Virus record (IMG/VR): IMGVR_UViG_3300021387_000175
Coordinates: 1 to 64,000 of that record
From: a virus
Lineage: Duplodnaviria > Caudoviricetes
Direction: 5' to 3' (one strand)
DNA length: 64,000 bases
Position numbers and translations under genes: made by a program. How positions within the stretch are numbered: position 1 is the first letter of the stretch; every line of letters begins with the position of its first letter. Shown piece by piece: positions 1-64,000 of this stretch. The notes below the pieces were generated by a model. That model was not told where the DNA came from and searched no databases. It worked only from the letters and a program-made list of their open reading frames with translations.

Positions 1-101
1 TCACGAATGAATACTTCCGTATTGCCCTGATCACCCGCTTTTCCACCACTATACTTATGCCGTTCATCGTGCGTAGCGTGGCAAATTCTTGGTTTAGCCA
101 T
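1..101 (-). CDS. endolysin, N-terminal fragment (runs off window)
   Basis: Not in the ORF track. ATG at 101 after AAAGGGG; reads MAKPRICHATHDERHKYSGGKAGDQGNTEVFIR, resembling the 'HxxxDERG..SGGKAGDQTG.EV' N-terminus of Clostridia phage lysins; directly follows the holin. Confidence 0.65.
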   Translation of the reverse strand, partial: MAKPRICHATHDERHKYSGGKAGDQGNTEVFIR

Positions 102-106
102 TTTAA

Positions 107-463
107 TCATCCCCTTTCATTTCCAACAATAGCTTCATAAGCTACAGCTTCAATGTTATCTAACTCTGTACACGCAGTCTCAATCAATGTCCGTACTTCG
201 GGAGTAATGCTGACACCTTTACCTAACAGATAATTGATTACATACTGCTTCTTATCCACCTTCTTGATCTGACCAGAATTAGCTAACTTCTCAGCAGCTA
301 ATACACCCTTGTACACAATGTCATACAAATGTTTTTCCTTAAGCCAAGGAACCAGATCATTCTTAATAGCGGGAATCACATAATAGGAGATAACCAGACC
401 AATAATGGCTACAATTATCTCTACACCGTTCTGTAACAACACTTTCATAATTTCCTGAGTCAT
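107..463 (-). CDS. phage holin (LL-H-like)
   Basis: One N-terminal TM helix (VEIIVAIIGLVISYYVIP), 'V.AAE.L......KK..V...L' and 'LIE.A..EL' pattern, AAGGAGG RBS, upstream of the lysin. Confidence 0.7.
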   Translation of the reverse strand: MTQEIMKVLLQNGVEIIVAIIGLVISYYVIPAIKNDLVPWLKEKHLYDIVYKGVLAAEKLANSGQIKKVDKKQYVINYLLGKGVSITPEVRTLIETACTELDNIEAVAYEAIVGNERG

Positions 464-477
464 AACTTATTCCTCCT

Positions 478-888
478 TTATCCTACAGATTCTTCTTCAG
501 TATCTTCAGTATCCTTTACATTCTCTATATCCTGATGTAATTTACGCATAGCGGTCTCATATATTATTCCACCTGTTGTATTCTCTGCTTTAGACTTATT
601 GGCATATAAGCCATAAGTCATAACCTGACCTGCTATATCTGCTATTAACACACCTAAATACTGAAGATCCTGAAAATGCCACATAGCTACCATTGCATAT
701 ATTGCAATTACATTAAAAAGAATAAAACAATAAACTGCCATTAACTTAGAAGTCGATGGCAGTTTAGGTATTCTTTTATATTTATTTTCCTCTTTCTTTA
801 GTTGTAACTCTCTTTCCTTACTTTCGTTGATTAACTGTAATTCTGTTAATCGCCTGTTGTATTCTTGTTCTGATATTAAATGAGACAT
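478..888 (-). CDS. two-TM membrane protein of the lysis module
   Basis: Two hydrophobic segments, 'KSKAENTTGGIIYE' motif, GGAGG RBS, between holin-like genes. Confidence 0.55.
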   Translation of the reverse strand: MSHLISEQEYNRRLTELQLINESKERELQLKKEENKYKRIPKLPSTSKLMAVYCFILFNVIAIYAMVAMWHFQDLQYLGVLIADIAGQVMTYGLYANKSKAENTTGGIIYETAMRKLHQDIENVKDTEDTEEESVG

Positions 889-897
889 AAGCGCCTC

Positions 898-1446
898 CTA
901 GTAGTTGCCTTGTTGGGTTTCATCTGAAATAGGTAATGCTATAACTTCGGGATAAAGTTTTTCATCCACCATTCCATTTCCACCTGATTCACGGTATATG
1001 CGCACAGCTTCGGTAAACGTCAACAGATCCTGATGAGAAACGCACCCTTTACTTATAGCATAACGATGTATACGGTTAATTGTATCTCTCAGGCTTGCTA
1101 CAGCAATTTCCTTATTATTCTTGTCTAATGCCGTAAGTTGGTTATGAATATCCGTATGATTTTCTTTCACTAGCTGAGTAAGGCTTGTTAACTGTGTCTT
1201 TAATTCTTCCAGTTGACCATACTGCCATTTATCATGCTTTTCCAGAATCGCTAACCGTTGCTGAATACTATCATCATGTTCTTCTTCTTTATTTTTTACT
1301 TCGTGATATCCATCCAAACGATCCTTTATCCATTTGAATGCCTGATATAACTCCTTGATTATTAAAAATGAAATAATCAAAGTCACAACTAGCGATTCTA
1401 AACCTTGTATCCCAAGTGGGGATAATATATTTAATATTGTGTCCAT
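898..1446 (-). CDS. holin-like/lysis-associated membrane protein
   Basis: N-terminal TM helix, coiled coil and C-terminal 'Y...GGNG' motif typical of Clostridia phage lysis-module proteins. Start moved to ATG 1446, which follows GGAGG. Confidence 0.55.
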   Translation of the reverse strand: MDTILNILSPLGIQGLESLVVTLIISFLIIKELYQAFKWIKDRLDGYHEVKNKEEEHDDSIQQRLAILEKHDKWQYGQLEELKTQLTSLTQLVKENHTDIHNQLTALDKNNKEIAVASLRDTINRIHRYAISKGCVSHQDLLTFTEAVRIYRESGGNGMVDEKLYPEVIALPISDETQQGNY

Positions 1447-1465
1447 CTTACTTTCCTCCAAAAAT

Positions 1466-1493
1466 AAAGAGACCGTTAAATAACGGCCTCTTT
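1466..1493 (-). terminator. intrinsic terminator-like hairpin after the giant fibre gene
   Basis: Minus strand AAAGAGGCCGTTA-TT-TAACGGTCTCTTT followed by ATTTTT. Confidence 0.65.
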
Positions 1494-1516
1494 AATTATA
1501 TAGTTATTTATCCTTA

Positions 1517-4500
1517 TTATCCCCTGTTCATAAGAGTTTTCAGTTGCTCTTTTAATTGTTTGTTCTCTTGAGATAATTCTTGAATTGCTTTTAACATGTA
1601 CATCTGAAGACTGTAAGAGTCAATACATTTAGCATTCATCTCTCCATCATCGAGATAACCACCACCACTTACTAAATCTTCATCTATCTTCTCTAATTCA
1701 TCAGCGATTAAACCAACTTTTTGATGCTTGTGATCTGCTTTCCAGTCATACTCACGAAGACGCATTTTGTTAACTGCATTTAGGCCATTTATTTTAGTGT
1801 CCTTGATATTCTCTTTTAATCTTACGTCTGATCTTGCCTGTACAGTAGCTTTTACTGTATATGGGAAATCAATATAAGAGGAAGCACCATTAGGAGTGAA
1901 GTCAAAAATATTATGACCTAAATCAGGAGCGTATAATGAACAATGTCCATTTGTATTTGCACAAAGACGATAACCTGCTGCATTGTTTTGAAGTAATACA
2001 CTAGCTCTGGTACTATTTGTTGTACGACCAGAAATTAGATCACCACCATCAGTAACAATATTGCCAGTTGCTTCAATATAACCAGTAGCGATCACATCAG
2101 TAGGTCCGAGACAACAATCAACCAGTAATCTACCAGTTATTTCTGCATTAGTGGTTTGAGTATAACTACTCTTAGCATATCTCCATACATAGTGAGATGC
2201 CGTGTTGTCATGTAATGCAAAGTCACCGTTTACAGTATTTACTAATTCATAGTTATTAAAACTATTGGAAAATGTAACGTGTGATTTTTCGGTAGAAGTT
2301 GAGAAACCAACGGTAAGGTCTGCATTAGCATAAACCATACCAGTGATCGTACCACCACCTTTTTGTAAGTAATTATCGCTAATAATGGTGGAATAGTTAC
2401 TTTCATCCAATACCCGTCTCCATGCTTGCCATGTGCCATTGTTCTTCCCACGTAATGAAATCTGTCCTGTACGGTAATCTCCAAATATCTCATGCTGCCA
2501 ACTGGAACTATAGAACTGTGTATATAACGCACCATCAGTACGTTGATAGTTCCAATCGTCCGCTGCAAGACCATTGACATAACCTATGGCATTAGTAGAT
2601 ACACTTGCGATACCAAGATTGGCTGATGTTGTTACTTTGAAATTGGTTATAGCGTCTGCTGTACCCTTAAAGGATGCTGAAGAATCAGTGACGGAAACGA
2701 TCAAACCTTTCTTACTATCGTATATACCACGAGCGCCTGAAGTGTTGTTTCCGTACATATAGAACCATCTGGCAGTATCTTCCGTAGTATAACCTACAGC
2801 AAGTTGCACTTCACCCGATGCTTTTCTAACAGATATACTACCAGTAACAGCTGAAGAACCAGTCAGAGGAATATATACCTGATCTGTCTTACCTTTAATG
2901 TAATTATACAAAGCACTCACTGGACGTCGGTGATAAGTTGTAGTAGTTGTACCACCACCTACGTATTGAGAAATATAGTAATCTGCATCAACTGGATTAC
3001 TACCTCCTGTATCCAATGCATTTAAGAACGCATTGGCTGCATTCTTAGCACTTGTCTGACCAGTACCACCCTTACCTACTCCTAACGTACCTTCAATCTC
3101 CGTAAATGCGGGTGGATTACTTTCATCGTATATTTTTCTCCAATCACCCCAATCATCGGTAGTACGTCCCGCACGAACATAGAGCGGAGTAGTGCGTTGA
3201 TCACTTATATGTGCAGGTCCGGCTAATTCCCATGAACTATAATCGCCTGTCCAACCTTTTACATGCATAATAGAGTACCAAACACCGGATGTTGGCATTG
3301 TAACATCAACAGCGGAATCTGTCCAAGCAAAATAGAAGTTTGCACCTTGATCAAAGTCACTGGGTAATACTTTATATTTTCTGATGTCATGTACATGAAT
3401 CGATCCGTTAGGTTTAGTACTGGTATTCGCTGACACACCCGCATATAATTGACCGTTGGAATATATATCACCATTCGAATGTATCTGGCCTGATACCTTA
3501 AGCATCTTACTCACTGTTAACTCAGTGGTAGTTGCAGTAAGTCTTACATCATAATCAGTGGTGGCACCTGTAGTTGCATGGAAGTCAATAATCTTACCGA
3601 TATCCATAATACCACTACCATCAACATAAGGCACGCCTTGGAACCATGCTCCCGATTTAGGCTGATTAACAGCCGTGATTACGCCTAAATTTGTCATGTA
3701 AACAGGAGTATCTGTATCACCAACAGCAGTGCTTGCAGCACCATGTGCTACCATCTGCCAATCTTGCCATTCTGTTGAAGAAGATGTTCTATAGAACATT
3801 CTGTTCGTATTATTACCACCATGATGCATATAAAGCTGACTGGCATAATCAGGTGTGGTATTACCACTTAACTTTCTATACGACATAGTAAGTATCTGAC
3901 CATAGCCATAACCATTTGGTGCATTAGTTAACTTACCGCCTGTTATATTATATATACCAGTATCATAGAAGGTATTGGCATCTACAGCACCACCATAGCT
4001 AAATGCACTTACAACATCATGATCTAATGCAGTTACACGGCCATTAGCTGCTAAGTATACAGGTTTTGTTGCACTACCAACAGCACTTACACCTGCAGCA
4101 GTAACGGCATAACCGCTACCTGCATAGTTCGGAATATAGAAGTAGTTACTGTTGCCTGTACCGTAAGCAGCAATTTGGGTAGTGCTACTACCTGATGTAT
4201 ATAAACCAATCCAACCTTGAGAATTACCCGCCGTTCCAGAAGCCGTACTATTACCTATCCACAGTTCCGTCCATTGAGTACCACTGTTACTGCTAGATAC
4301 ATTACTGGTCACACTAAGAGAATTGTGATAACGAGCATTTACTGTACCACTATTGGATGAACGATCCTGTTGGAAGAGGAGATAGTTACGAGATGTAGGT
4401 ACAGTAACGGATGCAGTAAAGGTTGTAGCATTGGTTGCGGTCTCTGCGTTGCCGTATAGGGTAACATTGTTACTGTCATCAATACCAATTACGGTTTTAC

Positions 4501-7500
4501 CAGTTCCTGCTGAGTTAGTCGTATATATTCCTCTAGTATTAGTGGTATTAGCATATAAATACAAAGAACTTTTCGAAGTACTATTATGCGTAACCAATAA
4601 ACGGCTCTGTGCAGTATGCCCATAAACATCAATAGCACCATTGCTAATATTGGTATAGTTCGTTGTTGTACTATTCGTACCAGATAAAATAGTGCCATCA
4701 CATTGTATGAGAGTATTACCATACATCCGTGTAGCATATATATTTTCAGCTGCCATAGCTTTATTCTTTATTTCAAGAGTAGCTGCAGCTGTAGCATCAG
4801 CATCATCACCTGTTAATGGAGTTTCGGGATTATAGGTTTCGATAGTGCCACGGCCTATGAAGGAGAACGTTTGCTGTCCCATCACTTGTGATTCTGTGAA
4901 TTCATTATTTTGATATACATCAACATAGTATTCGCCTGAAGTACCTACTAATCTAATTTGTTTGATTATAGAATTTAATAAAGCTGAAGTTTGTGTAATG
5001 GTAGCAAAAGTATGCATAGTGGTTAATTCAAATATACCAACACTAGGAGATGCTGAATTATAACCACCAGTAGCATACATAGTAAAATTGGCATAACCAG
5101 CACCATCTGAAGAAGATATACCACTAATTTTTGCTATTCTATACCAACCTACTGCTTTACCAGATCCTGCAGGCATACTCGCTTCTGCAATATTCAATAC
5201 ATCCAACTTCTCTTTATCTGATGCACTCATAAGACCACCAGATACTGGTGTGGCTTCATGTATAACAAATTCTCGTACTTTACCATCTTTATACCAATAC
5301 ATTGGTAAAGTATTATTGAAATCAATTTGATAAGTATTTAGTGCATAACCAATCTTTATGTATATCTTATTATCTTCTGAAGTAGGATAATCCTGTGTCC
5401 ACCATGTGTTATCTAATGTAAATGTATTAGTGGCATCATTATAAGTACCTACAATGAATATAGGTTTATTAGCGGTTAATGTCGTTCCACAATTAGTGGA
5501 ATATCTAAAATCTATTGCTATTGCATGACTGGTAACAATATTTGCACCATTTATTTGGCCTGAGTTATAATTGCTACCAGTAGACATATAATAAATATTG
5601 CCTAGCTTAAAACTAGCAGTATTCTTTGCTTTATTAGTAGCTGTACCGTGAGTAGTAGTAAAACTTTGCCATTTACCAGTATCATCTTCCATAACTAAGC
5701 TATACTGCTTCATACCATTAGCACCTGCAGTAAGATAGGTATAGTAGTCTCTTACAGTATAAGTATCGTTCGCATCACTGGACTCTTGCAAACCGTTATC
5801 TGCACCATTGATTTCACTTAAGCCTAAGTAGTTGGTAGAACCAGTACCAGGTACAGATGCATATTTAACAGCTTCGTCCCATAATTCACATTCACAATTT
5901 TCTGTTTCCAGTAACTCAATAGTAAATGTACGTGGATAATTAGAATCTGTAGGATTGGTTGATGCTCTAAGGCCAAGACCAATAAGATGTCCATAAGTAG
6001 ATACGCCTGTCTGTGTTGCCCTGTATAAGTTATGGAAATAATAACATCTTCGAATACTACTTCCCTCATAGGAGTGGGCATTAAAGATTTTATTGGTTGA
6101 CAGTGAACCTTGATAGCCCCATATTTCAACGTCAGAATAACTATCATAGTAATTCTTTCCCGGAACCCAACAATGAATTCTATATCTTATTTTCCACATA
6201 ACGTAATACGTATTGGGCTTTACAGACATGAAGTAGAAGGATGCATTGGCAGCATCATTAGCTGATCCATAAAGTCCTGTGTAGGTTTTACTTGCTATGG
6301 GGCTAATGTCTGAATTGGTTAAAGTGGTTACCTTTAACGTACCATCAGAATCCATATATACAGGTTGAGAGGTTGAACCTGTTTTGCCTTGTGCGTGGGC
6401 AAAAGTATGCCATGCTCCCCATGTATTTGAGGATCTGTTTCTCATAAACATTCTGGTAACGCTCTCATCTATGGCTAATTGCGCTCCATACCGTGCGTCC
6501 CATGGAATGTTAATAATCAATCCATCATTTGAATCCAATCCAATATTATAATTACGAATTCTCGCCCATTTAATATATCCATTTTCCCAGAATCCATCTA
6601 ATGTATCAGTAGTAAGATCAGAAGATATACTCAATTTAACTGAGGAAGTTGCACTTCCCGCACTATCAGCATAACCCGCATATATTTTTTGCCAATCATT
6701 TCCAACCCATGAGCCTTTACTATATCTGAGTTTATATAAATAAAGATCTCCATATCCCCATTTTAAAATGTTACCGTAAGCACCATCGGAAGACTTGCTA
6801 AAAATAGTAGTGAATTCCGATCCAGAGCGATTATAAAAAACTTTTACTGTTCCTTTAGGCACTTTAGAGTCATCTAAAAAGTATTCTTTTGCTTTCTCAG
6901 CAGGAGTTCCTGATCCTAATCCAATGTCATCTCCACCATAAGGCACAGCATATGACATATAATTTCCTGAATGTAATATAATGTTATTTGTATCACCCGC
7001 AGTACCTAACGTTCTATTGGGTGTGAAGTATAAAACTCCATTCTTAGCCCAAACACTGTCAACTGTAGTCGAAGTGTGATAGAAATTAATACCTTCTCTG
7101 GCATCATCTGCCACATCTGAAGTGAATATAGCATTCACACCAATTATATTTGAATTCTGGAGATTAAGAGCATATGTACCTGCTGTTGCAGATAATGCTC
7201 CTTCATCATTATATTGATTACTTTTTAATGTTAATGTGCCTGTCATCGTACCGCCTGATAGCGGAAGTGCGTAGGTGAAGTAGTTCTCATCATTTAAAAT
7301 GACTTGCGAAGAATATGTATAACCCCAAGTACGGAATTTCCAATAAATATCAGGTCCATGTCTCCACGTACCAAATGCGTATTGTGGTAAACCAGTATTT
7401 GCATTTACAGTAGATGTGTCATAAATATATACTTCGTAATACCCTTGTGAATTTGGACTAAGAACACCCTTAAAAATAGCATGTGATTTACCGGGATATT

Positions 7501-10500
7501 CAATACAAATTTTCTTTAACAGTACCTTTAACCATTCATCATCATCCATAGATGTTGTTAAATTAGTCTCTGGATCATCCACCTTCGTATCAGCAATACT
7601 TACTAAACCCGGTTTACAAAGTATCACAGCAGGAATCCCGCCATTGGCCGTTCTGAATTCCTCTGCCATAATAATAGGTGCTTTTACGCTCACTGGAAAC
7701 GTAGTAGCACCAGTACTAGGAGCCATTAACTCTATCTCTCTATAATTTAATCCACTGTTAGCACCGGGTTTATTGGTTAATGGGATCTTATAACTCGCAG
7801 AGGTATATTGCCGTACATAAATACCTTCATCACCGTCATCACCTACTGCTAACTCTACAGCGCCTTTGTTATTCGCTGTCTGATAACCCCTGAGTACCCA
7901 AGCATCATTAGCACCGTTAATACCACCAATACCTTTCCAATCACCCGCTGTATTACCTGTATTGGCAAAGATGAGATTGCCCGTAATACCATTGGCGAGT
8001 GAGAAGGATGATGTGTTAGGATTGGAGATAGTAGATCCTGAATATGGAATATAAGTATCTGTTAAGTAGGATGTAAAGTTACCAGAGTGTAAGCCATAGT
8101 ACATGGTAGCTGTTTGATAAGTTTCTGGTAAGGTATCAACGAAGTCTATTGTGACGTTGGAAAAGTTTACAGTTGCCGCACTGTCCCCTATAAGCATTCG
8201 GTCAACACTTGCAGTACTATAATGTCTATTCATAAAAATATAAAAATATCTACCGTCACTGGCAAATACTTTAATATCATCTGGCAAGTAACCTAATATA
8301 CTTGCCGTTAATTGATTCCACGTATAAGGTGAAGTTCCATTATGGACTGCATAAATAAATACTTTTCCACCATAACCAACATTTGAGGTATATGGTTTCA
8401 AACTGACTTCCAAATACGTCATAGTCCAACTAGCTAATTCTGGTATAGCGATTCGTACATATTTCATTGCACCGCTACTACCCACATAAGCACCGAGATT
8501 GAATAAATAAGAATAATTATTAGTATAATTCTGATTTATAATCGCAGGTGGAGTATACCCTAAAGCAGTAGTAACATTACTAGCCGTTAATTCTCCACGA
8601 ATAGTAGCAGATGATTTATTCTCTACGTTACCCAATCCAATACCTGCTTTGGTTACATTAAATGTAGCAGTACCTGTACCATCATAAGCTACAGTACTTC
8701 CACCATTTTGTTGTAAAGTCAGTTTGGGTATAGGATTAGTTACTGTTTTGTAGGGGACTAATATACAAGTAGTACCACCATCATCTGCAGGAATTACGGA
8801 TGGATCGTCTTTCTTGATAAATTGAATTTCAGCTAATGAAGGAGTTAAGTCATTTAAGTGAGCTAAACTACTATTATAAAAGTCTACACGAATACTTGGA
8901 TAGTAAACATGAGGAGATGGTTTTAGACCAACAGCAACATAATCTACAGAGTCTATAGCGTATTTAAACAGATAAACTTCTGGATGCCATCCACCATTAT
9001 CTACAACGCCCATATTACAGAATTTAGTGCCATAAATATAAAACACAAGTCGTAAGTCAATAGGACAACCGCTACCATAAGCATTTCCAGTAATATGAAT
9101 TTCTGGCATATAATGACTTGCTACCCATTTCAGTCCTGTGTATATAATAATCTCATCTACGTTTATACTTGTATAATCACTAACTAAATTGAGAATAGTA
9201 TCTTTAGCCCGAATATAACTATTCGCCTGTAAATTCGGTGCGGTAACACTAACAGGGAATGAGGTAGATCCATCAGTATCTAACAAAATAGCAGTGTTCT
9301 TTGCCGTAGTGAATGTTCCCGAATATTGTCTTGCATATATAGGTTCATTACCATCATCTGCCGTAGCGATCTCCATCCAACTACTATTACTTGCAGTAGC
9401 ACCACCTGCAATACGCCAATAATCACTACTGCCTACCGTTCCTTGGATCTTACGAGTGGTTGTACCAGAATCGGAGAATAGAAGATCACCTGTGAGTGTT
9501 CCACCTGAGAGTTTAAGAAACTTTTCACCAATAACTGTCTCATAATTTAAGTCATCTACCAATTGTACCCATCTGCCATTGCTTACAGTGCCACCACTTA
9601 TGCGTTTATAGTAAAGATGTTCATGATTAAAAGGTATAGCAAGATCTGTGTAATTTTCATTGGTATTGGTATGATTGAATCTAAGTATATGCCACCATTG
9701 TGTAGTGGGTGTGTCGTTTACAGCTAATTCTGCTCCCGCTGTACCACTTATATTGAACCATGAGACACCTGCGTTCGCATAATCCAAGCTATCATTATAC
9801 TTAAGAAATGATGCAGTCTCAGCCGTAGTAGCAGAATTTGCGTTACCACTAAAATTATCAGCATGAATGGTCACACCAGTAGTATTTGCGTTACCGTTAC
9901 CAAAATAATAATCTGTAATAGGAGTGTTACCTGATGTTGCTCCGCTTATTGCCCTACGATAATTAAACCAAAAAGTGCCATAAGCAGGGCTGTTTACACC
10001 AAGGAATAATTCATTACCGTGAACAGCGTTAAGTGAATTTGCTACAGTAGCAGAGACTGCATTACCTTTTATTGGTAAATATTTGCTGTCCCCATATGAC
10101 TCCGTAACGATCCTATCCCATGATCCCCATCCGTTACTGTTCTTACGTCTGGTATATATTTTACTGGCATCATCAATATCAAAAAATACCTGTTGAGCAT
10201 AACTGGTATTAACCCAAGGAATGCTCATTACAATACCATCTCTGCCTGTTATATCTGTTAACGTGGTATAGTTTGTTGCTCGTCCAAGTTTAAAGTAGTT
10301 TGTTTCATAAAAAGCATCAACCAATGCTATAGTATTCAGTTCGGTTGATAGTTTTAGTTTTTCTTCAGAATAAGCATTGCTGATAGTAGTACCTGATATA
10401 GTAATACCAGTACCTGCGGTGTAGGTAGTGTCTTGTGTGGTAAAGCTATCAAGAGTTTCACCCTTGTAATTTTTATAAGTGATTGTTCTGCCTGAGACGG

Positions 10501-12616
10501 AGAGTGATGTTACCAACTCTTCAGGAGCAGGTGTCCAGTCTGTGGGTTCAGTGCCACGTTCTACCTTCACCCATTCAATGACGGATGTTGCGTTAGATAC
10601 AGATGATGGCATATGATAAATGCGTAAATATTTATTCGAAGCGGATTGTACACGCCAAACATATGTCTTTTTATAAATCCCATTTTCATCTTGATCTTCT
10701 GCTGTTATACCATCTCCCGGAACTGTAACATTTCCTCCAGAATTATATATACCAAAATAACTCTTGGTTGATGCTAATTGTCCCTTGATCTGAATAGTAA
10801 TTGTTTCACCCTCTAAAGGTGGACGGTCTCCAAAATAATAATCAGCCAGAACATAACTGGTTGATGAAATAGTTCTGAAACTATCCTTGATTAAGTTCCT
10901 ACCACCAACTTCAACATCGCCCACTGCATTATTTACCGCATTCTGAACAAAAGCTGTAGTAGCAATCTGAGTAGAATTCGTACCCGTACTTGCAGTAGGG
11001 GCTTTTGGTGTACCTGTTAATTCAACACCATCAATTTTCTGTACGTGTAAAGTATTATTAACAGCATCATATGTAAAGTCAGTGTCATATGCTGCTCGTT
11101 TATTATTTCCTGCATAACTTATCCATACCGGGCGATTACCTGCACTGGTAGCTTTATCAGTAGTAAGTGAAGTAGCTTCGTTTACCGTAACCGATCCATT
11201 AGCATCAACCGTAATATCTCCACCAGACTTTATGCCACCTATAACACTACTGGAAGCTACTGGAAGAGTGTATTTGTTAGCACCTGCTTCTATACCATCC
11301 AATTTCTTCTTATCAGTTGCTGACATTAAACCCGCAACAGCTTGTGTAGCTTCATGGATAATATACTGTCTTACTTTACCATCCTTAAAGTGATAAATAG
11401 GATGGGTAGGATGAAGTGACGCCTGATATACGTTAATGGATTCACCCACGTACATATATAACTTGCCGTCATCCTCTGTTGGTAGATCTTGTGATAACCA
11501 AGGATCAGACAGATAGAAGAGTTCATCTGTGGGAGATATTGTACCCACTAAGTATACAGGTTTATTAATATCCAAGTTATGTTCATTACCCGCTGTAGCG
11601 TGAGTATTAAAGGAATAACGGGTATCAACGGCATAATGGGATACAAAAAATGTACTTCCACCAGTTAAAGAATTTTCATTTATGGTTGAACTACCACTAT
11701 AATATACTAATTGTTGTGGACGAAAACCATGAGTATTACGTTCTTTCACTGGATTTGAATTATAACTGGTGACAATACTTTCCCAACGTCCATCATCTGT
11801 TTTCATGATAAGAGTATATGGAAAAATATGATTAGGACCTGCAAAAACACGATCACTACTCATATATAATTGATTGTAAGTATTTCTGTCACCTGCTATA
11901 GTTTGACCATTTGTTATTGCATCAAATTGACTTACACCACCATAATTTGTAGATCCAGTACCGGGGACGTCAGCATAGGTGATCATAGTATCCCTGAATT
12001 CAAAAATGCAATTGACCAATTCAATAATTTCAATATCAATTATTCTGCTATGTGTTTCATTAGAAGGATCATAACTACTATGAAATCTAAGACCCAATTG
12101 ATGACCGTACCCATTTAGTTGTCCTGCTTGTTTTGCATAACGAAGTAAATGATAGTAATAAGGTCTATAACTGGTATTAGGTATTACATTATAAGTACGA
12201 TAACTATAATAAGTATCTTTTGCACCATCAATAGTTACTTCTGAATATTCGTACCCGTCAGTCACTCCATTGATCTTTGCGTTTACTCTATAAGTTATTC
12301 TCCAAGGAGCATAATAATCAGTAGGCTTAACTACACCAAAGTATATATAACCATTGGGATCATTATTTGCAGTTACGTATACATTCTCATAATGTTTTGA
12401 CATTAAAGGTTGTATTTCGGAATAATCGTAGGAGGGTTTAATGTACGGTAAATCTTTCCAAAGATCAGTACCGTTACCAACTTTGTACCATCCATCACGT
12501 TCTCCAGTTTTGGTATAAAGTATTTCTCCACTTTTTGGCACAGTAGTTAATGCTTTCCATTGTGCTTCGGTTTTATACGCATGGAGGAATCTAGTTTTTA
12601 AAGTCGTTTCTGCCAT
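1517..12616 (-). CDS. giant tail fibre / receptor-binding protein with C-terminal peptidase S74 intramolecular chaperone (3699 aa)
   Basis: N-terminal fibre anchor (W....P..GEI....YKVGNG...W.DLPY), 'PKAPTASTGTNSTQIATTAFV' fibre motif, CBM-like 'GRNL...KVERG..PTDWTPAPE' module, several knob-like repeats ending 'R......W..W', C-terminal SDVRLKENI and coiled coil. Confidence 0.85.
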   Translation of the reverse strand: MAETTLKTRFLHAYKTEAQWKALTTVPKSGEILYTKTGERDGWYKVGNGTDLWKDLPYIKPSYDYSEIQPLMSKHYENVYVTANNDPNGYIYFGVVKPTDYYAPWRITYRVNAKINGVTDGYEYSEVTIDGAKDTYYSYRTYNVIPNTSYRPYYYHLLRYAKQAGQLNGYGHQLGLRFHSSYDPSNETHSRIIDIEIIELVNCIFEFRDTMITYADVPGTGSTNYGGVSQFDAITNGQTIAGDRNTYNQLYMSSDRVFAGPNHIFPYTLIMKTDDGRWESIVTSYNSNPVKERNTHGFRPQQLVYYSGSSTINENSLTGGSTFFVSHYAVDTRYSFNTHATAGNEHNLDINKPVYLVGTISPTDELFYLSDPWLSQDLPTEDDGKLYMYVGESINVYQASLHPTHPIYHFKDGKVRQYIIHEATQAVAGLMSATDKKKLDGIEAGANKYTLPVASSSVIGGIKSGGDITVDANGSVTVNEATSLTTDKATSAGNRPVWISYAGNNKRAAYDTDFTYDAVNNTLHVQKIDGVELTGTPKAPTASTGTNSTQIATTAFVQNAVNNAVGDVEVGGRNLIKDSFRTISSTSYVLADYYFGDRPPLEGETITIQIKGQLASTKSYFGIYNSGGNVTVPGDGITAEDQDENGIYKKTYVWRVQSASNKYLRIYHMPSSVSNATSVIEWVKVERGTEPTDWTPAPEELVTSLSVSGRTITYKNYKGETLDSFTTQDTTYTAGTGITISGTTISNAYSEEKLKLSTELNTIALVDAFYETNYFKLGRATNYTTLTDITGRDGIVMSIPWVNTSYAQQVFFDIDDASKIYTRRKNSNGWGSWDRIVTESYGDSKYLPIKGNAVSATVANSLNAVHGNELFLGVNSPAYGTFWFNYRRAISGATSGNTPITDYYFGNGNANTTGVTIHADNFSGNANSATTAETASFLKYNDSLDYANAGVSWFNISGTAGAELAVNDTPTTQWWHILRFNHTNTNENYTDLAIPFNHEHLYYKRISGGTVSNGRWVQLVDDLNYETVIGEKFLKLSGGTLTGDLLFSDSGTTTRKIQGTVGSSDYWRIAGGATASNSSWMEIATADDGNEPIYARQYSGTFTTAKNTAILLDTDGSTSFPVSVTAPNLQANSYIRAKDTILNLVSDYTSINVDEIIIYTGLKWVASHYMPEIHITGNAYGSGCPIDLRLVFYIYGTKFCNMGVVDNGGWHPEVYLFKYAIDSVDYVAVGLKPSPHVYYPSIRVDFYNSSLAHLNDLTPSLAEIQFIKKDDPSVIPADDGGTTCILVPYKTVTNPIPKLTLQQNGGSTVAYDGTGTATFNVTKAGIGLGNVENKSSATIRGELTASNVTTALGYTPPAIINQNYTNNYSYLFNLGAYVGSSGAMKYVRIAIPELASWTMTYLEVSLKPYTSNVGYGGKVFIYAVHNGTSPYTWNQLTASILGYLPDDIKVFASDGRYFYIFMNRHYSTASVDRMLIGDSAATVNFSNVTIDFVDTLPETYQTATMYYGLHSGNFTSYLTDTYIPYSGSTISNPNTSSFSLANGITGNLIFANTGNTAGDWKGIGGINGANDAWVLRGYQTANNKGAVELAVGDDGDEGIYVRQYTSASYKIPLTNKPGANSGLNYREIELMAPSTGATTFPVSVKAPIIMAEEFRTANGGIPAVILCKPGLVSIADTKVDDPETNLTTSMDDDEWLKVLLKKICIEYPGKSHAIFKGVLSPNSQGYYEVYIYDTSTVNANTGLPQYAFGTWRHGPDIYWKFRTWGYTYSSQVILNDENYFTYALPLSGGTMTGTLTLKSNQYNDEGALSATAGTYALNLQNSNIIGVNAIFTSDVADDAREGINFYHTSTTVDSVWAKNGVLYFTPNRTLGTAGDTNNIILHSGNYMSYAVPYGGDDIGLGSGTPAEKAKEYFLDDSKVPKGTVKVFYNRSGSEFTTIFSKSSDGAYGNILKWGYGDLYLYKLRYSKGSWVGNDWQKIYAGYADSAGSATSSVKLSISSDLTTDTLDGFWENGYIKWARIRNYNIGLDSNDGLIINIPWDARYGAQLAIDESVTRMFMRNRSSNTWGAWHTFAHAQGKTGSTSQPVYMDSDGTLKVTTLTNSDISPIASKTYTGLYGSANDAANASFYFMSVKPNTYYVMWKIRYRIHCWVPGKNYYDSYSDVEIWGYQGSLSTNKIFNAHSYEGSSIRRCYYFHNLYRATQTGVSTYGHLIGLGLRASTNPTDSNYPRTFTIELLETENCECELWDEAVKYASVPGTGSTNYLGLSEINGADNGLQESSDANDTYTVRDYYTYLTAGANGMKQYSLVMEDDTGKWQSFTTTHGTATNKAKNTASFKLGNIYYMSTGSNYNSGQINGANIVTSHAIAIDFRYSTNCGTTLTANKPIFIVGTYNDATNTFTLDNTWWTQDYPTSEDNKIYIKIGYALNTYQIDFNNTLPMYWYKDGKVREFVIHEATPVSGGLMSASDKEKLDVLNIAEASMPAGSGKAVGWYRIAKISGISSSDGAGYANFTMYATGGYNSASPSVGIFELTTMHTFATITQTSALLNSIIKQIRLVGTSGEYYVDVYQNNEFTESQVMGQQTFSFIGRGTIETYNPETPLTGDDADATAAATLEIKNKAMAAENIYATRMYGNTLIQCDGTILSGTNSTTTNYTNISNGAIDVYGHTAQSRLLVTHNSTSKSSLYLYANTTNTRGIYTTNSAGTGKTVIGIDDSNNVTLYGNAETATNATTFTASVTVPTSRNYLLFQQDRSSNSGTVNARYHNSLSVTSNVSSSNSGTQWTELWIGNSTASGTAGNSQGWIGLYTSGSSTTQIAAYGTGNSNYFYIPNYAGSGYAVTAAGVSAVGSATKPVYLAANGRVTALDHDVVSAFSYGGAVDANTFYDTGIYNITGGKLTNAPNGYGYGQILTMSYRKLSGNTTPDYASQLYMHHGGNNTNRMFYRTSSSTEWQDWQMVAHGAASTAVGDTDTPVYMTNLGVITAVNQPKSGAWFQGVPYVDGSGIMDIGKIIDFHATTGATTDYDVRLTATTTELTVSKMLKVSGQIHSNGDIYSNGQLYAGVSANTSTKPNGSIHVHDIRKYKVLPSDFDQGANFYFAWTDSAVDVTMPTSGVWYSIMHVKGWTGDYSSWELAGPAHISDQRTTPLYVRAGRTTDDWGDWRKIYDESNPPAFTEIEGTLGVGKGGTGQTSAKNAANAFLNALDTGGSNPVDADYYISQYVGGGTTTTTYHRRPVSALYNYIKGKTDQVYIPLTGSSAVTGSISVRKASGEVQLAVGYTTEDTARWFYMYGNNTSGARGIYDSKKGLIVSVTDSSASFKGTADAITNFKVTTSANLGIASVSTNAIGYVNGLAADDWNYQRTDGALYTQFYSSSWQHEIFGDYRTGQISLRGKNNGTWQAWRRVLDESNYSTIISDNYLQKGGGTITGMVYANADLTVGFSTSTEKSHVTFSNSFNNYELVNTVNGDFALHDNTASHYVWRYAKSSYTQTTNAEITGRLLVDCCLGPTDVIATGYIEATGNIVTDGGDLISGRTTNSTRASVLLQNNAAGYRLCANTNGHCSLYAPDLGHNIFDFTPNGASSYIDFPYTVKATVQARSDVRLKENIKDTKINGLNAVNKMRLREYDWKADHKHQKVGLIADELEKIDEDLVSGGGYLDDGEMNAKCIDSYSLQMYMLKAIQELSQENKQLKEQLKTLMNRG
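5200..6310 (-). repeat. second copy of a ~370-aa module duplicated within the giant fibre (first copy ~11295..12420)
   Basis: PIASKTY..KP.TYY..W.I.YR..YASVPGTGSTNY..NKP..VGT..W.TQD.PT.EDNK.Y..KDGKVRE..IHEAT...GLMSA.DK.KLD mirrors PLMSKHY..KPTDYY..W.ITYR..YADVPGTGSTNY..KDGKVRQYIIHEAT...GLMSATDKKKLD. Boundaries are approximate. Confidence 0.85.
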
Positions 12617-12692
12617 TTCATTTGTTCCCTCCTTTTTTATTAGTTATCTGATTTATGTAATAAGAGTTGTACTCTTTTATTTTCGAAGTTAG

Positions 12693-12734
12693 CCAATAAA
12701 AATACGTGAGCATAAACCCACGTATTTTTATTGG
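12693..12734 (-). terminator. 16-bp inverted repeat, probable terminator
   Basis: CCAATAAAAATACGTG / CACGTATTTTTATTGG with a 10-nt spacer, immediately after the stop of 12742..14154. Confidence 0.65.
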
Positions 12735-12741
12735 AATATAT

Positions 12742-14154
12742 TTAACTAAAATTACCGTCCAAAATAAGGACATCACCGGCTGTTTGTACTAATCCATTGG
12801 CATTAAAGCTTGTCATGTTCAACGCCACATTACTAGATCCATCAAAATCTACAGCTGCTGCAGATCCCTTACCAGTAATAGAGAAGCTGACTGCCGTCTT
12901 TAACTTGGTAGCAGTAGCTGCCGTAGTAGCAGAATCCGCTGTTCCCGCACTGGATGCCTTGCCTGCAAAGTTTGTTGCGGTAATTGTCTTCGTACTGGGA
13001 TTGATGGTAATGCCTGTATTATAAATTGCTTTCTGCGCACTTCCAGAAGTAGGAGAAGTGTTCGCAGACGCTAAAAGCGGATAAGCACCATTTGCTGTTG
13101 AGGATGTCTGTTTTACATTCTCATCAGTAGTCTTATAACCTTTTCCCTCTACAAAAGTGGCTACTGCAGCACTTGTTGGTAAGTTAGTAGAAGTAGAACC
13201 TGCACTAATAGAAGAGTCAATCTGCTTGATTGATGCTTCACCCAATGTAATAGTTCCTGATTTCGCAGTAGTTGTTAAGTCTGAAGTAGTAGTACTATAT
13301 TTCAGGAACGTCTCAGATTCATTACCTGCAGGAATATAACTCCAGTCAGAATTACCAACGCTTCCTGACTTTAAGGCAATAAACAAATCCCCAACTTTTG
13401 CTGCCTGACCTGCATAAGTTCCTGCCTTGAATACCTTATAGGTATCACCGATTACAACATTTGAAGTAGGAAGAGCGGTTACATCACCACCAGTACCTAC
13501 TGTTCCTTTGAATACCATAGCATCAGATGCAGCAATCTTTGTACTGATCTGAGTATCAACGTACTGTTTAGTAGCTGCGCCCAAGTCTGTCGTAGGATTA
13601 GCATGTAATGTTACAGCACCAGTAAACGTGCCGCCAGACTTTGGCATAGCTGCTTCCGCAGTCTCTTTTGCCTGATCAGCAATTCCTTTAGCGGTAGCTG
13701 CGTCAGTAACACCCTGATCGGCTTTTGCCATGGCACTTGCTACTGCTTTTGATGTAGCAGCTGTATCAGATGATGTAGATGTCGTAGAATCAGAAAGCTT
13801 TACTACACCCTTCTGTCCTGTAGTGCCATCTTTAATACTGATCTTTCCATCCGTTCCTACATCAATATTAGTGCCAACAATTACACCACCCAATGTAGTA
13901 CTGGTTGCTTTTGGTAATTCATAAGCAGTACTGGAAATTAAATTGGCAATTTCTGTTGGCGTGAGAGTAGCATATGGTAAATCGGACCATTTATTAGTAC
14001 CGTCACCTACTTTAAATTTGGGAATCCCAGAGGTGGTCATTTCGATGCAAATTTCACCTTTCATAGGAACTAAATTTGCATTACTACTTTCAGCCCATTG
14101 TGCCGTTGTTTTTGTACATACCAATAATCTAGAATTTAATGTTGTACTTGCCAT
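12742..14154 (-). CDS. tail fibre/whisker protein
   Basis: Same N-terminal anchor as the giant fibre (KGEICIE....KFKVGDG...WSDLPY), 'YELPKATSTTLGGV', 'KGVVKLSDST.STS...AAT.KAV' and 'AATKQYVD' fibre motifs. Confidence 0.75.
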   Translation of the reverse strand: MASTTLNSRLLVCTKTTAQWAESSNANLVPMKGEICIEMTTSGIPKFKVGDGTNKWSDLPYATLTPTEIANLISSTAYELPKATSTTLGGVIVGTNIDVGTDGKISIKDGTTGQKGVVKLSDSTTSTSSDTAATSKAVASAMAKADQGVTDAATAKGIADQAKETAEAAMPKSGGTFTGAVTLHANPTTDLGAATKQYVDTQISTKIAASDAMVFKGTVGTGGDVTALPTSNVVIGDTYKVFKAGTYAGQAAKVGDLFIALKSGSVGNSDWSYIPAGNESETFLKYSTTTSDLTTTAKSGTITLGEASIKQIDSSISAGSTSTNLPTSAAVATFVEGKGYKTTDENVKQTSSTANGAYPLLASANTSPTSGSAQKAIYNTGITINPSTKTITATNFAGKASSAGTADSATTAATATKLKTAVSFSITGKGSAAAVDFDGSSNVALNMTSFNANGLVQTAGDVLILDGNFS

Positions 14155-14167
14155 AATTCACCTCCTT

Positions 14168-14482
14168 TTAAGAAAAATCCCCATTTATTACTTGTATCTC
14201 ATTATAGTCACTGCCAACAACTACATAACGCAATAATTCTTCACTATACACATATATTTTATTACTTCCTAAATCTACATATAAATGTGCATCTTCTCCC
14301 ACGGCAGGAAATTCTAAATAGTCATTAGCAAAGTGTAATTCTGGCGTATTGGCTTCCTGCTTATATTTCTGGAAAAGCTTTAATATTTCCTCATGATAAG
14401 TAGAAAGCCCATTTAAATTAATCAATTTTTCATATACGTTAGGAGATGCATTAGTAGTTGTTGTTTCATTATTATCTGGCAT
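14168..14482 (-). CDS. small tail-fibre-associated protein
   Basis: 'FPAVGE..HLYVD....KIY' fibre motif; C-terminus INGDFS resembles LDGNFS of the neighbour; AAAGGAG RBS before ATG 14482. Confidence 0.5.
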   Translation of the reverse strand: MPDNNETTTTNASPNVYEKLINLNGLSTYHEEILKLFQKYKQEANTPELHFANDYLEFPAVGEDAHLYVDLGSNKIYVYSEELLRYVVVGSDYNEIQVINGDFS

Positions 14483-14499
14483 ATGCACTCCTTTCTACA

Positions 14500-15360
14500 T
14501 TACGTGCTAGTAAACAATGCTCTGATATCTGCTTCAGTAGCAACAGTAATATTAATTGAACTATTCTCTAAAGCAATAAGTCGATCTGTATGATTACTGA
14601 TTGTATTATTCATAGTGGTAATATTACCTTCAACTGTGGTAACCCGGTCACCCAATGAACTAACAGCAGTTTGAATCTGTCCTACTTTTTCATCGGTATA
14701 TTGCTTTGCATCCTCTAAAACCTGTGCGTCTGCTGTGGCAGCAGCTGTTGCAGCATCTGCTAATATGTTCGCTTTCTCTGCTACAATACGGTCATTAACA
14801 TAAGTCTGAGTAGCATAGCCATCCAGGTTGACCGAAGTATCACCGATCTTCTGTAATGTACCCTGAAGCTTCATCCATTCCTGATATTTATCAGAACCAG
14901 TCACGGTAGTATCCTTGATCAGATACATTACATTTTCTTTGGCTTCAGCATCTGTAGGTAATTCATCCACAACTACAGTAGTTAATGAATGGATCTTACC
15001 TACTTCCTCTGCAATCAAAGCTTCCACTTCATTCTGTGTTACCAGATCACTAAGTGCAATACCACCATCAATAATCTGTCCATTGGCATCAAATACACCG
15101 ATATTTCCTGATAATGCAGATACTACTTTACGCATTACTGCATCTAAATTTGTCTCAGGAATAGTAATAGAATAAGCGGGTACAGCACCACTGGCAATAG
15201 GCTCAGAAGTACGATAAAACTCTAAGGATTTACCGTCCTGACTAAGCATAACAGTCTTTAATGATTTTGCATCCTCACTGTTTATATACTGTTTAATTAA
15301 CTGATCATATAATGTAATATTATCGAGCGAAATATACTTAATCTGATTTGTGTCTGCCAT
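14500..15360 (-). CDS. tail fibre-like structural protein
   Basis: 'VVDELPT...ENVMYLIKD....DKYQEW.......KIGDTSVNLDGYAT' motif and a C-terminal coiled coil. Confidence 0.6.
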   Translation of the reverse strand: MADTNQIKYISLDNITLYDQLIKQYINSEDAKSLKTVMLSQDGKSLEFYRTSEPIASGAVPAYSITIPETNLDAVMRKVVSALSGNIGVFDANGQIIDGGIALSDLVTQNEVEALIAEEVGKIHSLTTVVVDELPTDAEAKENVMYLIKDTTVTGSDKYQEWMKLQGTLQKIGDTSVNLDGYATQTYVNDRIVAEKANILADAATAAATADAQVLEDAKQYTDEKVGQIQTAVSSLGDRVTTVEGNITTMNNTISNHTDRLIALENSSINITVATEADIRALFTST

Positions 15361-15372
15361 GTTCTCCCTCCT

Positions 15373-16254
15373 TTACTCATTAAATAGATTCTCAATATTT
15401 TCCTGATCTTCCATAACCAATTTCTGTGAAAGTCTTAAATCAAACTTCTCATTAAATGTTGCATCCATAGCTTCATCCACCACATCATAAACAACACTTT
15501 CAACACCTTCTCGTACTAATTCCCGAATGTATTCCAAAGCATTATCACGGGTAATTATATTTAACGCCTGAAGTTTAGCATCTACTTCACTATCTGTTAA
15601 GTAGCCCTGTTCTTTAATCCACTCATCTGTTATATAACTGCGTCTGGTAACTTTTTCTTCATCAACAAAATAATCCGTAATAGAAGAGGATGATATAACT
15701 TTTATAGCCTTTCCATCCTCATAGGTATCTATGGTAATCAGATCATTGTTTATATTCTGGAACACTGTCTCCAATTGATCTGATATTTTATAAGCACCTT
15801 TTATTTTATACATACCATCTTCCAATTCACTTAATACTACTGGGTCTTCAATAGTCCCGCCTATATTGTCAATTGGTCTGTTACCTATGGTATTGTAATC
15901 AAGATCGGAAGAGTTATATACACTAATAGATTGGATATAGTAAGTGCCATTACTTCTTTGATTGACCATATACGCCTGATATGATCCTGTAACAGATGAA
16001 AGCACTGAGATGATCTGACCGGGATAAGTATCCTTATGAGAATTTAAGAAAGACTCCGCAGAAGCAACTGAGGAAAAACGATAAACACGAGACTGGATAG
16101 GAACTAATGAGAAATCGTCTGTAACCAACAGCATCTCCTGTGTGTCGGAACAAAGAACAATATCCCATTGATTCACTGTACCTGCGTTTATATGATCTTG
16201 AATTTCTCTGTATGAACTAAAGAAAAATCGGGAGTGCCTACCATAATCTGCCAT
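15373..16254 (-). CDS. hypothetical tail/baseplate protein
   Basis: 293-aa ORF with RBS, co-oriented and tightly spaced in the tail module. Confidence 0.5.
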   Translation of the reverse strand: MADYGRHSRFFFSSYREIQDHINAGTVNQWDIVLCSDTQEMLLVTDDFSLVPIQSRVYRFSSVASAESFLNSHKDTYPGQIISVLSSVTGSYQAYMVNQRSNGTYYIQSISVYNSSDLDYNTIGNRPIDNIGGTIEDPVVLSELEDGMYKIKGAYKISDQLETVFQNINNDLITIDTYEDGKAIKVISSSSITDYFVDEEKVTRRSYITDEWIKEQGYLTDSEVDAKLQALNIITRDNALEYIRELVREGVESVVYDVVDEAMDATFNEKFDLRLSQKLVMEDQENIENLFNE

Positions 16255-16275
16255 ATGATCATCACCCCTTTAATC

Positions 16276-16956
16276 TTAAATCTGATTTACCACTACATTA
16301 CCACTATTCGGAGATTCACCACCAATAGCTACTAAAATGTTATTCAGGGTCTCTAAATCAATTTCAGTTCCGATCTTAACATTATTAGCAGTTAAATAGA
16401 GAGACTTGTCATCTTCATCTAATCTGATATTATCTGCTTTCGAAGCATTGATAATACTGGCTACTTCAGCGAGTGCTTCCGCTACCTTCTTATTCTCAAC
16501 ATACATAGCAGTCAGTTCAGCCAGAGCCTCTTTGGATGCATTAAACCAAGAGGTGATAGGAACAATCTTAATCGTGCCACTATTAGCACTGTTCCTTACA
16601 TGCTCTACAGTATTACCGTCTGCATCCAGTTCTGCTTTAATAAAAGTAAGACTGAATTCTAACTCACCAGTTTCTGCTGTTAAGGCTGTGGTAGCTTGTG
16701 TAGTTGGTAATGTATATAACAGATAATCATCTTTATAAGCATCATCTGTTAATACTAATTGAATAATACTATTCCGCTTGGAAATAGGCGTAATATATTC
16801 CAGAACAACATCATAATCTGCCATTTCGTATTCATCGTTATATAATTTAGGAGTGATAAACCGAATAGAATCTACAGCATTTGATTTTTCTACTATAGCA
16901 CTCGTAGCTTCAGTTCTTACTATAGCATTGTCATTTCCAATATAAAAAGTCAGCAT
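16276..16956 (-). CDS. BppU-like baseplate protein
   Basis: 'E.SNAVD.IRF..P......M....V.LEY..P' and 'LTAE.GELEFSLTF' pattern; AAAGGAGG RBS. Confidence 0.55.
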   Translation of the reverse strand: MLTFYIGNDNAIVRTEATSAIVEKSNAVDSIRFITPKLYNDEYEMADYDVVLEYITPISKRNSIIQLVLTDDAYKDDYLLYTLPTTQATTALTAETGELEFSLTFIKAELDADGNTVEHVRNSANSGTIKIVPITSWFNASKEALAELTAMYVENKKVAEALAEVASIINASKADNIRLDEDDKSLYLTANNVKIGTEIDLETLNNILVAIGGESPNSGNVVVNQI

Positions 16957-16971
16957 AGTTTCCTCCTTTCG

Positions 16972-17118
16972 TTAATCTTCAGATATGATGTACTCATATT
17001 CTTCCTGAGTGATATTTTTAGCGGTTCTCATCATTATAATTTTTTCTTTGGTAACAAGTCCCTTTTTGTAAAGACTTCTTAAAGTCTCAACGACATCACT
17101 GTATTTTTGCTCTGCCAT
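16972..17118 (-). CDS. XkdX-family small protein (48 aa)
   Basis: Not in the ORF track. MAEQKYSDVVETLRSLYKKGLVTKEKIIMMRTAKNITQEEYEYIISED*, with 'LY..G' and 'IT.EEY..I' signature, typical position after an RBP gene. Confidence 0.75.
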   Translation of the reverse strand: MAEQKYSDVVETLRSLYKKGLVTKEKIIMMRTAKNITQEEYEYIISED

Positions 17119-17119
17119 T

Positions 17120-17452
17120 TTAAATCCCCCTCTCTAAGATTTCTAATAAAAAATCTTCTCTTATCTCTTGAGCGGTCTTAAAATTATTTTTATCTAATGT
17201 TTTATATTCGTTTTCGGATATCTCCTCTAAAGATACCGTGAGATATTTATCCTGTATAGGAAAGGGTAGAAGAGCGCTTGTATTATAAATCTTTTCTTTG
17301 TCTGATAGGAAACCTTGTGCTTGTGCTTTGTTACAACGAACAGGAATTCCATGTACAGCTTGAAACTTTACATATACTGGCCCAACACTATCTTCATAGG
17401 ATAGAAGATCAATTACTTTCCTATTCCAAATAACTTTAAAATATTTCTTCAT
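17120..17452 (-). CDS. hypothetical protein, probable RBP chaperone
   Basis: Between the 2388-aa tail protein and XkdX; 'LEEISENEY..L' motif; AGGAG RBS. Confidence 0.55.
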   Translation of the reverse strand: MKKYFKVIWNRKVIDLLSYEDSVGPVYVKFQAVHGIPVRCNKAQAQGFLSDKEKIYNTSALLPFPIQDKYLTVSLEEISENEYKTLDKNNFKTAQEIREDFLLEILERGI

Positions 17453-17475
17453 AATAAGGATCTCCTATATATAAA

Positions 17476-17510
17476 ATAATAGAGCCGTTAACAAGTAACG
17501 ACTCTATTAT
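17476..17510 (-). terminator. hairpin/terminator after the 2388-aa gene
   Basis: Minus strand ATAATAGAGTCGTTA-CTTGT-TAACGGCTCTATTAT followed by TTT. Confidence 0.6.
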
Positions 17511-17519
17511 AATGTATGG

Positions 17520-20500
17520 TTAAATTGAGAATTCAATACAAATACCCTGAGTACCTGAAGAACTCCAGTAGTCTTCCGTACCTGCAGCATAATCATCATT
17601 ATCACCGCAGATGGAGTACCAAGTGTAACTGTAGTTCGGCATAGCGGATCTCGTCATATAACGTCCAACTGTACCATCAGGATAAGCACGTTTACGATCA
17701 TTTGATGTAATGATATAATCAACAGTATAAGAACCATTCTCATCTGGTTCACCTGCTTCCTGATCATAAGGGTATCTGTTATAATTACTATTCAGTTCCA
17801 GAATAGATGGAATGGTGAAATAGCAATCACCATAGTTAATTACCGCATTCTGTTCATTTGAACCAGAACCAGTATAACCTGTATTAGCGCCAATCTTACA
17901 TTGCTTTAACAGCTGTCTCCATACCACAGGAACAGCCTGATAGAATCTGCCATTTAGTATGGTATTGCTTTCACTGCGTACCCAACCACCAATATTCGAA
18001 CCTGTAGCCACCGTCATAGGATTGGAGAGCAGTTTATCTGCAATGAATGAAAGAGTAGATCTCGCACCAGAGTTATCTGAGAGATAATAACGTCTAAATC
18101 CAGACACCTCACCTGTAATCTCTTCATGAGGCCACAAAGCCATCTGTCTACAAGCAGTATCACCCAGATCTGCGTAATACAGTTTAGCACCATAGATTGT
18201 ACCTACAGAATAAGATCCTAAAATACCATCATCCGCTCTGGTTGCTCCAAAGATCAGAGTAGCACCATTGGTAGTAATACATCTGGATGCAGATATTACA
18301 TTATATCCAATTGCGGGATTTGGCATATTGCCAGTATAAACATACAGATCGGTCTCGCCCTTCTTATGCCGTAATACAACCATATCACGAGTATCGGTAT
18401 TACCCGCACTTACAGATGTACCACCCCACAATACTTTATTACCAGATGCATATCTGAACTGGAATCCGTTCATACCATTTGCCTGATAACACTGGAAGAG
18501 TACAGAGTTTGCACGAGTAGAAGAATCCATCTCATAATCCACTACCAAAATCCAGTCTTTATCTACATCCAATAACGGAATACCAGTATCTACATAATCA
18601 CCCTTCACACCAGTAAAGGTTCTAGGACCGTTCGGGAACAGATCCACAGATTCAATGTTACTGTAGTTAAAGTCAATACCCATAGTAAAGCTGAGACTGT
18701 CCTTACTGTGAATGGTCACGGGCAGATCACCTGTATCAGGATCTCTTAACTTGATCATAGCATATATCTGTGAAGGAGTCATCTCAGATAATGGAGTATT
18801 CTGTAAATCAGATTCATTGTAATGATAAGAATCAAAGTCAGCTTCAACCACAATATCCTTCGTTAAAATGGGATATGTCTTCCAACCTTTGAATAAGTGG
18901 TAAATATAGGACGCTTCCTGTTTGGTATAAACAGGCAATTCACCTGTATACTCCACAGCATCTCCATAGTTGCCCTTCAAAGTCTGAAGTACCGTACCGT
19001 CATAATTGACAAACTGACAGGTATACTGGTGAGGAGTCTCATCATATACAGCCGTAATGGTTCTATCACTACGTACATTGGTTAACTGCAAATCCCAACC
19101 AGAGTAAGTATAGTCTGTTGCAATGGTCTCACCATCTTCCAGATAGATCACCATAGTAGGTGTAGGAATAGGATTAACCGCTCTGGTAACAGGATCTTCG
19201 GCATTCTGTCCTTCGATTATATGCTGTACGTCCCAAACCGCATGGGCAGGATCAGGATCTATACTAGGATTACGGAATGTTACTGTATATGCTCTTAATA
19301 TAGCGTCTGATGGAACATCTACCATTAAGTCAGGCCAGATGTCATTATATGTCTCAAGTGTAAAAGTATCTGTAGTAGGAAGATGTACCGTACCACTTAA
19401 GATAGACTGCGTGATATCATATCCAGATGCATCTACACCAGTAAGGTTAAGTAATGGTCTAAGCCAAGAATCTTCAACGGTCCAATCAATGCCAGTTGCT
19501 CTTAATCTATAAAGATTTGTAGCACGAGTAATCATATCCACCAAGTTTATTGTAGGACAAGATTCTGCTACAATTCGCTGTAAGTTTGTATAACCTGCAA
19601 TCTGGAGATCTGTTAAATAAACCAGATTTTTCAGAGTAATGGATGCAATAGCAGGTAAATGTGCCTTAGTAATTTTACCACCAGATGCAAATGTAATACC
19701 TGCCAGTCCAGTTCCTTCAGCATAGAATGTCTCTAAATTCGGGCATCCACTGAAATCTAATGTACCTGTCAAGTTAGGAGCATTCCTAACATCCAGGGTT
19801 TGCAGTAATACATTGTTACCAATGTTTAATGTAGTCAAGAAGTTGTTGACATAACCAGATGTAGTATTACCAATAATCAGCGTTCTTAACTTCGTAGCTT
19901 TGCTGAAATCATTATCATGGATATAACAAGCTGATAGATCATTCAATTCCTGAATTCTGGATGCGCAATAAATAAGCACCGCAGTATCATCCATAGTAGT
20001 ATAAGGACAGGTAACCTCATACGTCTGTCCTGCTTTTGCTCTGATCTGTTTTACAGAACTATTACCAAACAAAACTGACAGATACATGTCAGAATAAGGA
20101 ACAATGCTCAGAGTGTAATTCGGTGCTACCACTGCTGTGGTAGGGGTATTACATCTAAACATGATTTGATCAGAAGTTACACTACTAGCAAGATGTTTAC
20201 TACCCATGTACTTCTCCTGATCACGTTCGAACTGTCTACGCTGATATTTCTTACGACCATTCATCATGGAATTCAGGAATCTAGTATTACCATTTCTGTA
20301 AGGACGTAAGTACTTTCTTTCAATATCGAGTCTCCATAATTCTTCAGGGAACTGACTCTGCCAATTATCAAACTGATTGATCAGTGAAGCAGCACTCCAA
20401 CATCCCGTACCATCCAGAGACTGGTACATAACATTTAATCTATCAGGGAATAAGTAACGTATTCTTCTCCAGAATACAGAATCAGCTGCATTGTAAATCC

Positions 20501-23500
20501 AACCAGAGGCAGGATCACCGTCTGAACGATAATCAATATCTTCTTTACCATAAGGCATAGTTAATTCTCCCGTATTGTTAATTCCAATACTACTATCAAA
20601 ATCATAGCCCCATAACTCAAATCTGTACTTACCATCAGCACACTTACCATAATGCCAGAATGTATTCTTGGAACGGTTATCAATCATAGTGTATCTCTCA
20701 GTAAACAAATACCAGAAAAGAGGAGAATCCACGATCATCCAATCACTCAATTCATTGACGAATTCTTCATCAGTGGATGTTACCACCCAACCATAAAAGT
20801 CACGCCATACTTGCTTATTCTCTAATTCCTGTTGTTCTTTTTCTGCTTCGGTTGCAGTAGACAATCCATCCTTGACCTCACCGCCAAGTTCATATCTAAA
20901 TTCGAAAGTTTCATCCCATTCATTATACAGACTATCATACTTAGGATTACCCGGCTTCCATTCAGCAGGAGTGATAGGATACTTAATGCTGCCATCTGCA
21001 TTATAAACACCTGTATCAAAGGTGGAATTCGGTAAAGTGTTATCACTGATTTCTATGCAGAATTCTTTAAGATCATTAGGATCGTTTACTCTGGTTACGT
21101 CAGTTTTCTTAGAATCACCAATATTACCGATAGAATAGAAGTGCCATTCAGTATCTTGGAATTCACGGTGAGTAGTAACATCTGGATCGTTCTCACGAAT
21201 AAAGACTACGCAGTTAGCAAATTCCATTGCATTTTTAACCTTGGGGTCATTTTCTCTGGCAACTGACAAGTAGGGGAGATAAGTATTATAACGATTCTGT
21301 AATTGTGCGTTATTTGCATTTTCAGAACTTGCTACGTTAACTTTTATATTAAACCAGTTATTCGGTACAGAGTTCCTAGTCAGACTAACTTTACCTGTAC
21401 CATCTGAAATAACGCTACCATCACCTAACGTCAGCTTCGTTACGTAATTTGTATCCAGAGGAATCTTAGATATGATCTGATGCTCTCCATCAGCGCACAT
21501 AATTATATCTATGTTCCTAGAGGAAGCACCATATTCGTTGGAGGTCGTCCCTTGTCCGGCGTGATAACAGTTCTCAAATGTCCAGTTATCTAACGTAGCA
21601 TCTCCACCTTTATAAATACACTGCACCTTGGTATTCTTTACATAGTCTTTCTTGTTGTTCGTAAAATATGGTGCATCAATCTTTATAATTCTTAACTGTG
21701 GACATTTTTCTGCTAATGTCTCAGGTGTCAGATTATTATTCTCATCGTAGATCTGATTACGATTATAACGACTTACCATTTCTTCTGCAGTACGTGCATC
21801 CGCAATAAAGTTATTCAGAATATCCGAATCAGAAAGAGAAGAGTTGTAGCATTTCATTCTGTAAATCCAGATATCACATTCTGTTGAACCAAATGTAATA
21901 CCAACAGGATCACTCTGCGTGAAGGAATCATCTGCACCATAAATCATAGGACGCAGTCCAACACCATCTTCATAACTCATTACCATAGGAATATCTGAAG
22001 TATCCTTAGAAATATTGAATTCGAATTCAATAACGTCCTCTTCTGATAAAGGAATCTCTAACGAATTAACGGTTGATTTAATATAAGTATAATGAGGAGT
22101 AGCAGTCAGTCCCACCTGAGATGAAGGTGAAGAACACTTCATCCACAGGGTATCAATGTCTCGTACATTCGTAATCTTATATACTAACTTGAATTCTTTA
22201 CCATTACGTTTCGCATCATCACCAAACAGTAAATAATCAAATGTAGCAGTAGTACCTGCCTTTACGCAAAAATACTGATCTCCTGCTTCATCAATCTGAT
22301 AACCACCATTTACCCAGTCGAAGTTCTCAGATACAGACATAGAGTATGTACCATTTGTCCAAATTCTGTCAGCACTATTGTTGCTCTTGCCTACCGGGTT
22401 AAAGTCTACCTGTAAATTAGCAGTAATAGGCGTTACATCAATATCCAGTTTCGCAACATTTACAGATATGGTTTTAATGATATTACGACACTTAATGGAT
22501 AATGCATGCTGACCTACGTCTGCGGATTTATATGACCATGTGTGAGTACCATTAGTAACAGTTAATGTAGATACTACCGTACCGTCTACTGACAAATAGA
22601 TAGTAGGAGATTCTGTATTTGGATCGTAAACAGTATATTTAATATTATTAGTATTATACTGAACAGTAGAAATAGTTTGTTGCGCTACACCAATAACAGG
22701 AACAGATGAGTTTTCATCATAATAAATGATATCCTTGAAAATATGATCTGTTTCAATAGGAGTGCTATTAATATTGGCAGTGGCCCACATCTCTAACAGA
22801 TGAGCGCCATGCGCTTTTTCTGGCAGAGTGTAACTCATTGGAATACCCGAAGAAGTAGTTGTTACAGATTCTAATTCTATTCCATCTAACTTAAAGTGTA
22901 TTACCTTGGAAACACTACCATAAGGCGTATAATCGACACTGATCGGTCCAATAGGATAAGTAAATCCATCATTAAAACTGGATTCTAATCGAATATCTAC
23001 TATCTGTACTGTCCACGCACGAGTACCAATCGTACCGTTATCATCTTCAATGGACAGTAAGAGTCTCTGAGATCCTAATGATACATAACTGGTAATATCA
23101 AATTCGTAGTCCTGATCAGATGTCAGATTCTGTGTACCAATCACGGTATTGCCAATTTTCCATGTAGCAAAACCGCCTAATCCAATACCAGAACTATCCA
23201 CAGATTTATAGTGATACTTCAGAACTACTTTATTACCTACCAGGGCAGTAACAGGAGTCGTTGTAATATATGAGATCGTAATAGTAGAAGAGGAACTAGA
23301 CCCCCCACCCCCACCACCAACGATCTTATACGCACTGACAACTGTAGGATTTGCCATCGCTTCATCATCAGGCTCATATTCCAACAGTTTTAATTTATAT
23401 TTGTCTTCTTCAGATGCACTTTCATCTGTGTTATAATCTAATCTATATTTTTTACCGCCATCCGAAGTTGCACCACTAATAGCTGTCTCTAATTCTGCAA

Positions 23501-24686
23501 TCTTATTACCAAGTGTACCAATACTGGTTTTGTTGGTATTTGCAGTAGATGTGGTTTCATTTAATGCGGTCTGTAATGCGGTAACAGAAGAAGTATCCGC
23601 TTTTGTGGCTAACTTATTATCCACTTCCGTAGATGTGTAATATCCATCACCTGATAACTTATTATCTAAGGCTTCTACACTATCTTCAATGGTATCCAGT
23701 CTGGCATCATTACTGGTCTGATAAGCAGTTAACGCATCAGACACCGTACCAACAGCCGAACTGATATCATCACCAATAGAGTCTCTGAAAGCAGTAGTCC
23801 ATGCAGCAGATGGATCTTGAGATAAGTCATGATGGCTTAATTCGTTTTCGCCATCATAGAATGTTATTACATGAGAAGTTGCATTATAAGTAACACTTAA
23901 ATTAAGTGCATGATTGTCTACTTCTTCTTTGGTATAATAATTGACTAATGCATTGGCAATCTGAGTATTTAAATCCTCTCTTACATTACCCTCAACAGTA
24001 GCCACCACATTATCTTTTTCCTGATTGAATTCATCTAATTTTTCTGATACAGAATCGACCGCTTCCTGTGCATCGGTAGCAGCAGTTTTAGCTTCTGTTA
24101 CAGCTGCATTGATCTGGATCAAATAAGAATTCCATCCATCATCAGGTTCAATTAAACTATCATAAGATAATCCTTCTAATACATTTAATTGATTATTGGG
24201 ACGAGTCTTCCAGACATAACTACCTGCAGATGTTGAACCAGTGGCCTGAATCTCAAACTTAATATTACCTTTGGATTTGGTCATGGCATTGTTGACTAGT
24301 AAATGGAACTTAATAAAAGAATCATTATAGGAAACATTACATGCTACACTAATGATCCCTTCACCATCTGCATTCAACACATAAAACTGAATCAACATCT
24401 TTGTTAAATCAATACCGTCCGCATATCTTGGCATCCGAAAACCAATTAACTGAGCATGGTTTTCCTGCGTGATATTGATCTGATCACTGGCTACTGTTAC
24501 TGTTTTAGATGCTTCAACTATGGAAGTGCTTTGATCATCTGTGTAATCTTCATACCAATTGTAACCATCTTCAACACCTAACCGCACCCACTCTGAACTA
24601 TCTTCATTAACAGTATCAGCTAATGTAGCACCGTCACTTGCACTTAATAAACTCGCCCTAATCGAATCAGTGAAAGATGAAGGCAT
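17520..24686 (-). CDS. multidomain tail protein: BppU-like N-terminus, coiled coil, CotH-like kinase fold, LRRs, InlB-B-type repeats, C-terminal CLec/DUF6273-like domain (2388 aa)
   Basis: Motifs [19 protein letters not shown] and YDFDSSIG (kinase-like); [38 protein letters not shown] (LRR); YTVTFRN and [13 protein letters not shown]...FKGW (B-repeats); GGW..S, IPS..EL, YMTRS...GICIEFSI (CLec). Confidence 0.75.
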
Positions 24687-24707
24687 ATCTTTACCCTCCT
24701 TTCTAAT

Positions 24708-25247
24708 TTATTGCATTTGGGAAATTAATTCATCTAACTTGGTTTTATAATAATCAGAAAAGTCATTGGTAGATAAGCCTTTCCCATCTTCTTTATCTAC
24801 TTTATTCGTCATCTGAGCAATGTAATTTGCAAATATCTTAAAGTCTTCAGATTCCACTACAACACCATCATCATAAGCAGATTCTTCGACCACAACATCA
24901 AATACTAAACTAGGTACACGCTTTGTACCTGTTTCTTTATCATAAATATCTACATTGGCTTTTCCTCTTCCCGCTGACCATGATAACTGTTGTGGAAGAG
25001 TAAAAGTAACCGTACCATTATCATCAATTGTTCCTTCATATAAACAATGATTGCCTACTGGCGTGATCACTTTTAAGTAAGCCATCTCATTATCTTTATT
25101 GATGGAATATAATAAACCATTTGCAGTAAATGTAACAACCAATTTATAAGTATATTGATTAAACTGTTTTACAGATATACTTTTAATAGGATTGGCGATT
25201 ACATCTAGTACTAACGGTATCACAATAGATTCTGTAATAGATGCCAT
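24708..25247 (-). CDS. BppU-family baseplate upper protein
   Basis: 'VKQ.N..T..L.VT...NG' and 'GTVTF.LPQQL..AG......DI' motifs; ends in 'KVDKEDGKGLSTNDFS..YKTKL'. Confidence 0.7.
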   Translation of the reverse strand: MASITESIVIPLVLDVIANPIKSISVKQFNQYTYKLVVTFTANGLLYSINKDNEMAYLKVITPVGNHCLYEGTIDDNGTVTFTLPQQLSWSAGRGKANVDIYDKETGTKRVPSLVFDVVVEESAYDDGVVVESEDFKIFANYIAQMTNKVDKEDGKGLSTNDFSDYYKTKLDELISQMQ

Positions 25248-25260
25248 AATTCACCCCCTA

Positions 25261-27573
25261 TTAATCTCTTGGCAGTTTCTGACAGGTTATTGTTCGCATC
25301 AGTAAACCAGTAGAAGTGATCTTGTGTTCACTGGTAATGGTAATAGTTCCTGAAGCAACACTGCCACTATTTACATACATAAAAGGATATACTTCACCTA
25401 CTTCAAAATTCCTATCATGAAAACTCTTAATGGTTACTTCGGTATAAGTGTTCTTACCTATTTCACCCATCTGAATGATTAATCGATTAAACTGCGTTAA
25501 ATCATAAGCGTTATTAGTTGCTACCGAAGAACTAATAGCGCCACAGAAATTCAGATCATCCACATAAGAGAATGTGAGCGTTTTTCCTGTATTGGATAAT
25601 AGCTGAACGGAACTTTTGGCACTAGAATTTACTACAGAATAATTGTTATTTGTAATTTTCATTAAAGTACTACTTTGACAGTTTATTTCACCTGAATTTA
25701 AAACACTGGGAGCAAAGGTTATAGGAAGATTTGATCCAGTTACATTTCTAAAGTAATTATTGCTGTATTCAATTCTATTAGATCTACCTGTGATAAAAAC
25801 ATCATGAGTATTTACATTTGAAGGCAATACATTGTAATTATTGGTATATACCACATCATCACAATAGGAGATATAATTATAAGTGGTAGAACCTTTTATA
25901 TTATTACCACTTACCCGTCCTGTGAAAACATTTCTTAAATCAAATGCTCGTCTGCAATTTTCAATATAACAGTCTTCAATAATTAAATTGGAGACTCCTA
26001 ATAAGAAAAATGCGGTATCTGTAGCGTTATAAATTTTACAACCACGAATCGTGATATTCTTGGCAGGTCTGTCAGACTGCTGACTGGAATCATAATAAGA
26101 GTGTTTACCAATAGCGTCTTCCATACTACGACCATTTCTTTCAAAGGTACAATTATCAATAGTCAGTCCATCTACTACCGTACCATCATAAGTTACAGAA
26201 TCCTGACTCGCAAACCAGGGGAAGTTGCCATAAGTACAGTTATCAATATTTATATATTCTTTTCTACTAGATCCCCCAGATCCCATTCCTTGGAACAGGC
26301 AATCTCTAATGGTCACATTCTTACAGGCACATATCTCAAAATAGTGATCACGAGTACAATCCTTAAATACTACATTCTCTACTAAAATGTTCTGACCATG
26401 ACATAGGTCAATACTTCCTTTTTCAATTGTACCGTTACGAATAATAATCGTACCATTACCGTTGTATCCCGTATATACATCCGTAGATAAGAAGTTATGA
26501 ATTAAGTGGTTACCAGTAGTATTATCAATACCTGTTAAGGTTGCACCATTCAAATCTAAGATTGTTCCCTGATATACAATAACAGGCGCACCGACTTTAT
26601 ATTTCTTTCCCTGAGTGAACATTACCAATCGACCATGCTTGAATGTATTCAGCATTGCTTCGGTATCATCTGTTTCACCATCTCCCACAGCACCATACAT
26701 TTCTGGTGATACATAAGGTCTGAGTAATAAACCTTGTACGGCATTATCTAGTTTCTCTAAAGTTACTGCACCATCATTTATAGTAAATGTCTTAACAGCA
26801 GATGGATATAGCTTCTCACTTGTTACAGCATGAGATTGTATTTTTGCTGCACTGACAGATCCATCAGCTAATTGCGCTTCTGTCACAGATTTATTCGCCA
26901 ACTTTTCAGTTGTAACCGCTCCATCATTGATAGTTTCTGTAATAACAGCCCCATCATTGAGTTTATCATCTGTTATTGCTCCTTTTGCTATTTTTGAGGT
27001 GGTAATTGTTCCATCAGGAATTGAGATCATCAATGCGTCTTCCGCAGATTGTTTGGCTGAATCAGCACTGTTCTTAGCCTGTTCCGCAGATTCTGCAGCT
27101 AATTCGGCATTTGCTTTTACTTCATTTCGGAATTCCTGACTTTGTTTCAAAAAACCGGAGAATAAACTAAAATCATCAGATTCAACTACCACACCATCCT
27201 CATAAGCGGATGCCAGTACATTAATCACAAAGTCCTGTGTGGGAACAATGTTACCTGTACTTAATGATACTATATCTACACGACCAGTACCTTTTCCTGA
27301 GTCCCATGACAACTGCTGTGGTAAAACGAACGTCACCGTTCCATCATCGTTTATTTCTCCTGTATAACTATAGTTATTTTCATTAGAGGTAATTACTGCT
27401 AAAACACATTTCTGCTGATTTGCGTTTAACGTTGTTTTATAGCCCTGATCTGTTATGATTACCGTAAGATTATAAGTATGTTGGTTATATTGATTAATCC
27501 TCAATTCTTTTACTTTACTGGTGACAGTATCTAAGGACATGGATAAATTTACTGAATTCAATATGCTTGCCAT
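25261..27573 (-). CDS. BppU-anchored tailspike with pectate-lyase-like beta-helix (putative depolymerase)
   Basis: BppU N-terminus, 10-aa 'DGAVTTEKLA' repeats, 'VSPEMYGAVGDGETDDTEA' beta-helix start, parallel beta-helix repeats (NVTIRDC, NLIIEDC). Confidence 0.8.
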   Translation of the reverse strand: MASILNSVNLSMSLDTVTSKVKELRINQYNQHTYNLTVIITDQGYKTTLNANQQKCVLAVITSNENNYSYTGEINDDGTVTFVLPQQLSWDSGKGTGRVDIVSLSTGNIVPTQDFVINVLASAYEDGVVVESDDFSLFSGFLKQSQEFRNEVKANAELAAESAEQAKNSADSAKQSAEDALMISIPDGTITTSKIAKGAITDDKLNDGAVITETINDGAVTTEKLANKSVTEAQLADGSVSAAKIQSHAVTSEKLYPSAVKTFTINDGAVTLEKLDNAVQGLLLRPYVSPEMYGAVGDGETDDTEAMLNTFKHGRLVMFTQGKKYKVGAPVIVYQGTILDLNGATLTGIDNTTGNHLIHNFLSTDVYTGYNGNGTIIIRNGTIEKGSIDLCHGQNILVENVVFKDCTRDHYFEICACKNVTIRDCLFQGMGSGGSSRKEYINIDNCTYGNFPWFASQDSVTYDGTVVDGLTIDNCTFERNGRSMEDAIGKHSYYDSSQQSDRPAKNITIRGCKIYNATDTAFFLLGVSNLIIEDCYIENCRRAFDLRNVFTGRVSGNNIKGSTTYNYISYCDDVVYTNNYNVLPSNVNTHDVFITGRSNRIEYSNNYFRNVTGSNLPITFAPSVLNSGEINCQSSTLMKITNNNYSVVNSSAKSSVQLLSNTGKTLTFSYVDDLNFCGAISSSVATNNAYDLTQFNRLIIQMGEIGKNTYTEVTIKSFHDRNFEVGEVYPFMYVNSGSVASGTITITSEHKITSTGLLMRTITCQKLPRD

Positions 27574-27587
27574 AATACGTCACCTCC

Positions 27588-28397
27588 TTACAATCCTACC
27601 TTAACAGCAGGTGCATAAGTCATATCTATCGTACATCCTATATTTACAGAAAAATTGTTTTCAGTGTTATCTACACTATTATATAATTTGGGAAAAATGA
27701 AGTTGAAATCCTTTCCTAAATTGTGATCTTCATTAGAAGAGGAGATTAGTAAATGTTTGCCATCCATTACAATAATTTCATCCGCAGTACAATTTTTAAT
27801 GATCGTCTGCGTATTATCCCGGAGATTGCTTAACTGAAAATCTCCAGGTTCATGTATTGCAATACTAATGGTTGGTGTCACATAACCCTCTTCATCTGAT
27901 AAGCTATAAAGTGTAAATTCTTTTTCATTATTTAAGTTTACATGAATGTTTACATCTTCATAATATGCATAAGGAGAATCAGTATATAAAGTAAGTTGTA
28001 AACCAATAATGCGTCCGCAGAATGTTACCTGCTGACTCTGAAAACTGCCCATCCAGTATATATCCCTGTACTCATCTTGATCCACTTTGAATTTGCAAAA
28101 TTTGTTTCTTCTACAAAGCCATCTCTGTAAGAATGACACTTCACGAGGAGTTAAGTACATTTCTTCCTGTGTAGCATTTTGACATGGATCTTTACATATA
28201 GTGAACGATATACTGTATGGTTCTTCATAATGAGCATCATATAGTTCAAATATGTCCCTATTTGATGCCGTTCCCTGACTGAATTGTATATCTGCTCCTG
28301 AAGGAAATGTACCATTGGAAGCCCCCTCTAATGCACTCATTACATATCCGAATTCTGATAACTTTCTTCCATCAAATTCAAAATCTGTACAATACAT
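27588..28397 (-). CDS. distal tail protein (Dit)-like
   Basis: 'DFEFDG.KLSEFG', 'RWL.R..F.KF', 'L.TDSPYAY' and 'FNF.FPKL...N' motifs. Start moved to ATG 28397, which follows AAGGAG. Confidence 0.7.
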   Translation of the reverse strand: MYCTDFEFDGRKLSEFGYVMSALEGASNGTFPSGADIQFSQGTASNRDIFELYDAHYEEPYSISFTICKDPCQNATQEEMYLTPREVSFLQRWLCRRNKFCKFKVDQDEYRDIYWMGSFQSQQVTFCGRIIGLQLTLYTDSPYAYYEDVNIHVNLNNEKEFTLYSLSDEEGYVTPTISIAIHEPGDFQLSNLRDNTQTIIKNCTADEIIVMDGKHLLISSSNEDHNLGKDFNFIFPKLYNSVDNTENNFSVNIGCTIDMTYAPAVKVGL

Positions 28398-28473
28398 TAT
28401 GTTCTCCTTCATAAAGAGTCAGGGGACTGATTGTTCATCAGCCCCCTTGGTTATCTTAATTATCTTAGTTAAC

Positions 28474-28914
28474 TTAATCTATTACTTCAACATCCTGCTC
28501 ATCAATTTTTTCTACCACTGACTCCTCTTTCTTATCTTTCTTCAGTAATGGACGAAGATACAGAATGTCAATAGGAGTCATGGTAATACCAGTTTCTCCA
28601 TCCAATGAGAATTCCTTTACATCAACATCGATCTCTGTATTCATCATTTCGATCATTTTGATGTTGAACTCTTCGGGGTTATTGATCAGAACAGATTCAG
28701 GATTATTCTCATCCCGAATATAATCGCCATTCTCATCTTTCTTGGCATATTCCTGAATGCATGCCATACGCTTATCACTTACAATCTTATAAGCAGTACT
28801 CATAGATTCAATATTATCTGCAATAGCAATTGCCGTTCCTAAAGTAAGATTCTCTTTAGCCAGTTTGTCTAAAGTCTCATAAATGTTAGTAATCTGATTA
28901 GCTGTAAATTTCAT
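28474..28914 (-). CDS. DUF1617-like small protein (putative tail-tip chaperone)
   Basis: 'R...I.EYA.KDENG' motif; directly downstream of the S74-containing tail-tip gene. Confidence 0.55.
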   Translation of the reverse strand: MKFTANQITNIYETLDKLAKENLTLGTAIAIADNIESMSTAYKIVSDKRMACIQEYAKKDENGDYIRDENNPESVLINNPEEFNIKMIEMMNTEIDVDVKEFSLDGETGITMTPIDILYLRPLLKKDKKEESVVEKIDEQDVEVID

Positions 28915-28917
28915 ATC

Positions 28918-31900
28918 CTAATCCTCCTTGTATTCATTCAATTGTCTTCTTAAATCAGTTATTTCCTTCTGGAGATAGGAGATCTCCTCAGTCATCTCTT
29001 GGAATGCTTTTACGAAATAACCTGATAAGTAGAAATCGTTTATAGTTTTTATATTCATATTTCCTTCTTCATCGTAACCACCACCAACTACAAAATCGGA
29101 ATCAATAGCTTCGATCTCATCCGCAACCATACCGATTTTTTGATGTTGTTTTGTGGATTTCCAGTCGAAAGAATGAAGAGGAATTTGATTTATTACATTA
29201 AGCGCAGAGGAGACCTCTGTGTTTTTTATATTAGTTTTAAGACGAACGTCTGAAGTGGAAGATGCTAAAGTGTAAGAAGTGTAATTGCCAAAAACAGGTG
29301 GAGTCGAACTGGCATTTTCAACGGATTGTCCATATACTTCTACATTTCCTTCTTTACTAATTCTTACAACTGCAACCTTACCTTTACTCGATGATCCTGT
29401 TGTTCCAATTGGAGTATAATCAGAATTATCACTGGCAGTAACAGTAACCGAACCCAATGCAAGCGTATTGGCATGAGTTATTGTATTCAATTTAATATTG
29501 GGCGTAAGAATTTCTTTCGCATGCATATGGTCTGTATGTATTTCAGGTGCTTCAATCTTGCCCTCAACATATAATTCATCAGTACAACATACTTGATGTA
29601 CGTCTAAAATAAACATCGGCGGTAAATCTACAAATGGTTCAGAGGTTTCTTTTACTCCTGAATCAGAAGTATAAACATAATTCGGCATAGGACCATATTG
29701 TACTCGTTCATACATAACTATCGCCGTTAAATTTGGTATAGTCGCATTCTGAAAAATCATTCCTGTGTTAATTTTTAAGTTTTCAGCGGTGACACCAGTA
29801 AAAGTACCAGATTCTACCGTTAAAGCGTTTGCCGTAAGATTATTTAATGTACCATTAGTAATAGCTACTTTTGACAATACAGCATTTTCAATAGTTGCTT
29901 TATAAGAATATAGATGCCCTTGCTGAGTTACAAAAAATTTTGAAGAATCGGAACTTGCGATTGATTCACCCGGTGCAGTTTTACATCCCGCATAAAATAC
30001 TGCTGTACCTTTTGTTAATGCCTGAATACCACATCGTACAGTACCAGTCTCTTTTGTACCATCTCCATCAAAATCCCATTTTTCAACATTATCATCATAA
30101 AATTCAATTCGTCTACCATCATCTTTATCTGATACGTTCGCAGGAAGGATTGTCCATCCCGCAATATTACCACCTTGTGCTGCATTAATAGTTCCCTCAA
30201 AGTATCCATCCGTAGCATATAATTTACCCTTATTATCTACTTGGAAAGTACAATGCTTGGTGGTACTGCTATAAGGACCTAAGTAAATGCCGTCTGCGCA
30301 TAAATGTACACCGTTTAAAGTAGATGTAGTTAAGATTTTGTTATTTGTATATAAACAGCCGTTTTTAATAGTAAATCCACCAACCATGCCTGAAGTGGAA
30401 TGTAACTCTCCATAAATAATTGCATTCTGTGCTTCTAATAAACCATTGTTGTTTACACCACAATATGTTACATTATCACCAGTAGGCTTAGTGGTTGTAA
30501 CCGTTCCGTTTGATGATACATAAACATTTTTCTTTAAATAATTATCTATACCAGTAACCTTATCCGTACTTAATCCAGTCACTGTACTATTCTGCCCAAG
30601 CGTTAATGAAGTGGCATTAATATGTCCTTCTACATAAAGATCACCTTGATCATTTAATTGTAGAAGTGTCTTATTTCCCGCTGTCATGGTTAATAATCTA
30701 TCACTCTTAGGATGCACCGAAAAAGTATTAACGTTATTAGTTACTTCAAGACCATAATCATTCATAACTAATGATGCATCATCATTGAATATCTTAAGAT
30801 TTTCACCTAAAATAAGCTGACCGACAACGGTCTTGGCTATGACTCCATAGTCATCTATATAATGTTTACTGAACGGATCGTAATATGTGAATGCACCAAT
30901 AGCTGCATCAATGGTATTCCATGAATCACTGGTAGTATACAGACCAGAGTTGAGTATTCTTAGCTGACCTGGTTTATATCTGTCTTCTTCATCTACATAA
31001 GCTTTTGCCCAGAGTCCTGTTTCATCAAAGGTTACTTCCTGTGTATATGGATTATTTAAGTACCGAATCTTAGTAGCATCCAGTCCTTCTTGTACCCAGG
31101 ATCTTACATCCTTGGAGATAGCTGAATTCTGTCTTACTTGCTGTGCGAAAGAAGAGTAAGAACCCGCAATACTACCTGCAGCATTAAGGACAGACTGAAT
31201 ATCAGATGCTCCACTCCATAATTGCTCTACTGTGGAAAATTCTACTGCCAATTCTGTCTGATCATTAAAATCTATTTCATAGGAGAGTAGTCGCAGATTA
31301 TAGATCTTATCCATGGCTTGCATGTGTATCCAGTTACCTACTTCGAATTCATCCATAATAGGTTGGAATTCAGGAATGTTTAACAAATTATATAAATTCC
31401 CAGATACTTCATACTGTAAATGAGAAGCCTTAAACAACTCTTTTTGAGCCTGATCTATAAAGTCTTCTGCTCTGGCAATAACTTCTCCATTATCCAGTCC
31501 TTCTGCGACATAATGATCATTAGAGTAAGTATCCTCCCTACGATAGTTACAGAATACTTTCCAGAGATCTTCACCTAAGTAACTGGCGAAGTTGAGAATA
31601 GATTGCGTGTCTTCCCGGTATTGTTCCAGAACACGGCGAATAGCTAATATAGCAATATACTGTTGCTCCCTCTGAGCAATAGCATTATCAATAGCCGTCC
31701 TGCGTTCCAGATAATACTCATTGTATATTCTCTGGATATCCTGACTGGCCTTTAATAACACACCCTGTACATCTACATAAGCAGGTCGTACAATATTCAT
31801 CAGGTAGTTTAAGGAGTAATGCTCCAGATTCGTCTTAAATTTATTTAAGTTAGCTACTCTATCGTTATAATTCAATTTTTCAGGATTATCAAAATCTGAA

Positions 31901-33771
31901 GTATCAAACAGAGATACAATTTTTGCATCTTTTCTATCTATTAATTTCTGCACAGACTGCTTTATATAAGTGCATTCATCTCCTGTAACTTTGGTAGTGA
32001 CTACTTCAGTATAAAGAATATGATCTCTTTCATCTATGGTATTTTTATAGCCAATGGTAGCTATAATAAACTTGCCTGTCCAAATACCATAACCGTTCTC
32101 ATCCTCTGCAGGTATCCAAGTATTATCTGATTCTTCATCAATACTAATATCATACACACCAGTATTACATAAACACTTTGCCAATTGAATGATGGCGCTG
32201 TTTACTACTGATATGGATGATGTGGTAGGATCCGTAACTGCAATCTCACCAAAATTCTTTGGATCTGTTAATATAGCAGCTGTGTCTTCCAACGAATCAT
32301 TATTAGTCACTACATCAGGAACCATGGAGTCCAGTACGAACTCCTCTATATCCAATGTGTTATAATAGATTTCTGCCAGAGTCTGGTAACCTACACATGT
32401 CTCATCTAGCTTCTGCCAAGCACCAATAGTGTCTTCTTCGAAGTGTCCTGAGATGAAATCTATAAAATCATTGTACTGTGATCTGTAATAGGAGAGAGGT
32501 TTCTTGTTATTATTGATAATCTCTTCATAATGAGTAGGAGTAGCTGTTCTGACGTATACTTCGAAATTATGATTCAGATTATAGATGCCCTTGTCCTCTT
32601 CAAGATCACCTTTATAATATTTCTGGTATTCAGTATTATAATCGTTTAATCTTTCCACCAAGTCTTCGGGCATTTCCATCAACTGTTCATCGGAATATTG
32701 ATAAATATAAGCACTGCCATTCGGATTCTGGTTGATGATGGCAGCGGTCATCAGATCGTCTCCACCTTCCATTCGAAAACAGTTTTTCAATTCATCCTTA
32801 TTAGTGGATACCGTAGCAGAGGATAGAAGATTATCATGAGAGACCAGTATTTTAGTATCCTTGCCATAACCATTTGTTACATGAGTACTTCCACAATAAG
32901 GACATTTATCCCTGAAATCTCCACGGTATCTGGTAAGAATATTCCGTCTTTTTTTCATATCCAGACGATAATCACATTCATCATTCTGACAGACACTGTA
33001 TAAATCATAAGCAGATACTGTTCGATCTACAGAGTCAAACTTGAACCAGACATGATATTGTTCTGCTACATCCCCTGTAAGGACGGAATATATATCTTCA
33101 TCATCAATAGCAAACTGATACCAGTCCGTTAAGTTGTATAATGTCTCATCTACATGTTTTATCTTGTAATTTTCTGCTTTATCTAATAATCTGTGAAGTA
33201 AGGAGACATGCTTCATACGTTTATAATCAGTTAACAAAAAGTTATACTGTGACAGATAACCCGCATAAGCACCTGTATCAATATCATCACGAGCCATTTC
33301 CGCTTTTAATGCTTCCATTTGTCTTTCATACTCAGACAGATCTCTGCAAAACACAGTATGGTATTCTGCATCCCATTCTGGATCATATTCCATTTCGAAG
33401 TCAGTGTTGATCTCCAGATCATACAATTTAGTATTGGCTAGTTCTGTTTCAGCCAGACCAGTGGCAGTAATACTTTTATATGTTCCGTCTTGTCCCTCGT
33501 CATAATTGACTTCTATTTCAAAATATTCACCACGGTCACCTAATTCAGGAACAAACAAAACATTAAAGTTGTTAATACGGTCCCAATAGGTATTGTATGC
33601 TCCATCTTTATATCTATGTACCGTGAAGGATATTTCATCTGGTTCATTAAAACTGTGTTTATATTTAACATCAGAAGCATGTATAGCACCAATTATGGTA
33701 TAGTCTTTTCTGGCTAGAAAAAATGATAAAGGCTTTACATACTGGTTATCTATAAATGAAAGATTCGCCAT
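28918..33771 (-). CDS. Tal-like tail-tip/central spike protein with C-terminal peptidase S74 chaperone (1617 aa)
   Basis: N-terminal prophage tail (gp27-like) motifs (EISFTV, KNCFRMEGG, FEVGNWIH..LRLLSYEID), 'GG.IAGW.I' gp58-like repeats, SDVRLKTNI. Confidence 0.8.
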   Translation of the reverse strand: MANLSFIDNQYVKPLSFFLARKDYTIIGAIHASDVKYKHSFNEPDEISFTVHRYKDGAYNTYWDRINNFNVLFVPELGDRGEYFEIEVNYDEGQDGTYKSITATGLAETELANTKLYDLEINTDFEMEYDPEWDAEYHTVFCRDLSEYERQMEALKAEMARDDIDTGAYAGYLSQYNFLLTDYKRMKHVSLLHRLLDKAENYKIKHVDETLYNLTDWYQFAIDDEDIYSVLTGDVAEQYHVWFKFDSVDRTVSAYDLYSVCQNDECDYRLDMKKRRNILTRYRGDFRDKCPYCGSTHVTNGYGKDTKILVSHDNLLSSATVSTNKDELKNCFRMEGGDDLMTAAIINQNPNGSAYIYQYSDEQLMEMPEDLVERLNDYNTEYQKYYKGDLEEDKGIYNLNHNFEVYVRTATPTHYEEIINNNKKPLSYYRSQYNDFIDFISGHFEEDTIGAWQKLDETCVGYQTLAEIYYNTLDIEEFVLDSMVPDVVTNNDSLEDTAAILTDPKNFGEIAVTDPTTSSISVVNSAIIQLAKCLCNTGVYDISIDEESDNTWIPAEDENGYGIWTGKFIIATIGYKNTIDERDHILYTEVVTTKVTGDECTYIKQSVQKLIDRKDAKIVSLFDTSDFDNPEKLNYNDRVANLNKFKTNLEHYSLNYLMNIVRPAYVDVQGVLLKASQDIQRIYNEYYLERRTAIDNAIAQREQQYIAILAIRRVLEQYREDTQSILNFASYLGEDLWKVFCNYRREDTYSNDHYVAEGLDNGEVIARAEDFIDQAQKELFKASHLQYEVSGNLYNLLNIPEFQPIMDEFEVGNWIHMQAMDKIYNLRLLSYEIDFNDQTELAVEFSTVEQLWSGASDIQSVLNAAGSIAGSYSSFAQQVRQNSAISKDVRSWVQEGLDATKIRYLNNPYTQEVTFDETGLWAKAYVDEEDRYKPGQLRILNSGLYTTSDSWNTIDAAIGAFTYYDPFSKHYIDDYGVIAKTVVGQLILGENLKIFNDDASLVMNDYGLEVTNNVNTFSVHPKSDRLLTMTAGNKTLLQLNDQGDLYVEGHINATSLTLGQNSTVTGLSTDKVTGIDNYLKKNVYVSSNGTVTTTKPTGDNVTYCGVNNNGLLEAQNAIIYGELHSTSGMVGGFTIKNGCLYTNNKILTTSTLNGVHLCADGIYLGPYSSTTKHCTFQVDNKGKLYATDGYFEGTINAAQGGNIAGWTILPANVSDKDDGRRIEFYDDNVEKWDFDGDGTKETGTVRCGIQALTKGTAVFYAGCKTAPGESIASSDSSKFFVTQQGHLYSYKATIENAVLSKVAITNGTLNNLTANALTVESGTFTGVTAENLKINTGMIFQNATIPNLTAIVMYERVQYGPMPNYVYTSDSGVKETSEPFVDLPPMFILDVHQVCCTDELYVEGKIEAPEIHTDHMHAKEILTPNIKLNTITHANTLALGSVTVTASDNSDYTPIGTTGSSSKGKVAVVRISKEGNVEVYGQSVENASSTPPVFGNYTSYTLASSTSDVRLKTNIKNTEVSSALNVINQIPLHSFDWKSTKQHQKIGMVADEIEAIDSDFVVGGGYDEEGNMNIKTINDFYLSGYFVKAFQEMTEEISYLQKEITDLRRQLNEYKED

Positions 33772-33812
33772 TATCTCCCTCCTTTCTATATGTTATTAAG
33801 TGTATAAAAAAA

Positions 33813-33910
33813 TACACCCTATAAGGTATAAATATGAGATATAATTCATATTCATACCTTATAAGGCGTAAAATAAAATTCAGCCCATGATATTCTCATG
33901 GGCTGAATTT
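33813..33910 (-). terminator. two tandem hairpins after the TMP gene
   Basis: Perfect 15-bp inverted repeat AAATTCAGCCCATGA/TCATGGGCTGAATTT (33876..33910) followed by ATTTT on minus, plus a long imperfect hairpin at 33813..33870. Confidence 0.65.
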
Positions 33911-33922
33911 GTCAATGAAAAA

Positions 33923-36900
33923 TCACGCATACTTATACTTACTCATGGAATTCTTACCTAATACCGCACCCAATGTCATATCCTGTACTGCGTTCTGGAA
34001 GTTACGATCAGCTACAAGAGCGGACTTGAACTCATCATAATTCTTCACATTAGGAAGTGTGATACTTAACTGAATGGTAGTATTCGGTGAGAGAGTAGTA
34101 TTAGTGGTATTATTGATGACAGGCTGAGATCCGAAAGACTTAGCAAACATATCGGGAATATTCATTTTCGCTAATTTCCAGAGATTATCTGTCATTTCAG
34201 CATTGAATACCGCATCACCTCTACCAAGAGGAGTGAGGATAGCACCATCAGACTTACGGATAATAGTCTCAAGACCTTTTTCCTGAGTCCAGGCATTCAG
34301 ATCAGTAGGAACTGATTTAATACCTGTGACATAATGCCATCTTGCATGATAAGCATCGGAATCTTCTTTCGCTTTATGATAGGCGTCTTGTGCTTCATCA
34401 AATCTGGTTTTAGCATTTGCAAACTGTACTTCCAACCTGTTTAATTGACGCTCTAACTCTTGTATTTCTCTTTCTTTGTTTTCGTAGTTCTGTTTCGCTT
34501 TTAATGCTTCTTCAGATAATTGTCCTACCCTTGATTGACCTTTATATTTAGTAAATTTACTACGTTCCTCTTGCCGTTCTTTGTTTAACTGAGAAATATT
34601 ACGTTTAGTCTCAGCGATTTGTTCATTTAAAGTATTAAAATTGGAATATGCCTCATCTACTGTTTTCTTTGCCTGTTTAGTTTTACTATCCTTATCAATG
34701 GTATTCATCTTTTTAGACAAATTCTTCACCGTTGTAACGGTAGTATCATCTAAGGCGTCTTTTTCTTCTTGAGACATTCCTTTATACTCTTTAATAATGG
34801 ATCTAACAGCATCGTAATCCTTTGCCTTTAACTCTTTTTCTTTGCCAACATATCCAGAGACTTTTTCTCTAAAAGCTGCTTTTGCCTGTTCTTCAGGCTG
34901 ACGGGCTGCATCATCTATTACAGATTTTACGGCAGCTTCAATACGATTTTGTAAAGAACCGTTTTCTTTTAAAGAGCCAACAAGATTATCAGTGATATTT
35001 TTATCTACTTGTTTCAAAGTGTTAACAGTATCTGTTGTGTTACTACTTACACCAAGTGCATCAATTTTATCAGCAAGTAAATCTTGCATCTTTAAAAGAA
35101 CTCTATCACGATCTTTCAGATATCTATCAATCCATTCTTGGAAGTTAGCAGACAAATCATCCAACATCTTTTGGGCATCAGATAAGTACTTACTATATTC
35201 CGCATCCCGGAGATCCTGTCTGGCATCTTTAATATCTTTCTGCAGTTTCTGAATCTTAGATACAGATTCCTCAGAGGTATTATTCTGCCAAGCAGCTAAC
35301 TGTTTCTCCAGATTGGTAATATTATTAGCCTTTTCAGTAATTTGTTTCTGATAATCATAGGCTTCTTTCTCGGCATTCTTTAACTCTTTATACTTACTGA
35401 TTGTTTTATTCAGAGCAGTAAGCTGTGCTTCATAACCTTGACGAGCCAAATCAATGACTGCCTGCTTAGATGCTTCAGCAGCTTCCATAGATCCCCAATA
35501 AGCATCCTGTAATTCATTCATACGATCAATTACTTCTTTATCTGTAGGATCTAATTCATTATCATTGATCTTTTTGACCAAAAGATTATACTCATGTAAA
35601 TACTGCTGTGCTTCCGCAAGATTTGCTTTATAATCCGTATTCTTCAGATCCAAAGCAGCCATACCATATTTAGTAATATTACCTTGATTATCTGTATCAA
35701 AGAACTGTTCGTTGGAAATCAGATTATAATAATGATCAATCTCAGAGTTCAAACGCTTCGCACGTTCAATACCATCATCAAATTTCTGCCAGTTAAGCTT
35801 CTCCATAGCCATAGCTTGCTCATGAATATCCAGATTCAATTCTTCAATAGAATCTTCCAATTCAGCTATGATTTGTTTCGCTTCAAACCATTCATCAGAA
35901 CCTACAGTTAAGTCCTTAAGAAGTTTTTGCTGTTTTGCTAATTCTGCATTATATTCAGCAAGCATAGAAACATCTTGACGAATAATGTTCTTATAATCAT
36001 TACGTTGAGCATAATGACCATAAGCCTCTGCTGCATCAATACGTTGTTGCGCTTTTGTTTTACGGCGGTCATACTTATAACGATCTTTTTCACCTTGATT
36101 CTGAACATTCTTCATCTTTTGAAGTCTGCGTTGTTCATTCTCTTTTCTAATGGTTTCTTTATTAATTTCCGCTTGTGCTTTTGCTTCACGTCCCTGTTCA
36201 ATTGCTTCATTATAACTCAAGCAAGCCTCTAAGAAGGATGCCTGAATATAACCCGCATTTACCAGTTCTGCAATTTCACCAATAGTGTCACCATCAATAG
36301 CCACTTTTGCCTTAATATTCTTTTGGACTTTAGCTAAGGCTTTTTCTACACGAGATTTGACTTTCTTATTTTCATTTGCATCATATTTCTCTGTAGTTGC
36401 ATTACCTTTCTTTAACGTGGTTTTTATTTTTGTGGCGTTCTCTTTCCTAAGCTTTGCAAATTTTTCAACTTTCGCCCGATCATTCTTTTTCTGTGCTTCC
36501 GCAATTTTAATTTGCTCATCAATTAATTTGTTTTGACCATCAGCTGTTGTTTTATTTTCAATTTGTTTATCACGAAGATTGATTTTATTTTGTAATCGCT
36601 CATTTTTGTTATCATACATTTGAGCGTAATTCTGATAGATCTGTTGAATGTTTTCAGCAACCGCCAACATTTCTTCCATTTTTGCATCTTCGAAATTTTG
36701 CAACGTCTGATTATAAACAACCAATTGAGCTGCCAATTGAGGATTCTTTTTCTCAATATAGCTAATATCTTTTTCTTTGACGGGTTTATTGTGATCCATC
36801 GCAGTTTTTATACGTTTTAATACTGTTTGATATTCTTTATGAGACTTTTTAACAGTTCCATTTTTAACCCGTTCTTTTTCTAGTTTAGCTTCTTCCTTTG

Positions 36901-39900
36901 CTAATAAAGGATCAAGTTCAATCGATACTTCTTTTGACGCTTCTTCAAAATCTTGAAGATTCTCTTGAGTGGCTTTTCTATGAATTCTAATTTGCTTTCT
37001 TCTTTGACGATTTTCATAACGAAGTCTGCCGTTAGAGTATTGATAAGCATTATCAGTTCTTGCTTCAAAGTTGCTTTGAGCAATTTGAATGAAGTTATCA
37101 GATAAACTAACTCCCGCATCACGTTGTGCATCATGAACTTCTTTTAATGATTTGGCATATTCACGAGCCTGGGCCTGAAGTTCTTGAAGGGCATTCTTAG
37201 CTTCAATAGCCTTATCAATCCATTCTTGAGTACCTTCAATTACTTTACGGGTATCTTCATCATAGCTATTGATATCAATTTCACCATTAAGAATTTTATC
37301 CCATAATGCATCTTGATTTTCTTTGGTTTTTTTAGGTATGCCCTTTTGGTTCATTCCCTTTTTGAAAACTTCTTCAGCTTGGGCATAGTATTTATCATAT
37401 GCTGCATCTTCATTGCCTATTTGCTCATATATTTTTTCTAAAGCATCTTTGTACTTTTTCTCTGATAAACCATATGCCATACGGTCAAGGAATTCTTCAG
37501 CGAGAGAGGAGAGTTGATCAATCTTAGTTTGAACACGCTCTATGCGGATTTCAATCCAATCAAAAAGTTTATCGAGGTATTTATCAAAGGCATCGGTCTT
37601 ATCTTTCTTTTTGGTGGTGGTTGAACGTTTTCCATCGCCGTTACCGCCACTGCCTTTACGCCTTCCACCGTTGCCATTACCGTCACCATCTTTACTATCT
37701 TTTTTAGGCTTCCGTTTAGTATTTACAGGTTCAATATTAACATCACCATTAATAATAATAGTACCATTATTACCCAATGTCTTATTTAAAGAATCTAAAC
37801 CAGTAGAACCACCTGCATAAGCTACTCCACGAGAATTTATAGAACCATATTTAAACAGTTCTTCTGTTTGTTTATGGTTGAAAATAATATCGCCTTTTTT
37901 AACGTCTCTGAATTCAGCACCAGATTCGCCCAGTAAATCCCATTTAGTACCACGTACACGGAGTTCTGGGCCGAGTTCACCTACAAGAGAGGGTTCTGTT
38001 TTCTTAGCACCTATTGTACCTGATGCAAATGCGTTACCTTTAAATAATGAAAAATGAGCATTGCCTTTATATGAACCTGGTCCATCACCATTACCATTAC
38101 TATTTTCACGGTTAATTTTAATTTTAATATTAACAGTACGATTCATTTTATTTAATTCGCTGTTAATATTAGATAAAACTGTTTTGGTTGAATTTGCTTC
38201 ACTATGCAAAGATCCTAACACTTTGCTACCACTAACAGAAACACCATTAATACTATTAATAGTATTTTTAGCAGTACGTGCCTCAGAAGAAATATTCTTT
38301 TCTTTAGAAGCTACCCCTTCAAGATTTCCACTTATAGAACTCAGACTAACATCATTAATTTTTCCAACGTCATTAACACTTGTATTGGCTTCTTCAGAAA
38401 TATGTGTTATACCTTCATCAAAATTAGTAGTATCTAAGGTGGCTTTATATTCAATAACTGTTTCTGTAGTTGTAGTTTCTTGTTTTGGTGCTTCTCCACC
38501 ATCACCATTCGGACCTTTTTGCTCCCGCTTATGAAGCTTTTTAGTATTGGTATTAACTTGTTGCCCACTTTGGTTTAATGCGGTTGAGGTTGTCAATCGC
38601 CCCATTGTTTGTTCTATCGTTGTTAAATTAGTGAGAAGTTGGTCAGAACCTAATGTACCTATTGTATAAGAATTAATAGTTGTAATTGCTTCACCCAAAT
38701 TTTGTGCTGCAGAAGCAGATTCTTCACTTATAGTCGTATTAAGATCTTTAATTGCTTGTTGAGCCTTTTTCGTATTTAATCTATCAGCTTCTTCTTGTAT
38801 TTGCTCAAAGGTTGTTTTTCCGCTTTCCCCTAATGATTTTATTGCTGTAGAAGAAGTAGTAAGATCTATATTATTAAATAGCGCACTTAATTGACCATTT
38901 GAAAGCTGATTCATTTCTCGTAAATCGCCAACAATACCTTCAATTTGTTCTCGTGCCTTTTGTCCTGCAGTACGATCCCCAGTTGCTTCAGCAATTTTAT
39001 ATGCTTGCGCTGCAGCGCTAAGTTCATTAATTTTTGCAGCAAAATCTTTTTCTGCTCCCTCTTCCATACCAGAGATATCAATTACATATGTCTGGTTGGT
39101 CAAGGCAGCTAATTGTGCTTGTGTATTTTTAATTAATTCATTAAGCGCTTCTAAAGACGCCTGACCATTTTCGGTATCAATAAAATCGCCATTTTCGTCA
39201 TATAACGCTTTTTTTGCTTCTTCTAACTTATTTAATGCAACGGTAGCATCAACAGCATTATCATACTCAAGATCAAAATCAATTTGATCATCCTTCTCAA
39301 GACCTTTATTTACAGTTTCTTTTAATTCCTCTAACTCTTCAGGAGTCTTAAAACTATCAACTGCAATTTTATATAATTCTATTTGACGGTTAGCATCGGC
39401 TATTGCGTTAGTGTATTGATTCCATAATTCAGAATTTTCTTCTATCTCTCCACTATTAAGACGCTCATTCATTTCATCAATAGATTTACTAAGCTCATCT
39501 ATAGTAGTCGGCGCTCCATCTAAAGGATCAAGAAGATCATAAGTTACTCCTGCATCAAGCATTGATTTCACCAATTCACTCGATACAGAGAATCCTTCTT
39601 TTCCTAATACATTTTGCATATAATCTGATATCGCTGCAGCAATCATTCCTTCGTCTCCAACAGCAAAATTCAAATCACCATTTTCGTCAAAGAAACGCTC
39701 CATTCCTGCTTGATGTAATGCTTTTTCCGTCATGTCAAGAAAATCATTTACACCTTCGTTATCATTAGTCATGTATTTTTTAATAAAGTCCGCAATATTC
39801 TTTTTTTGCCCATAGACTTTATCACCATTCATAGACTGACCCGTGATCATTTCCATATATGCAAGGACTTCAGGATCTGCCCAACGTTCATTGTCTAATT

Positions 39901-42847
39901 TACCCTTGATAGTATCCCATCCTCCACGGATGGTATCATACATAGTCGCATCAGATCCCATCTCTTGAGACTGTAACCATTTCTGATAAAGGCTATCAGA
40001 TACTTCGATCTGAGCATTCATTTTTGCCCAAGATGTTAATCTGGTCTGAATTTGACTTTGCTCTTGTGATAAAACACTAAGACGAGTTTTTTCGGCATCT
40101 GTTAATGCTTCACTCTTACTTGTGAGGCTTTCAATTTCTTCTTTATTCTTTTTATATTTAGTGGTTAATTTATCATATTGATCATTTAACTTCTTACTAA
40201 TATCATGTTTTTGAGTATTAATCATTTCCTGCGCAGCTTTTGCATTTAATTGCATGCCATTCGCACCTATAGAAATTGCATCTGCAAAACCTTGATATGT
40301 TTCAGTTAAAGATTCAAAAGTTTTTTGTGATAAAAAGCCATTCTTGCTTTGTTCTGCCATAGCAGAAGAAAGTGCTGTTGAAGATTCGGCCAATGTATTG
40401 ATTGCAGTATTCGTACTATCAGCGAATTCATTCCATTTATCAGCAGCTCTACCTGTAGTTGTTGCTGATACTAATTCAAATTGCTGCATTAAATTAATTG
40501 CGTCTTGAATAAAAGTAGGAGATTGGAAATCTACTAATCCTGCTCGACCAAATACTCTGGCAACATTCATTGCGGATTGTTGGATAGAAGAGTACTGATC
40601 TTCAGGAATTGTCCAATCAATTTCACTTAATTCTTCAGCACTAATTTCTTTAAGATCCTTTAATGCATCTGTATAATTATCTTTTAATTTTTCTTTTACT
40701 TTATCATTGATAAATTTATCTGGATCAAAAGTCATAATTTCATCGGCCTTTAAAGAGCCAATAATTTTTGACCATGAAGTACCTGCAATATAATGTGCAA
40801 TTCGATCATTTTCTGAGCCAGATAACATGCTCATCAATGAAGACTTTCTATTTTTAAATACCTGTTGAGTACTATCAATACCAAAAGCATCAATTAATTC
40901 CTGACGTTTATCTTTTCCAATATGAAGCGCATTCATAGCTGCATCAAGGCGCTGTTTCATAATATCTGCATAATCATTAACATCTATCTTGGATAAATCA
41001 GGAGAGATAAAATCTTTAAGTACTTGAGAAGCCTCGCCTGTAGCATCTGATCGAATAGTATCAACAAATTTTAAATAATCTTCAGCACTAATTAATGCTT
41101 CTTTTGAAAATTGCTGTAAATATGCAACTCCATCTTGTGTTACTTGACTATCCAAGCTAAGATCGGGCGTAATTTCAGCATATGATTGTTTTAAATAATC
41201 AACAGCATTTTGATAACTCTCTTGTGCCGATGTTATTTCAGCGTAGTATTGCTTAATTTGATTTTCTAAATCTGTAATAACTTTTGACTTCGATTCATTC
41301 CGATATTTTGCTTCACCCGTAAAGCTATCGTAATCATAAGCTACCTTTACAGTATCGCCCTCTTGTTCTTGAATTTCTTTAATTTGTTGCTTTAATTTAT
41401 CTATTTTTCCTTGATTTTCTGCGGTTTTATCGTCAACCGCTTGCTTTAAAGCAGGTATTCCTGCATTAGAAGAAGGATTCACTAAAGAATCAATATTAAA
41501 AGAAGTTGCGTCAATTATAGCCCCTTCTTTTGCTTGGGCGAGTTCCCTATATTTATTAATCTGATCTTGAATAATTTCAGTATTTGCGAGAATAGCATTA
41601 CCTTCACTATCCCAACCAGTAACTAATTCAGGGAATTGTTCTGCAATTTGTTGACGAATAGCATAATATTCTTCAGATCCTGCTTCAGCTTCTCTATACT
41701 GATCCAAAAGATGCTGAAGAGAATTGGCGCTATTATTATATTCATCATATTCTTGTTTGAGTGCGTCTGCTTTCTCTTTACTGGAATCAATAAGTTTTTG
41801 ATTACGCTTGGCTACAGCATCAAGGCTCATTGAATAATTATCATAAGCAAATTTTGCTGCAGCAGCAACTGCAGCAATCGCAGCAATGACTAACGCAGCT
41901 TTACCAAGAGTGGTTAAATGTATTCCCGCTTTTTGAGCTGCTTCTCCAACTCCATTTATCGCATCGGAAGCATCTGTAGCAGTACCCACCACTTCACTGG
42001 ATACACCTAAATACATTTCCCAAGCTTCACTTGTTCCTTCGGCTGCTTCTGTTACAGTGTTTACAGCTTCACTTGCTCCTTCTGCTGCGGGTGTCACCTC
42101 ATAAAAACTATGAATAACATTTGAAAGCAATTCAGTTATACCAATTTTATCTTTTCCCGCTTTCAAGATTGTACCATATATAGCAAAACCTGCTCCTGCT
42201 ACTGATGGAATTAAACCTATAGCATTAACAACTTCCATTACCGCTGACGCAAGATCAAGAAAAAAGTTAATGGTTTCACGATTTGCAGTCCCTGCCCAGG
42301 CTTGTTGCCATTGGTTCTGAAGAACTGCAAGATGGCCTGAGATAGAATCCATGTATTTCTCATTTTCTTCCATAGCAGAACCAAAAGAAGCTTGAGAAGA
42401 TTCATAAACGTCTCGTAAAACATCTTTGTTTTGTAATATCGATGCGACAATGTTCGCTCTATTTTTTCCCGCTAACGTTTCGAGCAAACCATTCGCACGG
42501 TTCGTGCCATATTGTTTATCTGTTGCAATTATTTCTTCATAGACATCTGCAATATCCTGAAGAATTTCATACGTACTTCTGAAATTACCGTTTTCATCAA
42601 GTATATCTACACCTTTAAAGCCATTACTGGCTACAGCAGTGTAATCTTTAATTATTTGTTGAGATTTCGCTGATGTTTGGACTACAAAGTCATCTACGTC
42701 TTCTCCAAGATCAGCAAGTTCGGCCTTGGCTTCCTCTGTGCCAACAATTCTCAAAGCAACCGTTCTCATTGCATTGCCGACCTTTTTAGGGTCTTGCACC
42801 ACTGCATTCCCGGCAGTAATTAAAGCGATTGCTTCATCAATGTCATT
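33923..42847 (-). CDS. tape measure protein, exon 2 (spliced product 5364 aa)
   Basis: Begins NDIDEAIALITAGNAVVQDPKKVGNAMRTVALRI, the continuation of the conserved TMP domain; has TM segments, a 'LVGELGPE...GAEF...GDIIFNH.QT' block and long coiled coils. The track's GTG start at 42802 has no RBS. Confidence 0.9.
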   Translation of the reverse strand, partial: NDIDEAIALITAGNAVVQDPKKVGNAMRTVALRIVGTEEAKAELADLGEDVDDFVVQTSAKSQQIIKDYTAVASNGFKGVDILDENGNFRSTYEILQDIADVYEEIIATDKQYGTNRANGLLETLAGKNRANIVASILQNKDVLRDVYESSQASFGSAMEENEKYMDSISGHLAVLQNQWQQAWAGTANRETINFFLDLASAVMEVVNAIGLIPSVAGAGFAIYGTILKAGKDKIGITELLSNVIHSFYEVTPAAEGASEAVNTVTEAAEGTSEAWEMYLGVSSEVVGTATDASDAINGVGEAAQKAGIHLTTLGKAALVIAAIAAVAAAAKFAYDNYSMSLDAVAKRNQKLIDSSKEKADALKQEYDEYNNSANSLQHLLDQYREAEAGSEEYYAIRQQIAEQFPELVTGWDSEGNAILANTEIIQDQINKYRELAQAKEGAIIDATSFNIDSLVNPSSNAGIPALKQAVDDKTAENQGKIDKLKQQIKEIQEQEGDTVKVAYDYDSFTGEAKYRNESKSKVITDLENQIKQYYAEITSAQESYQNAVDYLKQSYAEITPDLSLDSQVTQDGVAYLQQFSKEALISAEDYLKFVDTIRSDATGEASQVLKDFISPDLSKIDVNDYADIMKQRLDAAMNALHIGKDKRQELIDAFGIDSTQQVFKNRKSSLMSMLSGSENDRIAHYIAGTSWSKIIGSLKADEIMTFDPDKFINDKVKEKLKDNYTDALKDLKEISAEELSEIDWTIPEDQYSSIQQSAMNVARVFGRAGLVDFQSPTFIQDAINLMQQFELVSATTTGRAADKWNEFADSTNTAINTLAESSTALSSAMAEQSKNGFLSQKTFESLTETYQGFADAISIGANGMQLNAKAAQEMINTQKHDISKKLNDQYDKLTTKYKKNKEEIESLTSKSEALTDAEKTRLSVLSQEQSQIQTRLTSWAKMNAQIEVSDSLYQKWLQSQEMGSDATMYDTIRGGWDTIKGKLDNERWADPEVLAYMEMITGQSMNGDKVYGQKKNIADFIKKYMTNDNEGVNDFLDMTEKALHQAGMERFFDENGDLNFAVGDEGMIAAAISDYMQNVLGKEGFSVSSELVKSMLDAGVTYDLLDPLDGAPTTIDELSKSIDEMNERLNSGEIEENSELWNQYTNAIADANRQIELYKIAVDSFKTPEELEELKETVNKGLEKDDQIDFDLEYDNAVDATVALNKLEEAKKALYDENGDFIDTENGQASLEALNELIKNTQAQLAALTNQTYVIDISGMEEGAEKDFAAKINELSAAAQAYKIAEATGDRTAGQKAREQIEGIVGDLREMNQLSNGQLSALFNNIDLTTSSTAIKSLGESGKTTFEQIQEEADRLNTKKAQQAIKDLNTTISEESASAAQNLGEAITTINSYTIGTLGSDQLLTNLTTIEQTMGRLTTSTALNQSGQQVNTNTKKLHKREQKGPNGDGGEAPKQETTTTETVIEYKATLDTTNFDEGITHISEEANTSVNDVGKINDVSLSSISGNLEGVASKEKNISSEARTAKNTINSINGVSVSGSKVLGSLHSEANSTKTVLSNINSELNKMNRTVNIKIKINRENSNGNGDGPGSYKGNAHFSLFKGNAFASGTIGAKKTEPSLVGELGPELRVRGTKWDLLGESGAEFRDVKKGDIIFNHKQTEELFKYGSINSRGVAYAGGSTGLDSLNKTLGNNGTIIINGDVNIEPVNTKRKPKKDSKDGDGNGNGGRRKGSGGNGDGKRSTTTKKKDKTDAFDKYLDKLFDWIEIRIERVQTKIDQLSSLAEEFLDRMAYGLSEKKYKDALEKIYEQIGNEDAAYDKYYAQAEEVFKKGMNQKGIPKKTKENQDALWDKILNGEIDINSYDEDTRKVIEGTQEWIDKAIEAKNALQELQAQAREYAKSLKEVHDAQRDAGVSLSDNFIQIAQSNFEARTDNAYQYSNGRLRYENRQRRKQIRIHRKATQENLQDFEEASKEVSIELDPLLAKEEAKLEKERVKNGTVKKSHKEYQTVLKRIKTAMDHNKPVKEKDISYIEKKNPQLAAQLVVYNQTLQNFEDAKMEEMLAVAENIQQIYQNYAQMYDNKNERLQNKINLRDKQIENKTTADGQNKLIDEQIKIAEAQKKNDRAKVEKFAKLRKENATKIKTTLKKGNATTEKYDANENKKVKSRVEKALAKVQKNIKAKVAIDGDTIGEIAELVNAGYIQASFLEACLSYNEAIEQGREAKAQAEINKETIRKENEQRRLQKMKNVQNQGEKDRYKYDRRKTKAQQRIDAAEAYGHYAQRNDYKNIIRQDVSMLAEYNAELAKQQKLLKDLTVGSDEWFEAKQIIAELEDSIEELNLDIHEQAMAMEKLNWQKFDDGIERAKRLNSEIDHYYNLISNEQFFDTDNQGNITKYGMAALDLKNTDYKANLAEAQQYLHEYNLLVKKINDNELDPTDKEVIDRMNELQDAYWGSMEAAEASKQAVIDLARQGYEAQLTALNKTISKYKELKNAEKEAYDYQKQITEKANNITNLEKQLAAWQNNTSEESVSKIQKLQKDIKDARQDLRDAEYSKYLSDAQKMLDDLSANFQEWIDRYLKDRDRVLLKMQDLLADKIDALGVSSNTTDTVNTLKQVDKNITDNLVGSLKENGSLQNRIEAAVKSVIDDAARQPEEQAKAAFREKVSGYVGKEKELKAKDYDAVRSIIKEYKGMSQEEKDALDDTTVTTVKNLSKKMNTIDKDSKTKQAKKTVDEAYSNFNTLNEQIAETKRNISQLNKERQEERSKFTKYKGQSRVGQLSEEALKAKQNYENKEREIQELERQLNRLEVQFANAKTRFDEAQDAYHKAKEDSDAYHARWHYVTGIKSVPTDLNAWTQEKGLETIIRKSDGAILTPLGRGDAVFNAEMTDNLWKLAKMNIPDMFAKSFGSQPVINNTTNTTLSPNTTIQLSITLPNVKNYDEFKSALVADRNFQNAVQDMTLGAVLGKNSMSKYKYA

Positions 42848-43288
42848 CGATTTATTATGAGTTTAAAACTCACTTTTTTATTATGCAATGCATAATAAAA
42901 ACTGCATCTTTCGATGCAGTCCAGACTATTTCTTCATCTTCAGCTTTACCTGTTAAGAGTACCCTTTTCGATTTAAGAGATTTTCACTCACATATTAAAT
43001 ATATGCCCTACGATTATTGATTTAAGTATTCAGGATTTCCACCTTTATTCTCTTGCTTAAATCCCGACATGGATCTAGTCGTTGAACGTTCACCCTCGAC
43101 TCAAGCACCGTATGTTCTACAGAATACGTTAGGGTGCTTCGCTGCATGAACAGCCAATCCTTACGTTTTAAAACCATCATAATATAGTTTCCTTATTATT
43201 GTGGTGTAAGGCTCTAAGGCATTACCTGCAATTAAGAATATTCATATAATACATTTCTGTATTATCAGGCAATTAGACATTTCTTTTT
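42848..43288 (-). ncRNA. group I self-splicing intron (441 nt, no homing endonuclease) in the TMP gene
   Basis: 5' exon ends GCAGGU and pairs with IGS GCCUG (43266..43270, G.U at the splice site). P AAUUGCAGGUAA (43222..43233), Q CAUGCAGCGAAG (43137..43148), R GUUCAACGACUAGA (43074..43087), S AAGAAAUAGUCU (42923..42934); terminal G at 42848. Removal gives in-frame SLKTAG|NDIDEAIA. Confidence 0.93.
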
Positions 43289-46200
43289 ACCTGCTGTTTT
43301 CAATGAACTTGCAGACAACTGCAATGCCGTTGCCAGTCCATCAGTACTAATTGAAAAATTGTTACCTACATTATTAAGCTTATCAATGATATCAAGTTTG
43401 TCTAAATCATCATAAGCAGCGCTCATAGCTACTAAACTTTCAGTAGCCTCATCTATACTTCCAAACTCAGATACATTAAATAAAATAGCAGCATCTTTTG
43501 CAGATTCTTTTGCGTCATCAAGCGTCTCTCCAAGCCTCATCCAGTCGGCAGTACTTTGCTGAATAGTTAATCCAGTAGTACCTACGCTGTTTGCCATATC
43601 ATAGCTTTCTTTTTGGAAATCACGAAGACGGGAGAGTGGTTCATCAGATACTTTTGCCATTTCTGTCAGAGCATCATCTAACTGATGAATAATATCAAAA
43701 CCCTCACGAGCATAACGAATAAAATCTTGAAAACTTACATAGGATAAGAGATAAGCACCAAAATCACGGAATTTCTTGGTTAACTTTGTGGCAAAAGTAT
43801 CACCAGTTTTTCCTGCTTCACGCATCGTTGTTTCAAGTCTATTGACCTGGTCAATAGCATTGTTTAACGATTGTTGATTAACATTCTGTAAACCATCACT
43901 AATTTCTTTTAATTGATTTCGAATTTCTCCACCCATCGCAGGATTTTTTTCGATTAAAGTAGCAATCCGTTTTTTCAAGTTACTTACATTCTTATCTAAT
44001 ACTTGAATATTATCTGTATTACCCAACGCCTTTTGTAAGTCATTGACTTTTACTATTAACTCACCAATTTCTTTGATATCTGACTCGTTTGTAATATCCA
44101 AACCATTTTTTAATTTTGCTTGTAAGCTATCAATAGTCTTATTATATTCTTCTAATTGCTTTTTATAAGCAGTAGTATCAACTGCTCGTTCTTGATCAGC
44201 AAATTCTTGAAAACTATCTCTTTTTTTTACTGCTTTATCTAATGTACTCATAGCAGATTTAGTCAAATTTTGAGAAGCATCATCTAATGCTTTTTTGACC
44301 TTGGCATCCGATTTAGGATCGGTATCAGTACGATCTGCTAATAATTTTGTTCGTTCCTGAAGTTTATTAACGATTTGAGAATATGCTGTATCAAAAACTT
44401 CCTTTGTTCCTGAATCAAAAGCATCTTTACCTAAAGAACCAATATTTTTAATCAGCCCTTCTTCGGTAGTATACGAAGCGTCTAATGCTTGCTTTTTTTG
44501 TTTTTGTGATTCTCGTTCACTCTTTTTTCTTTTTCTTTCATTTTCACGTTCTTCTTTTTCAATTTCTTTATTTAATTCTTTTTCTTCTTTGGCTTGTTGT
44601 TTTTGTTCATCCGCTTTTTTCTTGGCTACATCTTTTTTGTGTTGAGCAAAATGTGCTTCACGATCATCTAATTTTTTAGCTTCCTCTAACTGTTTTAAAT
44701 TTTCTTCCTTTTTCTGCCGTATATTCTCATAAGACTGCCTTTCTTCATCCGTTAAAAGAGCAATCTTTTCATTTAATTGATTATCAATATCTACTAAACT
44801 CTGAGTACGCTGAGTAGCGGTAACATTATCTTTTGCGGGATTAGTAACATCCGTTTCTAATAATTTATAACGTTTATCCAACAATCCTTTAACTGTGTCA
44901 AATGCTTTAGCAACATTTTCCTCCATACCAGTTTCTACTGTCTTTTTTACAGTCTTGCTTTCAGGATCATATTTATAATTAGTGCGCCATTTTTTCTTTA
45001 TACCGTTTTCATCAGTTTCTTCATAATCAACAGAATATCTGGACATATTACCAAATTCATCTTGGGAATAATGCTGATTTCTTCTGTTATAATCATTAAA
45101 ATATTTTTCGTCCTCAGAAATTGCTTTTAATAAAGCTTTATGAGTTTCTTCACTTAGTCTTTCTTCTTCATCTAAATCGGCTTTCTTATCTTTTTCAGTT
45201 TTTGATTTCTTGGCATTTTTTTCTTCGTTTGTTTTTTCTTCTTTTTCTTGATCGGTTTGTTTCTGTAATTCCAAACTTTTTGCTATTGATGAAAAGTCAG
45301 TTTGATTTAATGTTTCAAAGCCCTTATTCAACTGCTTTACTAATTCAGAAATGTACTCTAATTCTTCCCTTAACTGTTCAATAAATTCTACTTCGTTCCA
45401 AATTACTCCTTCTACTGTTGTGTTTTCATCTTTAAAAGCTTGTGTTTTATTTTGTATTGCTGTGTTAACATGCTCTATTGCTTGACCTAATTTTTGAAGT
45501 TCGTTAGTTTCTTTGGTAAAATCTAAAGATTGACCAGTCGTTTCTGTAGTATTTCTGATTTGTGCAATTGCTTCGTTTAATGATGGGATTACTGTCTTGA
45601 TTTTTTCAACTGTATCAGTCAATGGCTTGATTTGATTCTGTAAATCTATATTTTTACTAATTGAAGAAAAATCAGTAGTGTTTAATATATTAAAAGATTG
45701 ACCTAATGTAACAGCTAATTCAGATACCGCTTTTAATTCTTCCCTTAGTTGCTCGATGAATACTACTTCATTATAAATTACTTGTTCTACTGTAGAGTTT
45801 TCTGCTTGAAAGGCTTTTGTTTTTTCATCAACTGCAGTTGTTACTTTTATAACTGCATCTAAAAGATTACCAACTTGGGTTGCTTCCCCTGAAAAGTCTA
45901 TTGACTTACCAGTAGTATCTATTAGTCTTTTTAACTCAGTTGTCACTTCAGTTAAAGGAGCAATTATTTTTGTGATTTCTCCAAAACTAGCAGATAGTTC
46001 CTGTACGTTTAATTGACTTCCTGAAAAAATATCCCGAAGTATATTCATTTGATCATCAATTTCAGTTATGGATTGAGTATCTATTTGTTTTAATGCAGTT
46101 TCATAATTATCGAATATTCCACCAAATTGTGTTTCCCAGGAACTAATATCAATATTGCCGACTTTTGCCATCTCTTTCATTAAAGAAATAACTTCTTTAT

Positions 46201-49200
46201 AATATTGAATAGTTGAAGTAAGATTCTTTTGATCATAACCCTCATAACCTTTCCACGCTAACTGGACCTGTAAATCAGACCCTCCATTAGCACCAATTGA
46301 TTCTTTAAAAGAATCGGTTCCAGGTTTATAAAGCATTTTCATTAATGCATCAGATGCTTCTTGTATTTGTGGTATAAACGATCTCTTTACCTGTCCCTCT
46401 TCACGACTCTGCTTAATTGGGTTGTTACTTTTACCTAATGCTATATTAAAATTAAAATTACCAATCTGTTTAATTGATTCATTGATCGTATTTAATATGG
46501 TATTTACGTCTGTAAACGGCTTTGTAAAATCCATATTCTTAATACTATTAGCTAAATCCCTTATCTCACTTAAACTATTTTTAATTGTATTGAAAGATCC
46601 TAAAGGATCTGTTGAAGCCAGATAATCAATTCCGACTTTAATTTTTTCCAAAACATCAGACAGTTCTGTAAAAGAGGATGCGAAATCTAAATGGCTTAAG
46701 GTCTCAAGTGTCGTACTAATCGTACTAATACTTGTTTTAAATTCTTCAAAAGAAGAGAAGGCATCTAAGTTCTTTAATGCTTGTAATTCTGTTACAAGAT
46801 TTTGAACTAAAGTAATAAGTACTCCAAAAGCTTCCGCATAATCACCAGTCATTTGACTAGGATCGAAATCCATAGTAAGATCATTTAAGTGTTCTTGTAA
46901 ATGTTCGTATTGATTAGCGTATTGTTGATAATCGTTTAAATAATGTTCATACCATCCTAAATAATCTTTTGCCTGGTCTTCATTACCTTCATTTGAAGAT
47001 GCAGCAGCATGTTGATAATACCAATCCATATTATCTAATGCAGCGTCCCGTTCTTGTTTAACACTCTGCAATTCTTCTGATATTTTTTTTATATCGTTCC
47101 AATCATCTATGTCCCAATAATCCTGATAATCTTTATTATCCGCTTCTGCTCTTAACTGTCTTTTTTCATCAGCTAATTTTTGAAGTTCTTCTCTGGTTTT
47201 GGCAATTATTTTATATTCTTCTTCCGTTTGGGGAGAATTTATATTATCAAAATCTGATGTAAATGACTCTTTAGAACGAATATCATTTAATACTTCTTCT
47301 AAAGATAATACTTCAGTCTTAACACTTCCAATATCATCTGTTAAATTTTCAAATCCATTTTCTTGTAATATTTCAGTAGGAAATTCTTTTAATGACGCAA
47401 ACATTTTTTCAAACGCTTCAACAGTTTGAGGAAACTCTTCTTGAACAGATGAGTCTAAACTATCATAGATTTGTCTGATTTTAGAAATAAACTCATCCAT
47501 TTCAGGACTGATATCACCAATGCTTCCACCCAGTGCTTCAAAAGCATTCGCTTGTTTTAATAAATTGGATACTTTTCCTGATCTAAGAAAATCTTCTTCA
47601 CTAATATTCCCATTATCCCAATCAGATAACAACTGCTTTTTATTTAATAATCCATTCCATCGTTGCCGTAATCTTTCTTCCGAAGCTTCTGGAGATTTAA
47701 AGTAAGAACTTAAATCATCTGTATCTTCGTCCAAAATACTTTGCAATCTATCAGAAATTTGTCGTCTAGAACGCTCTCTAAATTCTGTAACTTGTTGTTC
47801 TAAGAGATTTAAAGCATCATCATAATATTGAACATTGGCTGCCGTCTCAATAAATCTATCATCCATAAAAGGACTGGAATCATTTTCTACATCTTCTTTG
47901 TATATAGCTTCTAATTTCTTTCTTAATTCTTCCTGACGCCATTCTTTTTCTTCGGCAACCTTTTGCATTTGATCCAAATACTTTGTAATTAATTCATCTG
48001 GATCTCCATCATATGGATCAGGGCCAAAGAAATTTTCAAATAATTTATCAGGATCAAGTTGGGAATATTGATGTTCATCCAGTATTTTTTGTACCTTTTG
48101 TGAAACTTTTTTTCGTTCTGTTTCTCTTTCACTTTCTTGCGTTAACATTCCAAATAAATCAAATTTTTCTACAGGCGGCGCTGATTTTATAGATTCACCA
48201 TATTGATTTTCTACGGCCTTTGTAGTTTCGTCTTCAGTTTCACGTAACGCATCTGCTAATTGTCGTTCTGCATCTAATTCTTCATGGATTTTATCAATAT
48301 TTTCTTCCCTGGCTTGTACTTCTTCACGAATATTTTCAGTTTGACTTTCATCCTCGGTAGAAGGGGGTTGAATATTATTTTCTTCTTTTTTTACTCGAAG
48401 TAATTCTTCACGAGCCTGCGTTTCTTCTTGGATATCTAAAGCATTACTATCCCGTTCTTTCTTTTTTGATTCTCTTTCTTTCTCTTTTAATTCATTATTT
48501 TCTTTATGGTTTAATATCCCTTGATTTTGTGAAACAGCTTCTTGAACCATTGCAGCGGAATATTGCGCAAATTCTTGTTTATCAAAAATATGGAATATTT
48601 CATCCATATTCTCAATTCCGTATTTAAGTAGCACGTCTTTTATTGAATTTTGTAATTCATTTTTTGCTTCGTCATACGAAGAGTATTCTTTCTTTTTATA
48701 TTTAATTTGATCTAAATCTGATATAACTGAACCACGAATATTTTTAGGTATTGCATTTAAATCAAGAAAAGATACATTATCTTTAGTAACTATAGCATGA
48801 ATAGCAGTATTTCTTTCTTCCTTCCAATCTTCATTCGCATATCTACGCCATGTATCAATATCAGAATGTCGTGCTTTAGAACCCGTTGTTTTTGTGGTTG
48901 AAGGAATTGCCATTCCTGAACTTCCATCATTATTATTTGGATGTGTATGTAAAGTGAAAAGCGCACCTTTTTCATGCACGTGTGAGGATTTTTCACCACC
49001 TTCTAGAATATCTGAAAAATCTCCATTTGCTTTTATATAAAATCCCTTTTCATTTCCTTCGGTATCAATATCTATGATTTTTTTTATAACTTGATCTAAG
49101 TTAGGAATTTTACTTAATAATCTTGCAGAACTTAAACCGATTTCATTCGCTCTACGTTGCTCGGCTGCAGATGGTACATTTTTTCCAAAATTTTCAATAT

Positions 49201-50458
49201 CATACATATCTGCAAATTGCTGTTCTTGCCAATTTTTACTTCTTAAATATCCATTTCGTCTATTGTTAATATAACTAAATTCTGCTAAGTCAGTAGGAGA
49301 GTGGATAGAAACACCATTATTATAAAATTCAGAATATTTCTCTCTATCTATATTATGAAAAATTATATTATCAACTTTATCTCCTCTCCCCAAGGCTTTT
49401 TGTCCTGCGATAGTTTTAAAGATCTCTGCACGATTTTCATCTAATTGATTACTTATTGAAGTATATTCTGCATCAGACAAAGATTCGTCATTTAATGATT
49501 CTTGTAATTCAAAATTTTTTGCTATTAGTGTTTTGATTTTTTTGACAAAATCTTCTTCTGACAATAAATAACTACGAAGATAATTTTCCCGTTGTTGCTT
49601 AACCTCTTCAGTTAATTCTGGTAATTGGCTTGATGTTATTTCCAAAGATTTTTCTTTTTTTGACTTAGGAAGTGGTTTAGTTTGATTTTTACTAGAAGTA
49701 ATAGAAGATGCTAATTTACTATAAGATCCTCCATCCAATGCTTCTTTTTGTTGTTCTACAAAAATTTTTATATCTTTATCTATTAAGTCGTTTTTTATTA
49801 AGTCTTCACTATACATATCTGCTTCTTCCAAATATGTATATAACATTTGTAATGCACGTTTTACCACATCTTGAGTATTATAAGTTAAACTTTCTACTAA
49901 TCCTTGATAAGGCTTTTTGTAATATTCTATCATTTTTTTGTTTAAACCTTGATCAGTAGCATTTAATCCTTCGGCAAAATTTGCTTCTTTAATATATTTT
50001 TTTAACGTGTCAGGATCTTTGAAATCACCATAATTAATTAATCCATTATTTTGCGATGCCAAAGCATGTAACAACTTAGGTAAAATTTCTTTTGCGTCTG
50101 CAATATCTTGTTTATCACTGTTACTTTTTAATACTTGAATGGCATCATTTATTTCATATCGAATATTTTCCGGGCTTCCTAAATCTAATAATTTTTGTAA
50201 TTTTACATCTGACTTTAATCCCGCTCCTAACCCAGTAAGTAATTTGTTTAAAGATTCTACTTGCTCAACAGTCATATCGGCTGACTTCGCTAAATCTTCA
50301 AAAAAGTTTTTTTGTTTCTTCGCATCTTTAACACGAATTATAACATCAATAACTTGTGTAATTGTTGCAGGCTGCCCTGTGCCCTTTATTCTACCTAATA
50401 ACTCATTAAGCACTGCTTCTGGTTTAATAGGAGAACCTGAACCTAATTTTTCTGCCAT
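43289..50458 (-). CDS. tape measure protein, exon 1 (long N-terminal extension with JAB/MPN-like motif, then start of the TMP domain)
   Basis: AGGAGGTGA RBS; C-terminal part LDDALTEMAKVSDE...ADWMRLG..NVSEF..IDEAT..L..DKLNNVGNNFSIS..GLA.AL..SAS.L is the TP901-type TMP domain. Confidence 0.9.
45270..45915 (-). repeat. tandem ~90-aa duplicated unit in TMP exon 1
   Basis: TTGKSIDF...KTKAFQAENSTVEQVIYNEVVFIEQLREEL...LNTTDFSSI versus TTGQSLDF...KTQAFKDENTTVEGVIWNEVEFIEQLREEL...LNQTDFSSI. Confidence 0.85.
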
Positions 50459-50479
50459 TTACTCACCTCCTATAGTAAT

Positions 50480-50508
50480 TTGACAAATAATGCCTTACCT
50501 GTTAGAAT
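50480..50508 (+). promoter_or_regulatory. sigmaA/sigma70-type promoter for the antisense gene 50530..51258
   Basis: TTGACA (50480..50485), 17 bp, TAGAAT (50503..50508) with extended TG at 50500..50501; RBS AAGGGAGG follows. Confidence 0.8.
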
Positions 50509-50529
50509 TATTAAGGGAGGCATAATAAT

Positions 50530-51258
50530 ATGATTAAAATTTTAGAAATTAATGAAATAACCTATTCCATTATTTCGATCTATCATGATTTTTCCGATTT
50601 TAAATCTTTAAGATATTGGTTATACAAAAATCAATATACGTATATGTTTTTTGCCGAAGATATATTCTTTACATTTTCTAGTTTTGATGATTATCCCAAT
50701 TATATGTGTTTGCCTATATGTATCAAAATATGGGATAATCACAATAAAGAAAATGATTTTGTAATTAATGCATTAAAGAATGAAGGATATTTTGTTTTTA
50801 TTGTTGATCCTGGATACAAAAAAGAAGAATATAGATTTTGGAGCCGTAAACACAATGTATGGTATGTTGTTAAGTACGAATATTATAAAATCCAAAATAA
50901 TTACGTTTTAATAAAAATAGAAGATGAAGATGAAAATAATCTAGGATATTGTTGGAAATATATTCGTAAAAATAACTATGGGAAAAAATTCAATTGTAAT
51001 TCTACGATTCTGACTAGAAATATGATAGAAGAAGGATTAAAAATTGAATCAAACATACCCGATAGAATCAAACGACATTTTGTGCGATATCTTAGAAATT
51101 GTAAAGCTATGATAGGCACTAATTTTTTCTATCTTGAAAATGAAGAACAAAGCTATCCAATTAAAATAAAATTTGAATTGGATAATTATTATTTGTTAAA
51201 AAAAGCTATTTTGCAAATGCACAATTATATAAATAATATTATCGATATAGTTGAATAA
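50530..51258 (+). CDS. AT-rich antisense orphan gene (moron), function unknown
   Basis: 242 aa, own promoter and RBS, fills the gap between two minus-strand genes without overlap; rich in Tyr/Ile/Asn/Lys. Confidence 0.75.
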   Translation: MIKILEINEITYSIISIYHDFSDFKSLRYWLYKNQYTYMFFAEDIFFTFSSFDDYPNYMCLPICIKIWDNHNKENDFVINALKNEGYFVFIVDPGYKKEEYRFWSRKHNVWYVVKYEYYKIQNNYVLIKIEDEDENNLGYCWKYIRKNNYGKKFNCNSTILTRNMIEEGLKIESNIPDRIKRHFVRYLRNCKAMIGTNFFYLENEEQSYPIKIKFELDNYYLLKKAILQMHNYINNIIDIVE

Positions 51259-51263
51259 TATTA

Positions 51264-51842
51264 TCAGTTATATTGTGTTGTGACTTTTCCTAATTGAGCA
51301 TTATATTCCGTAATCTCTTTCATTATTTCCTGAAATTCAGCTATATATTTTTGTATTACCTGTTGCATAATAGTTTGTTTATCTTGCTCATATTCGCCTG
51401 TAATATAAGCATTCCAATACATTACAATTAAATCTCTAGGAGAAGTGGTTTTTACAGCACGTCTCCCCCAATATGTAAAATATGGAATAGGAGTACGCCA
51501 ATAATATCCACCATTATGTTTTGCACCGCCATGATAACCTTGCCTAAAAACAACATTATATATATATTGATTTCCAATTCGATGATAGTCATCACCGAAT
51601 TCTGCTCCTAATTGAAATGAAAATTCTTGTCCTCCTCCTATTACTTGAGGATAAGCAAACGATCCCAACTCTCCATTACGATCATAATAAATTGGCCCAT
51701 AAGCACCGTAAAACTCATTTACTGCCATATCAATTATTTCTTTTGCTTTATTATACTGTTTAAAAACTAAACGATTATTAATTTCTGCCGTAAGTCTATC
51801 AGCAAAATTATTAGTACGTTCTTTCAGAGTCATACTAATCAT
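51264..51842 (-). CDS. putative tail completion/neck protein
   Basis: 'FY..Y.P.YYDR...L' and 'GYHGG' motifs; upstream of the TMP. Confidence 0.5.
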   Translation of the reverse strand: MISMTLKERTNNFADRLTAEINNRLVFKQYNKAKEIIDMAVNEFYGAYGPIYYDRNGELGSFAYPQVIGGGQEFSFQLGAEFGDDYHRIGNQYIYNVVFRQGYHGGAKHNGGYYWRTPIPYFTYWGRRAVKTTSPRDLIVMYWNAYITGEYEQDKQTIMQQVIQKYIAEFQEIMKEITEYNAQLGKVTTQYN

Positions 51843-52438
51843 GCCTCCTTAAATCCACTCTGGATTGCATTTGTAATTCCCTCAAGATCTTTTATATCCA
51901 TACTCATCTGGGCAGCGTTCATAAGATCAGGTAACACCTTCTCCAAGGCATCCAATACCATTTCTGCCCCTTTTAATACACCGAGAGATACTGCTTCAGT
52001 TAACTGAGTATAATCATTATTCATATTTTGATTAAAATCTTCACCTTTGGTATACATCAGCCCTCTAAATAGAAGACCATCTGATGGTATATATTGATGT
52101 GTTAACATACGATCTAAACCCGGTCTTTTCATAATCTGATCATATTCTTTAGTAAAATCATCTGAAACATCTAATTTTGTATATAACTTTAAAACGGTCC
52201 ACATATACAAAATTAATTCTTTTGCATGATTCCAAAACACTTTCCCATCTTTAATATGTGCTGTATTTAAAATTTCATTTATATAAACTACTTTTTCGCT
52301 ATAAGGTACGTACCTATCAATCATAATTTCTTTGATACATGCTTTCCTATCATCAGCACTTTCTACCTCATCATATTTTTTAAGAAAATCAGCAACACTG
52401 ATTTTTTCAATATTTTCATTATTCATAATTTTACTCAT
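51839..52438 (-). CDS. hypothetical protein (possible tail assembly chaperone)
   Basis: 'YVPYSEK' and 'LYT.L.......YD' motifs; position between tail tube and TMP; 4-nt overlap with the next gene. Confidence 0.45.
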   Translation of the reverse strand: MSKIMNNENIEKISVADFLKKYDEVESADDRKACIKEIMIDRYVPYSEKVVYINEILNTAHIKDGKVFWNHAKELILYMWTVLKLYTKLDVSDDFTKEYDQIMKRPGLDRMLTHQYIPSDGLLFRGLMYTKGEDFNQNMNNDYTQLTEAVSLGVLKGAEMVLDALEKVLPDLMNAAQMSMDIKDLEGITNAIQSGFKEA

Positions 52439-52450
52439 ATCTCGATCCTC

Positions 52451-53017
52451 CTAGTTTTCCTTATATTTAGCACAAACTCCCTCGACTATTTCATCCTGGA
52501 TCCGGCCTTCCATTGCCTTACGAAGAATTGAACAGTTTCTATCATACCGTTTACAGGTTTTGCATTTATCTTCAAAATAATTAGCGGAAGCTTGATTATC
52601 AAACACTCCTACAAAATCTACAGGATAAATAGTCAATTCAATATGTGGATTTTTATTATCGTACATAACCTTTAAAATGCGATTACAAACCATATTATCA
52701 TCTAACCAAACCACACCAGAATCTGTAATAGCATCAGAAATGCACTTATCATAATTAGCGCAATCCATATCGGTCCTTGGAAAATAATAAACCGCATCAA
52801 CATAATAATGCTGATACGGATTTTCACTTTTTATCCAACCTTGTTTTTTCGCCTCTTGTTTTACATATTCTGTAAATCGTTTCTGGAAGTCTTTCGCTTC
52901 TTTTGTCTTATAGGACATTGCCATAGGTTTTCCATTTTTATACATTACACGATATGCAAGATAGTGATTCACTGAAATGAATTCATTTACGGTGAGTTTT
53001 AATACTTGCTTTTCCAT
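52451..53017 (-). CDS. rusA: RusA-family Holliday junction resolvase
   Basis: SVNHY, 'YFPR..MD..N..K...DA' and 'VW.DD..V' RusA catalytic pattern; C-terminal CxxC...C...C extension. Confidence 0.75.
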   Translation of the reverse strand: MEKQVLKLTVNEFISVNHYLAYRVMYKNGKPMAMSYKTKEAKDFQKRFTEYVKQEAKKQGWIKSENPYQHYYVDAVYYFPRTDMDCANYDKCISDAITDSGVVWLDDNMVCNRILKVMYDNKNPHIELTIYPVDFVGVFDNQASANYFEDKCKTCKRYDRNCSILRKAMEGRIQDEIVEGVCAKYKEN

Positions 53018-53030
53018 AACTCACCACCAA

Positions 53031-53414
53031 TCAATAAATATATCCTTCAAGAGTGAACGTTGATTCTGTACCCAACCCATCTTGATCAAAATCAGCATAC
53101 ACATCAAATGATATCATGGTCATTTCACAAGGAATATTCCATACATAAGAACTTGGATTATAATCTTCAACAGGAATATAATATCCTTTTCCAATGATTT
53201 TTATGCTATCAATTTTTTCTTTTGCTCTAAATAAACTAGGAACTAATCCTAAAGAAGTTAACTCTATTACGCTAACGTCTCGTCTATTATAACTGATATT
53301 AAATTTCTTTACTTCGTCTAATACAATGAATTTACCATTGTTATAATATAATATTACTTTTACATTATTATCTCCAAGGATAATAGTTTGGTTTTTTATA
53401 GGCTCAAATGTCAT
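53031..53414 (-). CDS. hypothetical protein
   Basis: ORF with AAGGAG RBS before ATG 53414. Confidence 0.55.
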   Translation of the reverse strand: MTFEPIKNQTIILGDNNVKVILYYNNGKFIVLDEVKKFNISYNRRDVSVIELTSLGLVPSLFRAKEKIDSIKIIGKGYYIPVEDYNPSSYVWNIPCEMTMISFDVYADFDQDGLGTESTFTLEGYIY

Positions 53415-53476
53415 ATTTTTCTCCTTCATATTCCGATACTGTAGTTCTAACCCTACTATTCAATTTAAAAAAGCCA

Positions 53477-53485
53477 TGATATAAT
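53477..53485 (+). promoter_or_regulatory. extended -10 promoter (TGATATAAT) for 53506..53715
   Basis: TGnTATAAT followed by RBS TAAGGAGG; no convincing -35. Confidence 0.6.
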
Positions 53486-53505
53486 CCCCATTAAGGAGGC
53501 ATATC

Positions 53506-53715
53506 ATGACAAAACAACAACTAATTGATATAATTTCAGAGGCTAATAATTTAGCTTCGTTACACTTTATCGAATTATATAAACAAAATGCTGATTTTAT
53601 ATTGAGCAAAGAAGATAAATACGCTCAATATTTTGCGTTAGGTTTTACTACATTTAATGCAGTTCAATTAATACTATTCTTTACTTTATATCAAATTTGC
53701 GAAATAGAAGAGTAG
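53506..53715 (+). CDS. small antisense protein with hydrophobic C-terminal helix
   Basis: Perfect TAAGGAGG RBS, own promoter, no overlap with minus-strand genes; YFALGFTTFNAVQLILFFTLY segment. Confidence 0.7.
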   Translation: MTKQQLIDIISEANNLASLHFIELYKQNADFILSKEDKYAQYFALGFTTFNAVQLILFFTLYQICEIEE

Positions 53716-53967
53716 TCATACCTCTTTGACCAGGTCGTAAGAGATCTGAACAGGTATAACCACTAATTCAATATCATCATTTGTTACATGCTTATATTCA
53801 TCTAGTAACATTTGCGCTATACTTCGATCTTCGGTGTATAGCGCTTTATTTATGCGTTTATAAAAACAATATTTATACTCACCAGGTTGTTTATACAAAT
53901 ACATGGTAGGAGACGAAACCGTTGCAATTACAAATTTTATTTCTTTTAACGTAGGTATTGTATCCAT
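53716..53967 (-). CDS. hypothetical protein
   Basis: 83-aa ORF, AAGGAG RBS. Confidence 0.6.
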   Translation of the reverse strand: MDTIPTLKEIKFVIATVSSPTMYLYKQPGEYKYCFYKRINKALYTEDRSIAQMLLDEYKHVTNDDIELVVIPVQISYDLVKEV

Positions 53968-53981
53968 AATCCTTATTCTCC

Positions 53982-54203
53982 TTATAGCAGCTTACGCTCA
54001 TTCCATAATTGTGACACTTCCTTCGTGTCTTCTCTGTAAAAAACATATACTAAGATATCTTTCCCCTCACAGTCTGAACTGGTATATAAATCTATAGGGT
54101 ATACGTTATGTTTAATATACTTTTTGGCCTGAATAGGATTTATGATTCTAACCACTTCACCCAATTCATAATCATATCCAGTTATGTTAGTTTTTATTGG
54201 CAT
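53982..54203 (-). CDS. DUF5659-like small protein
   Basis: 'IINPIQA..Y.K..V.P.D.......LVYVF..EDT.E....W' pattern; start moved to ATG 54203, which follows AAGGTGG. Confidence 0.55.
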   Translation of the reverse strand: MPIKTNITGYDYELGEVVRIINPIQAKKYIKHNVYPIDLYTSSDCEGKDILVYVFYREDTKEVSQLWNERKLL

Positions 54204-54252
54204 CCTATCCACCTTCTTTCGCATATTGTATTCTATATTTTCAGAGCAAAAA

Positions 54253-54295
54253 AGGGGACACAGCGTTACACAGTGTGTGTAAAGCCGTATCCCCT
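54253..54295 (-). terminator. intrinsic terminator
   Basis: AGGGGATACGGC...GCTGTGTCCCCT stem followed by TTTTT on the minus strand. Confidence 0.65.
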
Positions 54296-54333
54296 ATATA
54301 GAAAATACTTAATAAAAATCACTGTGCAAAATA

Positions 54334-54732
54334 CTAATTCTCTGAATTTTTCTTCTGCCCAGAGAACGCAGGTCTTTTCTTTTTCTTATAATCAGATTTA
54401 TATTCGGGAATCTTTACCTCTTCTTTGGTTTCCTCTTTAACTTCTTCTTTTACCTCTTCAGTCTTTTCAGTTCCCATAATCTGATCAATTCTTTCAGCAA
54501 TTACTTTATTGTAACTATCAGTACGGGTTAAATCATGATTTTTTAACTGGCCTCTGGCCTGATCAGCTGTAATTGCTCCACCAATATAATTAGAAGTAAT
54601 TTTGTATATTTCACGACAATTATCCGTATCAAAAGTAGTCATCCAAGTAGGTTTATCCTTATCTTCACCGCAACCTGGACAGTAGCTATATAATTTGCCA
54701 CAAATTGCACATTTTCTATTATTTTTAGCCAT
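54334..54732 (-). CDS. zinc-finger protein
   Basis: CAICGK.YSYCPGC....P.W...F....C; follows the tail tube gene; AAGGAGG RBS. Confidence 0.7.
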   Translation of the reverse strand: MAKNNRKCAICGKLYSYCPGCGEDKDKPTWMTTFDTDNCREIYKITSNYIGGAITADQARGQLKNHDLTRTDSYNKVIAERIDQIMGTEKTEEVKEEVKEETKEEVKIPEYKSDYKKKKRPAFSGQKKNSEN

Positions 54733-54856
54733 TATAATTCCTCCTTAAAATTTAGATTCCTCTTTATTAGAGGAATTAATTGAAAACAGGATGAGCAGCT
54801 ATTAACCGCCCATCCCAACTATTATTTATAATTAATCGGTTGTAAAATAATCAAAA

Positions 54857-55469
54857 TCAACCCTCGTCATCATCATCAGCCCAAGTAATGTAGTACAGCA
54901 GCTTTTCAGAACCGCAGTAAGAAGACTGCAGAGAACCACTGAAGTCTACAGTAGCATCCGTAGTCAGAGACAGAGAAATCTCAGGGCTGATCTGGAAGGA
55001 CGGAAACGTGATATACATAGCTTTGAGCGTATTGACTGAACATGGATCTATAGCGAGCGCTTTTACAGTCAATTTAATAGTTCCAGGGAATTTGTCAGAC
55101 TCATTAATGATCTTTGCACCAGTATTTACGGTACGCTCGTACTTCACGATGTACTGCTCAATACCTGCAGTAGTAGGAGGAGTCAAAGTAGTAACTCCGT
55201 CAACAGTGGTAACATTATAAGCAGTCAGATCATAAATCTGACCCATACCACCAGAGGTGTTCATATCAGAAACCTGAATAGTACCTTCAATATAACCAGT
55301 GATATCCAGGGTCTCACCCTTCTTCACAACGGCAATACGAGGCATAACAATAGTATGAGAAGCGGTAGCCATTTCAGCATCTGTACCAGAAGCGGTAGCC
55401 AGAGCAGAGAAGTTGATCATTGCTTCTGTAGCGGTAACTTCGCCAGTTTTTGCCTGCCAAAAGCGTTTT
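54857..55469 (-). CDS. major tail (tube) protein, exon 2 (spliced product 265 aa)
   Basis: Frame is open upstream of the track's ATG: KRFWQAKTGEVTATEAMINFS; highly expressed-type codon usage; position after the head-tail joining genes. Confidence 0.8.
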
Positions 55470-55767
55470 CAATTTCTGTTACTTCTATGACCTATTATGA
55501 ATATAAAAATGCAAATAATAGGCGAGTAAGTATTTCTACTTACTTCTCACATTTCATTTTTTTAGATTATAGTGTGAGTTCAGACTGTATATTCATCCTT
55601 ATAAAAATAAGGAGAGCCACTTCAATATATATGTCACCATATATATCCTGCAGTCGTTACGGATTCTCTCATATAAAGAGTCTTTCCTCGGTCTTGTCCA
55701 TCTCTGGAGTTTAACCGATATAGTGGCTTTTTAATTATGTATTACTACATAACCTGGCAAAACTTAT
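55470..55767 (-). ncRNA. group I self-splicing intron (298 nt, no ORF) in the tail tube gene
   Basis: 5' exon ends CUGGU and pairs with IGS GCCAG (55754..55758); adjacent GUUUU pairs with 3' exon AAAAC (P10). P3 AGCCACU/AGUGGCU (55722..55728/55615..55621); P7 R GUAACGACUG (55651..55660) and S AAUAUACAGUCU (55582..55593); terminal G at 55470. Junction GU|A restores Val: DAQGTLV-KRFWQ. Confidence 0.92.
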
Positions 55768-55952
55768 ACCAGAGTGCCTTGGGCATCAACAGCGTCTTTA
55801 GATTCAGCAGTAATATCAACAGTAAAATTATTTAACTGAGACATCAGCAGTACAGGTACATCAGTATCTACACCATTAATTTTCTTTGTCATTTCACCGT
55901 AGGCAAATTGTACTCTGTCCACGATTATGTCACCAAGCATGAACTGTGCCAT
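55768..55952 (-). CDS. major tail (tube) protein, exon 1
   Basis: AAAGGAG RBS then ATG 55952 (MAQFMLGDIIVDRVQFAYGE...ITAESKDAVDAQGTL). Confidence 0.8.
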
Positions 55953-56012
55953 AGTGTACTCCTTTCTTGACTTTTTAGTCACAATAAAAATTTTCAGCAA
56001 TAAAAAAGAACC

Positions 56013-56909
56013 TTAATGCTCTGCATCAAGATTCCGCATGAAATTCATTTGATCAGGTTTTATACCACTAGTATCAATAAAACCTGAATACGCACCCTTA
56101 AGGAGTGCCGTAGAAGATTCATATATCTGTAAACGTTGAACACTATCCATGAACTCAACAATGCCAACGTCCATCAGTTCTTTTTTTGTATATTTAAACC
56201 CAGGATGATTTAAACAAGAGGAGATAAGAGGAAATAAAACAGATTCATAAGGATCGTCTTTATGTTTTTCATAATTTTGTTGATCTTCCCAAATCAAAGC
56301 TTCTTTTGTGGCTTTTCCTTTACCAAATTCTTCTTTTGGAAAGATATTAAAAATAGTACGAATATACCATGTTAACTTATCACAAGTCGCTTCATCAATA
56401 GTAATATCCTGTTCAGGATCATACATAATGATGTATTTTTTCTCTGTGTCAGGTTCAGTTACCTGATACAATTCTAATTTGGAAAAATCCAGATCCCCGA
56501 ATAAGAATTGTGTATCTTCCTGTTTCAGTGTTGGTGCTAAAAATGTAAACAATTGAAAATCGGTCATCTTGCACCAATCATATCCTGCTTCCCATAAAAA
56601 CATTCTATAAGAAGTCGTGTTAGCAGTAAAAATATGAATTACAGAATAACATTTCTGTTCGCCTATTCTGATAATATCGCCTACAGTAGGTTGATAAATA
56701 GTGATTTTATCATTTAACTTATAAGGTTCACCCAAATATAATTGCATTTTGTCAATCTCATATTTAGGTTTATCTTTCTTTTTATTCTTTTCACGAGACT
56801 TCTCTAAAGTCTCTTTCGCAGCTTGCTCCTTTTCTTCCCGTGCTTTATTTTCTGCTTCGTGTTTAGCTTTTAATTGCTCAACAGCTTGCTCTTTAAGGGA
56901 GTTTGTCAT
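56013..56909 (-). CDS. conserved virion morphogenesis protein (hypothetical)
   Basis: 298 aa, 'I.QPT.G.I...GE' and 'F.DS..RL' motifs; sits between the tail terminator-like gene and the tail tube. Confidence 0.55.
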   Translation of the reverse strand: MTNSLKEQAVEQLKAKHEAENKAREEKEQAAKETLEKSREKNKKKDKPKYEIDKMQLYLGEPYKLNDKITIYQPTVGDIIRIGEQKCYSVIHIFTANTTSYRMFLWEAGYDWCKMTDFQLFTFLAPTLKQEDTQFLFGDLDFSKLELYQVTEPDTEKKYIIMYDPEQDITIDEATCDKLTWYIRTIFNIFPKEEFGKGKATKEALIWEDQQNYEKHKDDPYESVLFPLISSCLNHPGFKYTKKELMDVGIVEFMDSVQRLQIYESSTALLKGAYSGFIDTSGIKPDQMNFMRNLDAEH

Positions 56910-57504
56910 ATTTGTTTGTCATCCCCATATGAGTAGGCACGAAATTAGGAGTGTTCACATTAAACTTTAAAATCCGAGCATAATATTTATCATCAATAAT
57001 ATCAGAATAATCAGATACACATTTTAATTGAAATCCCGTAACATTACTCCAACATAACAGATCTTTCACTATATAAGCAAGAAGATCTTGTCGAGTAATA
57101 TTATATTCTGTATAAACATCGTCTTCATGTACCATACAGAATACAACAATCTGTTGCACTTTCATTGCTTTATTATAATAAGAAGTGTCATAATCATGCA
57201 CATCAAACATAATAAAGTTATTTACCTCTTTCTGTACGCCATTCAGTTTAAGAAAGGGGATAATTTGCGGGGTTTCAACCCTTCTATTGTATTCTTCTAT
57301 TTCTTTCCTTAGTTTTAACTCCTGTTCTGTAGGAATAGATGGATCTTGGAATTTATTAAGAGGACGCTTATCACGTACTCCCAATACTTCTTTCAAGTCA
57401 GGATCTTCGTTGAAGACTTTACTTAAAACTGATTTCTTATAAATAATATCGTTATTCTGGTTATTTTCCAGATCCCGATCAATTTTATTTAAATCACGTA
57501 TCAT
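56893..57504 (-). CDS. putative tail terminator / head-tail joining protein
   Basis: 'I.PF.......E..NFI', 'HED......TR.DLL...V' motifs; synteny. Confidence 0.5.
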   Translation of the reverse strand: MIRDLNKIDRDLENNQNNDIIYKKSVLSKVFNEDPDLKEVLGVRDKRPLNKFQDPSIPTEQELKLRKEIEEYNRRVETPQIIPFLKLNGVQKEVNNFIMFDVHDYDTSYYNKAMKVQQIVVFCMVHEDDVYTEYNITRQDLLAYIVKDLLCWSNVTGFQLKCVSDYSDIIDDKYYARILKFNVNTPNFVPTHMGMTNKYDKLP

Positions 57505-58697
57505 CCTTTATCCACCTCCCACTCTATATTTACTTTATGCTGCCCATCTCGATCAATGGCAGACAAAATAAAATGTTTTCCTACCAATGAAGAAGCTTTA
57601 GAAGGTTTTACTTCAACTACGTCATCGTCATAAGTGACAAGTTTTATAAGACCTTCATAATATTTTTTCTCTTCATCCGTATATTCATTTCCATCATCCT
57701 TGAGTTTTACATCCCAGGTAGCAATTACATAATCTGTTCCAAGGGATGCTCTATAAAAATATCTCTTTCCCATTAAAAGGATAGAGTTATAGAAATCTTG
57801 AGAGACTAATTCGTCATTCTCATCCAGAGACATCTCAATTATACTGAAAATCTTTTCATCGAATTTATATTCAGCAACCTCTGATTTCATGTCTCCCATA
57901 TTGGTATAATAATCACATATTTTAAGATCCACATTATCTCGTTTTGAGTTATAATCATCTTGTTTTACATTACATTTAATTAGACCTGATGGTGATAGTT
58001 CGATTACCTTCGTAACTTGATATACCTTGGGGTCTAATTCATTGTTAGTTAACATAAAACGCTGATCATGCATTATGGTTCTGGTATCATCTAAACCTAA
58101 TTGAGTAAGATTCTCTCCATAAATATAATGTGTATCAGGAACCCAAAAACCAGTTAAGTTATCAAGTGCTACGGAATATTCAGATCTCCAAATACCGCTT
58201 GTGTAGCTGTTAGCAGCTCTTATTGTTCCATAGCAACTATTAATCTGACCATTATATATCCATTGAAAATTCCAGTTACAATGCAGCACATTATATCTCA
58301 CATATGCATTCTGATTATCCCTGTCAACAATCATCCACCATAAATGTCTGTTTTCTGGTGGTTGTAAAAAAGGATTCTTTAATTCTTCTTCTGTCAAGTC
58401 CAAATCAGGGCCTGTATCATTAGGAATTAAAATATAACTACCAATAGGATAATGTACCTTTGGACGAAATTGCAGATAATAGTCTACATCATCTTTGGCA
58501 ATAGATTGCGCAAAGTGGAATTGATACTTTGCATCTTCCCATTTCCAACCGTCTTTAGTCAGTACGTAAACTCGCTTATAAGTAGGATCATCCGTAAAGG
58601 TATTGTTTAATACCATATCTGATTGATTTCTTCTTATTTGTGCGAGATTACCGCCATAAGAGGTTAAGTGATTTTTATAAACATTATAATTTATCAT
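57501..58697 (-). CDS. putative head closure / head-tail joining protein
   Basis: 'W.IV........Y.VL.CN..F.W' motif; start moved to ATG 58697, which follows AAGGAGG; synteny. Confidence 0.55.
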   Translation of the reverse strand: MINYNVYKNHLTSYGGNLAQIRRNQSDMVLNNTFTDDPTYKRVYVLTKDGWKWEDAKYQFHFAQSIAKDDVDYYLQFRPKVHYPIGSYILIPNDTGPDLDLTEEELKNPFLQPPENRHLWWMIVDRDNQNAYVRYNVLHCNWNFQWIYNGQINSCYGTIRAANSYTSGIWRSEYSVALDNLTGFWVPDTHYIYGENLTQLGLDDTRTIMHDQRFMLTNNELDPKVYQVTKVIELSPSGLIKCNVKQDDYNSKRDNVDLKICDYYTNMGDMKSEVAEYKFDEKIFSIIEMSLDENDELVSQDFYNSILLMGKRYFYRASLGTDYVIATWDVKLKDDGNEYTDEEKKYYEGLIKLVTYDDDVVEVKPSKASSLVGKHFILSAIDRDGQHKVNIEWEVDKG

Positions 58698-59052
58698 CAC
58701 TACCACCTCCTTGGCTATTGGCAATCTTATCTATAAGCATATGTGCATCTAAGATACGTTTTCTGTAAACAGAAAAATCAAAGTCTTCCTGCTCAGTAAG
58801 CAATATTGCACCCTGAAGAAGACACATAATAGCGCAAATCTGGGGTGGATAGAAGAGTAGATCATTTAATCCACTGATCTCACACATGACATTATCGAAG
58901 TACTTTTTAAATGCTTCGGATGTCATTTCTGGATATAATTCCGTCATTTTAGGATCTTTATATAATAATAACCAATGTATTTTTTTATGTAGTTGTTTGA
59001 TATATTCGTTAAACTGCTCAGTTTGAAATGAACCATATTTATGATCAATCAT
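58684..59052 (-). CDS. hypothetical protein
   Basis: 122 aa, translationally coupled to both neighbours. Confidence 0.6.
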   Translation of the reverse strand: MIDHKYGSFQTEQFNEYIKQLHKKIHWLLLYKDPKMTELYPEMTSEAFKKYFDNVMCEISGLNDLLFYPPQICAIMCLLQGAILLTEQEDFDFSVYRKRILDAHMLIDKIANSQGGGSDDKL

Positions 59053-59516
59053 AAGTCTTCTCCATTAACATAAGCGTTATAGATATATCCTCTATCACAG
59101 ATCATGCGTCTGCGCTCTTTCTTGAGAGCCTTAAGAAGATTAGAGACTTCTTGAATTTGTTGGGCCTGTGAGTAATACTTTTCTTCTTTACTTCCAAACA
59201 TTTGTTTAATATTATTTAAACTTTGAAGTTTGGGAGTAAGCCATTCAATACACATTCCAAGTACTAGAAGTTCTGTAACAAAATCTTCATCTTCCATTTC
59301 TTCAACGGGAGATTTTAACTCATAAGAAAATCGCATTACGTCATCATCAAAAGTGACAGTAGAGAATAATCTACGAATATACGGTGGACGCATTGCTGCA
59401 TGGAGCCAACTACATAAAAAATCCTGAGCAGTGTTATCATCCAACTCTAAAAAATCGAAGGCTTCCACCCGTAAGTAGAAGCCTGAATATATATCATTAT
59501 ATGCAATAGAGGCCAT
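59049..59516 (-). CDS. putative head-tail adaptor
   Basis: 'Y.DIY..F...V', 'E.E.L..GM..EWL.P' and 'YSQA' motifs; second gene after the capsid. Confidence 0.55.
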   Translation of the reverse strand: MASIAYNDIYSGFYLRVEAFDFLELDDNTAQDFLCSWLHAAMRPPYIRRLFSTVTFDDDVMRFSYELKSPVEEMEDEDFVTELLVLGMCIEWLTPKLQSLNNIKQMFGSKEEKYYSQAQQIQEVSNLLKALKKERRRMICDRGYIYNAYVNGEDL

Positions 59517-59537
59517 TGGTTATACCTCCATTCTGGG

Positions 59538-60062
59538 TTAATCTTGCACTAAGCGCATCAGCATTTTTGTATCAAAAATTTCATCCAGTTTTTGAATTCT
59601 CTTGATACTATCAAAAGTACCATTATCAATCATAGTAGATACTAGCGTTTGCAATGCGTCTTTTGCTCCTTCAGGCAGTTCTTTGATAGCTTTTTCCATT
59701 TGAGATGCAGGAAGTTTAAGGATAGCTTTTAAATCATCTGCGGAATACATTGTTCCATACAGATCCTCTAAAGCAGGAAATTCTTTTAAGAAATCCTTAT
59801 CCATTACAATAAATCTTGGTTTATACATAATTTTATCCTTCGAACGTGCTGCATAAGCAAGATCCTGATACTCAAGTGGAACTACATCATCAATATCTGC
59901 CCAAGTGTACAGATTCTTTGTTTTCGCACCCTCGAAATGTAATTTACCTGGAGTAATTGAAATACAATCAATAAACTCATCAGATTTAAATCGTTTTTTT
60001 TCAATTACTTCTTTTTCAACAGTCACTTTAGGGGCGCTTGTAATTTTTTTATTTTCAGCCAT
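59538..60062 (-). CDS. hypothetical protein following the major capsid gene
   Basis: 174 aa, AAGGGAG RBS. Confidence 0.6.
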   Translation of the reverse strand: MAENKKITSAPKVTVEKEVIEKKRFKSDEFIDCISITPGKLHFEGAKTKNLYTWADIDDVVPLEYQDLAYAARSKDKIMYKPRFIVMDKDFLKEFPALEDLYGTMYSADDLKAILKLPASQMEKAIKELPEGAKDALQTLVSTMIDNGTFDSIKRIQKLDEIFDTKMLMRLVQD

Positions 60063-60094
60063 GTCTTTTCTCCCTTTTAATCCTAAGAATTATA

Positions 60095-61225
60095 TTACTG
60101 GAAATTCCACTGACCAAAATACTGAGTAAGAACAGTACCAACGCCAAATTCCCTCTGCACTTCATAAGTGCGGAAGTCGTCAGCCAGGTCAGCTTTGTTT
60201 TCTCCTCTTTCAACAATCTGGATTTCACCACGATCAGTAACCTTAATCATCTTTTCCTGACCACGAGCAAAGATCAGCAGCTTATCATTAGGAATCAGCT
60301 TATTGGTTACATCATTCATAGCAAATCTCTGAGGTACTTCTACCAGAGCAACACCCTCATAATCACCTAAACGTCCCATATGGGCAACATCTTCTTTCTG
60401 AGAAGGTGCTCTCCAGTTAACGTCAGTCAGATTATTCAGAGCCTTCAGAGCGGTCTTAGTACCAATAATAACTACCTCTGCACCACCATTAGCCATCTGA
60501 ACATCTTCCAGAAGCTCATCAAAATCAGCTTTAGTAGAAGCACTCAGTACGCCAGTCTGAACAAACTGAGACTGGTTCGGCAGTTTAGCGGAAGCAGCGT
60601 AGAACTCAGTAAAGGTCATTTCTTTAATCTTTGCAATATAAGCCTCAGCAATCTTATCAGTCAGTTTGGTGAAATCAATACGACCAAGCAGGATCATATC
60701 AATATCTTTACCAACCTTCACACCATAAGGTTTGGTATGAATCCGATAAGGCTGACCTGCACTTAAGTGCTGCATAGTAAGGTCATGATGGTCACCTGAT
60801 ACTTCAGCAACAATAAAATTAGCTTCAGGATCAGTCTCCCAATATTCCTCATCATCACCAAGAGCGATATTACGATATTCTACATAATCATCAAAGAATT
60901 CATCAGCCTGTAAACCAGTTACGACTTTGAATTCAATATCCTGTTCGATCAATTCAAACAGTTCGTCAGCATGTTTGTTGATCATTCTGGAACGTCTTTT
61001 CTTAGACTTCATGTCTTCTTCAGTCAGTTCACAGACTTCCATCAGAATTTTACGAATGGCCTGGTTAGCTTCATGTTTAGAGATCTTGCGTCCATTACCA
61101 TTCTCATCATATTCATATACATCATTGCCATGATTCAGATCAAAGCACAGATTACGAAATGCATCATACTTTTCCTCGTCTGCGAATACTTCACGCAGAT
61201 GATTTGAACTAAAATTCACTTTCAT
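60095..61225 (-). CDS. major capsid protein
   Basis: 376 aa, strong AAAGGAGG RBS, highly expressed-type codon usage, 'IIGTK.AL..L', 'G.LG.YEG..LVE.PQ'; follows protease and decoration genes. Confidence 0.8.
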   Translation of the reverse strand: MKVNFSSNHLREVFADEEKYDAFRNLCFDLNHGNDVYEYDENGNGRKISKHEANQAIRKILMEVCELTEEDMKSKKRRSRMINKHADELFELIEQDIEFKVVTGLQADEFFDDYVEYRNIALGDDEEYWETDPEANFIVAEVSGDHHDLTMQHLSAGQPYRIHTKPYGVKVGKDIDMILLGRIDFTKLTDKIAEAYIAKIKEMTFTEFYAASAKLPNQSQFVQTGVLSASTKADFDELLEDVQMANGGAEVVIIGTKTALKALNNLTDVNWRAPSQKEDVAHMGRLGDYEGVALVEVPQRFAMNDVTNKLIPNDKLLIFARGQEKMIKVTDRGEIQIVERGENKADLADDFRTYEVQREFGVGTVLTQYFGQWNFQ

Positions 61226-61250
61226 AGTAATTTCCTCCTTTCTCTAAAAA

Positions 61251-61742
61251 TTAAGCACTAACTACGAACTTACCATTGGTAATAGTAGTGATTTTCTTAC
61301 CTGCTGCAGGTGTGCCATCAAAACCTTCTTCAGACAGCCAATAACGATCCAGAGCATGCATAATATAACCACGAACGGGACCATCTTTAGGATCGTTGTA
61401 GAAATTCTCTTCAAGAGTCAGCTGACGAGGAGACTCCTCTTCAATAAGAGGCTTCTGATAAATAAAAGCAGTCTTATCATCAGTTACCTCATCAATATGT
61501 ACAAGCCACAGCTTGGATACAGGATGCTGTAAAACAATAGTAGCCTTTACCTGATTAGAAGCAGCTTCATACTCCCACAGATCTAAAGCTTTCATACCTT
61601 TTACATGAACTACACGTCCATTATCAATACCATTGGTTTCACCAGAAATATCTAAAGATACCATATGCTCACCGTAATCCTGAGCAATGGAATTACCAAT
61701 CTCAGCACGGGTGTGCTTCTGCACAGACCATTGAATAGCCAT
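61251..61742 (-). CDS. head decoration / capsid stabilising protein
   Basis: 'IDNG.VV', 'FYN....PVRGY.....D...LS..GF.G' motifs; start moved to ATG 61742, which follows AAAGGAG. Confidence 0.6.
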   Translation of the reverse strand: MAIQWSVQKHTRAEIGNSIAQDYGEHMVSLDISGETNGIDNGRVVHVKGMKALDLWEYEAASNQVKATIVLQHPVSKLWLVHIDEVTDDKTAFIYQKPLIEEESPRQLTLEENFYNDPKDGPVRGYIMHALDRYWLSEEGFDGTPAAGKKITTITNGKFVVSA

Positions 61743-62032
61743 AATTATTTCTCCTTTCATAAAATAATTAAATAGGATGAGCAAGTAATGCATACCCGCC
61801 ATCTATGTTGTTATTTAGTAAATATTCATCATAAAACTGAAAAAGACGTGGATTTTCATCCATGTCTTTTTCTGCCGTTTTTCTATTATGTGTACAACAC
61901 TTTCTCCAATAAAATAAGAGGCTACCTTTCGTAGTCTCTCAAATATAAGAAAAGAATGAGTGGTAATTATCCACCAAATTCCTTATGTTGGTATTAAGAA
62001 CATACCCCTAATATGCGTAACCAACCAATCTA

Positions 62033-63748
62033 TTATTTCTTAAACAGATTTCCGTATCTGCTCTTTTTAGGATTTCCTTTCGCACCACTAGGTACTAATC
62101 CCATACGAGTAACTTTCTTCTTTTTCTCTTCCTCATTGGCTTCGAAATTTAAAGAACCACTCTTAGCATAATTCAGAAGCATACCATCAACCTTTTCTTT
62201 TAACTCTTCAAAGGTCATTTCATTCTTACCATCATTAACCTCGTTAACAATAGCAGTGAAATCTTCCTTATCAGCAATTGCAGAATAATCATCTGATGCG
62301 ACTAATTCTTTCTTCTGATACTGTGCCAGATCCTTAGAAATCTGCTCATAATTCTGTCTCATGTTTTCGACTTGCATCTTTTCAGATTCTGTCAGTAACA
62401 TAGCAAATAACTGCGTTCTTTCACCAGAAAGACTAACAGTGTCACCGTCCTTGGTATAACTCTGTTTCCAGAATTTATCAGAATCCCAATCTTCCATAAT
62501 GAAGTAATCTTCATAAATATCTGCTACGTAACACCATTCATTCTCATTACGGTAAACAGTACATAATGCATTAAGACTCTGACGGATTTCATTAAAGCTT
62601 AATTCAAACAGTTGACTAAACAATTCTTCTTTGGTAAGAGAATTATTCTGTTTCTTCTTTTTGCCAGTAGTCGCAGAATCATCATCATTTACTGCACCGT
62701 CATCTGGATCATCTTCCGTATTATCATTACCAGTAGGTTCTGTAACAGGATCTGTAACAGGATCTGTAACAGGATCTGTAACAGGATCTTCTTTAGGATC
62801 AGCAGCGGGTTCAGGATCAGTTCCACCTTCAGTTCCCTCACCCGTATCATCAGGATCATCAAATGCTGTCTTAAAGGCGGTTTCTAATTCCTCATCAGAT
62901 AATCCTTCATAACTGAACGTAATATCTTCCTCAGTCTTGCCATATTTCTCTAAAAGTTCAGTAAACTTATCCATTGGCGTTTCCTCCTTTCTTTCAGCAT
63001 TATTTATATTTAAACTCTCAAGCGTTTTATTAAGTGTCTCAAGAGTCTCAATCAATTTATCATTTCGCTCATAGTTCATTTCCTGCGCTGCGAAATCTTC
63101 AATCTGTAAATGCGCATTTTGCATTCCTGGTCTACGATCCTCTCCCAAAAGTGTAATTCCACCTAATTCAATATCCTCTAATAACAATTCTTTCTTCTTA
63201 GCATCATAGGACATCTTATTGACATACAGTTCTGCGGATACATCTGTACCACCTCTGCGTTCAATAATTTCCGCAGCAGGAGTATACTCTCTTGGAATAG
63301 CAGCTTTAGCATAAACGTAATATCGTTTATCTTTCTTATCATATTTCATTACAGGATCATCAGATGTAATGCATCCTACCTGCTTTTCCAAATAAACAAT
63401 ATTTCCATTATCATCTATTTCCATATCATGAGCAGTAAAATCCAATACTTCGGTTCCATCGTCTAATGTAACAGTTTGGTAATTACAAAGAATTGGTTTA
63501 TATTTAAATCCGTTTAAACTATTTTCCATGGCTTTCTTTGTAACATTTGATCCGTTATTATTCTTATTAGTATGGAATGCCCTGATATTGGCGAATAACA
63601 TAGACTCATCATCAGATTCTTCCTGCTCAAAAGTCGCAGGAACACTCACGCATAACTTATAACCATTTTTATTTGAATCAAACTCTGTAAAATTTTGCTC
63701 TTCACAGAATTTAACTAACTGATCAATAGTCATTATTGTCTTACGCAT
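62033..63748 (-). CDS. prohead protease / scaffold fusion
   Basis: 'H...N.N.S', 'KPIL', 'DF..H', 'SAEL' and 'GITLLG....PGM..A' protease motifs followed by an acidic scaffold region; internal AAAGGAGG-N6-ATG (MDKFTELL) could give a separate scaffold. Confidence 0.75.
   Translation of the reverse strand: MRKTIMTIDQLVKFCEEQNFTEFDSNKNGYKLCVSVPATFEQEESDDESMLFANIRAFHTNKNNNGSNVTKKAMENSLNGFKYKPILCNYQTVTLDDGTEVLDFTAHDMEIDDNGNIVYLEKQVGCITSDDPVMKYDKKDKRYYVYAKAAIPREYTPAAEIIERRGGTDVSAELYVNKMSYDAKKKELLLEDIELGGITLLGEDRRPGMQNAHLQIEDFAAQEMNYERNDKLIETLETLNKTLESLNINNAERKEETPMDKFTELLEKYGKTEEDITFSYEGLSDEELETAFKTAFDDPDDTGEGTEGGTDPEPAADPKEDPVTDPVTDPVTDPVTEPTGNDNTEDDPDDGAVNDDDSATTGKKKKQNNSLTKEELFSQLFELSFNEIRQSLNALCTVYRNENEWCYVADIYEDYFIMEDWDSDKFWKQSYTKDGDTVSLSGERTQLFAMLLTESEKMQVENMRQNYEQISKDLAQYQKKELVASDDYSAIADKEDFTAIVNEVNDGKNEMTFEELKEKVDGMLLNYAKSGSLNFEANEEEKKKKVTRMGLVPSGAKGNPKKSRYGNLFKK
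62739..62789. repeat. 12-bp tandem repeat x4 (DPVT linker)
   Basis: (TCTGTAACAGGA)4 encoding DPVTDPVTDPVTDPVT. Confidence 0.9.
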
Positions 63749-63803
63749 CTTTAACCTCCTTTCCTTTAAAATAAAAACTCCTCATCTTAAATAGGAGAGG
63801 AGA

Positions 63804-63974
63804 TTAAACGAACAATTTATTCGTATATATAGTATTCTCATTTAATGAGAATGTAATCTTATCATTATTTATGAAAGTCCATCCAGAAGAACTCTGATAA
63901 ACTTCTTTTAATCCCAGTTTTCTTAAGGTTTCAGCAGTTTCTTTGGATGTTGTATATATAAATTTCTTATCCAT
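63804..63974 (-). CDS. small hypothetical protein (56 aa) upstream of the protease
   Basis: Not in the ORF track. TAAGGAG RBS; MDKKFIYTTSKETAETLRKLGLKEV...WTFINN...YTNKLFV*. Confidence 0.7.
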   Translation of the reverse strand: MDKKFIYTTSKETAETLRKLGLKEVYQSSSGWTFINNDKITFSLNENTIYTNKLFV

Positions 63975-64000
63975 AATTACTCCTTAAGACTGTGCTTTAT

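What the first reader, a model, noticed from the sequence alone, without database searches (positions are those of the whole stretch)
42848..43288. ORF-less group I intron splits the tape-measure gene inside its most conserved domain
Seen: the two TMP ORFs are in the same frame, and removing exactly 42848..43288 fuses ...SASSLKTAG to NDIDEAIALITAGNAVVQDP..., rebuilding the TMP motif. The junctions follow group I rules (exon U paired to IGS G, terminal G), P10 is possible (AAUGUC with exon GACAUU), and the P/Q/R/S core is intact with P7 GACUA/UAGUC. Known: phage group I introns are mostly described in DNA-metabolism genes and often carry homing endonucleases; introns in structural genes are less commonly reported (e.g. 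Staphylococcus phage Twort). Inference: tail assembly depends on ribozyme splicing, and the true product is a 5364-aa protein that automatic annotation would call two genes.
Basis: partly seen in the sequence, partly recalled or inferred. Interest (0 to 1): 0.85.

Follow-up and report, generated by a model that had tools for sequence, protein, structure and literature searches.

The report
Group I intron splitting tape-measure gene
A 441-base self-splicing-type RNA intron with no gene of its own interrupts the giant tail tape-measure gene of a gut phage, which is real and neatly documented but of a kind already described in Bacillus prophages.

Summary
On the minus strand, 43288..42848 (441 nt) lies between two same-frame ORFs. 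Rfam RF00028 matches it end to end (48.8 bits, E 3.3e-11; 1.2 bits under the gathering score). Pfam PF10145 and PHROG 4211 (tape measure) match the end of ORF 1 and the start of ORF 2 at abutting profile positions. Five of seven homologous loci read ...KTAG|ND... straight through with no insertion. All 103 pairs of a hand-built P1-P9 group I fold are standard pairs in the window. Across 21 related introns, 90.9% of cells pair, against 35-44% when partners are slid. U43289 pairs with G43270 in P1, G42848 is the terminal G, and a 3+6 bp P10 is possible. No ORF longer than 63 aa lies in the intron, whereas relatives carry 312-476 aa ORFs. No RNA data were found, so splicing is inferred. The intron belongs to a family seen in 39 fetched loci, at several other sites of the same domain. 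Group I introns at three sites in tape-measure genes, and in a tail-tube gene, were described in 2008 (PMC2504315), so this is a new member of a known kind. A second group I intron (55767..55470) splits a virion structural gene in the same window.

The parts
43289..50458 (-). Exon 1 of the tape-measure gene (2390 codons, ATG 50458 to GGT 43291-43289)
   Evidence: ORF list and translation. The last 104 aa match PF10145 positions 6-111. The last 366 aa match phrog_4211 positions 356-746.
42848..43288 (-). ORF-less group I intron, 441 nt, subgroup IA-like (extra helices between P7 and P3')
   Evidence: RF00028 48.8 bits, E 3.3e-11, model 1-253. All 103 modelled pairs are standard. Covariation in 21 relatives. 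Largest internal ORF is 63 aa.
33923..42847 (-). Exon 2 of the tape-measure gene (2974 codons plus stop)
   Evidence: Translation. Residues 3-109 match PF10145 positions 114-190. Residues 3-372 match phrog_4211 positions 749-1072.
43266..43293 (-). P1 hairpin. Exon CAGGU (43293-43289) plus intron AA pair with guide sequence UUGCCUG (43272-43266). U43289.G43270 is the splice-site wobble pair. The exon-1 frame stops at TGA 43267-43265, inside the guide sequence.
   Evidence: Sequence; CM alignment; pair check; MFE fold recovers it.
43271..43281 (-). Intron strand of a possible P10. AUU 43273-43271 pairs with exon-2 AAU 42847-42845; after a 2-nt bulge, AAUGUC 43281-43276 pairs with exon-2 GACAUU 42844-42839.
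   Evidence: Read directly from the sequence; not tested by covariation.
43246..43265 (-). P2, 7 bp with loop AGAAAU
   Evidence: 6 of 7 pairs show changes on both sides among relatives.
43086..43240 (-). P3 5' strand (43240-43234), J3/4, and the P4-P5-P5a/b-P6-P6a/b/c domain
   Evidence: helices 5-12 are 98-100% paired.
43076..43080 (-). P7 5' strand GACUA (within R element GUUCAACGACUA)
   Evidence: Invariant in 21 of 21 aligned introns, so it is uninformative for covariation.
42977..43063 (-). Peripheral helices between P7 and P3': an 8-bp helix 43063-43056/43026-43019 with an inner hairpin, hairpin 43006-42990, and hairpin 42989-42977. This is the P7.1/P7.2-type insertion of subgroup IA.
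   Evidence: helix 14: 7 of 8 pairs with changes on both sides, 100% paired.
42937..42966 (-). P3 3' strand (42966-42960) and P8 (42958-42937)
   Evidence: P3 partners covary in relatives (read from the alignment).
42924..42928 (-). P7 3' strand UAGUC (within S element AAGAAAUAGUC)
42848..42921 (-). P9 (42919-42902, GAAA loop), P9.1 (42899-42877), P9.2 (42873-42857), tail AAUAAAUCG ending in the terminal G42848
   Evidence: MFE fold -27.4 kcal/mol, z -6.7, 0 of 200 shuffles; P9 covaries (helix 19).

Best explanation
The 441 bases at 43288..42848 (minus strand) are a group I intron of the phage type: subgroup IA-like, with extra helices between P7 and P3', and with no homing endonuclease gene. 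It sits inside the conserved PhageMin_Tail (PF10145) domain of a very long tape-measure gene of an uncultured gut phage.

Inferred mechanism, by the standard group I pathway:
- The late transcript folds into P1-P9.2.
- A free guanosine bound in P7 attacks the bond after U43289, which is held in P1 by the wobble pair with G43270.
- P10 (exon-2 AAU and GACAUU against 43273-43271 and 43281-43276) brings up exon 2.
- The freed 3' OH of U43289 attacks after the terminal G42848.
- The ligated message reads ...LKTAG-NDIDEAIAL... and encodes one 5364-aa tape-measure protein.

Unspliced RNA would be translated only seven codons into the intron, stopping at TGA 43267-43265 inside the guide sequence.

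Shown here: the fold, the splice-site rules, the exact junction, the lack of an ORF, and membership of a widespread intron family. Inferred: that it splices in vivo, and that the tail needs the spliced product.
For: (1) Covariance model. RF00028 matches 43298..42902 over the whole model (1-253) at 48.8 bits, E 3.3e-11, and E 1.2e-12 in the whole record.

(2) Junction.
- PF10145 matches the last residues of exon 1 at profile 6-111 (28.2 bits) and the first residues of exon 2 at 114-190 (25.7 bits).
- phrog_4211, tail length tape measure protein, matches at 356-746 and 749-1072 (E 3e-26 and 4.5e-34).
- Of 7 homologous loci from viral contigs, 5 (L004, L006, L007, L009, L010) continue in one frame from the last exon-1 residue to the first exon-2 residue with no inserted base. 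The other 2 (L005, L008) carry an insertion 13 codons further on.
- A lower-depth contig in run X1 has 243 letters where the window has 684 between 42755 and 43440. That is 684 minus 441, the size expected without the intron. Those letters were not aligned.

(3) Fold.
- All 103 pairs of a P1-P9 model with the P3/P7 pseudoknot are standard in the window.
- On 21 distinct related introns, 90.9% of cells pair against 34.6-43.6% with slid partners. 48 pairs have changes on both sides against 6-13. None of 500 shuffles reaches any measure.
- MFE z is -5.6 for the whole intron and -6.7 for P9-P9.2.

(4) Splice-site rules: U.G in P1, terminal G, and P10.

(5) No ORF above 63 aa overlaps the intron. 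Relatives at other sites hold ORFs of 383, 312 and 476 aa.

(6) The same exon-intron junctions occur in other runs. Contigs bridge 43289/43288 in X11 (43215-43701, 50 differences), X5 (43089-43536, 31) and X8 (43206-43321, 2). One contig bridges 42848/42847 in X8 (42752-42902, 4).
Against: - The RF00028 score is 1.2 bits below Rfam's gathering score, so a default Rfam scan of the window reports nothing.
- No RNA run was listed as holding the stretch, and the laid contigs show no spliced RNA form. Splicing is therefore not shown.
- P3 of the window's copy has two G.U pairs. Its register was set by hand, and 16 of 21 sequences do not pair at one of its positions (pair 74/399).
- P7 and P4 never vary among the relatives, so covariation says nothing for them.
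- None of the 39 fetched loci with a related intron core has it at this site.
- With no endonuclease gene, how the intron reached or keeps this site is unexplained.
Confidence: 0.9

Rival explanations
1. [quoted passage not shown] The insertion then truncates the tape-measure protein, or leaves two separately translated polypeptides (2397 aa ending KKKCLIA, and 2959 aa from GTG 42802).
For: No RNA evidence of splicing. Score just under Rfam's gathering cut-off. No endonuclease gene, which fits the late stage of the invasion-decay-loss cycle mentioned in PMC2504315 (passage seen). The record is estimated 88% complete, from a metagenome.
Against: All 103 modelled pairs are intact in this copy. 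The R and S elements and P7 equal the family consensus. The splice-site U.G, terminal G and P10 are all kept. Both exons keep long open frames of 2390 and 2974 codons in phase. Close copies with the same junctions occur in runs of other studies. Splitting PF10145 at mid-domain would be expected to destroy it.
Confidence: 0.07
2. It is not an intron. Two independent genes are separated by a structured intergenic RNA that merely resembles a group I core.
For: ORF calling gives two ORFs. Each Pfam half-match is below the family cut-off on its own (28.2 and 25.7 against 33.2 bits).
Against: Five of 7 homologues are continuous at exactly this residue pair. One PHROG profile is matched at 746|749 across the gap. 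The full-length CM match has E 3e-11. The downstream ORF's first start codon lies 15 codons inside the conserved domain.
Confidence: 0.02
3. Splicing is partial by design. The stop in the guide sequence yields a 2397-aa N-terminal product from unspliced RNA alongside the full-length protein, so splicing efficiency sets a ratio of two products.
For: An in-frame TGA lies 7 codons into the intron. The N-terminal ~2000 aa lie upstream of the part that matches tape-measure profiles (the match starts at profile position 356 only in the last 366 aa of exon 1). In homologues the part before the junction is far shorter (ORFs of 1257 aa in L005 and 1443 aa in L009).
Against: Early in-frame stops are common in phage introns (recalled, not from a call) and need no special role. 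Nothing here measures splicing efficiency. The truncated product would end in the middle of PF10145.
Confidence: 0.08

Closest known systems
Group I introns TMP-IVS1, IVS2, IVS3a/b in tape-measure genes of Bacillus cereus-group prophages (Tourasse and Kolsto 2008, PMC2504315; section 8 part 1 read)
   Same: Group I introns of subclass IA1/IA2 inside the tape-measure gene of Firmicute phages. There are several insertion sites in one gene. Homologous introns at different sites have conserved cores and re-tuned P1/P10. Some lack a complete homing endonuclease gene. A further intron sits in a tail-tube gene of related prophages, and here a second intron sits in a virion structural gene.
   Different: The host phage lineage differs (uncultured gut phage; best cultured-phage protein match is SPbeta YomI at 26%). 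The tape measure is much longer (5364 aa against '>1200'). No sequence comparison with the Bacillus introns was run, so homology to them is untested. The family seen here occupies more sites.
Related intron in MT835469.1 (unverified phage scaffold from human faeces), the only phage-collection record matching the intron
   Same: 73.7% identical over 310 nt of the core. RF00028 45.7 bits over the full model. It also lies in a tape-measure-like domain (translation; flanks) and has the same guide sequence GCCUG.
   Different: It sits about 110-120 codons further down the domain. It is followed by a 476-aa ORF with weak DUF723/DUF2726 hits. The base equivalent to the splice-site U is a C.
Introns in capsid and minor tail genes of Cluster J mycobacteriophages (Pope et al. 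2013, PMC3706429; passages seen)
   Same: Group I introns in virion structural genes of siphoviruses. The paper reports them efficiently spliced in late expression, and the tail-gene introns are small.
   Different: They are from a high-GC actinobacteriophage and lie in a minor tail gene, not the tape measure. Splicing was shown experimentally there, not here.
Classical phage group I introns (T4 td/nrdB/nrdD, SPO1 DNA polymerase, Staphylococcus phage Twort and K, Lactobacillus LL-H terminase): the list in PMC3706429 and PMC4299906 (passages), the rest recalled
   Same: The same ribozyme class and the same habit of sitting in the most conserved stretch of the host gene.
   Different: These are mostly in nucleotide-metabolism, replication, lysis or packaging genes, and many carry endonuclease genes.

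Membership tests
Group I intron (Rfam RF00028) | Conserved core: P3-P8 and P4-P6 domains with the P3/P7 pseudoknot and the R/S elements | tested here: met
   The CM alignment covers model 1-253. All 103 hand-modelled pairs are standard. 90.9% of cells pair across 21 relatives against 35-44% when slid, and 48 pairs have changes on both sides.
Group I intron (Rfam RF00028) | Score at or above Rfam's curated gathering score (a database cut-off, not a biological feature) | tested here: inconclusive
   48.8 bits against 50, with E 3.3e-11. Large peripheral insertions in P5 and after P7 cost score.
Group I intron (Rfam RF00028) | 5' splice site after a U that forms a U.G wobble with the internal guide sequence in P1 | tested here: met
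   U43289.G43270, flanked by 4 exon pairs and 2 intron pairs.
Group I intron (Rfam RF00028) | Last intron nucleotide is G; P10 can align the 3' exon | tested here: met
   G42848. P10 has 3 bp next to the splice site plus 6 bp after a 2-nt bulge (read). P10 was not tested by covariation.
Group I intron (Rfam RF00028) | Removal restores an uninterrupted host gene | tested here: met
   Pfam 111|114, PHROG 746|749, and 5 of 7 homologues continuous at the junction.
Group I intron (Rfam RF00028) | Guanosine-dependent self-splicing | not testable with these tools
   No RNA holder was listed and no spliced form was seen.
Subgroup IA | Extra helices (P7.1/P7.2) between the P7 5' strand and the P3 3' strand | tested here: met
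   Helices 14-17 lie there, 100% paired in three of the four, with 7 of 8 pairs of the main one changed on both sides. IA1 against IA2 was not resolved: no subgroup models were on hand.
Mobile intron with homing endonuclease | An endonuclease ORF within the intron | tested here: not met
   The largest ORF overlapping 42848-43288 is 63 aa. Relatives L005, L009 and L001 hold ORFs of 383, 312 and 476 aa with only weak or zinc-finger Pfam hits.
Phage tail tape-measure protein | PF10145/TMP profile match and a place in the tail module | tested here: met
   phrog_4211 E 3e-26 and 4.5e-34. The PF10145 halves score 28.2 + 25.7 bits, each under the 33.2 cut-off alone. The next gene downstream matches tail-fibre PHROGs. 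NCBIfam gave no hit.

The most novel reading that the evidence does not exclude
The window's intron belongs to a large family of gut-phage IA introns (core 73-86% identical in 39 fetched loci). The family has colonised at least four or five different codon positions inside the same tape-measure domain by changing little more than P1/P10.

The window's copy is the only one of those seen at KTAG|N. That site shares ACAGCAGGT|AA with the site 13 codons downstream (..TTAG|N). The downstream site is occupied in L005, L008 and L019 by introns with the same guide sequence GCCUG.

This pattern would fit ectopic transposition of an endonuclease-less intron between look-alike sites, guided by the RNA's own P1/P10 pairing (reverse splicing) rather than by endonuclease homing.
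Probability: 0.2. Interest if true: 0.55.

Novelty: new member of a known kind. Interest (0 to 1): 0.35.

Why it matters
For annotation, gene callers will report two giant proteins of unknown function where there is one 5364-aa tape-measure protein. The same applies to the second intron-split structural gene in this window. Scans at Rfam's default threshold miss both introns.

For biology, this adds uncultured gut phages to the Bacillus prophages in which the conserved tape-measure domain is a repeated landing place for group I introns. It also supplies a ready-made set of about 40 related introns at different sites for studying how P1/P10 are re-tuned. It does not change what is known about how such introns work.

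Tried and rejected
- Rfam at gathering threshold on the whole window: 0 hits. The intron appears only with the E-value threshold.
- NCBIfam on both ORFs: no family.
- RNA evidence: no RNA holder listed. Laying contigs of four runs showed DNA forms only and no spliced RNA. Parts without cover in X5, X8 and X11 mean nothing.
- RNAalifold's own consensus found most hairpins, but it paired a 5' segment with the S element instead of giving the P3/P7 pseudoknot. I replaced it with a hand-built structure. That structure was derived from the window's sequence, so it is favoured on 'cells paired' against the slid controls.
- Two candidate P3 partners (AAUCGU after the long helix, and AAUCG inside the next hairpin) were rejected. 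They do not covary, and P8 must abut J8/7.
- tblastn of the second gene's exon 2 against cultured phages: no match.
- Pfam on residues 380-640 of exon 1 (a His-x-His-Pro stretch): nothing.
- I did not run a sequence comparison with the Bacillus TMP introns, a subgroup (IA1/IA2) classification, or an intron-versus-host-gene phylogeny.
- Supplements of the papers were not opened. Tables 2-3 of PMC2504315 and part 2 of its section 8 were not read; they may list intron features that bear on the comparison.

Full report
WHAT IS THERE

The relevant genes are on the minus strand. ORF listing gives 43265..50458 (2397 aa, ATG) and 33923..42802 (2959 aa, GTG) in the same frame. On the minus strand, exon 1 ends ...AAA ACA GCA GGT with T at 43289. 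The proposed intron runs from A43288 to G42848, which is 441 nt or 3 x 147. Exon 2 begins AAT GAC ATT GAT at 42847. Translations give ...SASSLKTAG, with G as residue 2390 followed by seven intron-encoded codons KKKCLIA and TGA 43267-43265, and NDIDEAIALITAGNAVVQDPK... of 2974 aa. The window is part of a 136,099-base virus record that is estimated 88% complete.

IS IT A GROUP I INTRON?

At Rfam's gathering threshold the whole window gives no hit. With the E-value threshold, RF00028 matches 43298..42902 on the minus strand over the complete model (1-253) at 48.8 bits, against a gathering score of 50, with E 3.3e-11. In a search of the whole record E is 1.2e-12. The alignment places P1 on the exon-intron boundary. 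It shows the R element GUUCAACGACUA and the S element AAGAAAUAGUC, with large insertions in P5 and after P7 that cost score.

I built a full secondary structure by hand from this alignment and from the sequence:
- P1, P2 and P3;
- P4, P5 with P5a/b, and P6 with P6a-c;
- P7, then four helices between P7 and the P3 3' strand;
- P8 and P9, with P3 and P7 forming the pseudoknot.

All 103 pairs are Watson-Crick or G.U in the window's copy. Thermodynamic folding independently recovers P1, P2, P5a/b, P6a, the long post-P7 helix and P9. It adds two hairpins, P9.1 and P9.2, before the 3' end. The z-score is -5.6 for the whole intron, with 0 of 100 shuffles as stable, and -6.7 for the 3' part, with 0 of 200.

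COVARIATION

A 16-base motif of the core found 58 stretches in viral contigs. By blastn, 39 of the 66 loci then held (37 of those 58, plus L001 and L009) carry a core 73-86% identical to the window's intron at E <= 1e-20.

I aligned the window with 20 of these. Identical copies were collapsed, and five loci whose match stopped short at the 3' side were left out (L009, L015, L021, L051, L060). On these 21 distinct sequences the hand-built structure has 90.9% of cells paired, against 34.6-43.6% when the 3' partners are slid by 1-3 columns. It has 48 pairs with a change on both sides, against 6-13. None of 500 shuffles reaches any of the five measures.

Limits of this test:
- The structure was derived from the window's own sequence, which favours it on 'cells paired'.
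- The sequences are related, so the shuffles overstate significance.
- P4, P7 and part of P6 never vary and so give no evidence either way.
- P1 is only 52.5% paired in the alignment. This is expected because the relatives sit at other sites with other guide sequences.
- One P3 position fails in 16 of 21 sequences.

The compensatory changes in P2, P5a, P5b, P6c, the post-P7 helix, P8 and P9 are the real support.

SPLICE SITES

U43289 pairs with G43270 in P1. Exon CAGGU plus intron AA pair with UUGCCUG 43272-43266. The last intron base is G42848.

It can be joined, over a two-base bulge, to three further pairs directly at the splice site (exon-2 AAU 42847-42845 with AUU 43273-43271). I read this from the sequence and did not test it by covariation.

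IS THE JUNCTION RIGHT?

Three independent lines say yes.

1. Pfam PF10145 (PhageMin_Tail) matches the last 104 residues of exon 1 at profile positions 6-111, and residues 3-109 of exon 2 at positions 114-190. The scores are 28.2 and 25.7 bits, each below the 33.2 cut-off alone.
2. phrog_4211 (tail length tape measure protein, 2625 positions) matches exon 1 up to position 746 and exon 2 from position 749, with E 3e-26 and 4.5e-34.
3. Seven loci in viral contigs encode relatives 43-62% identical to the end of exon 1. In five of them (L004, L006, L007, L009, L010) the exon-2 match starts at the very next codon in the same frame. They read for example ...LQTAGNDLDQAIAL..., with no inserted base. 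The other two (L005, L008) are also continuous at this point but are interrupted 13 codons later.

A minor contig of run X1, which may be the source sample, has 243 letters where the window has 684 between 42755 and 43440. That is the size expected for an intron-less relative, though those letters were not aligned.

Contigs of three other runs from other studies bridge the window's exon 1-intron junction, and one bridges the intron-exon 2 junction, with 2-50 differences. The intron-bearing allele is therefore not private to one assembly.

NO ENDONUCLEASE GENE

The largest ORF overlapping the intron is 63 aa, and on the coding strand 52 aa, lying over the ribozyme core. Related or neighbouring insertions do carry ORFs:
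- L005: 383 aa, with a DUF4379 treble-clef zinc finger at E 8e-10 and DUF723.
- L009: 312 aa, with no Pfam hit reaching its cut-off.
- L001: 476 aa, with weak DUF723 and DUF2726 hits.

That they are homing endonucleases is my inference from their place and their C-terminal sequence pattern, not a profile result.

THE FAMILY AND ITS SITES

Of the 39 loci with a related core, 18 have detectable similarity to the window's tape-measure domain next to the intron (tblastn E <= 1e-4). The other 21 have no hit, being too divergent or having short flanks. The junctions differ:
- after exon-2 residue 13 (L019, as in L005 and L008);
- around residues 106-121 (L001, L015, L021);
- at residue 127/128, ..LAG|K (L009, L068);
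- near residue 176 (L011).

None of the 39 is at the window's site. The cores are conserved while P1 and the 3' tail differ.

The window's site (ACA GCA GGT | AAT) and the site 13 codons downstream in L019, L005 and L008 (..ACA/ACT GCA GGT | AA.) share the last nine or so exon bases. They also share the guide sequence GCCUG. Yet by overall identity the window's intron is closer to introns of the ..LAG|K site (84-86%) than to L019 (74%).

WHAT IS KNOWN

Tourasse and Kolsto (2008, PMC2504315; I read section 8 part 1 and one passage) describe the following in Bacillus cereus-group prophages:
- group I introns at three positions (IVS1-3) of the tape-measure gene, and others in a tail-tube gene and in terminase genes;
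- introns of class IA1 or IA2, several without a complete endonuclease gene;
- IVS1 and IVS2 as homologous introns (80% identical, cores 90-92%) adapted to different sites through P1;
- insertion into the most conserved part of the host gene.

Every general feature of the present case is therefore in print. Pope et al. (2013, PMC3706429; passages) showed spliced introns in capsid and minor tail genes of mycobacteriophages.

My search for 'group I intron' with 'tape measure' returned 38 papers. I opened three of them. A second search added nothing on tape-measure introns, judging from the titles and abstracts listed.

In the cultured-phage collection, the intron matched only an unverified faecal scaffold, MT835469.1, at 73.7% over 310 nt. 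The best protein match of the exon-1 end was SPbeta YomI at 25.7%.

VERDICT

It is a well-preserved, ORF-less, IA-type group I intron in the conserved domain of a tape-measure gene. Its splicing is inferred but not shown. It is a new member of a known kind.

My confidence that it is a group I intron at exactly these bounds is about 0.97. My confidence that it still splices is about 0.9 given that. Interest is moderate to low (0.35). The value lies in correct annotation and in the family of re-targeted introns, not in a new principle.

SIDE FINDINGS

A second group I intron lies at 55767..55470 on the minus strand (298 nt; RF00028 31.5 bits, E 3.9e-6 locally). It splits a gene whose exon 2 matches phrog_2729, virion structural protein, from profile position 56.
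- Exon 1 ends CUGGU with U55768 paired to G55758.
- The intron ends at G55470.
- Exon-2 AAAAC can pair with GUUUU next to the guide sequence (read).
- Four of five homologous loci read ...DAQGTLVKRFWQAKTGEV... without interruption. The fifth is an identical copy that carries the intron.

The spliced tape measure of 5364 aa would exceed the 'giant 5,002-residue' tape measure of Thermus phage P23-45, whose tail is 800 nm (abstract in the listing, bioRxiv 10.1101/2022.12.01.518664).

Noticed in passing
window 55470-55767 (minus strand); exons 55768-55952 and 54857-55469: A second ORF-less group I intron (298 nt; RF00028 31.5 bits, E 1.8e-7 in the record) splits a virion structural gene (phrog_2729). 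It has U55768.G55758 in P1, terminal G55470, and a 5-bp P10 (exon AAAAC with GUUUU). Four of 5 homologous loci read ...GTLV|KRFWQ... continuously; the fifth is an identical intron-bearing copy.
   Followed up: yes
window 33923-50458 (minus strand): The spliced tape-measure protein would be 5364 aa. That is longer than the 5,002-aa protein called giant in Thermus phage P23-45 (listing abstract). The first ~2000 aa lie upstream of the part matching tape-measure profiles and gave no Pfam family. In P23-45 the N-terminal part is an RNA polymerase, so an enzymatic cargo is worth testing by structure prediction.
   Followed up: partly
L001, L011, L027, L051, L068 (C-G) and L017 (U-A), 5' ends of the related introns as printed: In several relatives, the exon base at the position equivalent to the window's splice-site U is a C paired with the guide-sequence G (GGC|...GCC), or a U paired with A. 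This replaces the near-universal U.G wobble. Either their 5' splice sites lie elsewhere or the family tolerates a Watson-Crick pair there. The position is often the third base of a Gly codon.
   Followed up: partly
L008 3934-4317, 4561-6109 and 6321-6678; L009 4285-5928; L005 3856-5369: Homologous tape-measure genes carry up to three insertions within about 250 codons of the same domain. In L008 two are RF00028 hits (34.6 and 69.8 bits). The long ones hold ORFs of 312-383 aa. The domain is an intron hot spot.
   Followed up: partly
L010 (whole locus, frame of the tape-measure match): There are 55 in-frame TAG codons and no TAA or TGA over 6558 bases of the tape-measure frame. One TAG aligns with Q or A of homologues at the junction. 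This relative apparently reads TAG as an amino acid.
   Followed up: partly
window 52454-53017 (minus strand): A RusA-like Holliday junction resolvase (phrog_34, E 7e-22) sits between the virion structural genes and the tape-measure gene. This is an unusual place for a recombination gene.
   Followed up: no

Follow-up and report, generated by a model that had tools for sequence, protein, structure and literature searches.

Does the N-terminal extension of a giant phage tail protein carry an enzyme of the JAB/JAMM (MPN+) superfamily, and what might such an enzyme do there? The canonical JAMM motif reads E-Xn-H-x-H-x7-S-x-x-D, and an earlier note, made from the sequence alone, had pointed out residues in this order within what it called exon 1 of a tape-measure protein (TMP), encoded on the minus strand of the window (the whole stretch of DNA analysed, 64,000 nucleotides of a Caudoviricetes record). 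The reading frame and all motif positions agree with that description (Table 1). Our leading reading, evenly balanced in our judgement between being right and being wrong, is that residues ~447-566 form a highly divergent JAB/JAMM domain in which all the catalytic residues (Glu 470, His 504, His 506, Ser 520, Asp 533) are retained and which serves as a putative zinc hydrolase delivered with the virion.

Table 1. Features of the tape-measure locus in the window, including the motif residues of the JAB-like core.
Feature	Position	Strand	Basis or remark
Tail fibre gene	28918..33771		Downstream of TMP
TMP exon 2, ~2974 aa	33923..42847 (including stop)	-	In frame with listed ORF 33923..42802
Group I intron, 441 nt (predicted boundaries)	42848..43288	-	RF00028 match and colinearity with L218 TMP
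TMP exon 1, aa 1-2390 (predicted end)	43289..50458	-	Listed ORF 43265..50458, 2397 aa
Conserved accessory module, aa 284-697 (~410 aa)	48368..49609	-	Common only to four TMPs of the family
JAB-like core, aa 447-566	48761..49120	-	AF2 secondary structure, hhalign registers, Foldseek
NEKGFYI, aa 469-475	49034..49054	-	
E470, candidate general base (E-x-G-F)	49049..49051	-	Invariant 4/4; hhalign pairs it with the Toxin-JAB1 Glu
HTHP, aa 504-507	48938..48949	-	
H504-T-H506, candidate metal ligands	48941..48949	-	Invariant 4/4; aligns with H-x-H of RadC, Prok-JAB and Toxin-JAB1
AIPS, aa 517-520	48899..48910	-	
S520 of P-S motif	48899..48901	-	Invariant 4/4
12-aa loop, S520 to D533, lineage-specific	48863..48898	-	Length 10-11 aa in P0002 and P0003, none in L002
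SDID, aa 532-535	48854..48865	-	
D533, candidate third metal ligand (D-x-x-x-W)	48860..48862	-	Invariant 4/4; at helix N-terminus
HAIVT, aa 554-558	48785..48799	-	

The tape-measure gene and its N-terminal extension

The protein is a phage tail tape measure: it is long and helical, its gene lies in the tail block, and phrog_4211 ('tail length tape measure protein') matches both exons colinearly, with aa 2195-2390 of exon 1 covering profile positions 551-746 (E 1.3e-24) and exon 2 continuing over positions 765-1583 (E 1.2e-42). Between the two listed ORFs, as the term 'exon 1' presupposed, lies a group I intron: a local search with Rfam RF00028 gave a match at 42902..43298 (48.8 bits against a gathering score of 50, E 2.8e-11), which goes unreported when the Rfam gathering threshold is applied. 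The listed exon 1 ORF reads on to a stop at 43265, within the intron; we place the presumed intron boundaries and the end of exon 1 by colinearity with the uninterrupted TMP of a related phage (L218), with which the product is colinear when excision fuses ...SSLKTAG to NDIDEAIALITAG.... By the same colinearity, the intron would split a PhageMin_Tail domain: this profile scores 57.5 bits on the uninterrupted L218 homologue and a weak 20.6 bits on exon 1, covering only profile positions 6-111 of 201, and presumably falls below its cut-off there because the intron cuts the domain. A Pfam search found no known lytic domains in either exon.

The motif lies within a true N-terminal extension of ~830-900 aa, as had been claimed: the L218 TMP is without it, and its alignment with the window TMP begins only at aa 919. 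Within this extension the JAB-like domain forms the centre of the conserved accessory module, which BLASTP aligns with the L001 TMP over aa 284-697 (25% identity, E 2e-36). The extension is present in some of the related giant tape measures and not in all of them, a modular pattern of presence and absence; the domain itself, as defined by the alignment described below (A3), was not found in three related phage records, and for L219 and L220 the finding is the absence of the domain alone.

Conservation of the motif

The domain family is tiny, comprising, beside the window TMP, three relatives: P0002, P0003 (identical in sequence to L001) and L002. A search for related loci with A2 produced no relatives, either among 321 pattern matches from viral contigs or among 191 from genome contigs, and GenBank phages gave no BLAST match at the DNA or the protein level. 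Alignment A3 (4 sequences, 311 columns, 24-45% identity) bears out both the JAB/JAMM residue order and the conservation of the His and Asp residues that the earlier note had left to be checked in homologues: E, H, H, S and D are all invariant in the four sequences, as are the H-T-H, P-S and D...W to which they belong, and the hypergeometric chance that all five residues, named beforehand, should fall within the 33 invariant columns is ~1e-5. Aa 355-665 contain 10 His, and H504 and H506 alone among them are invariant in all four. Directly N-terminal of the JAB-like domain stands a further strongly conserved motif, AEI[FY]K.IAGQK[AS].G.

The spacing of the motif departs from the canonical one. 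S520 and D533 are separated by 12 residues in the window copy versus the canonical 2, so the atypical insertion between PS and D is real, and it is lineage-specific: L002 is without it and reads a canonical PS-x-x-D (PS-PK-D), the other three members carry an S-to-D loop of 10-12 aa, and Toxin-JAB1 has a similar variable loop. Compared with its homologues, the window copy also holds an additional 5-aa insertion between HTHP and PS, not mentioned in the earlier note, with an H-to-S spacing of 13 residues, as against 8 in the homologues and 7 in the canonical motif.

Comparison with JAB family profiles

HMMER searches with Pfam, PHROGs, NCBIfam and PADLOC placed no JAB family on the domain, even at E up to 1-10, and returned matches at noise level only (Ketoacyl-synt_2, FCH, GrpE, ATP synthase, FliG, REase_II and similar). 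The Pfam run, at E up to 10, took in 289-311-aa segments of all four members together with shorter core pieces of the window copy and L002, and RadC (PF04002) matched none of the four. Toxin-JAB1 (PF15659, cut-off 21 bits) and Prok-JAB (PF14464, cut-off 25 bits) likewise left the TMP domain unmatched and, when scanned against the phage's own genome, picked up only a RadC-like ORF, at 11.8 and 18 bits, respectively. PDB sequence searches with the domain gave nothing relevant.

Profile-profile comparison of A3 by hhalign brought the motif into register with Prok-JAB (30 sequences, P 0.0023-0.0057) and RadC (120 sequences, P 0.013-0.044) and aligned E, HxH, PS and D with Toxin-JAB1 (11 sequences, P 0.002-0.03) over ~80 columns. 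The corresponding hhalign probabilities are 1-14%, and because about ten such comparisons were made, a P of 0.002 is marginal after correction; column shuffles equalled the observed score in 0/60, 0/60 and 1/60 trials. Accepted JAB families compared with each other in the same set-up reach only P 1e-6 to 0.1, a range within which the A3 scores fall. The context of the Glu (E-x-G-F) is like that of Prok-JAB and Toxin-JAB1 and unlike that of RadC. DUF4329 (PF14220) was rejected as a relative (hhalign P 0.11-0.33, and the phage's own genome was without a match at E <= 10), and a lambda gpK scan of viral contigs, whose 80 loci at 97-100% identity were of no use for a profile, was left out.

Predicted structure

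The AlphaFold2 (AF2) model built from the four sequences of A3 is of medium confidence, with a pLDDT of 65.7 and a pTM of 0.65 (single-sequence AF2, pLDDT 43), and its residue n corresponds to aa n+354. It predicts the segment to be alpha/beta, not coiled coil, with a core that opens with a helix, continues with one strand following E470 and another that ends in H504/H506, and closes with the S520 loop, the D533 helix and two strands. In the canonical JAMM arrangement the Glu precedes a strand, the HxH ends one and the Asp opens a helix; in the model, E470 lies just before a strand, H504 and H506 at the end of one, and D533 (model residue 179) at the start of a helix. The pLDDT is below 50 at model residues 168-175, in the S520-D533 loop, and ~60 in the helix after D533, and the stretch that links the second strand to the one ending in HxH leaves no room for the helix that Prok-JAB and RadC have there.

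Five of the six top rows of a Foldseek search against the PDB were chains of RadC 2qlc (E 0.11-0.58, probability up to 0.69, TM on target 0.39-0.49) and the remaining one was a 26S proteasome chain; none of the 142 matches reached E <= 0.001, and TM stayed below 0.5. Against BFVD, 7 of the 12 functionally named rows at E<1 were RadC, JAB or MPN proteins and 2 more were a 'Peptidase' or 'Metalloprotease'; the top 8 matches, at E 3e-5 to 1e-3, went to uncharacterised proteins, such as A0A8S5TR93 and A0A8S5MAK6, that identify no fold. For two members of the family that are 24% identical, the nearest named ESM Atlas clusters are Toxin-JAB1 (0.87/0.90), Prok-JAB-containing clusters (0.85/0.90) and DUF4329 (0.86/0.89). 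The kinship with JAB families proposed in the earlier note was thus upheld in the identity of the best neighbours, which belong to the JAB clan, and not in the strength of the matches (hhalign P ~0.002, Foldseek E 0.11, TM <= 0.49).

Possible activity and alternative explanations

Alignments and model together suggest that this is probably a new, divergent enzyme domain of the JAB superfamily in a new context. Because the full catalytic residue set is kept, we consider it a candidate active hydrolase, putatively zinc-dependent, most likely active, and probably an (iso)peptidase. The roles raised in the earlier note, reversing ubiquitin-like tagging, acting as a toxin or processing the TMP itself, are hypothetical. 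Tape measures occupy the tail lumen and exit the virion at infection, and for this reason the enzyme would be expected to travel with the virion and, during ejection or shortly afterwards, to attack a protein of the host or of its defences; such delivery would resemble that of head proteins such as MuF that carry fused effector domains. Two points would count against a delivered enzyme: the tape-measure N-terminus is expected to be the last part out of the tail, and three globular N-terminal copies would fit poorly in the tail tube.

The same poor fit favours an enzyme of tail morphogenesis, an explanation that we nevertheless rate as unlikely: the domain would cut off its own extension, sparing tail length, or process another tail protein. 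It is covalently built into a protein of morphogenesis, the related L218 TMP does without the extension, and the conserved AEI[FY]K.IAGQK[AS].G motif beside it may serve for recognition or cleavage; the tape measures of several phages undergo proteolytic trimming, and the JAB domain of lambda gpK has been proposed to process a tail protein together with the ubiquitin-like gpI. However, no ubiquitin-like or Gly-Gly substrate was found, a Prok-JAB scan of the phage's genome revealed no Prok-JAB/gpK-type protein or partner, and it would be strange for invariant residues to be kept at 24% identity in a module that has self-removal as its sole task.

Improbable, too, in our estimation is an unrelated small metal-binding or structural domain in which the E/HxH/S/D order arose by convergence. 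Every HMMER search was negative, Foldseek against the PDB stayed at E >= 0.11 and TM < 0.5 with unnamed proteins at the top of the BFVD matches, the helix that usually precedes the HxH strand is absent, and hhalign probabilities do not exceed 14%, all of which would speak for such a domain. Yet five independent kinds of weak evidence agree on JAB and none points consistently elsewhere, Toxin-JAB1 aligns in register over the entire motif, Glu included, L002 has the canonical S-x-x-D, and the positions of the residues within the secondary structure match JAMM. Other metalloenzyme families were set aside on their motifs: LAS/M23-type peptidases have HxxxD before HxH, the opposite of the order here, the G and E of the cupin motif (G-x5-H-x-H-x3,4-E) are not conserved in A3, and the HxHxDH of metallo-beta-lactamases is absent.

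Should the fold be that of JAB, it could still act on nucleic acids or nucleotides, as hypothesised for the RadC clade of phage polyvalent proteins, and PMC5512222 argues that nucleic acids may be processed by the RadC JAB domains of such injected proteins. Among solved structures the best match is to RadC 2qlc, RadC-named viral models occur among the BFVD matches, and the TMP N-terminus would adjoin the DNA end; however, the hhalign comparison with RadC is weaker than those with Prok-JAB or Toxin-JAB1, the E-x-G-F context of the Glu differs, and the phage has a separate, ordinary RadC gene, and we regard a nucleic-acid substrate as very unlikely.

A long shot, and for its anti-ubiquitin-like role a speculation, is that the tape measure carries a virion-borne deconjugating isopeptidase, which would strip Bil-type ubiquitin-like (Ubl) tags from tails or undo other conjugation-based immunity. 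Fusion to the tape measure would place such an enzyme at every tail assembly and at entry, and a preprint (bioRxiv 10.1101/2023.09.04.556158) describes Bil systems as targeting the central tail fibre. If true, this would be the first counter-defence enzyme known on a tape measure. That the motif arose by chance in a mostly helical non-enzyme is essentially refuted: HxH within 30 residues of S and D is not rare in 2397 aa, but five residues are invariant in four sequences at 24% identity and the segment is predicted to be alpha/beta.

Comparison with known systems

Among the families considered, Toxin-JAB1, found in bacterial polymorphic toxins, is the best hhalign partner of the putative JAB domain and provides the nearest named ESM cluster of two family members. 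Both share a helix, an E-aromatic strand, HxHP, a variable loop, (PS) and a D-x-x-x-aromatic helix, with Toxin-JAB1 members likewise varying in length between HxHP/PS and the Asp, and both would be enzyme heads on a delivery protein. They differ in that the TMP domain has lost the stretch leading from the early strands to HxH, or never had it, and is missed by the Pfam model, and in that Toxin-JAB1 is a C-terminal tip, whereas the TMP domain is N-terminal and its carrier a phage tape measure. Prok-JAB, to which we take the JAB part of the lambda tail protein gpK to belong, shares E-x-G, HxHP and PS-x-x-D in register and provides a precedent for JAB domains in phage tail modules; the H-to-S spacing (8-13 versus 7), the missing helix before the HxH strand, and the embedding in a tape measure rather than in a small tail-tip assembly protein set the two apart. 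The lambda K record is annotated only as 'C40 family peptidase'. RadC aligns at HxHP...PS..D and supplies the top solved-structure match of the AF2 model, but with the E, TM and hhalign values given above and another Glu context; RadC JAB domains are described in parts of PMC5512222 as present in large injected phage proteins.

The cell-wall hydrolase motifs that tape measures carry embedded (lysozyme/SLT, M23 and Rpf), usually central or C-terminal, are like the candidate domain in being catalytic and in leaving the virion with the tape measure, and unlike it in position and in fold, here N-terminal and JAB-like. Effector or conflict enzymes fused to virion proteins and presumed to be delivered at infection are described for MuF, portal and polyvalent proteins (PMC5512222, in part), likewise pairing a virion structural protein with a conflict enzyme; the carrier in our case is a tail tape measure, a term with 0 occurrences in the text seen of that source. 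No JAB-type metalloenzyme in a tape measure was found in the published literature outside supplements. If the domain is active, the tape measure would count among the virion proteins by which conflict enzymes are brought into the host, and the JAB superfamily would gain a minimal, very divergent branch missed by current family libraries. Tape measures are trimmed by proteases whose identity has long been missing, and the domain is a concrete candidate for one of these, or for the means by which a phage would counter Ubl tagging of tails; the presence or absence of the module among otherwise related giant tape measures offers a natural comparison for its function.

The phage's separate RadC is itself an ordinary member of its family, with 4483 relatives at E <= 1e-5 and PF04002 on all 120 of those listed.

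An invariant E/HxH/S/D set in an accessory tape-measure module

An alpha/beta segment in the accessory N-terminal module of the window's tape-measure protein (TMP) contains an invariant set of Glu, HxH, Ser and Asp residues. Every element that the earlier note had located was recovered by script at exactly the position it gave: NEKGFYI at aa 469-475, HTHP at aa 504-507, AIPS at aa 517-520, SDID at aa 532-535 and HAIVT at aa 554-558. In an alignment of the window domain with its three relatives (termed here A3; alignment position equals aa minus 354), 33 of 311 columns are invariant, among them E470, G472, F473, H504, T505, H506, P519, S520, D533 and W537, and of the ten histidines in the window segment only H504 and H506 are kept in all four sequences. 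The five candidate catalytic residues (E, H, H, S and D) had been picked beforehand from one sequence, and all five fall in columns invariant in 4/4 members (chance probability ~1e-5).

The insertion between Ser and Asp is real, with a length of 12 aa in the window copy and of 10-11 aa in the relatives P0002 and P0003. The earlier note called it atypical; in Toxin-JAB1 members the loop from HxHP/PS to Asp ranges from none to tens of residues, so the insertion has precedent in a curated JAB family. From the relative L002 it is absent, leaving PS-PK-D, the canonical S-x-x-D; the window alone has a further 5-aa insertion between HTHP and PS, and the AF2 model shows each of the two insertions as a loop of low confidence.

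Among 1.84 billion representative proteins, phmmer with aa 355-665 as query gave two hits at E <= 0.001: P0002, of 2387 aa and 44% identical, and P0003, of 1615 aa and 24% identical. Two word-indexed searches, the first recovering the window sequence and P0002 among 1843 candidates and the second P0003 alone among 8000, yielded no new relative. The domain was found in 0/321 pattern matches in viral contigs and 0/191 in genome contigs, and a metagenome scan gave two loci in 595 pattern matches: L001, which encodes P0003, and a new partial locus, L002. All four family members are N-terminal parts of tape measures, with similar small ORFs in front.

As proposed, the motif lies in an N-terminal extension of the tape measure: by BLASTP, the alignment of the window's exon 1 with the TMP of the related phage record L218 begins only at aa 919 (aa 91 in L218) and that with the L219 protein only at aa 2109, and L001 and the window exon have aa 284-697 and the C-terminal region in common. 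Three related phage records have PhageMin_Tail regions at 66-68% identity, and the A3 profile found no match in their loci or in the whole records (67-80% complete). The equivalent N-terminal region of L218 and L219 has no Pfam domain, and a swap for another enzyme domain, which the earlier note had proposed to look for, was therefore not seen there, the pattern being one of presence or absence alone.

Evidence for a JAB fold

None of the four sequences was assigned to a JAB family by Pfam, PHROGs, NCBIfam or PADLOC, with E-value limits as loose as 1-10, and PDB sequence searches with single sequences or profiles gave only noise. Over the phage's own genome, the Pfam models Prok-JAB and Toxin-JAB1 matched another gene but not the TMP, and DUF4329 matched nothing. 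On these searches, the domain belongs to none of the existing family models.

AF2 modelled the domain with pLDDT 65.7 and pTM 0.65 from A3, and with pLDDT 43 from a single sequence. In the model E470 directly precedes a strand, H504 and H506 sit at a strand end, and D533 opens a helix that is followed by two strands, a layout that we take to be the JAMM arrangement. Structure and profile comparisons favoured the JAB/MPN assignment of the earlier note, though weakly. RadC (2qlc chains) filled five of the top six PDB rows in Foldseek (E 0.11-0.58, TM on target 0.39-0.49, probability no higher than 0.69), the remaining one being a 26S proteasome chain, but 0 of 142 PDB matches reached E <= 0.001. 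In BFVD, eight matches did so (3e-5 to 1e-3), all uncharacterised, and of the 12 functionally named rows at E < 1, seven were RadC/JAB/MPN, two 'Peptidase' or 'Metalloprotease', two 'Minor capsid protein' and one a deaminase. The eight best BFVD matches are proteins of tailed phages, giant viruses and an archaeal rod-shaped virus, a hint of a broader viral family, still unnamed, that is predicted to have the same fold.

With hhalign, A3 was compared with alignments built within the present analysis, giving P 0.013-0.044 against RadC (120 sequences), 0.0023-0.0057 against Prok-JAB (30 sequences, drawn from 66/301 genomes with a match) and 0.002-0.03 against Toxin-JAB1 (11 sequences); about ten comparisons were made, and P 0.002 is therefore marginal. 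The HxHP / PS / D register held in every comparison, that with Toxin-JAB1 spanning ~80 columns and aligning the Glu and its preceding helix as well, but probabilities did not exceed 14%. Column-shuffled versions of A3 attained the observed score in 0/60, 0/60 and 1/60 trials. For scale, comparisons of accepted JAB families with one another in the same set-up gave P 1.3e-6 for Toxin-JAB1 against RadC, 3.7e-5 for Toxin-JAB1 against Prok-JAB, 2.1e-4 for Prok-JAB against RadC, 0.0059 for DUF4329 against Prok-JAB and 0.1 for DUF4329 against Toxin-JAB1. Independent ESM Atlas queries with the window and L002 domains, which are 24% identical, returned, as the nearest clusters that carry a name, neighbours that serve as leads only: Toxin-JAB1 (0.87 and 0.90, respectively), Prok-JAB-containing viral clusters (0.85 and 0.90), DUF4329 (0.86 and 0.89) and a Phage_min_cap2 cluster (0.86). 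With all evidence pooled, we consider a JAB-superfamily fold probable.

The same phage encodes, beyond the window, an ordinary 156-aa RadC-family JAB protein (HNHPTGDPTPSNED) with 4483 relatives at E <= 1e-5 (PF04002 on 120/120 relatives listed); among its best 80 loci in genome contigs, the top matches were mostly Bacillota, many of them Lachnospiraceae.

A putative enzyme carried by the virion

Reading the TMP domain as a JAB-like metalloenzyme is plausible, with moderate support, and the domain would act as a JAB-type zinc hydrolase. Tape measures exit the virion at infection, which makes a JAB-like enzyme delivered with the virion the leading reading. Among its main rivals is a protease with a role in morphogenesis, which would trim the tape measure or cut away the module it belongs to; adjoining the module on its N-terminal side is a motif very strongly conserved in 4/4 family members, AEI[FY]K.IAGQK[AS].G (aa ~344-357), which may mark a site of recognition or processing. 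The other main rivals are a metal-binding domain of non-JAB type and a RadC-like enzyme acting on nucleic acid. The earlier note's idea that the TMP domain counters Ubl tagging would be the most novel case but is improbable: Bil systems do tag the central tail fibre (bioRxiv 10.1101/2023.09.04.556158), but no connection of this phage with such a system emerged.

A virion-delivered enzyme would resemble the effector domains that MuF and portal proteins carry as fusions (PMC5512222) in placing an enzyme domain on a virion protein, but the carrier here is a tape measure; that text never mentions tape measures, and the sole JAB domains in it are those of RadC in polyvalent proteins. Full-text literature searches, supplementary domain tables aside, turned up no description of a tape measure with a JAB domain and gave no match to Toxin-JAB1 as a term. 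We take the TMP domain to be a novel variant of the known JAB superfamily, divergent and very rare, in a new context, its JAB fold being probable.

The tape-measure gene and its surroundings

The window covers the initial 64 kb of a virus record of 136,099 bp, estimated to be 88% complete. The tail length tape measure family phrog_4211 matched aa 2195-2390 of the ORF with the JAB-like motif at profile positions 551-746 (E 1.3e-24) and the next ORF at positions 765-1583 (E 1.2e-42), and the Pfam PhageMin_Tail match breaks off at the end of the former. Judged from sequence, the gene is split by a group I intron. Over the whole window every Rfam family stayed below its gathering score, but a local search placed RF00028 at this junction with 48.8 bits (gathering score 50, E 2.8e-11). 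Excising 441 nt fuses ...SSLKTAG with NDIDEAIALITAGNAVVQDP..., and the product runs colinear with the L218 tape measure (4,286 aa), which has no interruption. At the usual 1.5 A of tail length per residue, the predicted spliced protein would correspond to a tail of roughly 700-800 nm.

Features of the tape-measure region and of the phage's separate RadC gene
Feature	Position	Strand	Remarks
TMP exon 1, ORF with JAB-like motif	43265..50458	-	2397 aa, P0001
HTHP	48938..48949		
AEI[FY]K.IAGQK[AS].G	49390..49430	-	
Group I intron splitting TMP gene within PhageMin_Tail	42848..43288	-	RF00028 and L218 colinearity
RF00028 match	42902..43298	-	
Next ORF	33923..42802		phrog_4211
Predicted spliced TMP	33923..50458	-	~5,360 aa
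Tail fibre gene	28918..33771		after TMP
ORF between TMP start and upstream tail genes	50530..51258	+	242 aa, opposite strand
RusA-like ORF	52451..53017	-	188 aa
RadC-family protein	G000:C1:91671..92141 = L004:1228..1698	+	156 aa, beyond window

P0002 ends in the same read-through tail as the window exon (KKKCLIA). The P0003 ORF of L001 ends ~15 codons beyond (...ITAG then ERLPEI...), suggesting that a second insertion site, distinct from the first, exists in that phage. The 242-aa ORF has no PHROG match. A short way upstream of the TMP, within the structural block, the 188-aa ORF has matches to PHROG families labelled 'RusA-like Holliday junction resolvase' (phrog_34, E 6.8e-22), and either its location is odd or the family label would be misleading.

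Follow-up and report, generated by a model that had tools for sequence, protein, structure and literature searches.

An interrupted tail tube gene

The phage genome studied here contains a gene resembling a tail tube gene whose reading frame is broken by an insert with a stop codon, and the question raised by this locus is whether the insert is a group I intron whose removal would restore a whole tube protein and, if so, from where such an intron was acquired. The window (the whole stretch of 64,000 nt that was analysed) is part of a 136,099-bp virus contig in IMG/VR, the completeness of which is estimated at 88%, and the runs containing this source record are animal-gut metagenomes. The coordinates of the exons, the insert and its structural elements are listed in Table 1.

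Table 1. Exons, insert and predicted structural elements of the interrupted gene, in window coordinates.
Feature	Position	Strand	Remarks
Shine-Dalgarno AGGAG	55963..55959	-	6 nt upstream of the exon 1 ATG
Exon 1, tail tube gene	55952..55768	-	185 nt = 61 codons + 2 nt; ATG at 55952..55950
P1 5'-exon strand CUGGU	55768..55772	-	last U forms a U·G wobble at the 5' splice site
Group I intron (very probable), ORF-less, 298 nt	55767..55470	-	RF00028, fold, covariation, family model
In-frame TAA	55766..55764	-	in unspliced RNA, translation would end after 62 residues
Internal guide sequence	55754..55763	-	intron nt 5-9 GUUUU (P10), nt 10-14 GCCAG (P1)
P2 hairpin	55735..55752	-	7 bp, GUAA loop; MFE fold; 2 compensatory changes against L036
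P3 5' strand AGCCACU	55722..55728	-	compensatory in 5/7 pairs
P4 (5 bp) and P5 (4 bp, GAGA loop)	55688..55718	-	A-rich J4/5 and J5/4
P6 (2 bp) and P6a (4 bp)	55661..55687	-	loop houses the homing-endonuclease ORF in relatives
P7 5' strand GACUG	55651..55655	-	4 pairs invariant, 1 G-C to A-U
Single hairpin at the P7.1/P7.2 position, P7 to P3'	55625..55646	-	9 bp, GUGA loop
P3 3' strand AGUGGCU	55615..55621	-	covariation
P8	55596..55613	-	covariation and MFE fold
P7 3' strand CAGUC	55583..55587	-	P3/P7 pseudoknot with P3
P9	55546..55578	-	6 bp, 21-nt loop
P9.1	55526..55543	-	7 bp, GAAA loop
P9.2	55491..55522	-	8 bp; weakest helix, 56-72% paired
Terminal G (omega-G), intron nt 298	55470	-	preceded by the family-conserved motif ..AAGUAACAGA
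P10 3'-exon strand AAAAC	55465..55469	-	pairs with GUUUU; 5 bp
Exon 2, tail tube gene	55469..54857	-	613 nt = 1 nt + 203 codons + stop
Downstream 187-aa ORF	54857..55420	-	ATG at 55420

Exon 1 ends with ..GGC ACU CUG GU, its last base being 55768, and exon 2 starts at 55469 with A AAA CGC UUU UGG. The insert begins with AUAAG (in its longer form AUAAGUUUUGCCAGG) and ends with ..GAAAUUG. Read-through from exon 1 gives a GUA codon followed by a UAA stop, two codons into the intron, and the reading frame is shifted because the length of the insert equals 3x99+1. Joining of the exons (185 + 613 = 798 nt) gives 265 amino acids and a stop. The first-pass annotation had described a 298-nt insertion that contains a stop codon, shifts the frame and on excision leaves a 265-aa ORF reading ..GTLV-KRFWQ.. 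at the junction. The coordinates and features of this insertion were found as claimed, on the minus strand, and the restored ORF agrees with both the exon sums and the homologue alignment.

A protein search with exon 2 yielded 67 homologues at E <= 0.001 (186 candidates), mostly of 244-276 aa. The junction is collinear in all thirteen of the aligned full-length homologues, where exon 1, one valine and exon 2 follow each other ungapped, so the proposed comparison with intronless homologues came out as the first-pass annotation had expected. The seven closest homologues read GTLVKRFWQ across the junction, and the uninterrupted homologue P0003 (265 aa) shares 98% identity with exon 1 in its residues 1-62 and 95% with exon 2. 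One unbroken match over residues 55-70 was found in the best 80 of 352 metagenome relatives and the codon-62 intron is absent from all of these 80; as the ranking prefers unbroken matches, they give no intron frequency. A degenerate pattern combining the family 3' end with x-K-R-F-W-Q matched only the twin contig of the window (L019) in IMG/VR.

When all T-ended 5' sites were combined with all G-ended 3' sites, the claimed pair of splice sites was the best, with 6 bp in P1 and 5 bp in P10, and it leaves an open frame of 81 codons on one side and of more than 200 codons on the other. The nearest intronless allele (L108) has 91.5% nucleotide identity, with 68 of the 798 nt differing overall. Within the first 15 nt past the junction, 5 of 15 differ from this allele, all of them synonymous and including three of the five P10 bases. 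This is suggestive of exon co-conversion just 3' of the junction, in a 15-nt stretch that was picked post hoc.

Identity of the host gene

The gene had been labelled as the major tail tube gene, and this label is upheld by structure prediction. For P0003, which is uninterrupted and 95% identical, a structure was modelled with AlphaFold2 from 29 aligned homologues (pLDDT 79, pTM 0.58), and it matches solved siphophage tail tube proteins. Foldseek against the PDB gave 20 matches at E <= 0.001, with the tail tube protein 8xkn_B at the top (E 1.8e-11, TM 0.61/0.66); the YSD1 major tail protein 6xgr_A (E 1.6e-9) and the tube proteins of phages Chi and JBD30 are also among them. Matches of the model to predicted viral structures were comparable with those in the PDB. 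The modelled fold thus supports the reading of the host gene as a siphophage tail tube gene. It lies on the same strand as the tape-measure protein (TMP) gene (50458..33923), about 4.4 kb upstream of it. The 252-position profile phrog_2729, 'virion structural protein', matches exon 2 residues 3-172 at positions 56-222, the ~55 positions before these being left to exon 1. The Pfam family PF27173 is a precomputed annotation on homologues of the tube protein.

Group I fold of the insert

All of the pairings claimed for P1, P10, P3 and P7, together with the terminal G, were found as stated, and P7 crosses P3 to give the pseudoknot by which group I introns are defined. In P1, the exon sequence ..UCUGGU faces intron nt 10-15 (GCCAGG) and the last exon U lies opposite G10. 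Since the P10 part of the guide (nt 5-9) adjoins its P1 part (nt 10-14), the ligated exons would pair contiguously over a guide of 10 nt. The terminal G is present at the aligned position in 10 of the 12 family rows of the MAFFT alignment (A2); the 3' ends of relatives L074b and L012 are misaligned in A2 and likely fall after ..ATATG and ..GAATG. Four helices are capped by GNRA-type tetraloops, namely GUAA, GAGA, GUGA and GAAA. Introns of the IA type usually carry both P7.1 and P7.2 between P7 and P3'. Only one hairpin occupies this position in the window intron and a second helix was not found there. The 298-nt intron contains no ORF, and the only match to endonuclease families in the ten neighbouring ORFs is a RusA-like resolvase at 52451..53017.

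Over its whole length (model 1-253), the Rfam model RF00028 (Intron_gpI) could be aligned to the insert, beginning at the 5' splice site, with 31.5 bits and an E-value of 7.2e-6 in a 1.3-kb search and of 1.8e-7 in the 136-kb genome. The alignment has P1, P3, P4-P6, P7, P8 and P9 in register and the 3' 90 nt, with P9.1 and P9.2, lie outside it. The score is below the gathering score of 50 bits, and neither the gathering search nor an E-value search of the whole window returned the intron. Sub-threshold RF00028 matches at E <= 1 were also found in 8 of 14 control genomes, so that the case rests on covariation and on the junction and not on the Rfam score.

The MFE fold has an energy of -73.7 kcal/mol (z = -4.36), which none of 200 shuffles reached, and it recovers P2, P3, P4, P5, P6/6a, P7.1, P8, P9, P9.1 and P9.2 unaided. 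Covariation was assessed in a structure-blind MAFFT alignment of twelve ORF-less family members from IMG/VR contigs, onto which the structure was projected from the window row. Pairing was found in 91.1% of 719 cells compared to 31-42% with the partners slid by 1-3 columns, and both sides change in 45 of 64 pairs compared to 12-19 when slid. None of 500 shuffles equalled any of these measures. P4 and P9 are 100% paired, the former with four invariant pairs and one compensatory pair, the latter with compensatory changes in five of its six pairs. Compensatory pairs also make up 4/4 of P5, 6/6 of P8, 6/7 of P9.1 and 8/9 of the hairpin at the P7.1/P7.2 position, which is 97% paired, and both arms of the P3/P7 pseudoknot are backed by covariation. 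In a larger set of 92 distinct sequences, the alignment of which is biased to the model by which it was made, 87.3% of cells are paired compared to 32-44% when slid. All helices are intact in the window copy.

The group I identity of the insert is supported by its splice-site anatomy, by the homologue-matched junction and by the covariation within the family. We consider it highly probable that the insert is an ORF-less group I intron, perhaps of the phage-typical IA style, which would be spliced out to give the 265-aa tube mRNA.

Proposed splicing and alternative explanations

If splicing follows the standard group I mechanism, transcription of the tube gene would give a single pre-mRNA in which the intron folds. 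The guide (nt 5-14) would pair with the end of exon 1 to form P1, with the U·G wobble at the cleavage site, and after a guanosine-initiated first step it would pair with the first five bases of exon 2 to form P10. The terminal G would then enter the P7 pocket and the exons would be ligated, yielding the mRNA for a 265-aa siphophage tail tube protein. We infer both catalysis and splicing in vivo from the features described above. A tube protein needed in very high copy number might then depend on an efficient and compact ribozyme, as the first-pass annotation had supposed.

The intron might be a real group I intron that does not self-splice autonomously and needs a maturase or chaperone of the phage or the host in vivo. 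Its helices include the weak P6 and P9.2 (Table 1), it is AU-rich with a core GC content of 37%, and for four of eight confirmed Bastillevirinae introns splicing was seen in infected cultures but not in vitro (PMC11878797). Such dependence is nevertheless unlikely in view of a complete core under strong structural selection, of the four GNRA-type tetraloops that could aid tertiary contacts, and of the absence of a maturase-like ORF in or near the intron.

A decayed and inactive intron, with the tube gene being a pseudogene or the contig a defective variant, would be consistent with the Rfam score below the cut-off, with an origin in an incomplete metagenome assembly and with the RNA contigs, which show no splicing of the junction of this phage. 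In RNA run X5, which comes from the same sample as the DNA, and in RNA run X6, coverage was limited to a single 209-nt contig per run, which lies within exon 2 (54984-55191). RNA run X11 gave a 1500-nt contig from a ~90% relative, which joins 55468 to 55774 with seven other letters between them and codes for GTLVKR; as it represents either spliced RNA or an intronless allele, it was not counted as support. We judge decay to be very improbable, however. Besides the intact helices, 11 of the 17 pairs that changed between the intron and its closest relative (L036, described below) are compensatory and two more still pair. Both exons are open and 95-98% identical to the uninterrupted homologue, and the guide fits its own exons perfectly, including the synonymous exon changes that create P10.

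If the gene were split, a 62-aa N-terminal peptide and the product of the downstream 187-aa ORF would be made separately and then assemble, the insert acting as a spacer. The downstream ORF does have an ATG, and 187-aa proteins with the same MINFS methionine are predicted in the clusters P0005, P0006 and P0014. This arrangement can be given hardly any weight. There is no Shine-Dalgarno sequence before the ATG at 55420 like the AGGAG at the exon 1 ATG, so that the ORF does not look independent, and residues 63-78 (KRFWQAKTGEVTATEA), which are conserved in the homologues, would be missing from the products. In the P0003 model, residue 62 is the start of the core beta strand 61-79 of the tube fold, for which reason neither fragment alone is expected to make the fold, and the supposed spacer has a covarying ribozyme fold. 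The three clusters are probably intron-bearing alleles that were shortened by gene callers. For annotation, the tube gene of this phage would be whole at 265 aa as opposed to the 187-aa gene-caller fragment, and the same miscall has apparently been made in these three related protein clusters.

An assembly artefact or chimera that put an intron-like sequence into the gene can be practically dismissed: the source metagenome has further contigs (X1 records 2-4) with fragments of this intron family, which makes mis-joins conceivable, but the identical gene and intron occur on a second IMG/VR contig (L002/L019) and, with 0 differences, on a Logan contig of DNA run X1 (possibly the source sample), and the boundaries are base-exact and match the guide sequence of the intron itself.

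The intron family and the TMP-gene intron of the same genome

Among annotated phages, blastn of the locus gave matches only to TR-TP1 and TR-TP2, two Thomasclavelia phages. The matches fall within the 'HNH endonuclease' CDS that follows the TMP CDS and directly behind it, and no other DNA similarity of the locus was detectable in the phage collection. Two conserved motifs retrieved 78 and 21 IMG/VR stretches, and the intron was matched by blastn at E <= 1e-3 in 86 of the 96 retrieved loci. A family covariance model (R1), covering 154 positions of the intron core only, gave 124 matches in 97 sources at E <= 0.01. Among the 123 matches outside the window, 69 lie at most 400 nt from a same-strand stretch homologous to the TMP of this phage, 15 lie 401-1700 nt from such a stretch, 38 are unlabelled and one (L036) is in a tube gene.

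Ten flanking ORFs of relatives were scanned, of which six matched TMP and two HNH endonucleases, the latter adjoining relatives L012 and L063, and two had no family match. In bacterial loci, an R1 match was found in 11 of the 80 listed and the pattern matches are mostly due to chance. The R1-positive bacteria include isolates of Butyrivibrio, Parablautia, Acetatifactor and Lachnospiraceae bacterium A4 as well as several MAGs. Judging from these neighbourhoods, the family appears to reside mostly in the tape-measure genes of phages from gut and rumen and of Bacillota prophages. The guide sequences follow the exon context in L036, L074b, L016/L038, L012 and L086. R1 detects family introns that the Rfam cut-off passes over, and the family would make a compact natural data set of ORF-less phage introns reaching new sites.

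Only one further RF00028 match was found in the genome of this phage (43298..42902, 48.8 bits). It falls within the TMP gene, which shares the strand and the tail-gene block of the tube gene, and it separates two giant ORFs with contiguous matches to the tape-measure profile phrog_4211 (551-746, then 765-1583). The TMP intron resembles the tube intron in being of group I and in having a 5' end with a UUGCC-type guide followed by P2 with a GNRA loop, whereas it is ~100 nt longer. The best blastn match between the two has an E-value of 0.66, and the tube intron was the sole R1 match both in the window (E <= 0.01) and, even at E <= 1, in the whole genome, the TMP intron going undetected. With similarity absent by both measures, the tube intron can be held to be the second, distinct intron that the first-pass annotation had seen in it, and not a copy of the TMP intron. 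Independent acquisition of the two, which had been suggested on this ground, can fairly be inferred from the same absence.

A sister intron at another site of the tube gene

The closest relative of the intron is a 281-nt copy with 83% identity in an IMG/VR phage (L036/L006), where it occupies codons 7/8 of the homologous tube gene; a metagenome contig (L106) gave the same blast figures. The junction in this phage is ..UUGGGU|GACAU.., and removal of the copy in silico gives MAFMLGDIIVDRVQF... The guide is re-matched on both of its halves, P10 being formed by AUGUU with GACAU. Comparison of the 81 pairs of the two introns found 64 to be the same, 11 to be compensatory, two to be changed on one side and still paired, and four to be broken, at helix ends or indels. 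The introns are more similar to each other (249/301, 82.7%) than the tube genes that contain them (598/810, 73.8%). The two tube-gene introns are sisters with an SH-aLRT value of 94 in a quick unrooted tree of 19 full-length core rows and 153 columns. Each of the two sites is empty in the other phage: the codon-62 site of the L036 phage has no intron and the same CUGGU, and the codon-7/8 site is empty in the window. The intronless allele L108 shares this CUGGU as well, and in both L108 and L036 the sequence on the 3' side differs.

The tube-gene copy could accordingly be read as an off-site colonisation with a re-matched guide sequence. A possible history, to which we give somewhat less than an even chance, is that an endonuclease-less intron lineage with relatives almost only in TMP genes jumped into the tube gene and then moved or re-jumped within it. 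If true, the copies would document an ectopic transposition in nature that required no guidance beyond ~10 nt of guide pairing, with reverse splicing as the obvious candidate mechanism and a target rule of about ..GGU|AA...

Comparison with known systems

Introns in phage tail genes have been described before. In Bacillus cereus-group prophages, group I introns without ORFs were reported both from the tail tube gene (B. weihenstephanensis KBAB4 BwK1 and B. cereus B4264) and from TMP genes (TMP-IVS1-3) by Tourasse & Kolstø (2008, PMC2504315). Their study further describes homologous introns that occupy different sites through a changed P1 and guide (TMP-IVS1 and IVS2; term-IVS1 and TMP-IVS3), and cites reverse splicing as a proposed route for ORF-less introns. 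The Bacillus introns are alike in that an ORF-less intron is present in the tube gene, more introns are present in the TMP gene, stops occur early in the intron, and the site changes by way of P1 and the guide. They differ in belonging to another phage group, the present phage being an uncultured one of ~136 kb from the animal gut, and in that sister introns here use two sites of one tube gene. The spread of introns by reverse splicing was inferred phylogenetically for fungal rDNA in one report (PMC1299323), and an intron in a terminase gene is reported in another (PMC4599081).

According to the 2025 Bastillevirinae study (PMC11878797), most phage introns belong to the IA type, and the product of the intron-bearing orf142 of Twort is a tail tube protein. 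The present case shares with Twort a small ORF-less group I intron that interrupts the tail tube gene of a Bacillota phage. Twort differs in that three introns occur in one gene and exon skipping takes place, whereas there is one intron per allele here, and in that its splicing was shown experimentally, the window intron being known from sequence alone. The Twort introns are reportedly of IA2 style, with P7.1/P7.2 and an extended P9. Blastn against annotated phages showed no sequence similarity between Twort and the window intron.

Tail-tube and TMP introns of phages and the retargeting of guides are therefore already published (PMC2504315, PMC11878797). As guide adaptation and introns of both genes were described in 2008, the present case adds examples and not a new principle. 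The intron in the window is a genuine member of group I, the tail tube gene that houses it is likewise genuine, and the first-pass annotation had delimited the intron correctly. The added value is the intron family and the sister copy at a second site of the same gene; a family found mostly in TMP genes, together with two tube-gene sites with re-matched guides, provides examples for intron biology.

A true sequence homologue, also matched by R1, is the unannotated TMP-gene intron of TR-TP1 and TR-TP2 (PQ571309.1, PQ571310.1). Its 5' part (L001:1681-1726) shares 78% identity with intron nt 44-89, and its 3' part (L001:3001-3175) shares 74% with nt 101-293, with compensatory changes relative to the window intron in P3, P5, P8 and P9.1. 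This homologue differs from the ORF-less window copy in the tube gene by its position in a TMP gene and by its HNH endonuclease ORF of 1.2 kb; as the two matching segments flank this ORF, it sits in the P6a loop. Rfam gave no group I match on the TR-TP1 locus, which is expected with a 1.2-kb ORF inside the intron, and the word 'intron' is absent from the main text of a paper that names TR-TP1 (PMC12694917). The records of both phages list three separate CDSs, TMP gp29, HNH endonuclease gp30 and hypothetical gp31, and the TMP thus appears to have been split into separate genes in GenBank by the same kind of miscall as that seen for the tube gene.

Relatives of the tube intron

A copy of the tube intron, the group I intron at codon 62 of the window's tail tube gene, was found in the homologous tube gene of a sister phage, where it is 281 nt long and 83% identical. 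Codons 7 and 8 (MAFMLG|DIIV) flank this copy, whose guide sequence is re-matched in both halves to the exons at this position, and the codon-62 site of the same gene is empty.

Most of the family members were found to be grouped near that part of the TMP (tape-measure protein) region which is homologous to the site of the window's own, unrelated TMP intron. With R1, our covariance model of the family core, several phages among loci L010-L105 were observed to have the family intron two to four times within 1-2 kb of one TMP gene. The Thomasclavelia phages TR-TP1 and TR-TP2 are annotated at their TMP locus with three CDSs, namely a 'tape measure protein', an 'HNH endonuclease' and a 'hypothetical protein'. 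Because of this layout and the homology to the tube intron, the sequences indicate a single TMP gene interrupted by a putative unannotated group I intron, the HNH ORF being placed within its P6a loop.

Family introns are also present in bacterial genomes (L203/L256, L214, L264, L207, L199 and others), namely in several MAGs and in Lachnospiraceae isolates (Butyrivibrio sp. INlla21, Parablautia muri, Acetatifactor muris and Lachnospiraceae bacterium A4). One MAG with a family intron (106.9 bits) is labelled Bacteroidales. These introns are presumably located in prophages or in binned phage contigs. In X1, the DNA metagenome run that is the probable source of the window, other contigs (records 2-4) carry pieces of the intron core in different contexts, and the family therefore occurs several times in this community.

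Coordinates of the introns, loci and open reading frames
Feature	Location	Strand	Details
TMP intron	window 42902-43298	-	RF00028, 48.8 bits, slightly below cut-off
Giant flanking ORFs	window 43265-50458; 33923-42802	-	2397; 2959 aa
TR-TP1/TP2 locus	L001 = PQ571309.1 28534-30045; also PQ571310.1		three-CDS annotation
L032	6143-8095		four R1 matches
L016	6174; 7089		two R1 matches
L074	2086; 2885		two R1 matches
Sister intron copy	L036:6785-7065 = L006:2076-2356 (one contig); also L106:1725-2000		in tube gene, between codons 7 and 8
Core pieces in X1	window 55515-55547; 55559-55599; 55681-55723		matched by records 2-4
RusA-like resolvase gene	window 52451-53017	-	PF05866, E 5.9e-10; phrog_34
Plus-strand ORF	window 50530-51258	+	242 aa
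Very large ORFs	window 1517-12616; 17520-24686; 28918-33771	-	3699; 2388; 1617 aa

TMP intron and neighbouring genes of the window

The TMP intron reported in the first-pass annotation is real. It is matched by RF00028 slightly below the cut-off, and the tape-measure profile phrog_4211 runs on contiguously from one of the two giant flanking ORFs (551-746) to the other (765-1583). After splicing, the TMP would be more than 5300 aa long, an unusually high value.

In the stretch of small ORFs that separates the tube gene from the TMP gene, the expected place of the tail chaperone genes, lies a RusA-like Holliday-junction resolvase gene. The sole sizeable plus-strand ORF inside the long minus-strand gene block lies immediately upstream of the TMP gene, and Pfam and PHROG searches gave no match for it. 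Three more very large ORFs follow downstream of the TMP gene.
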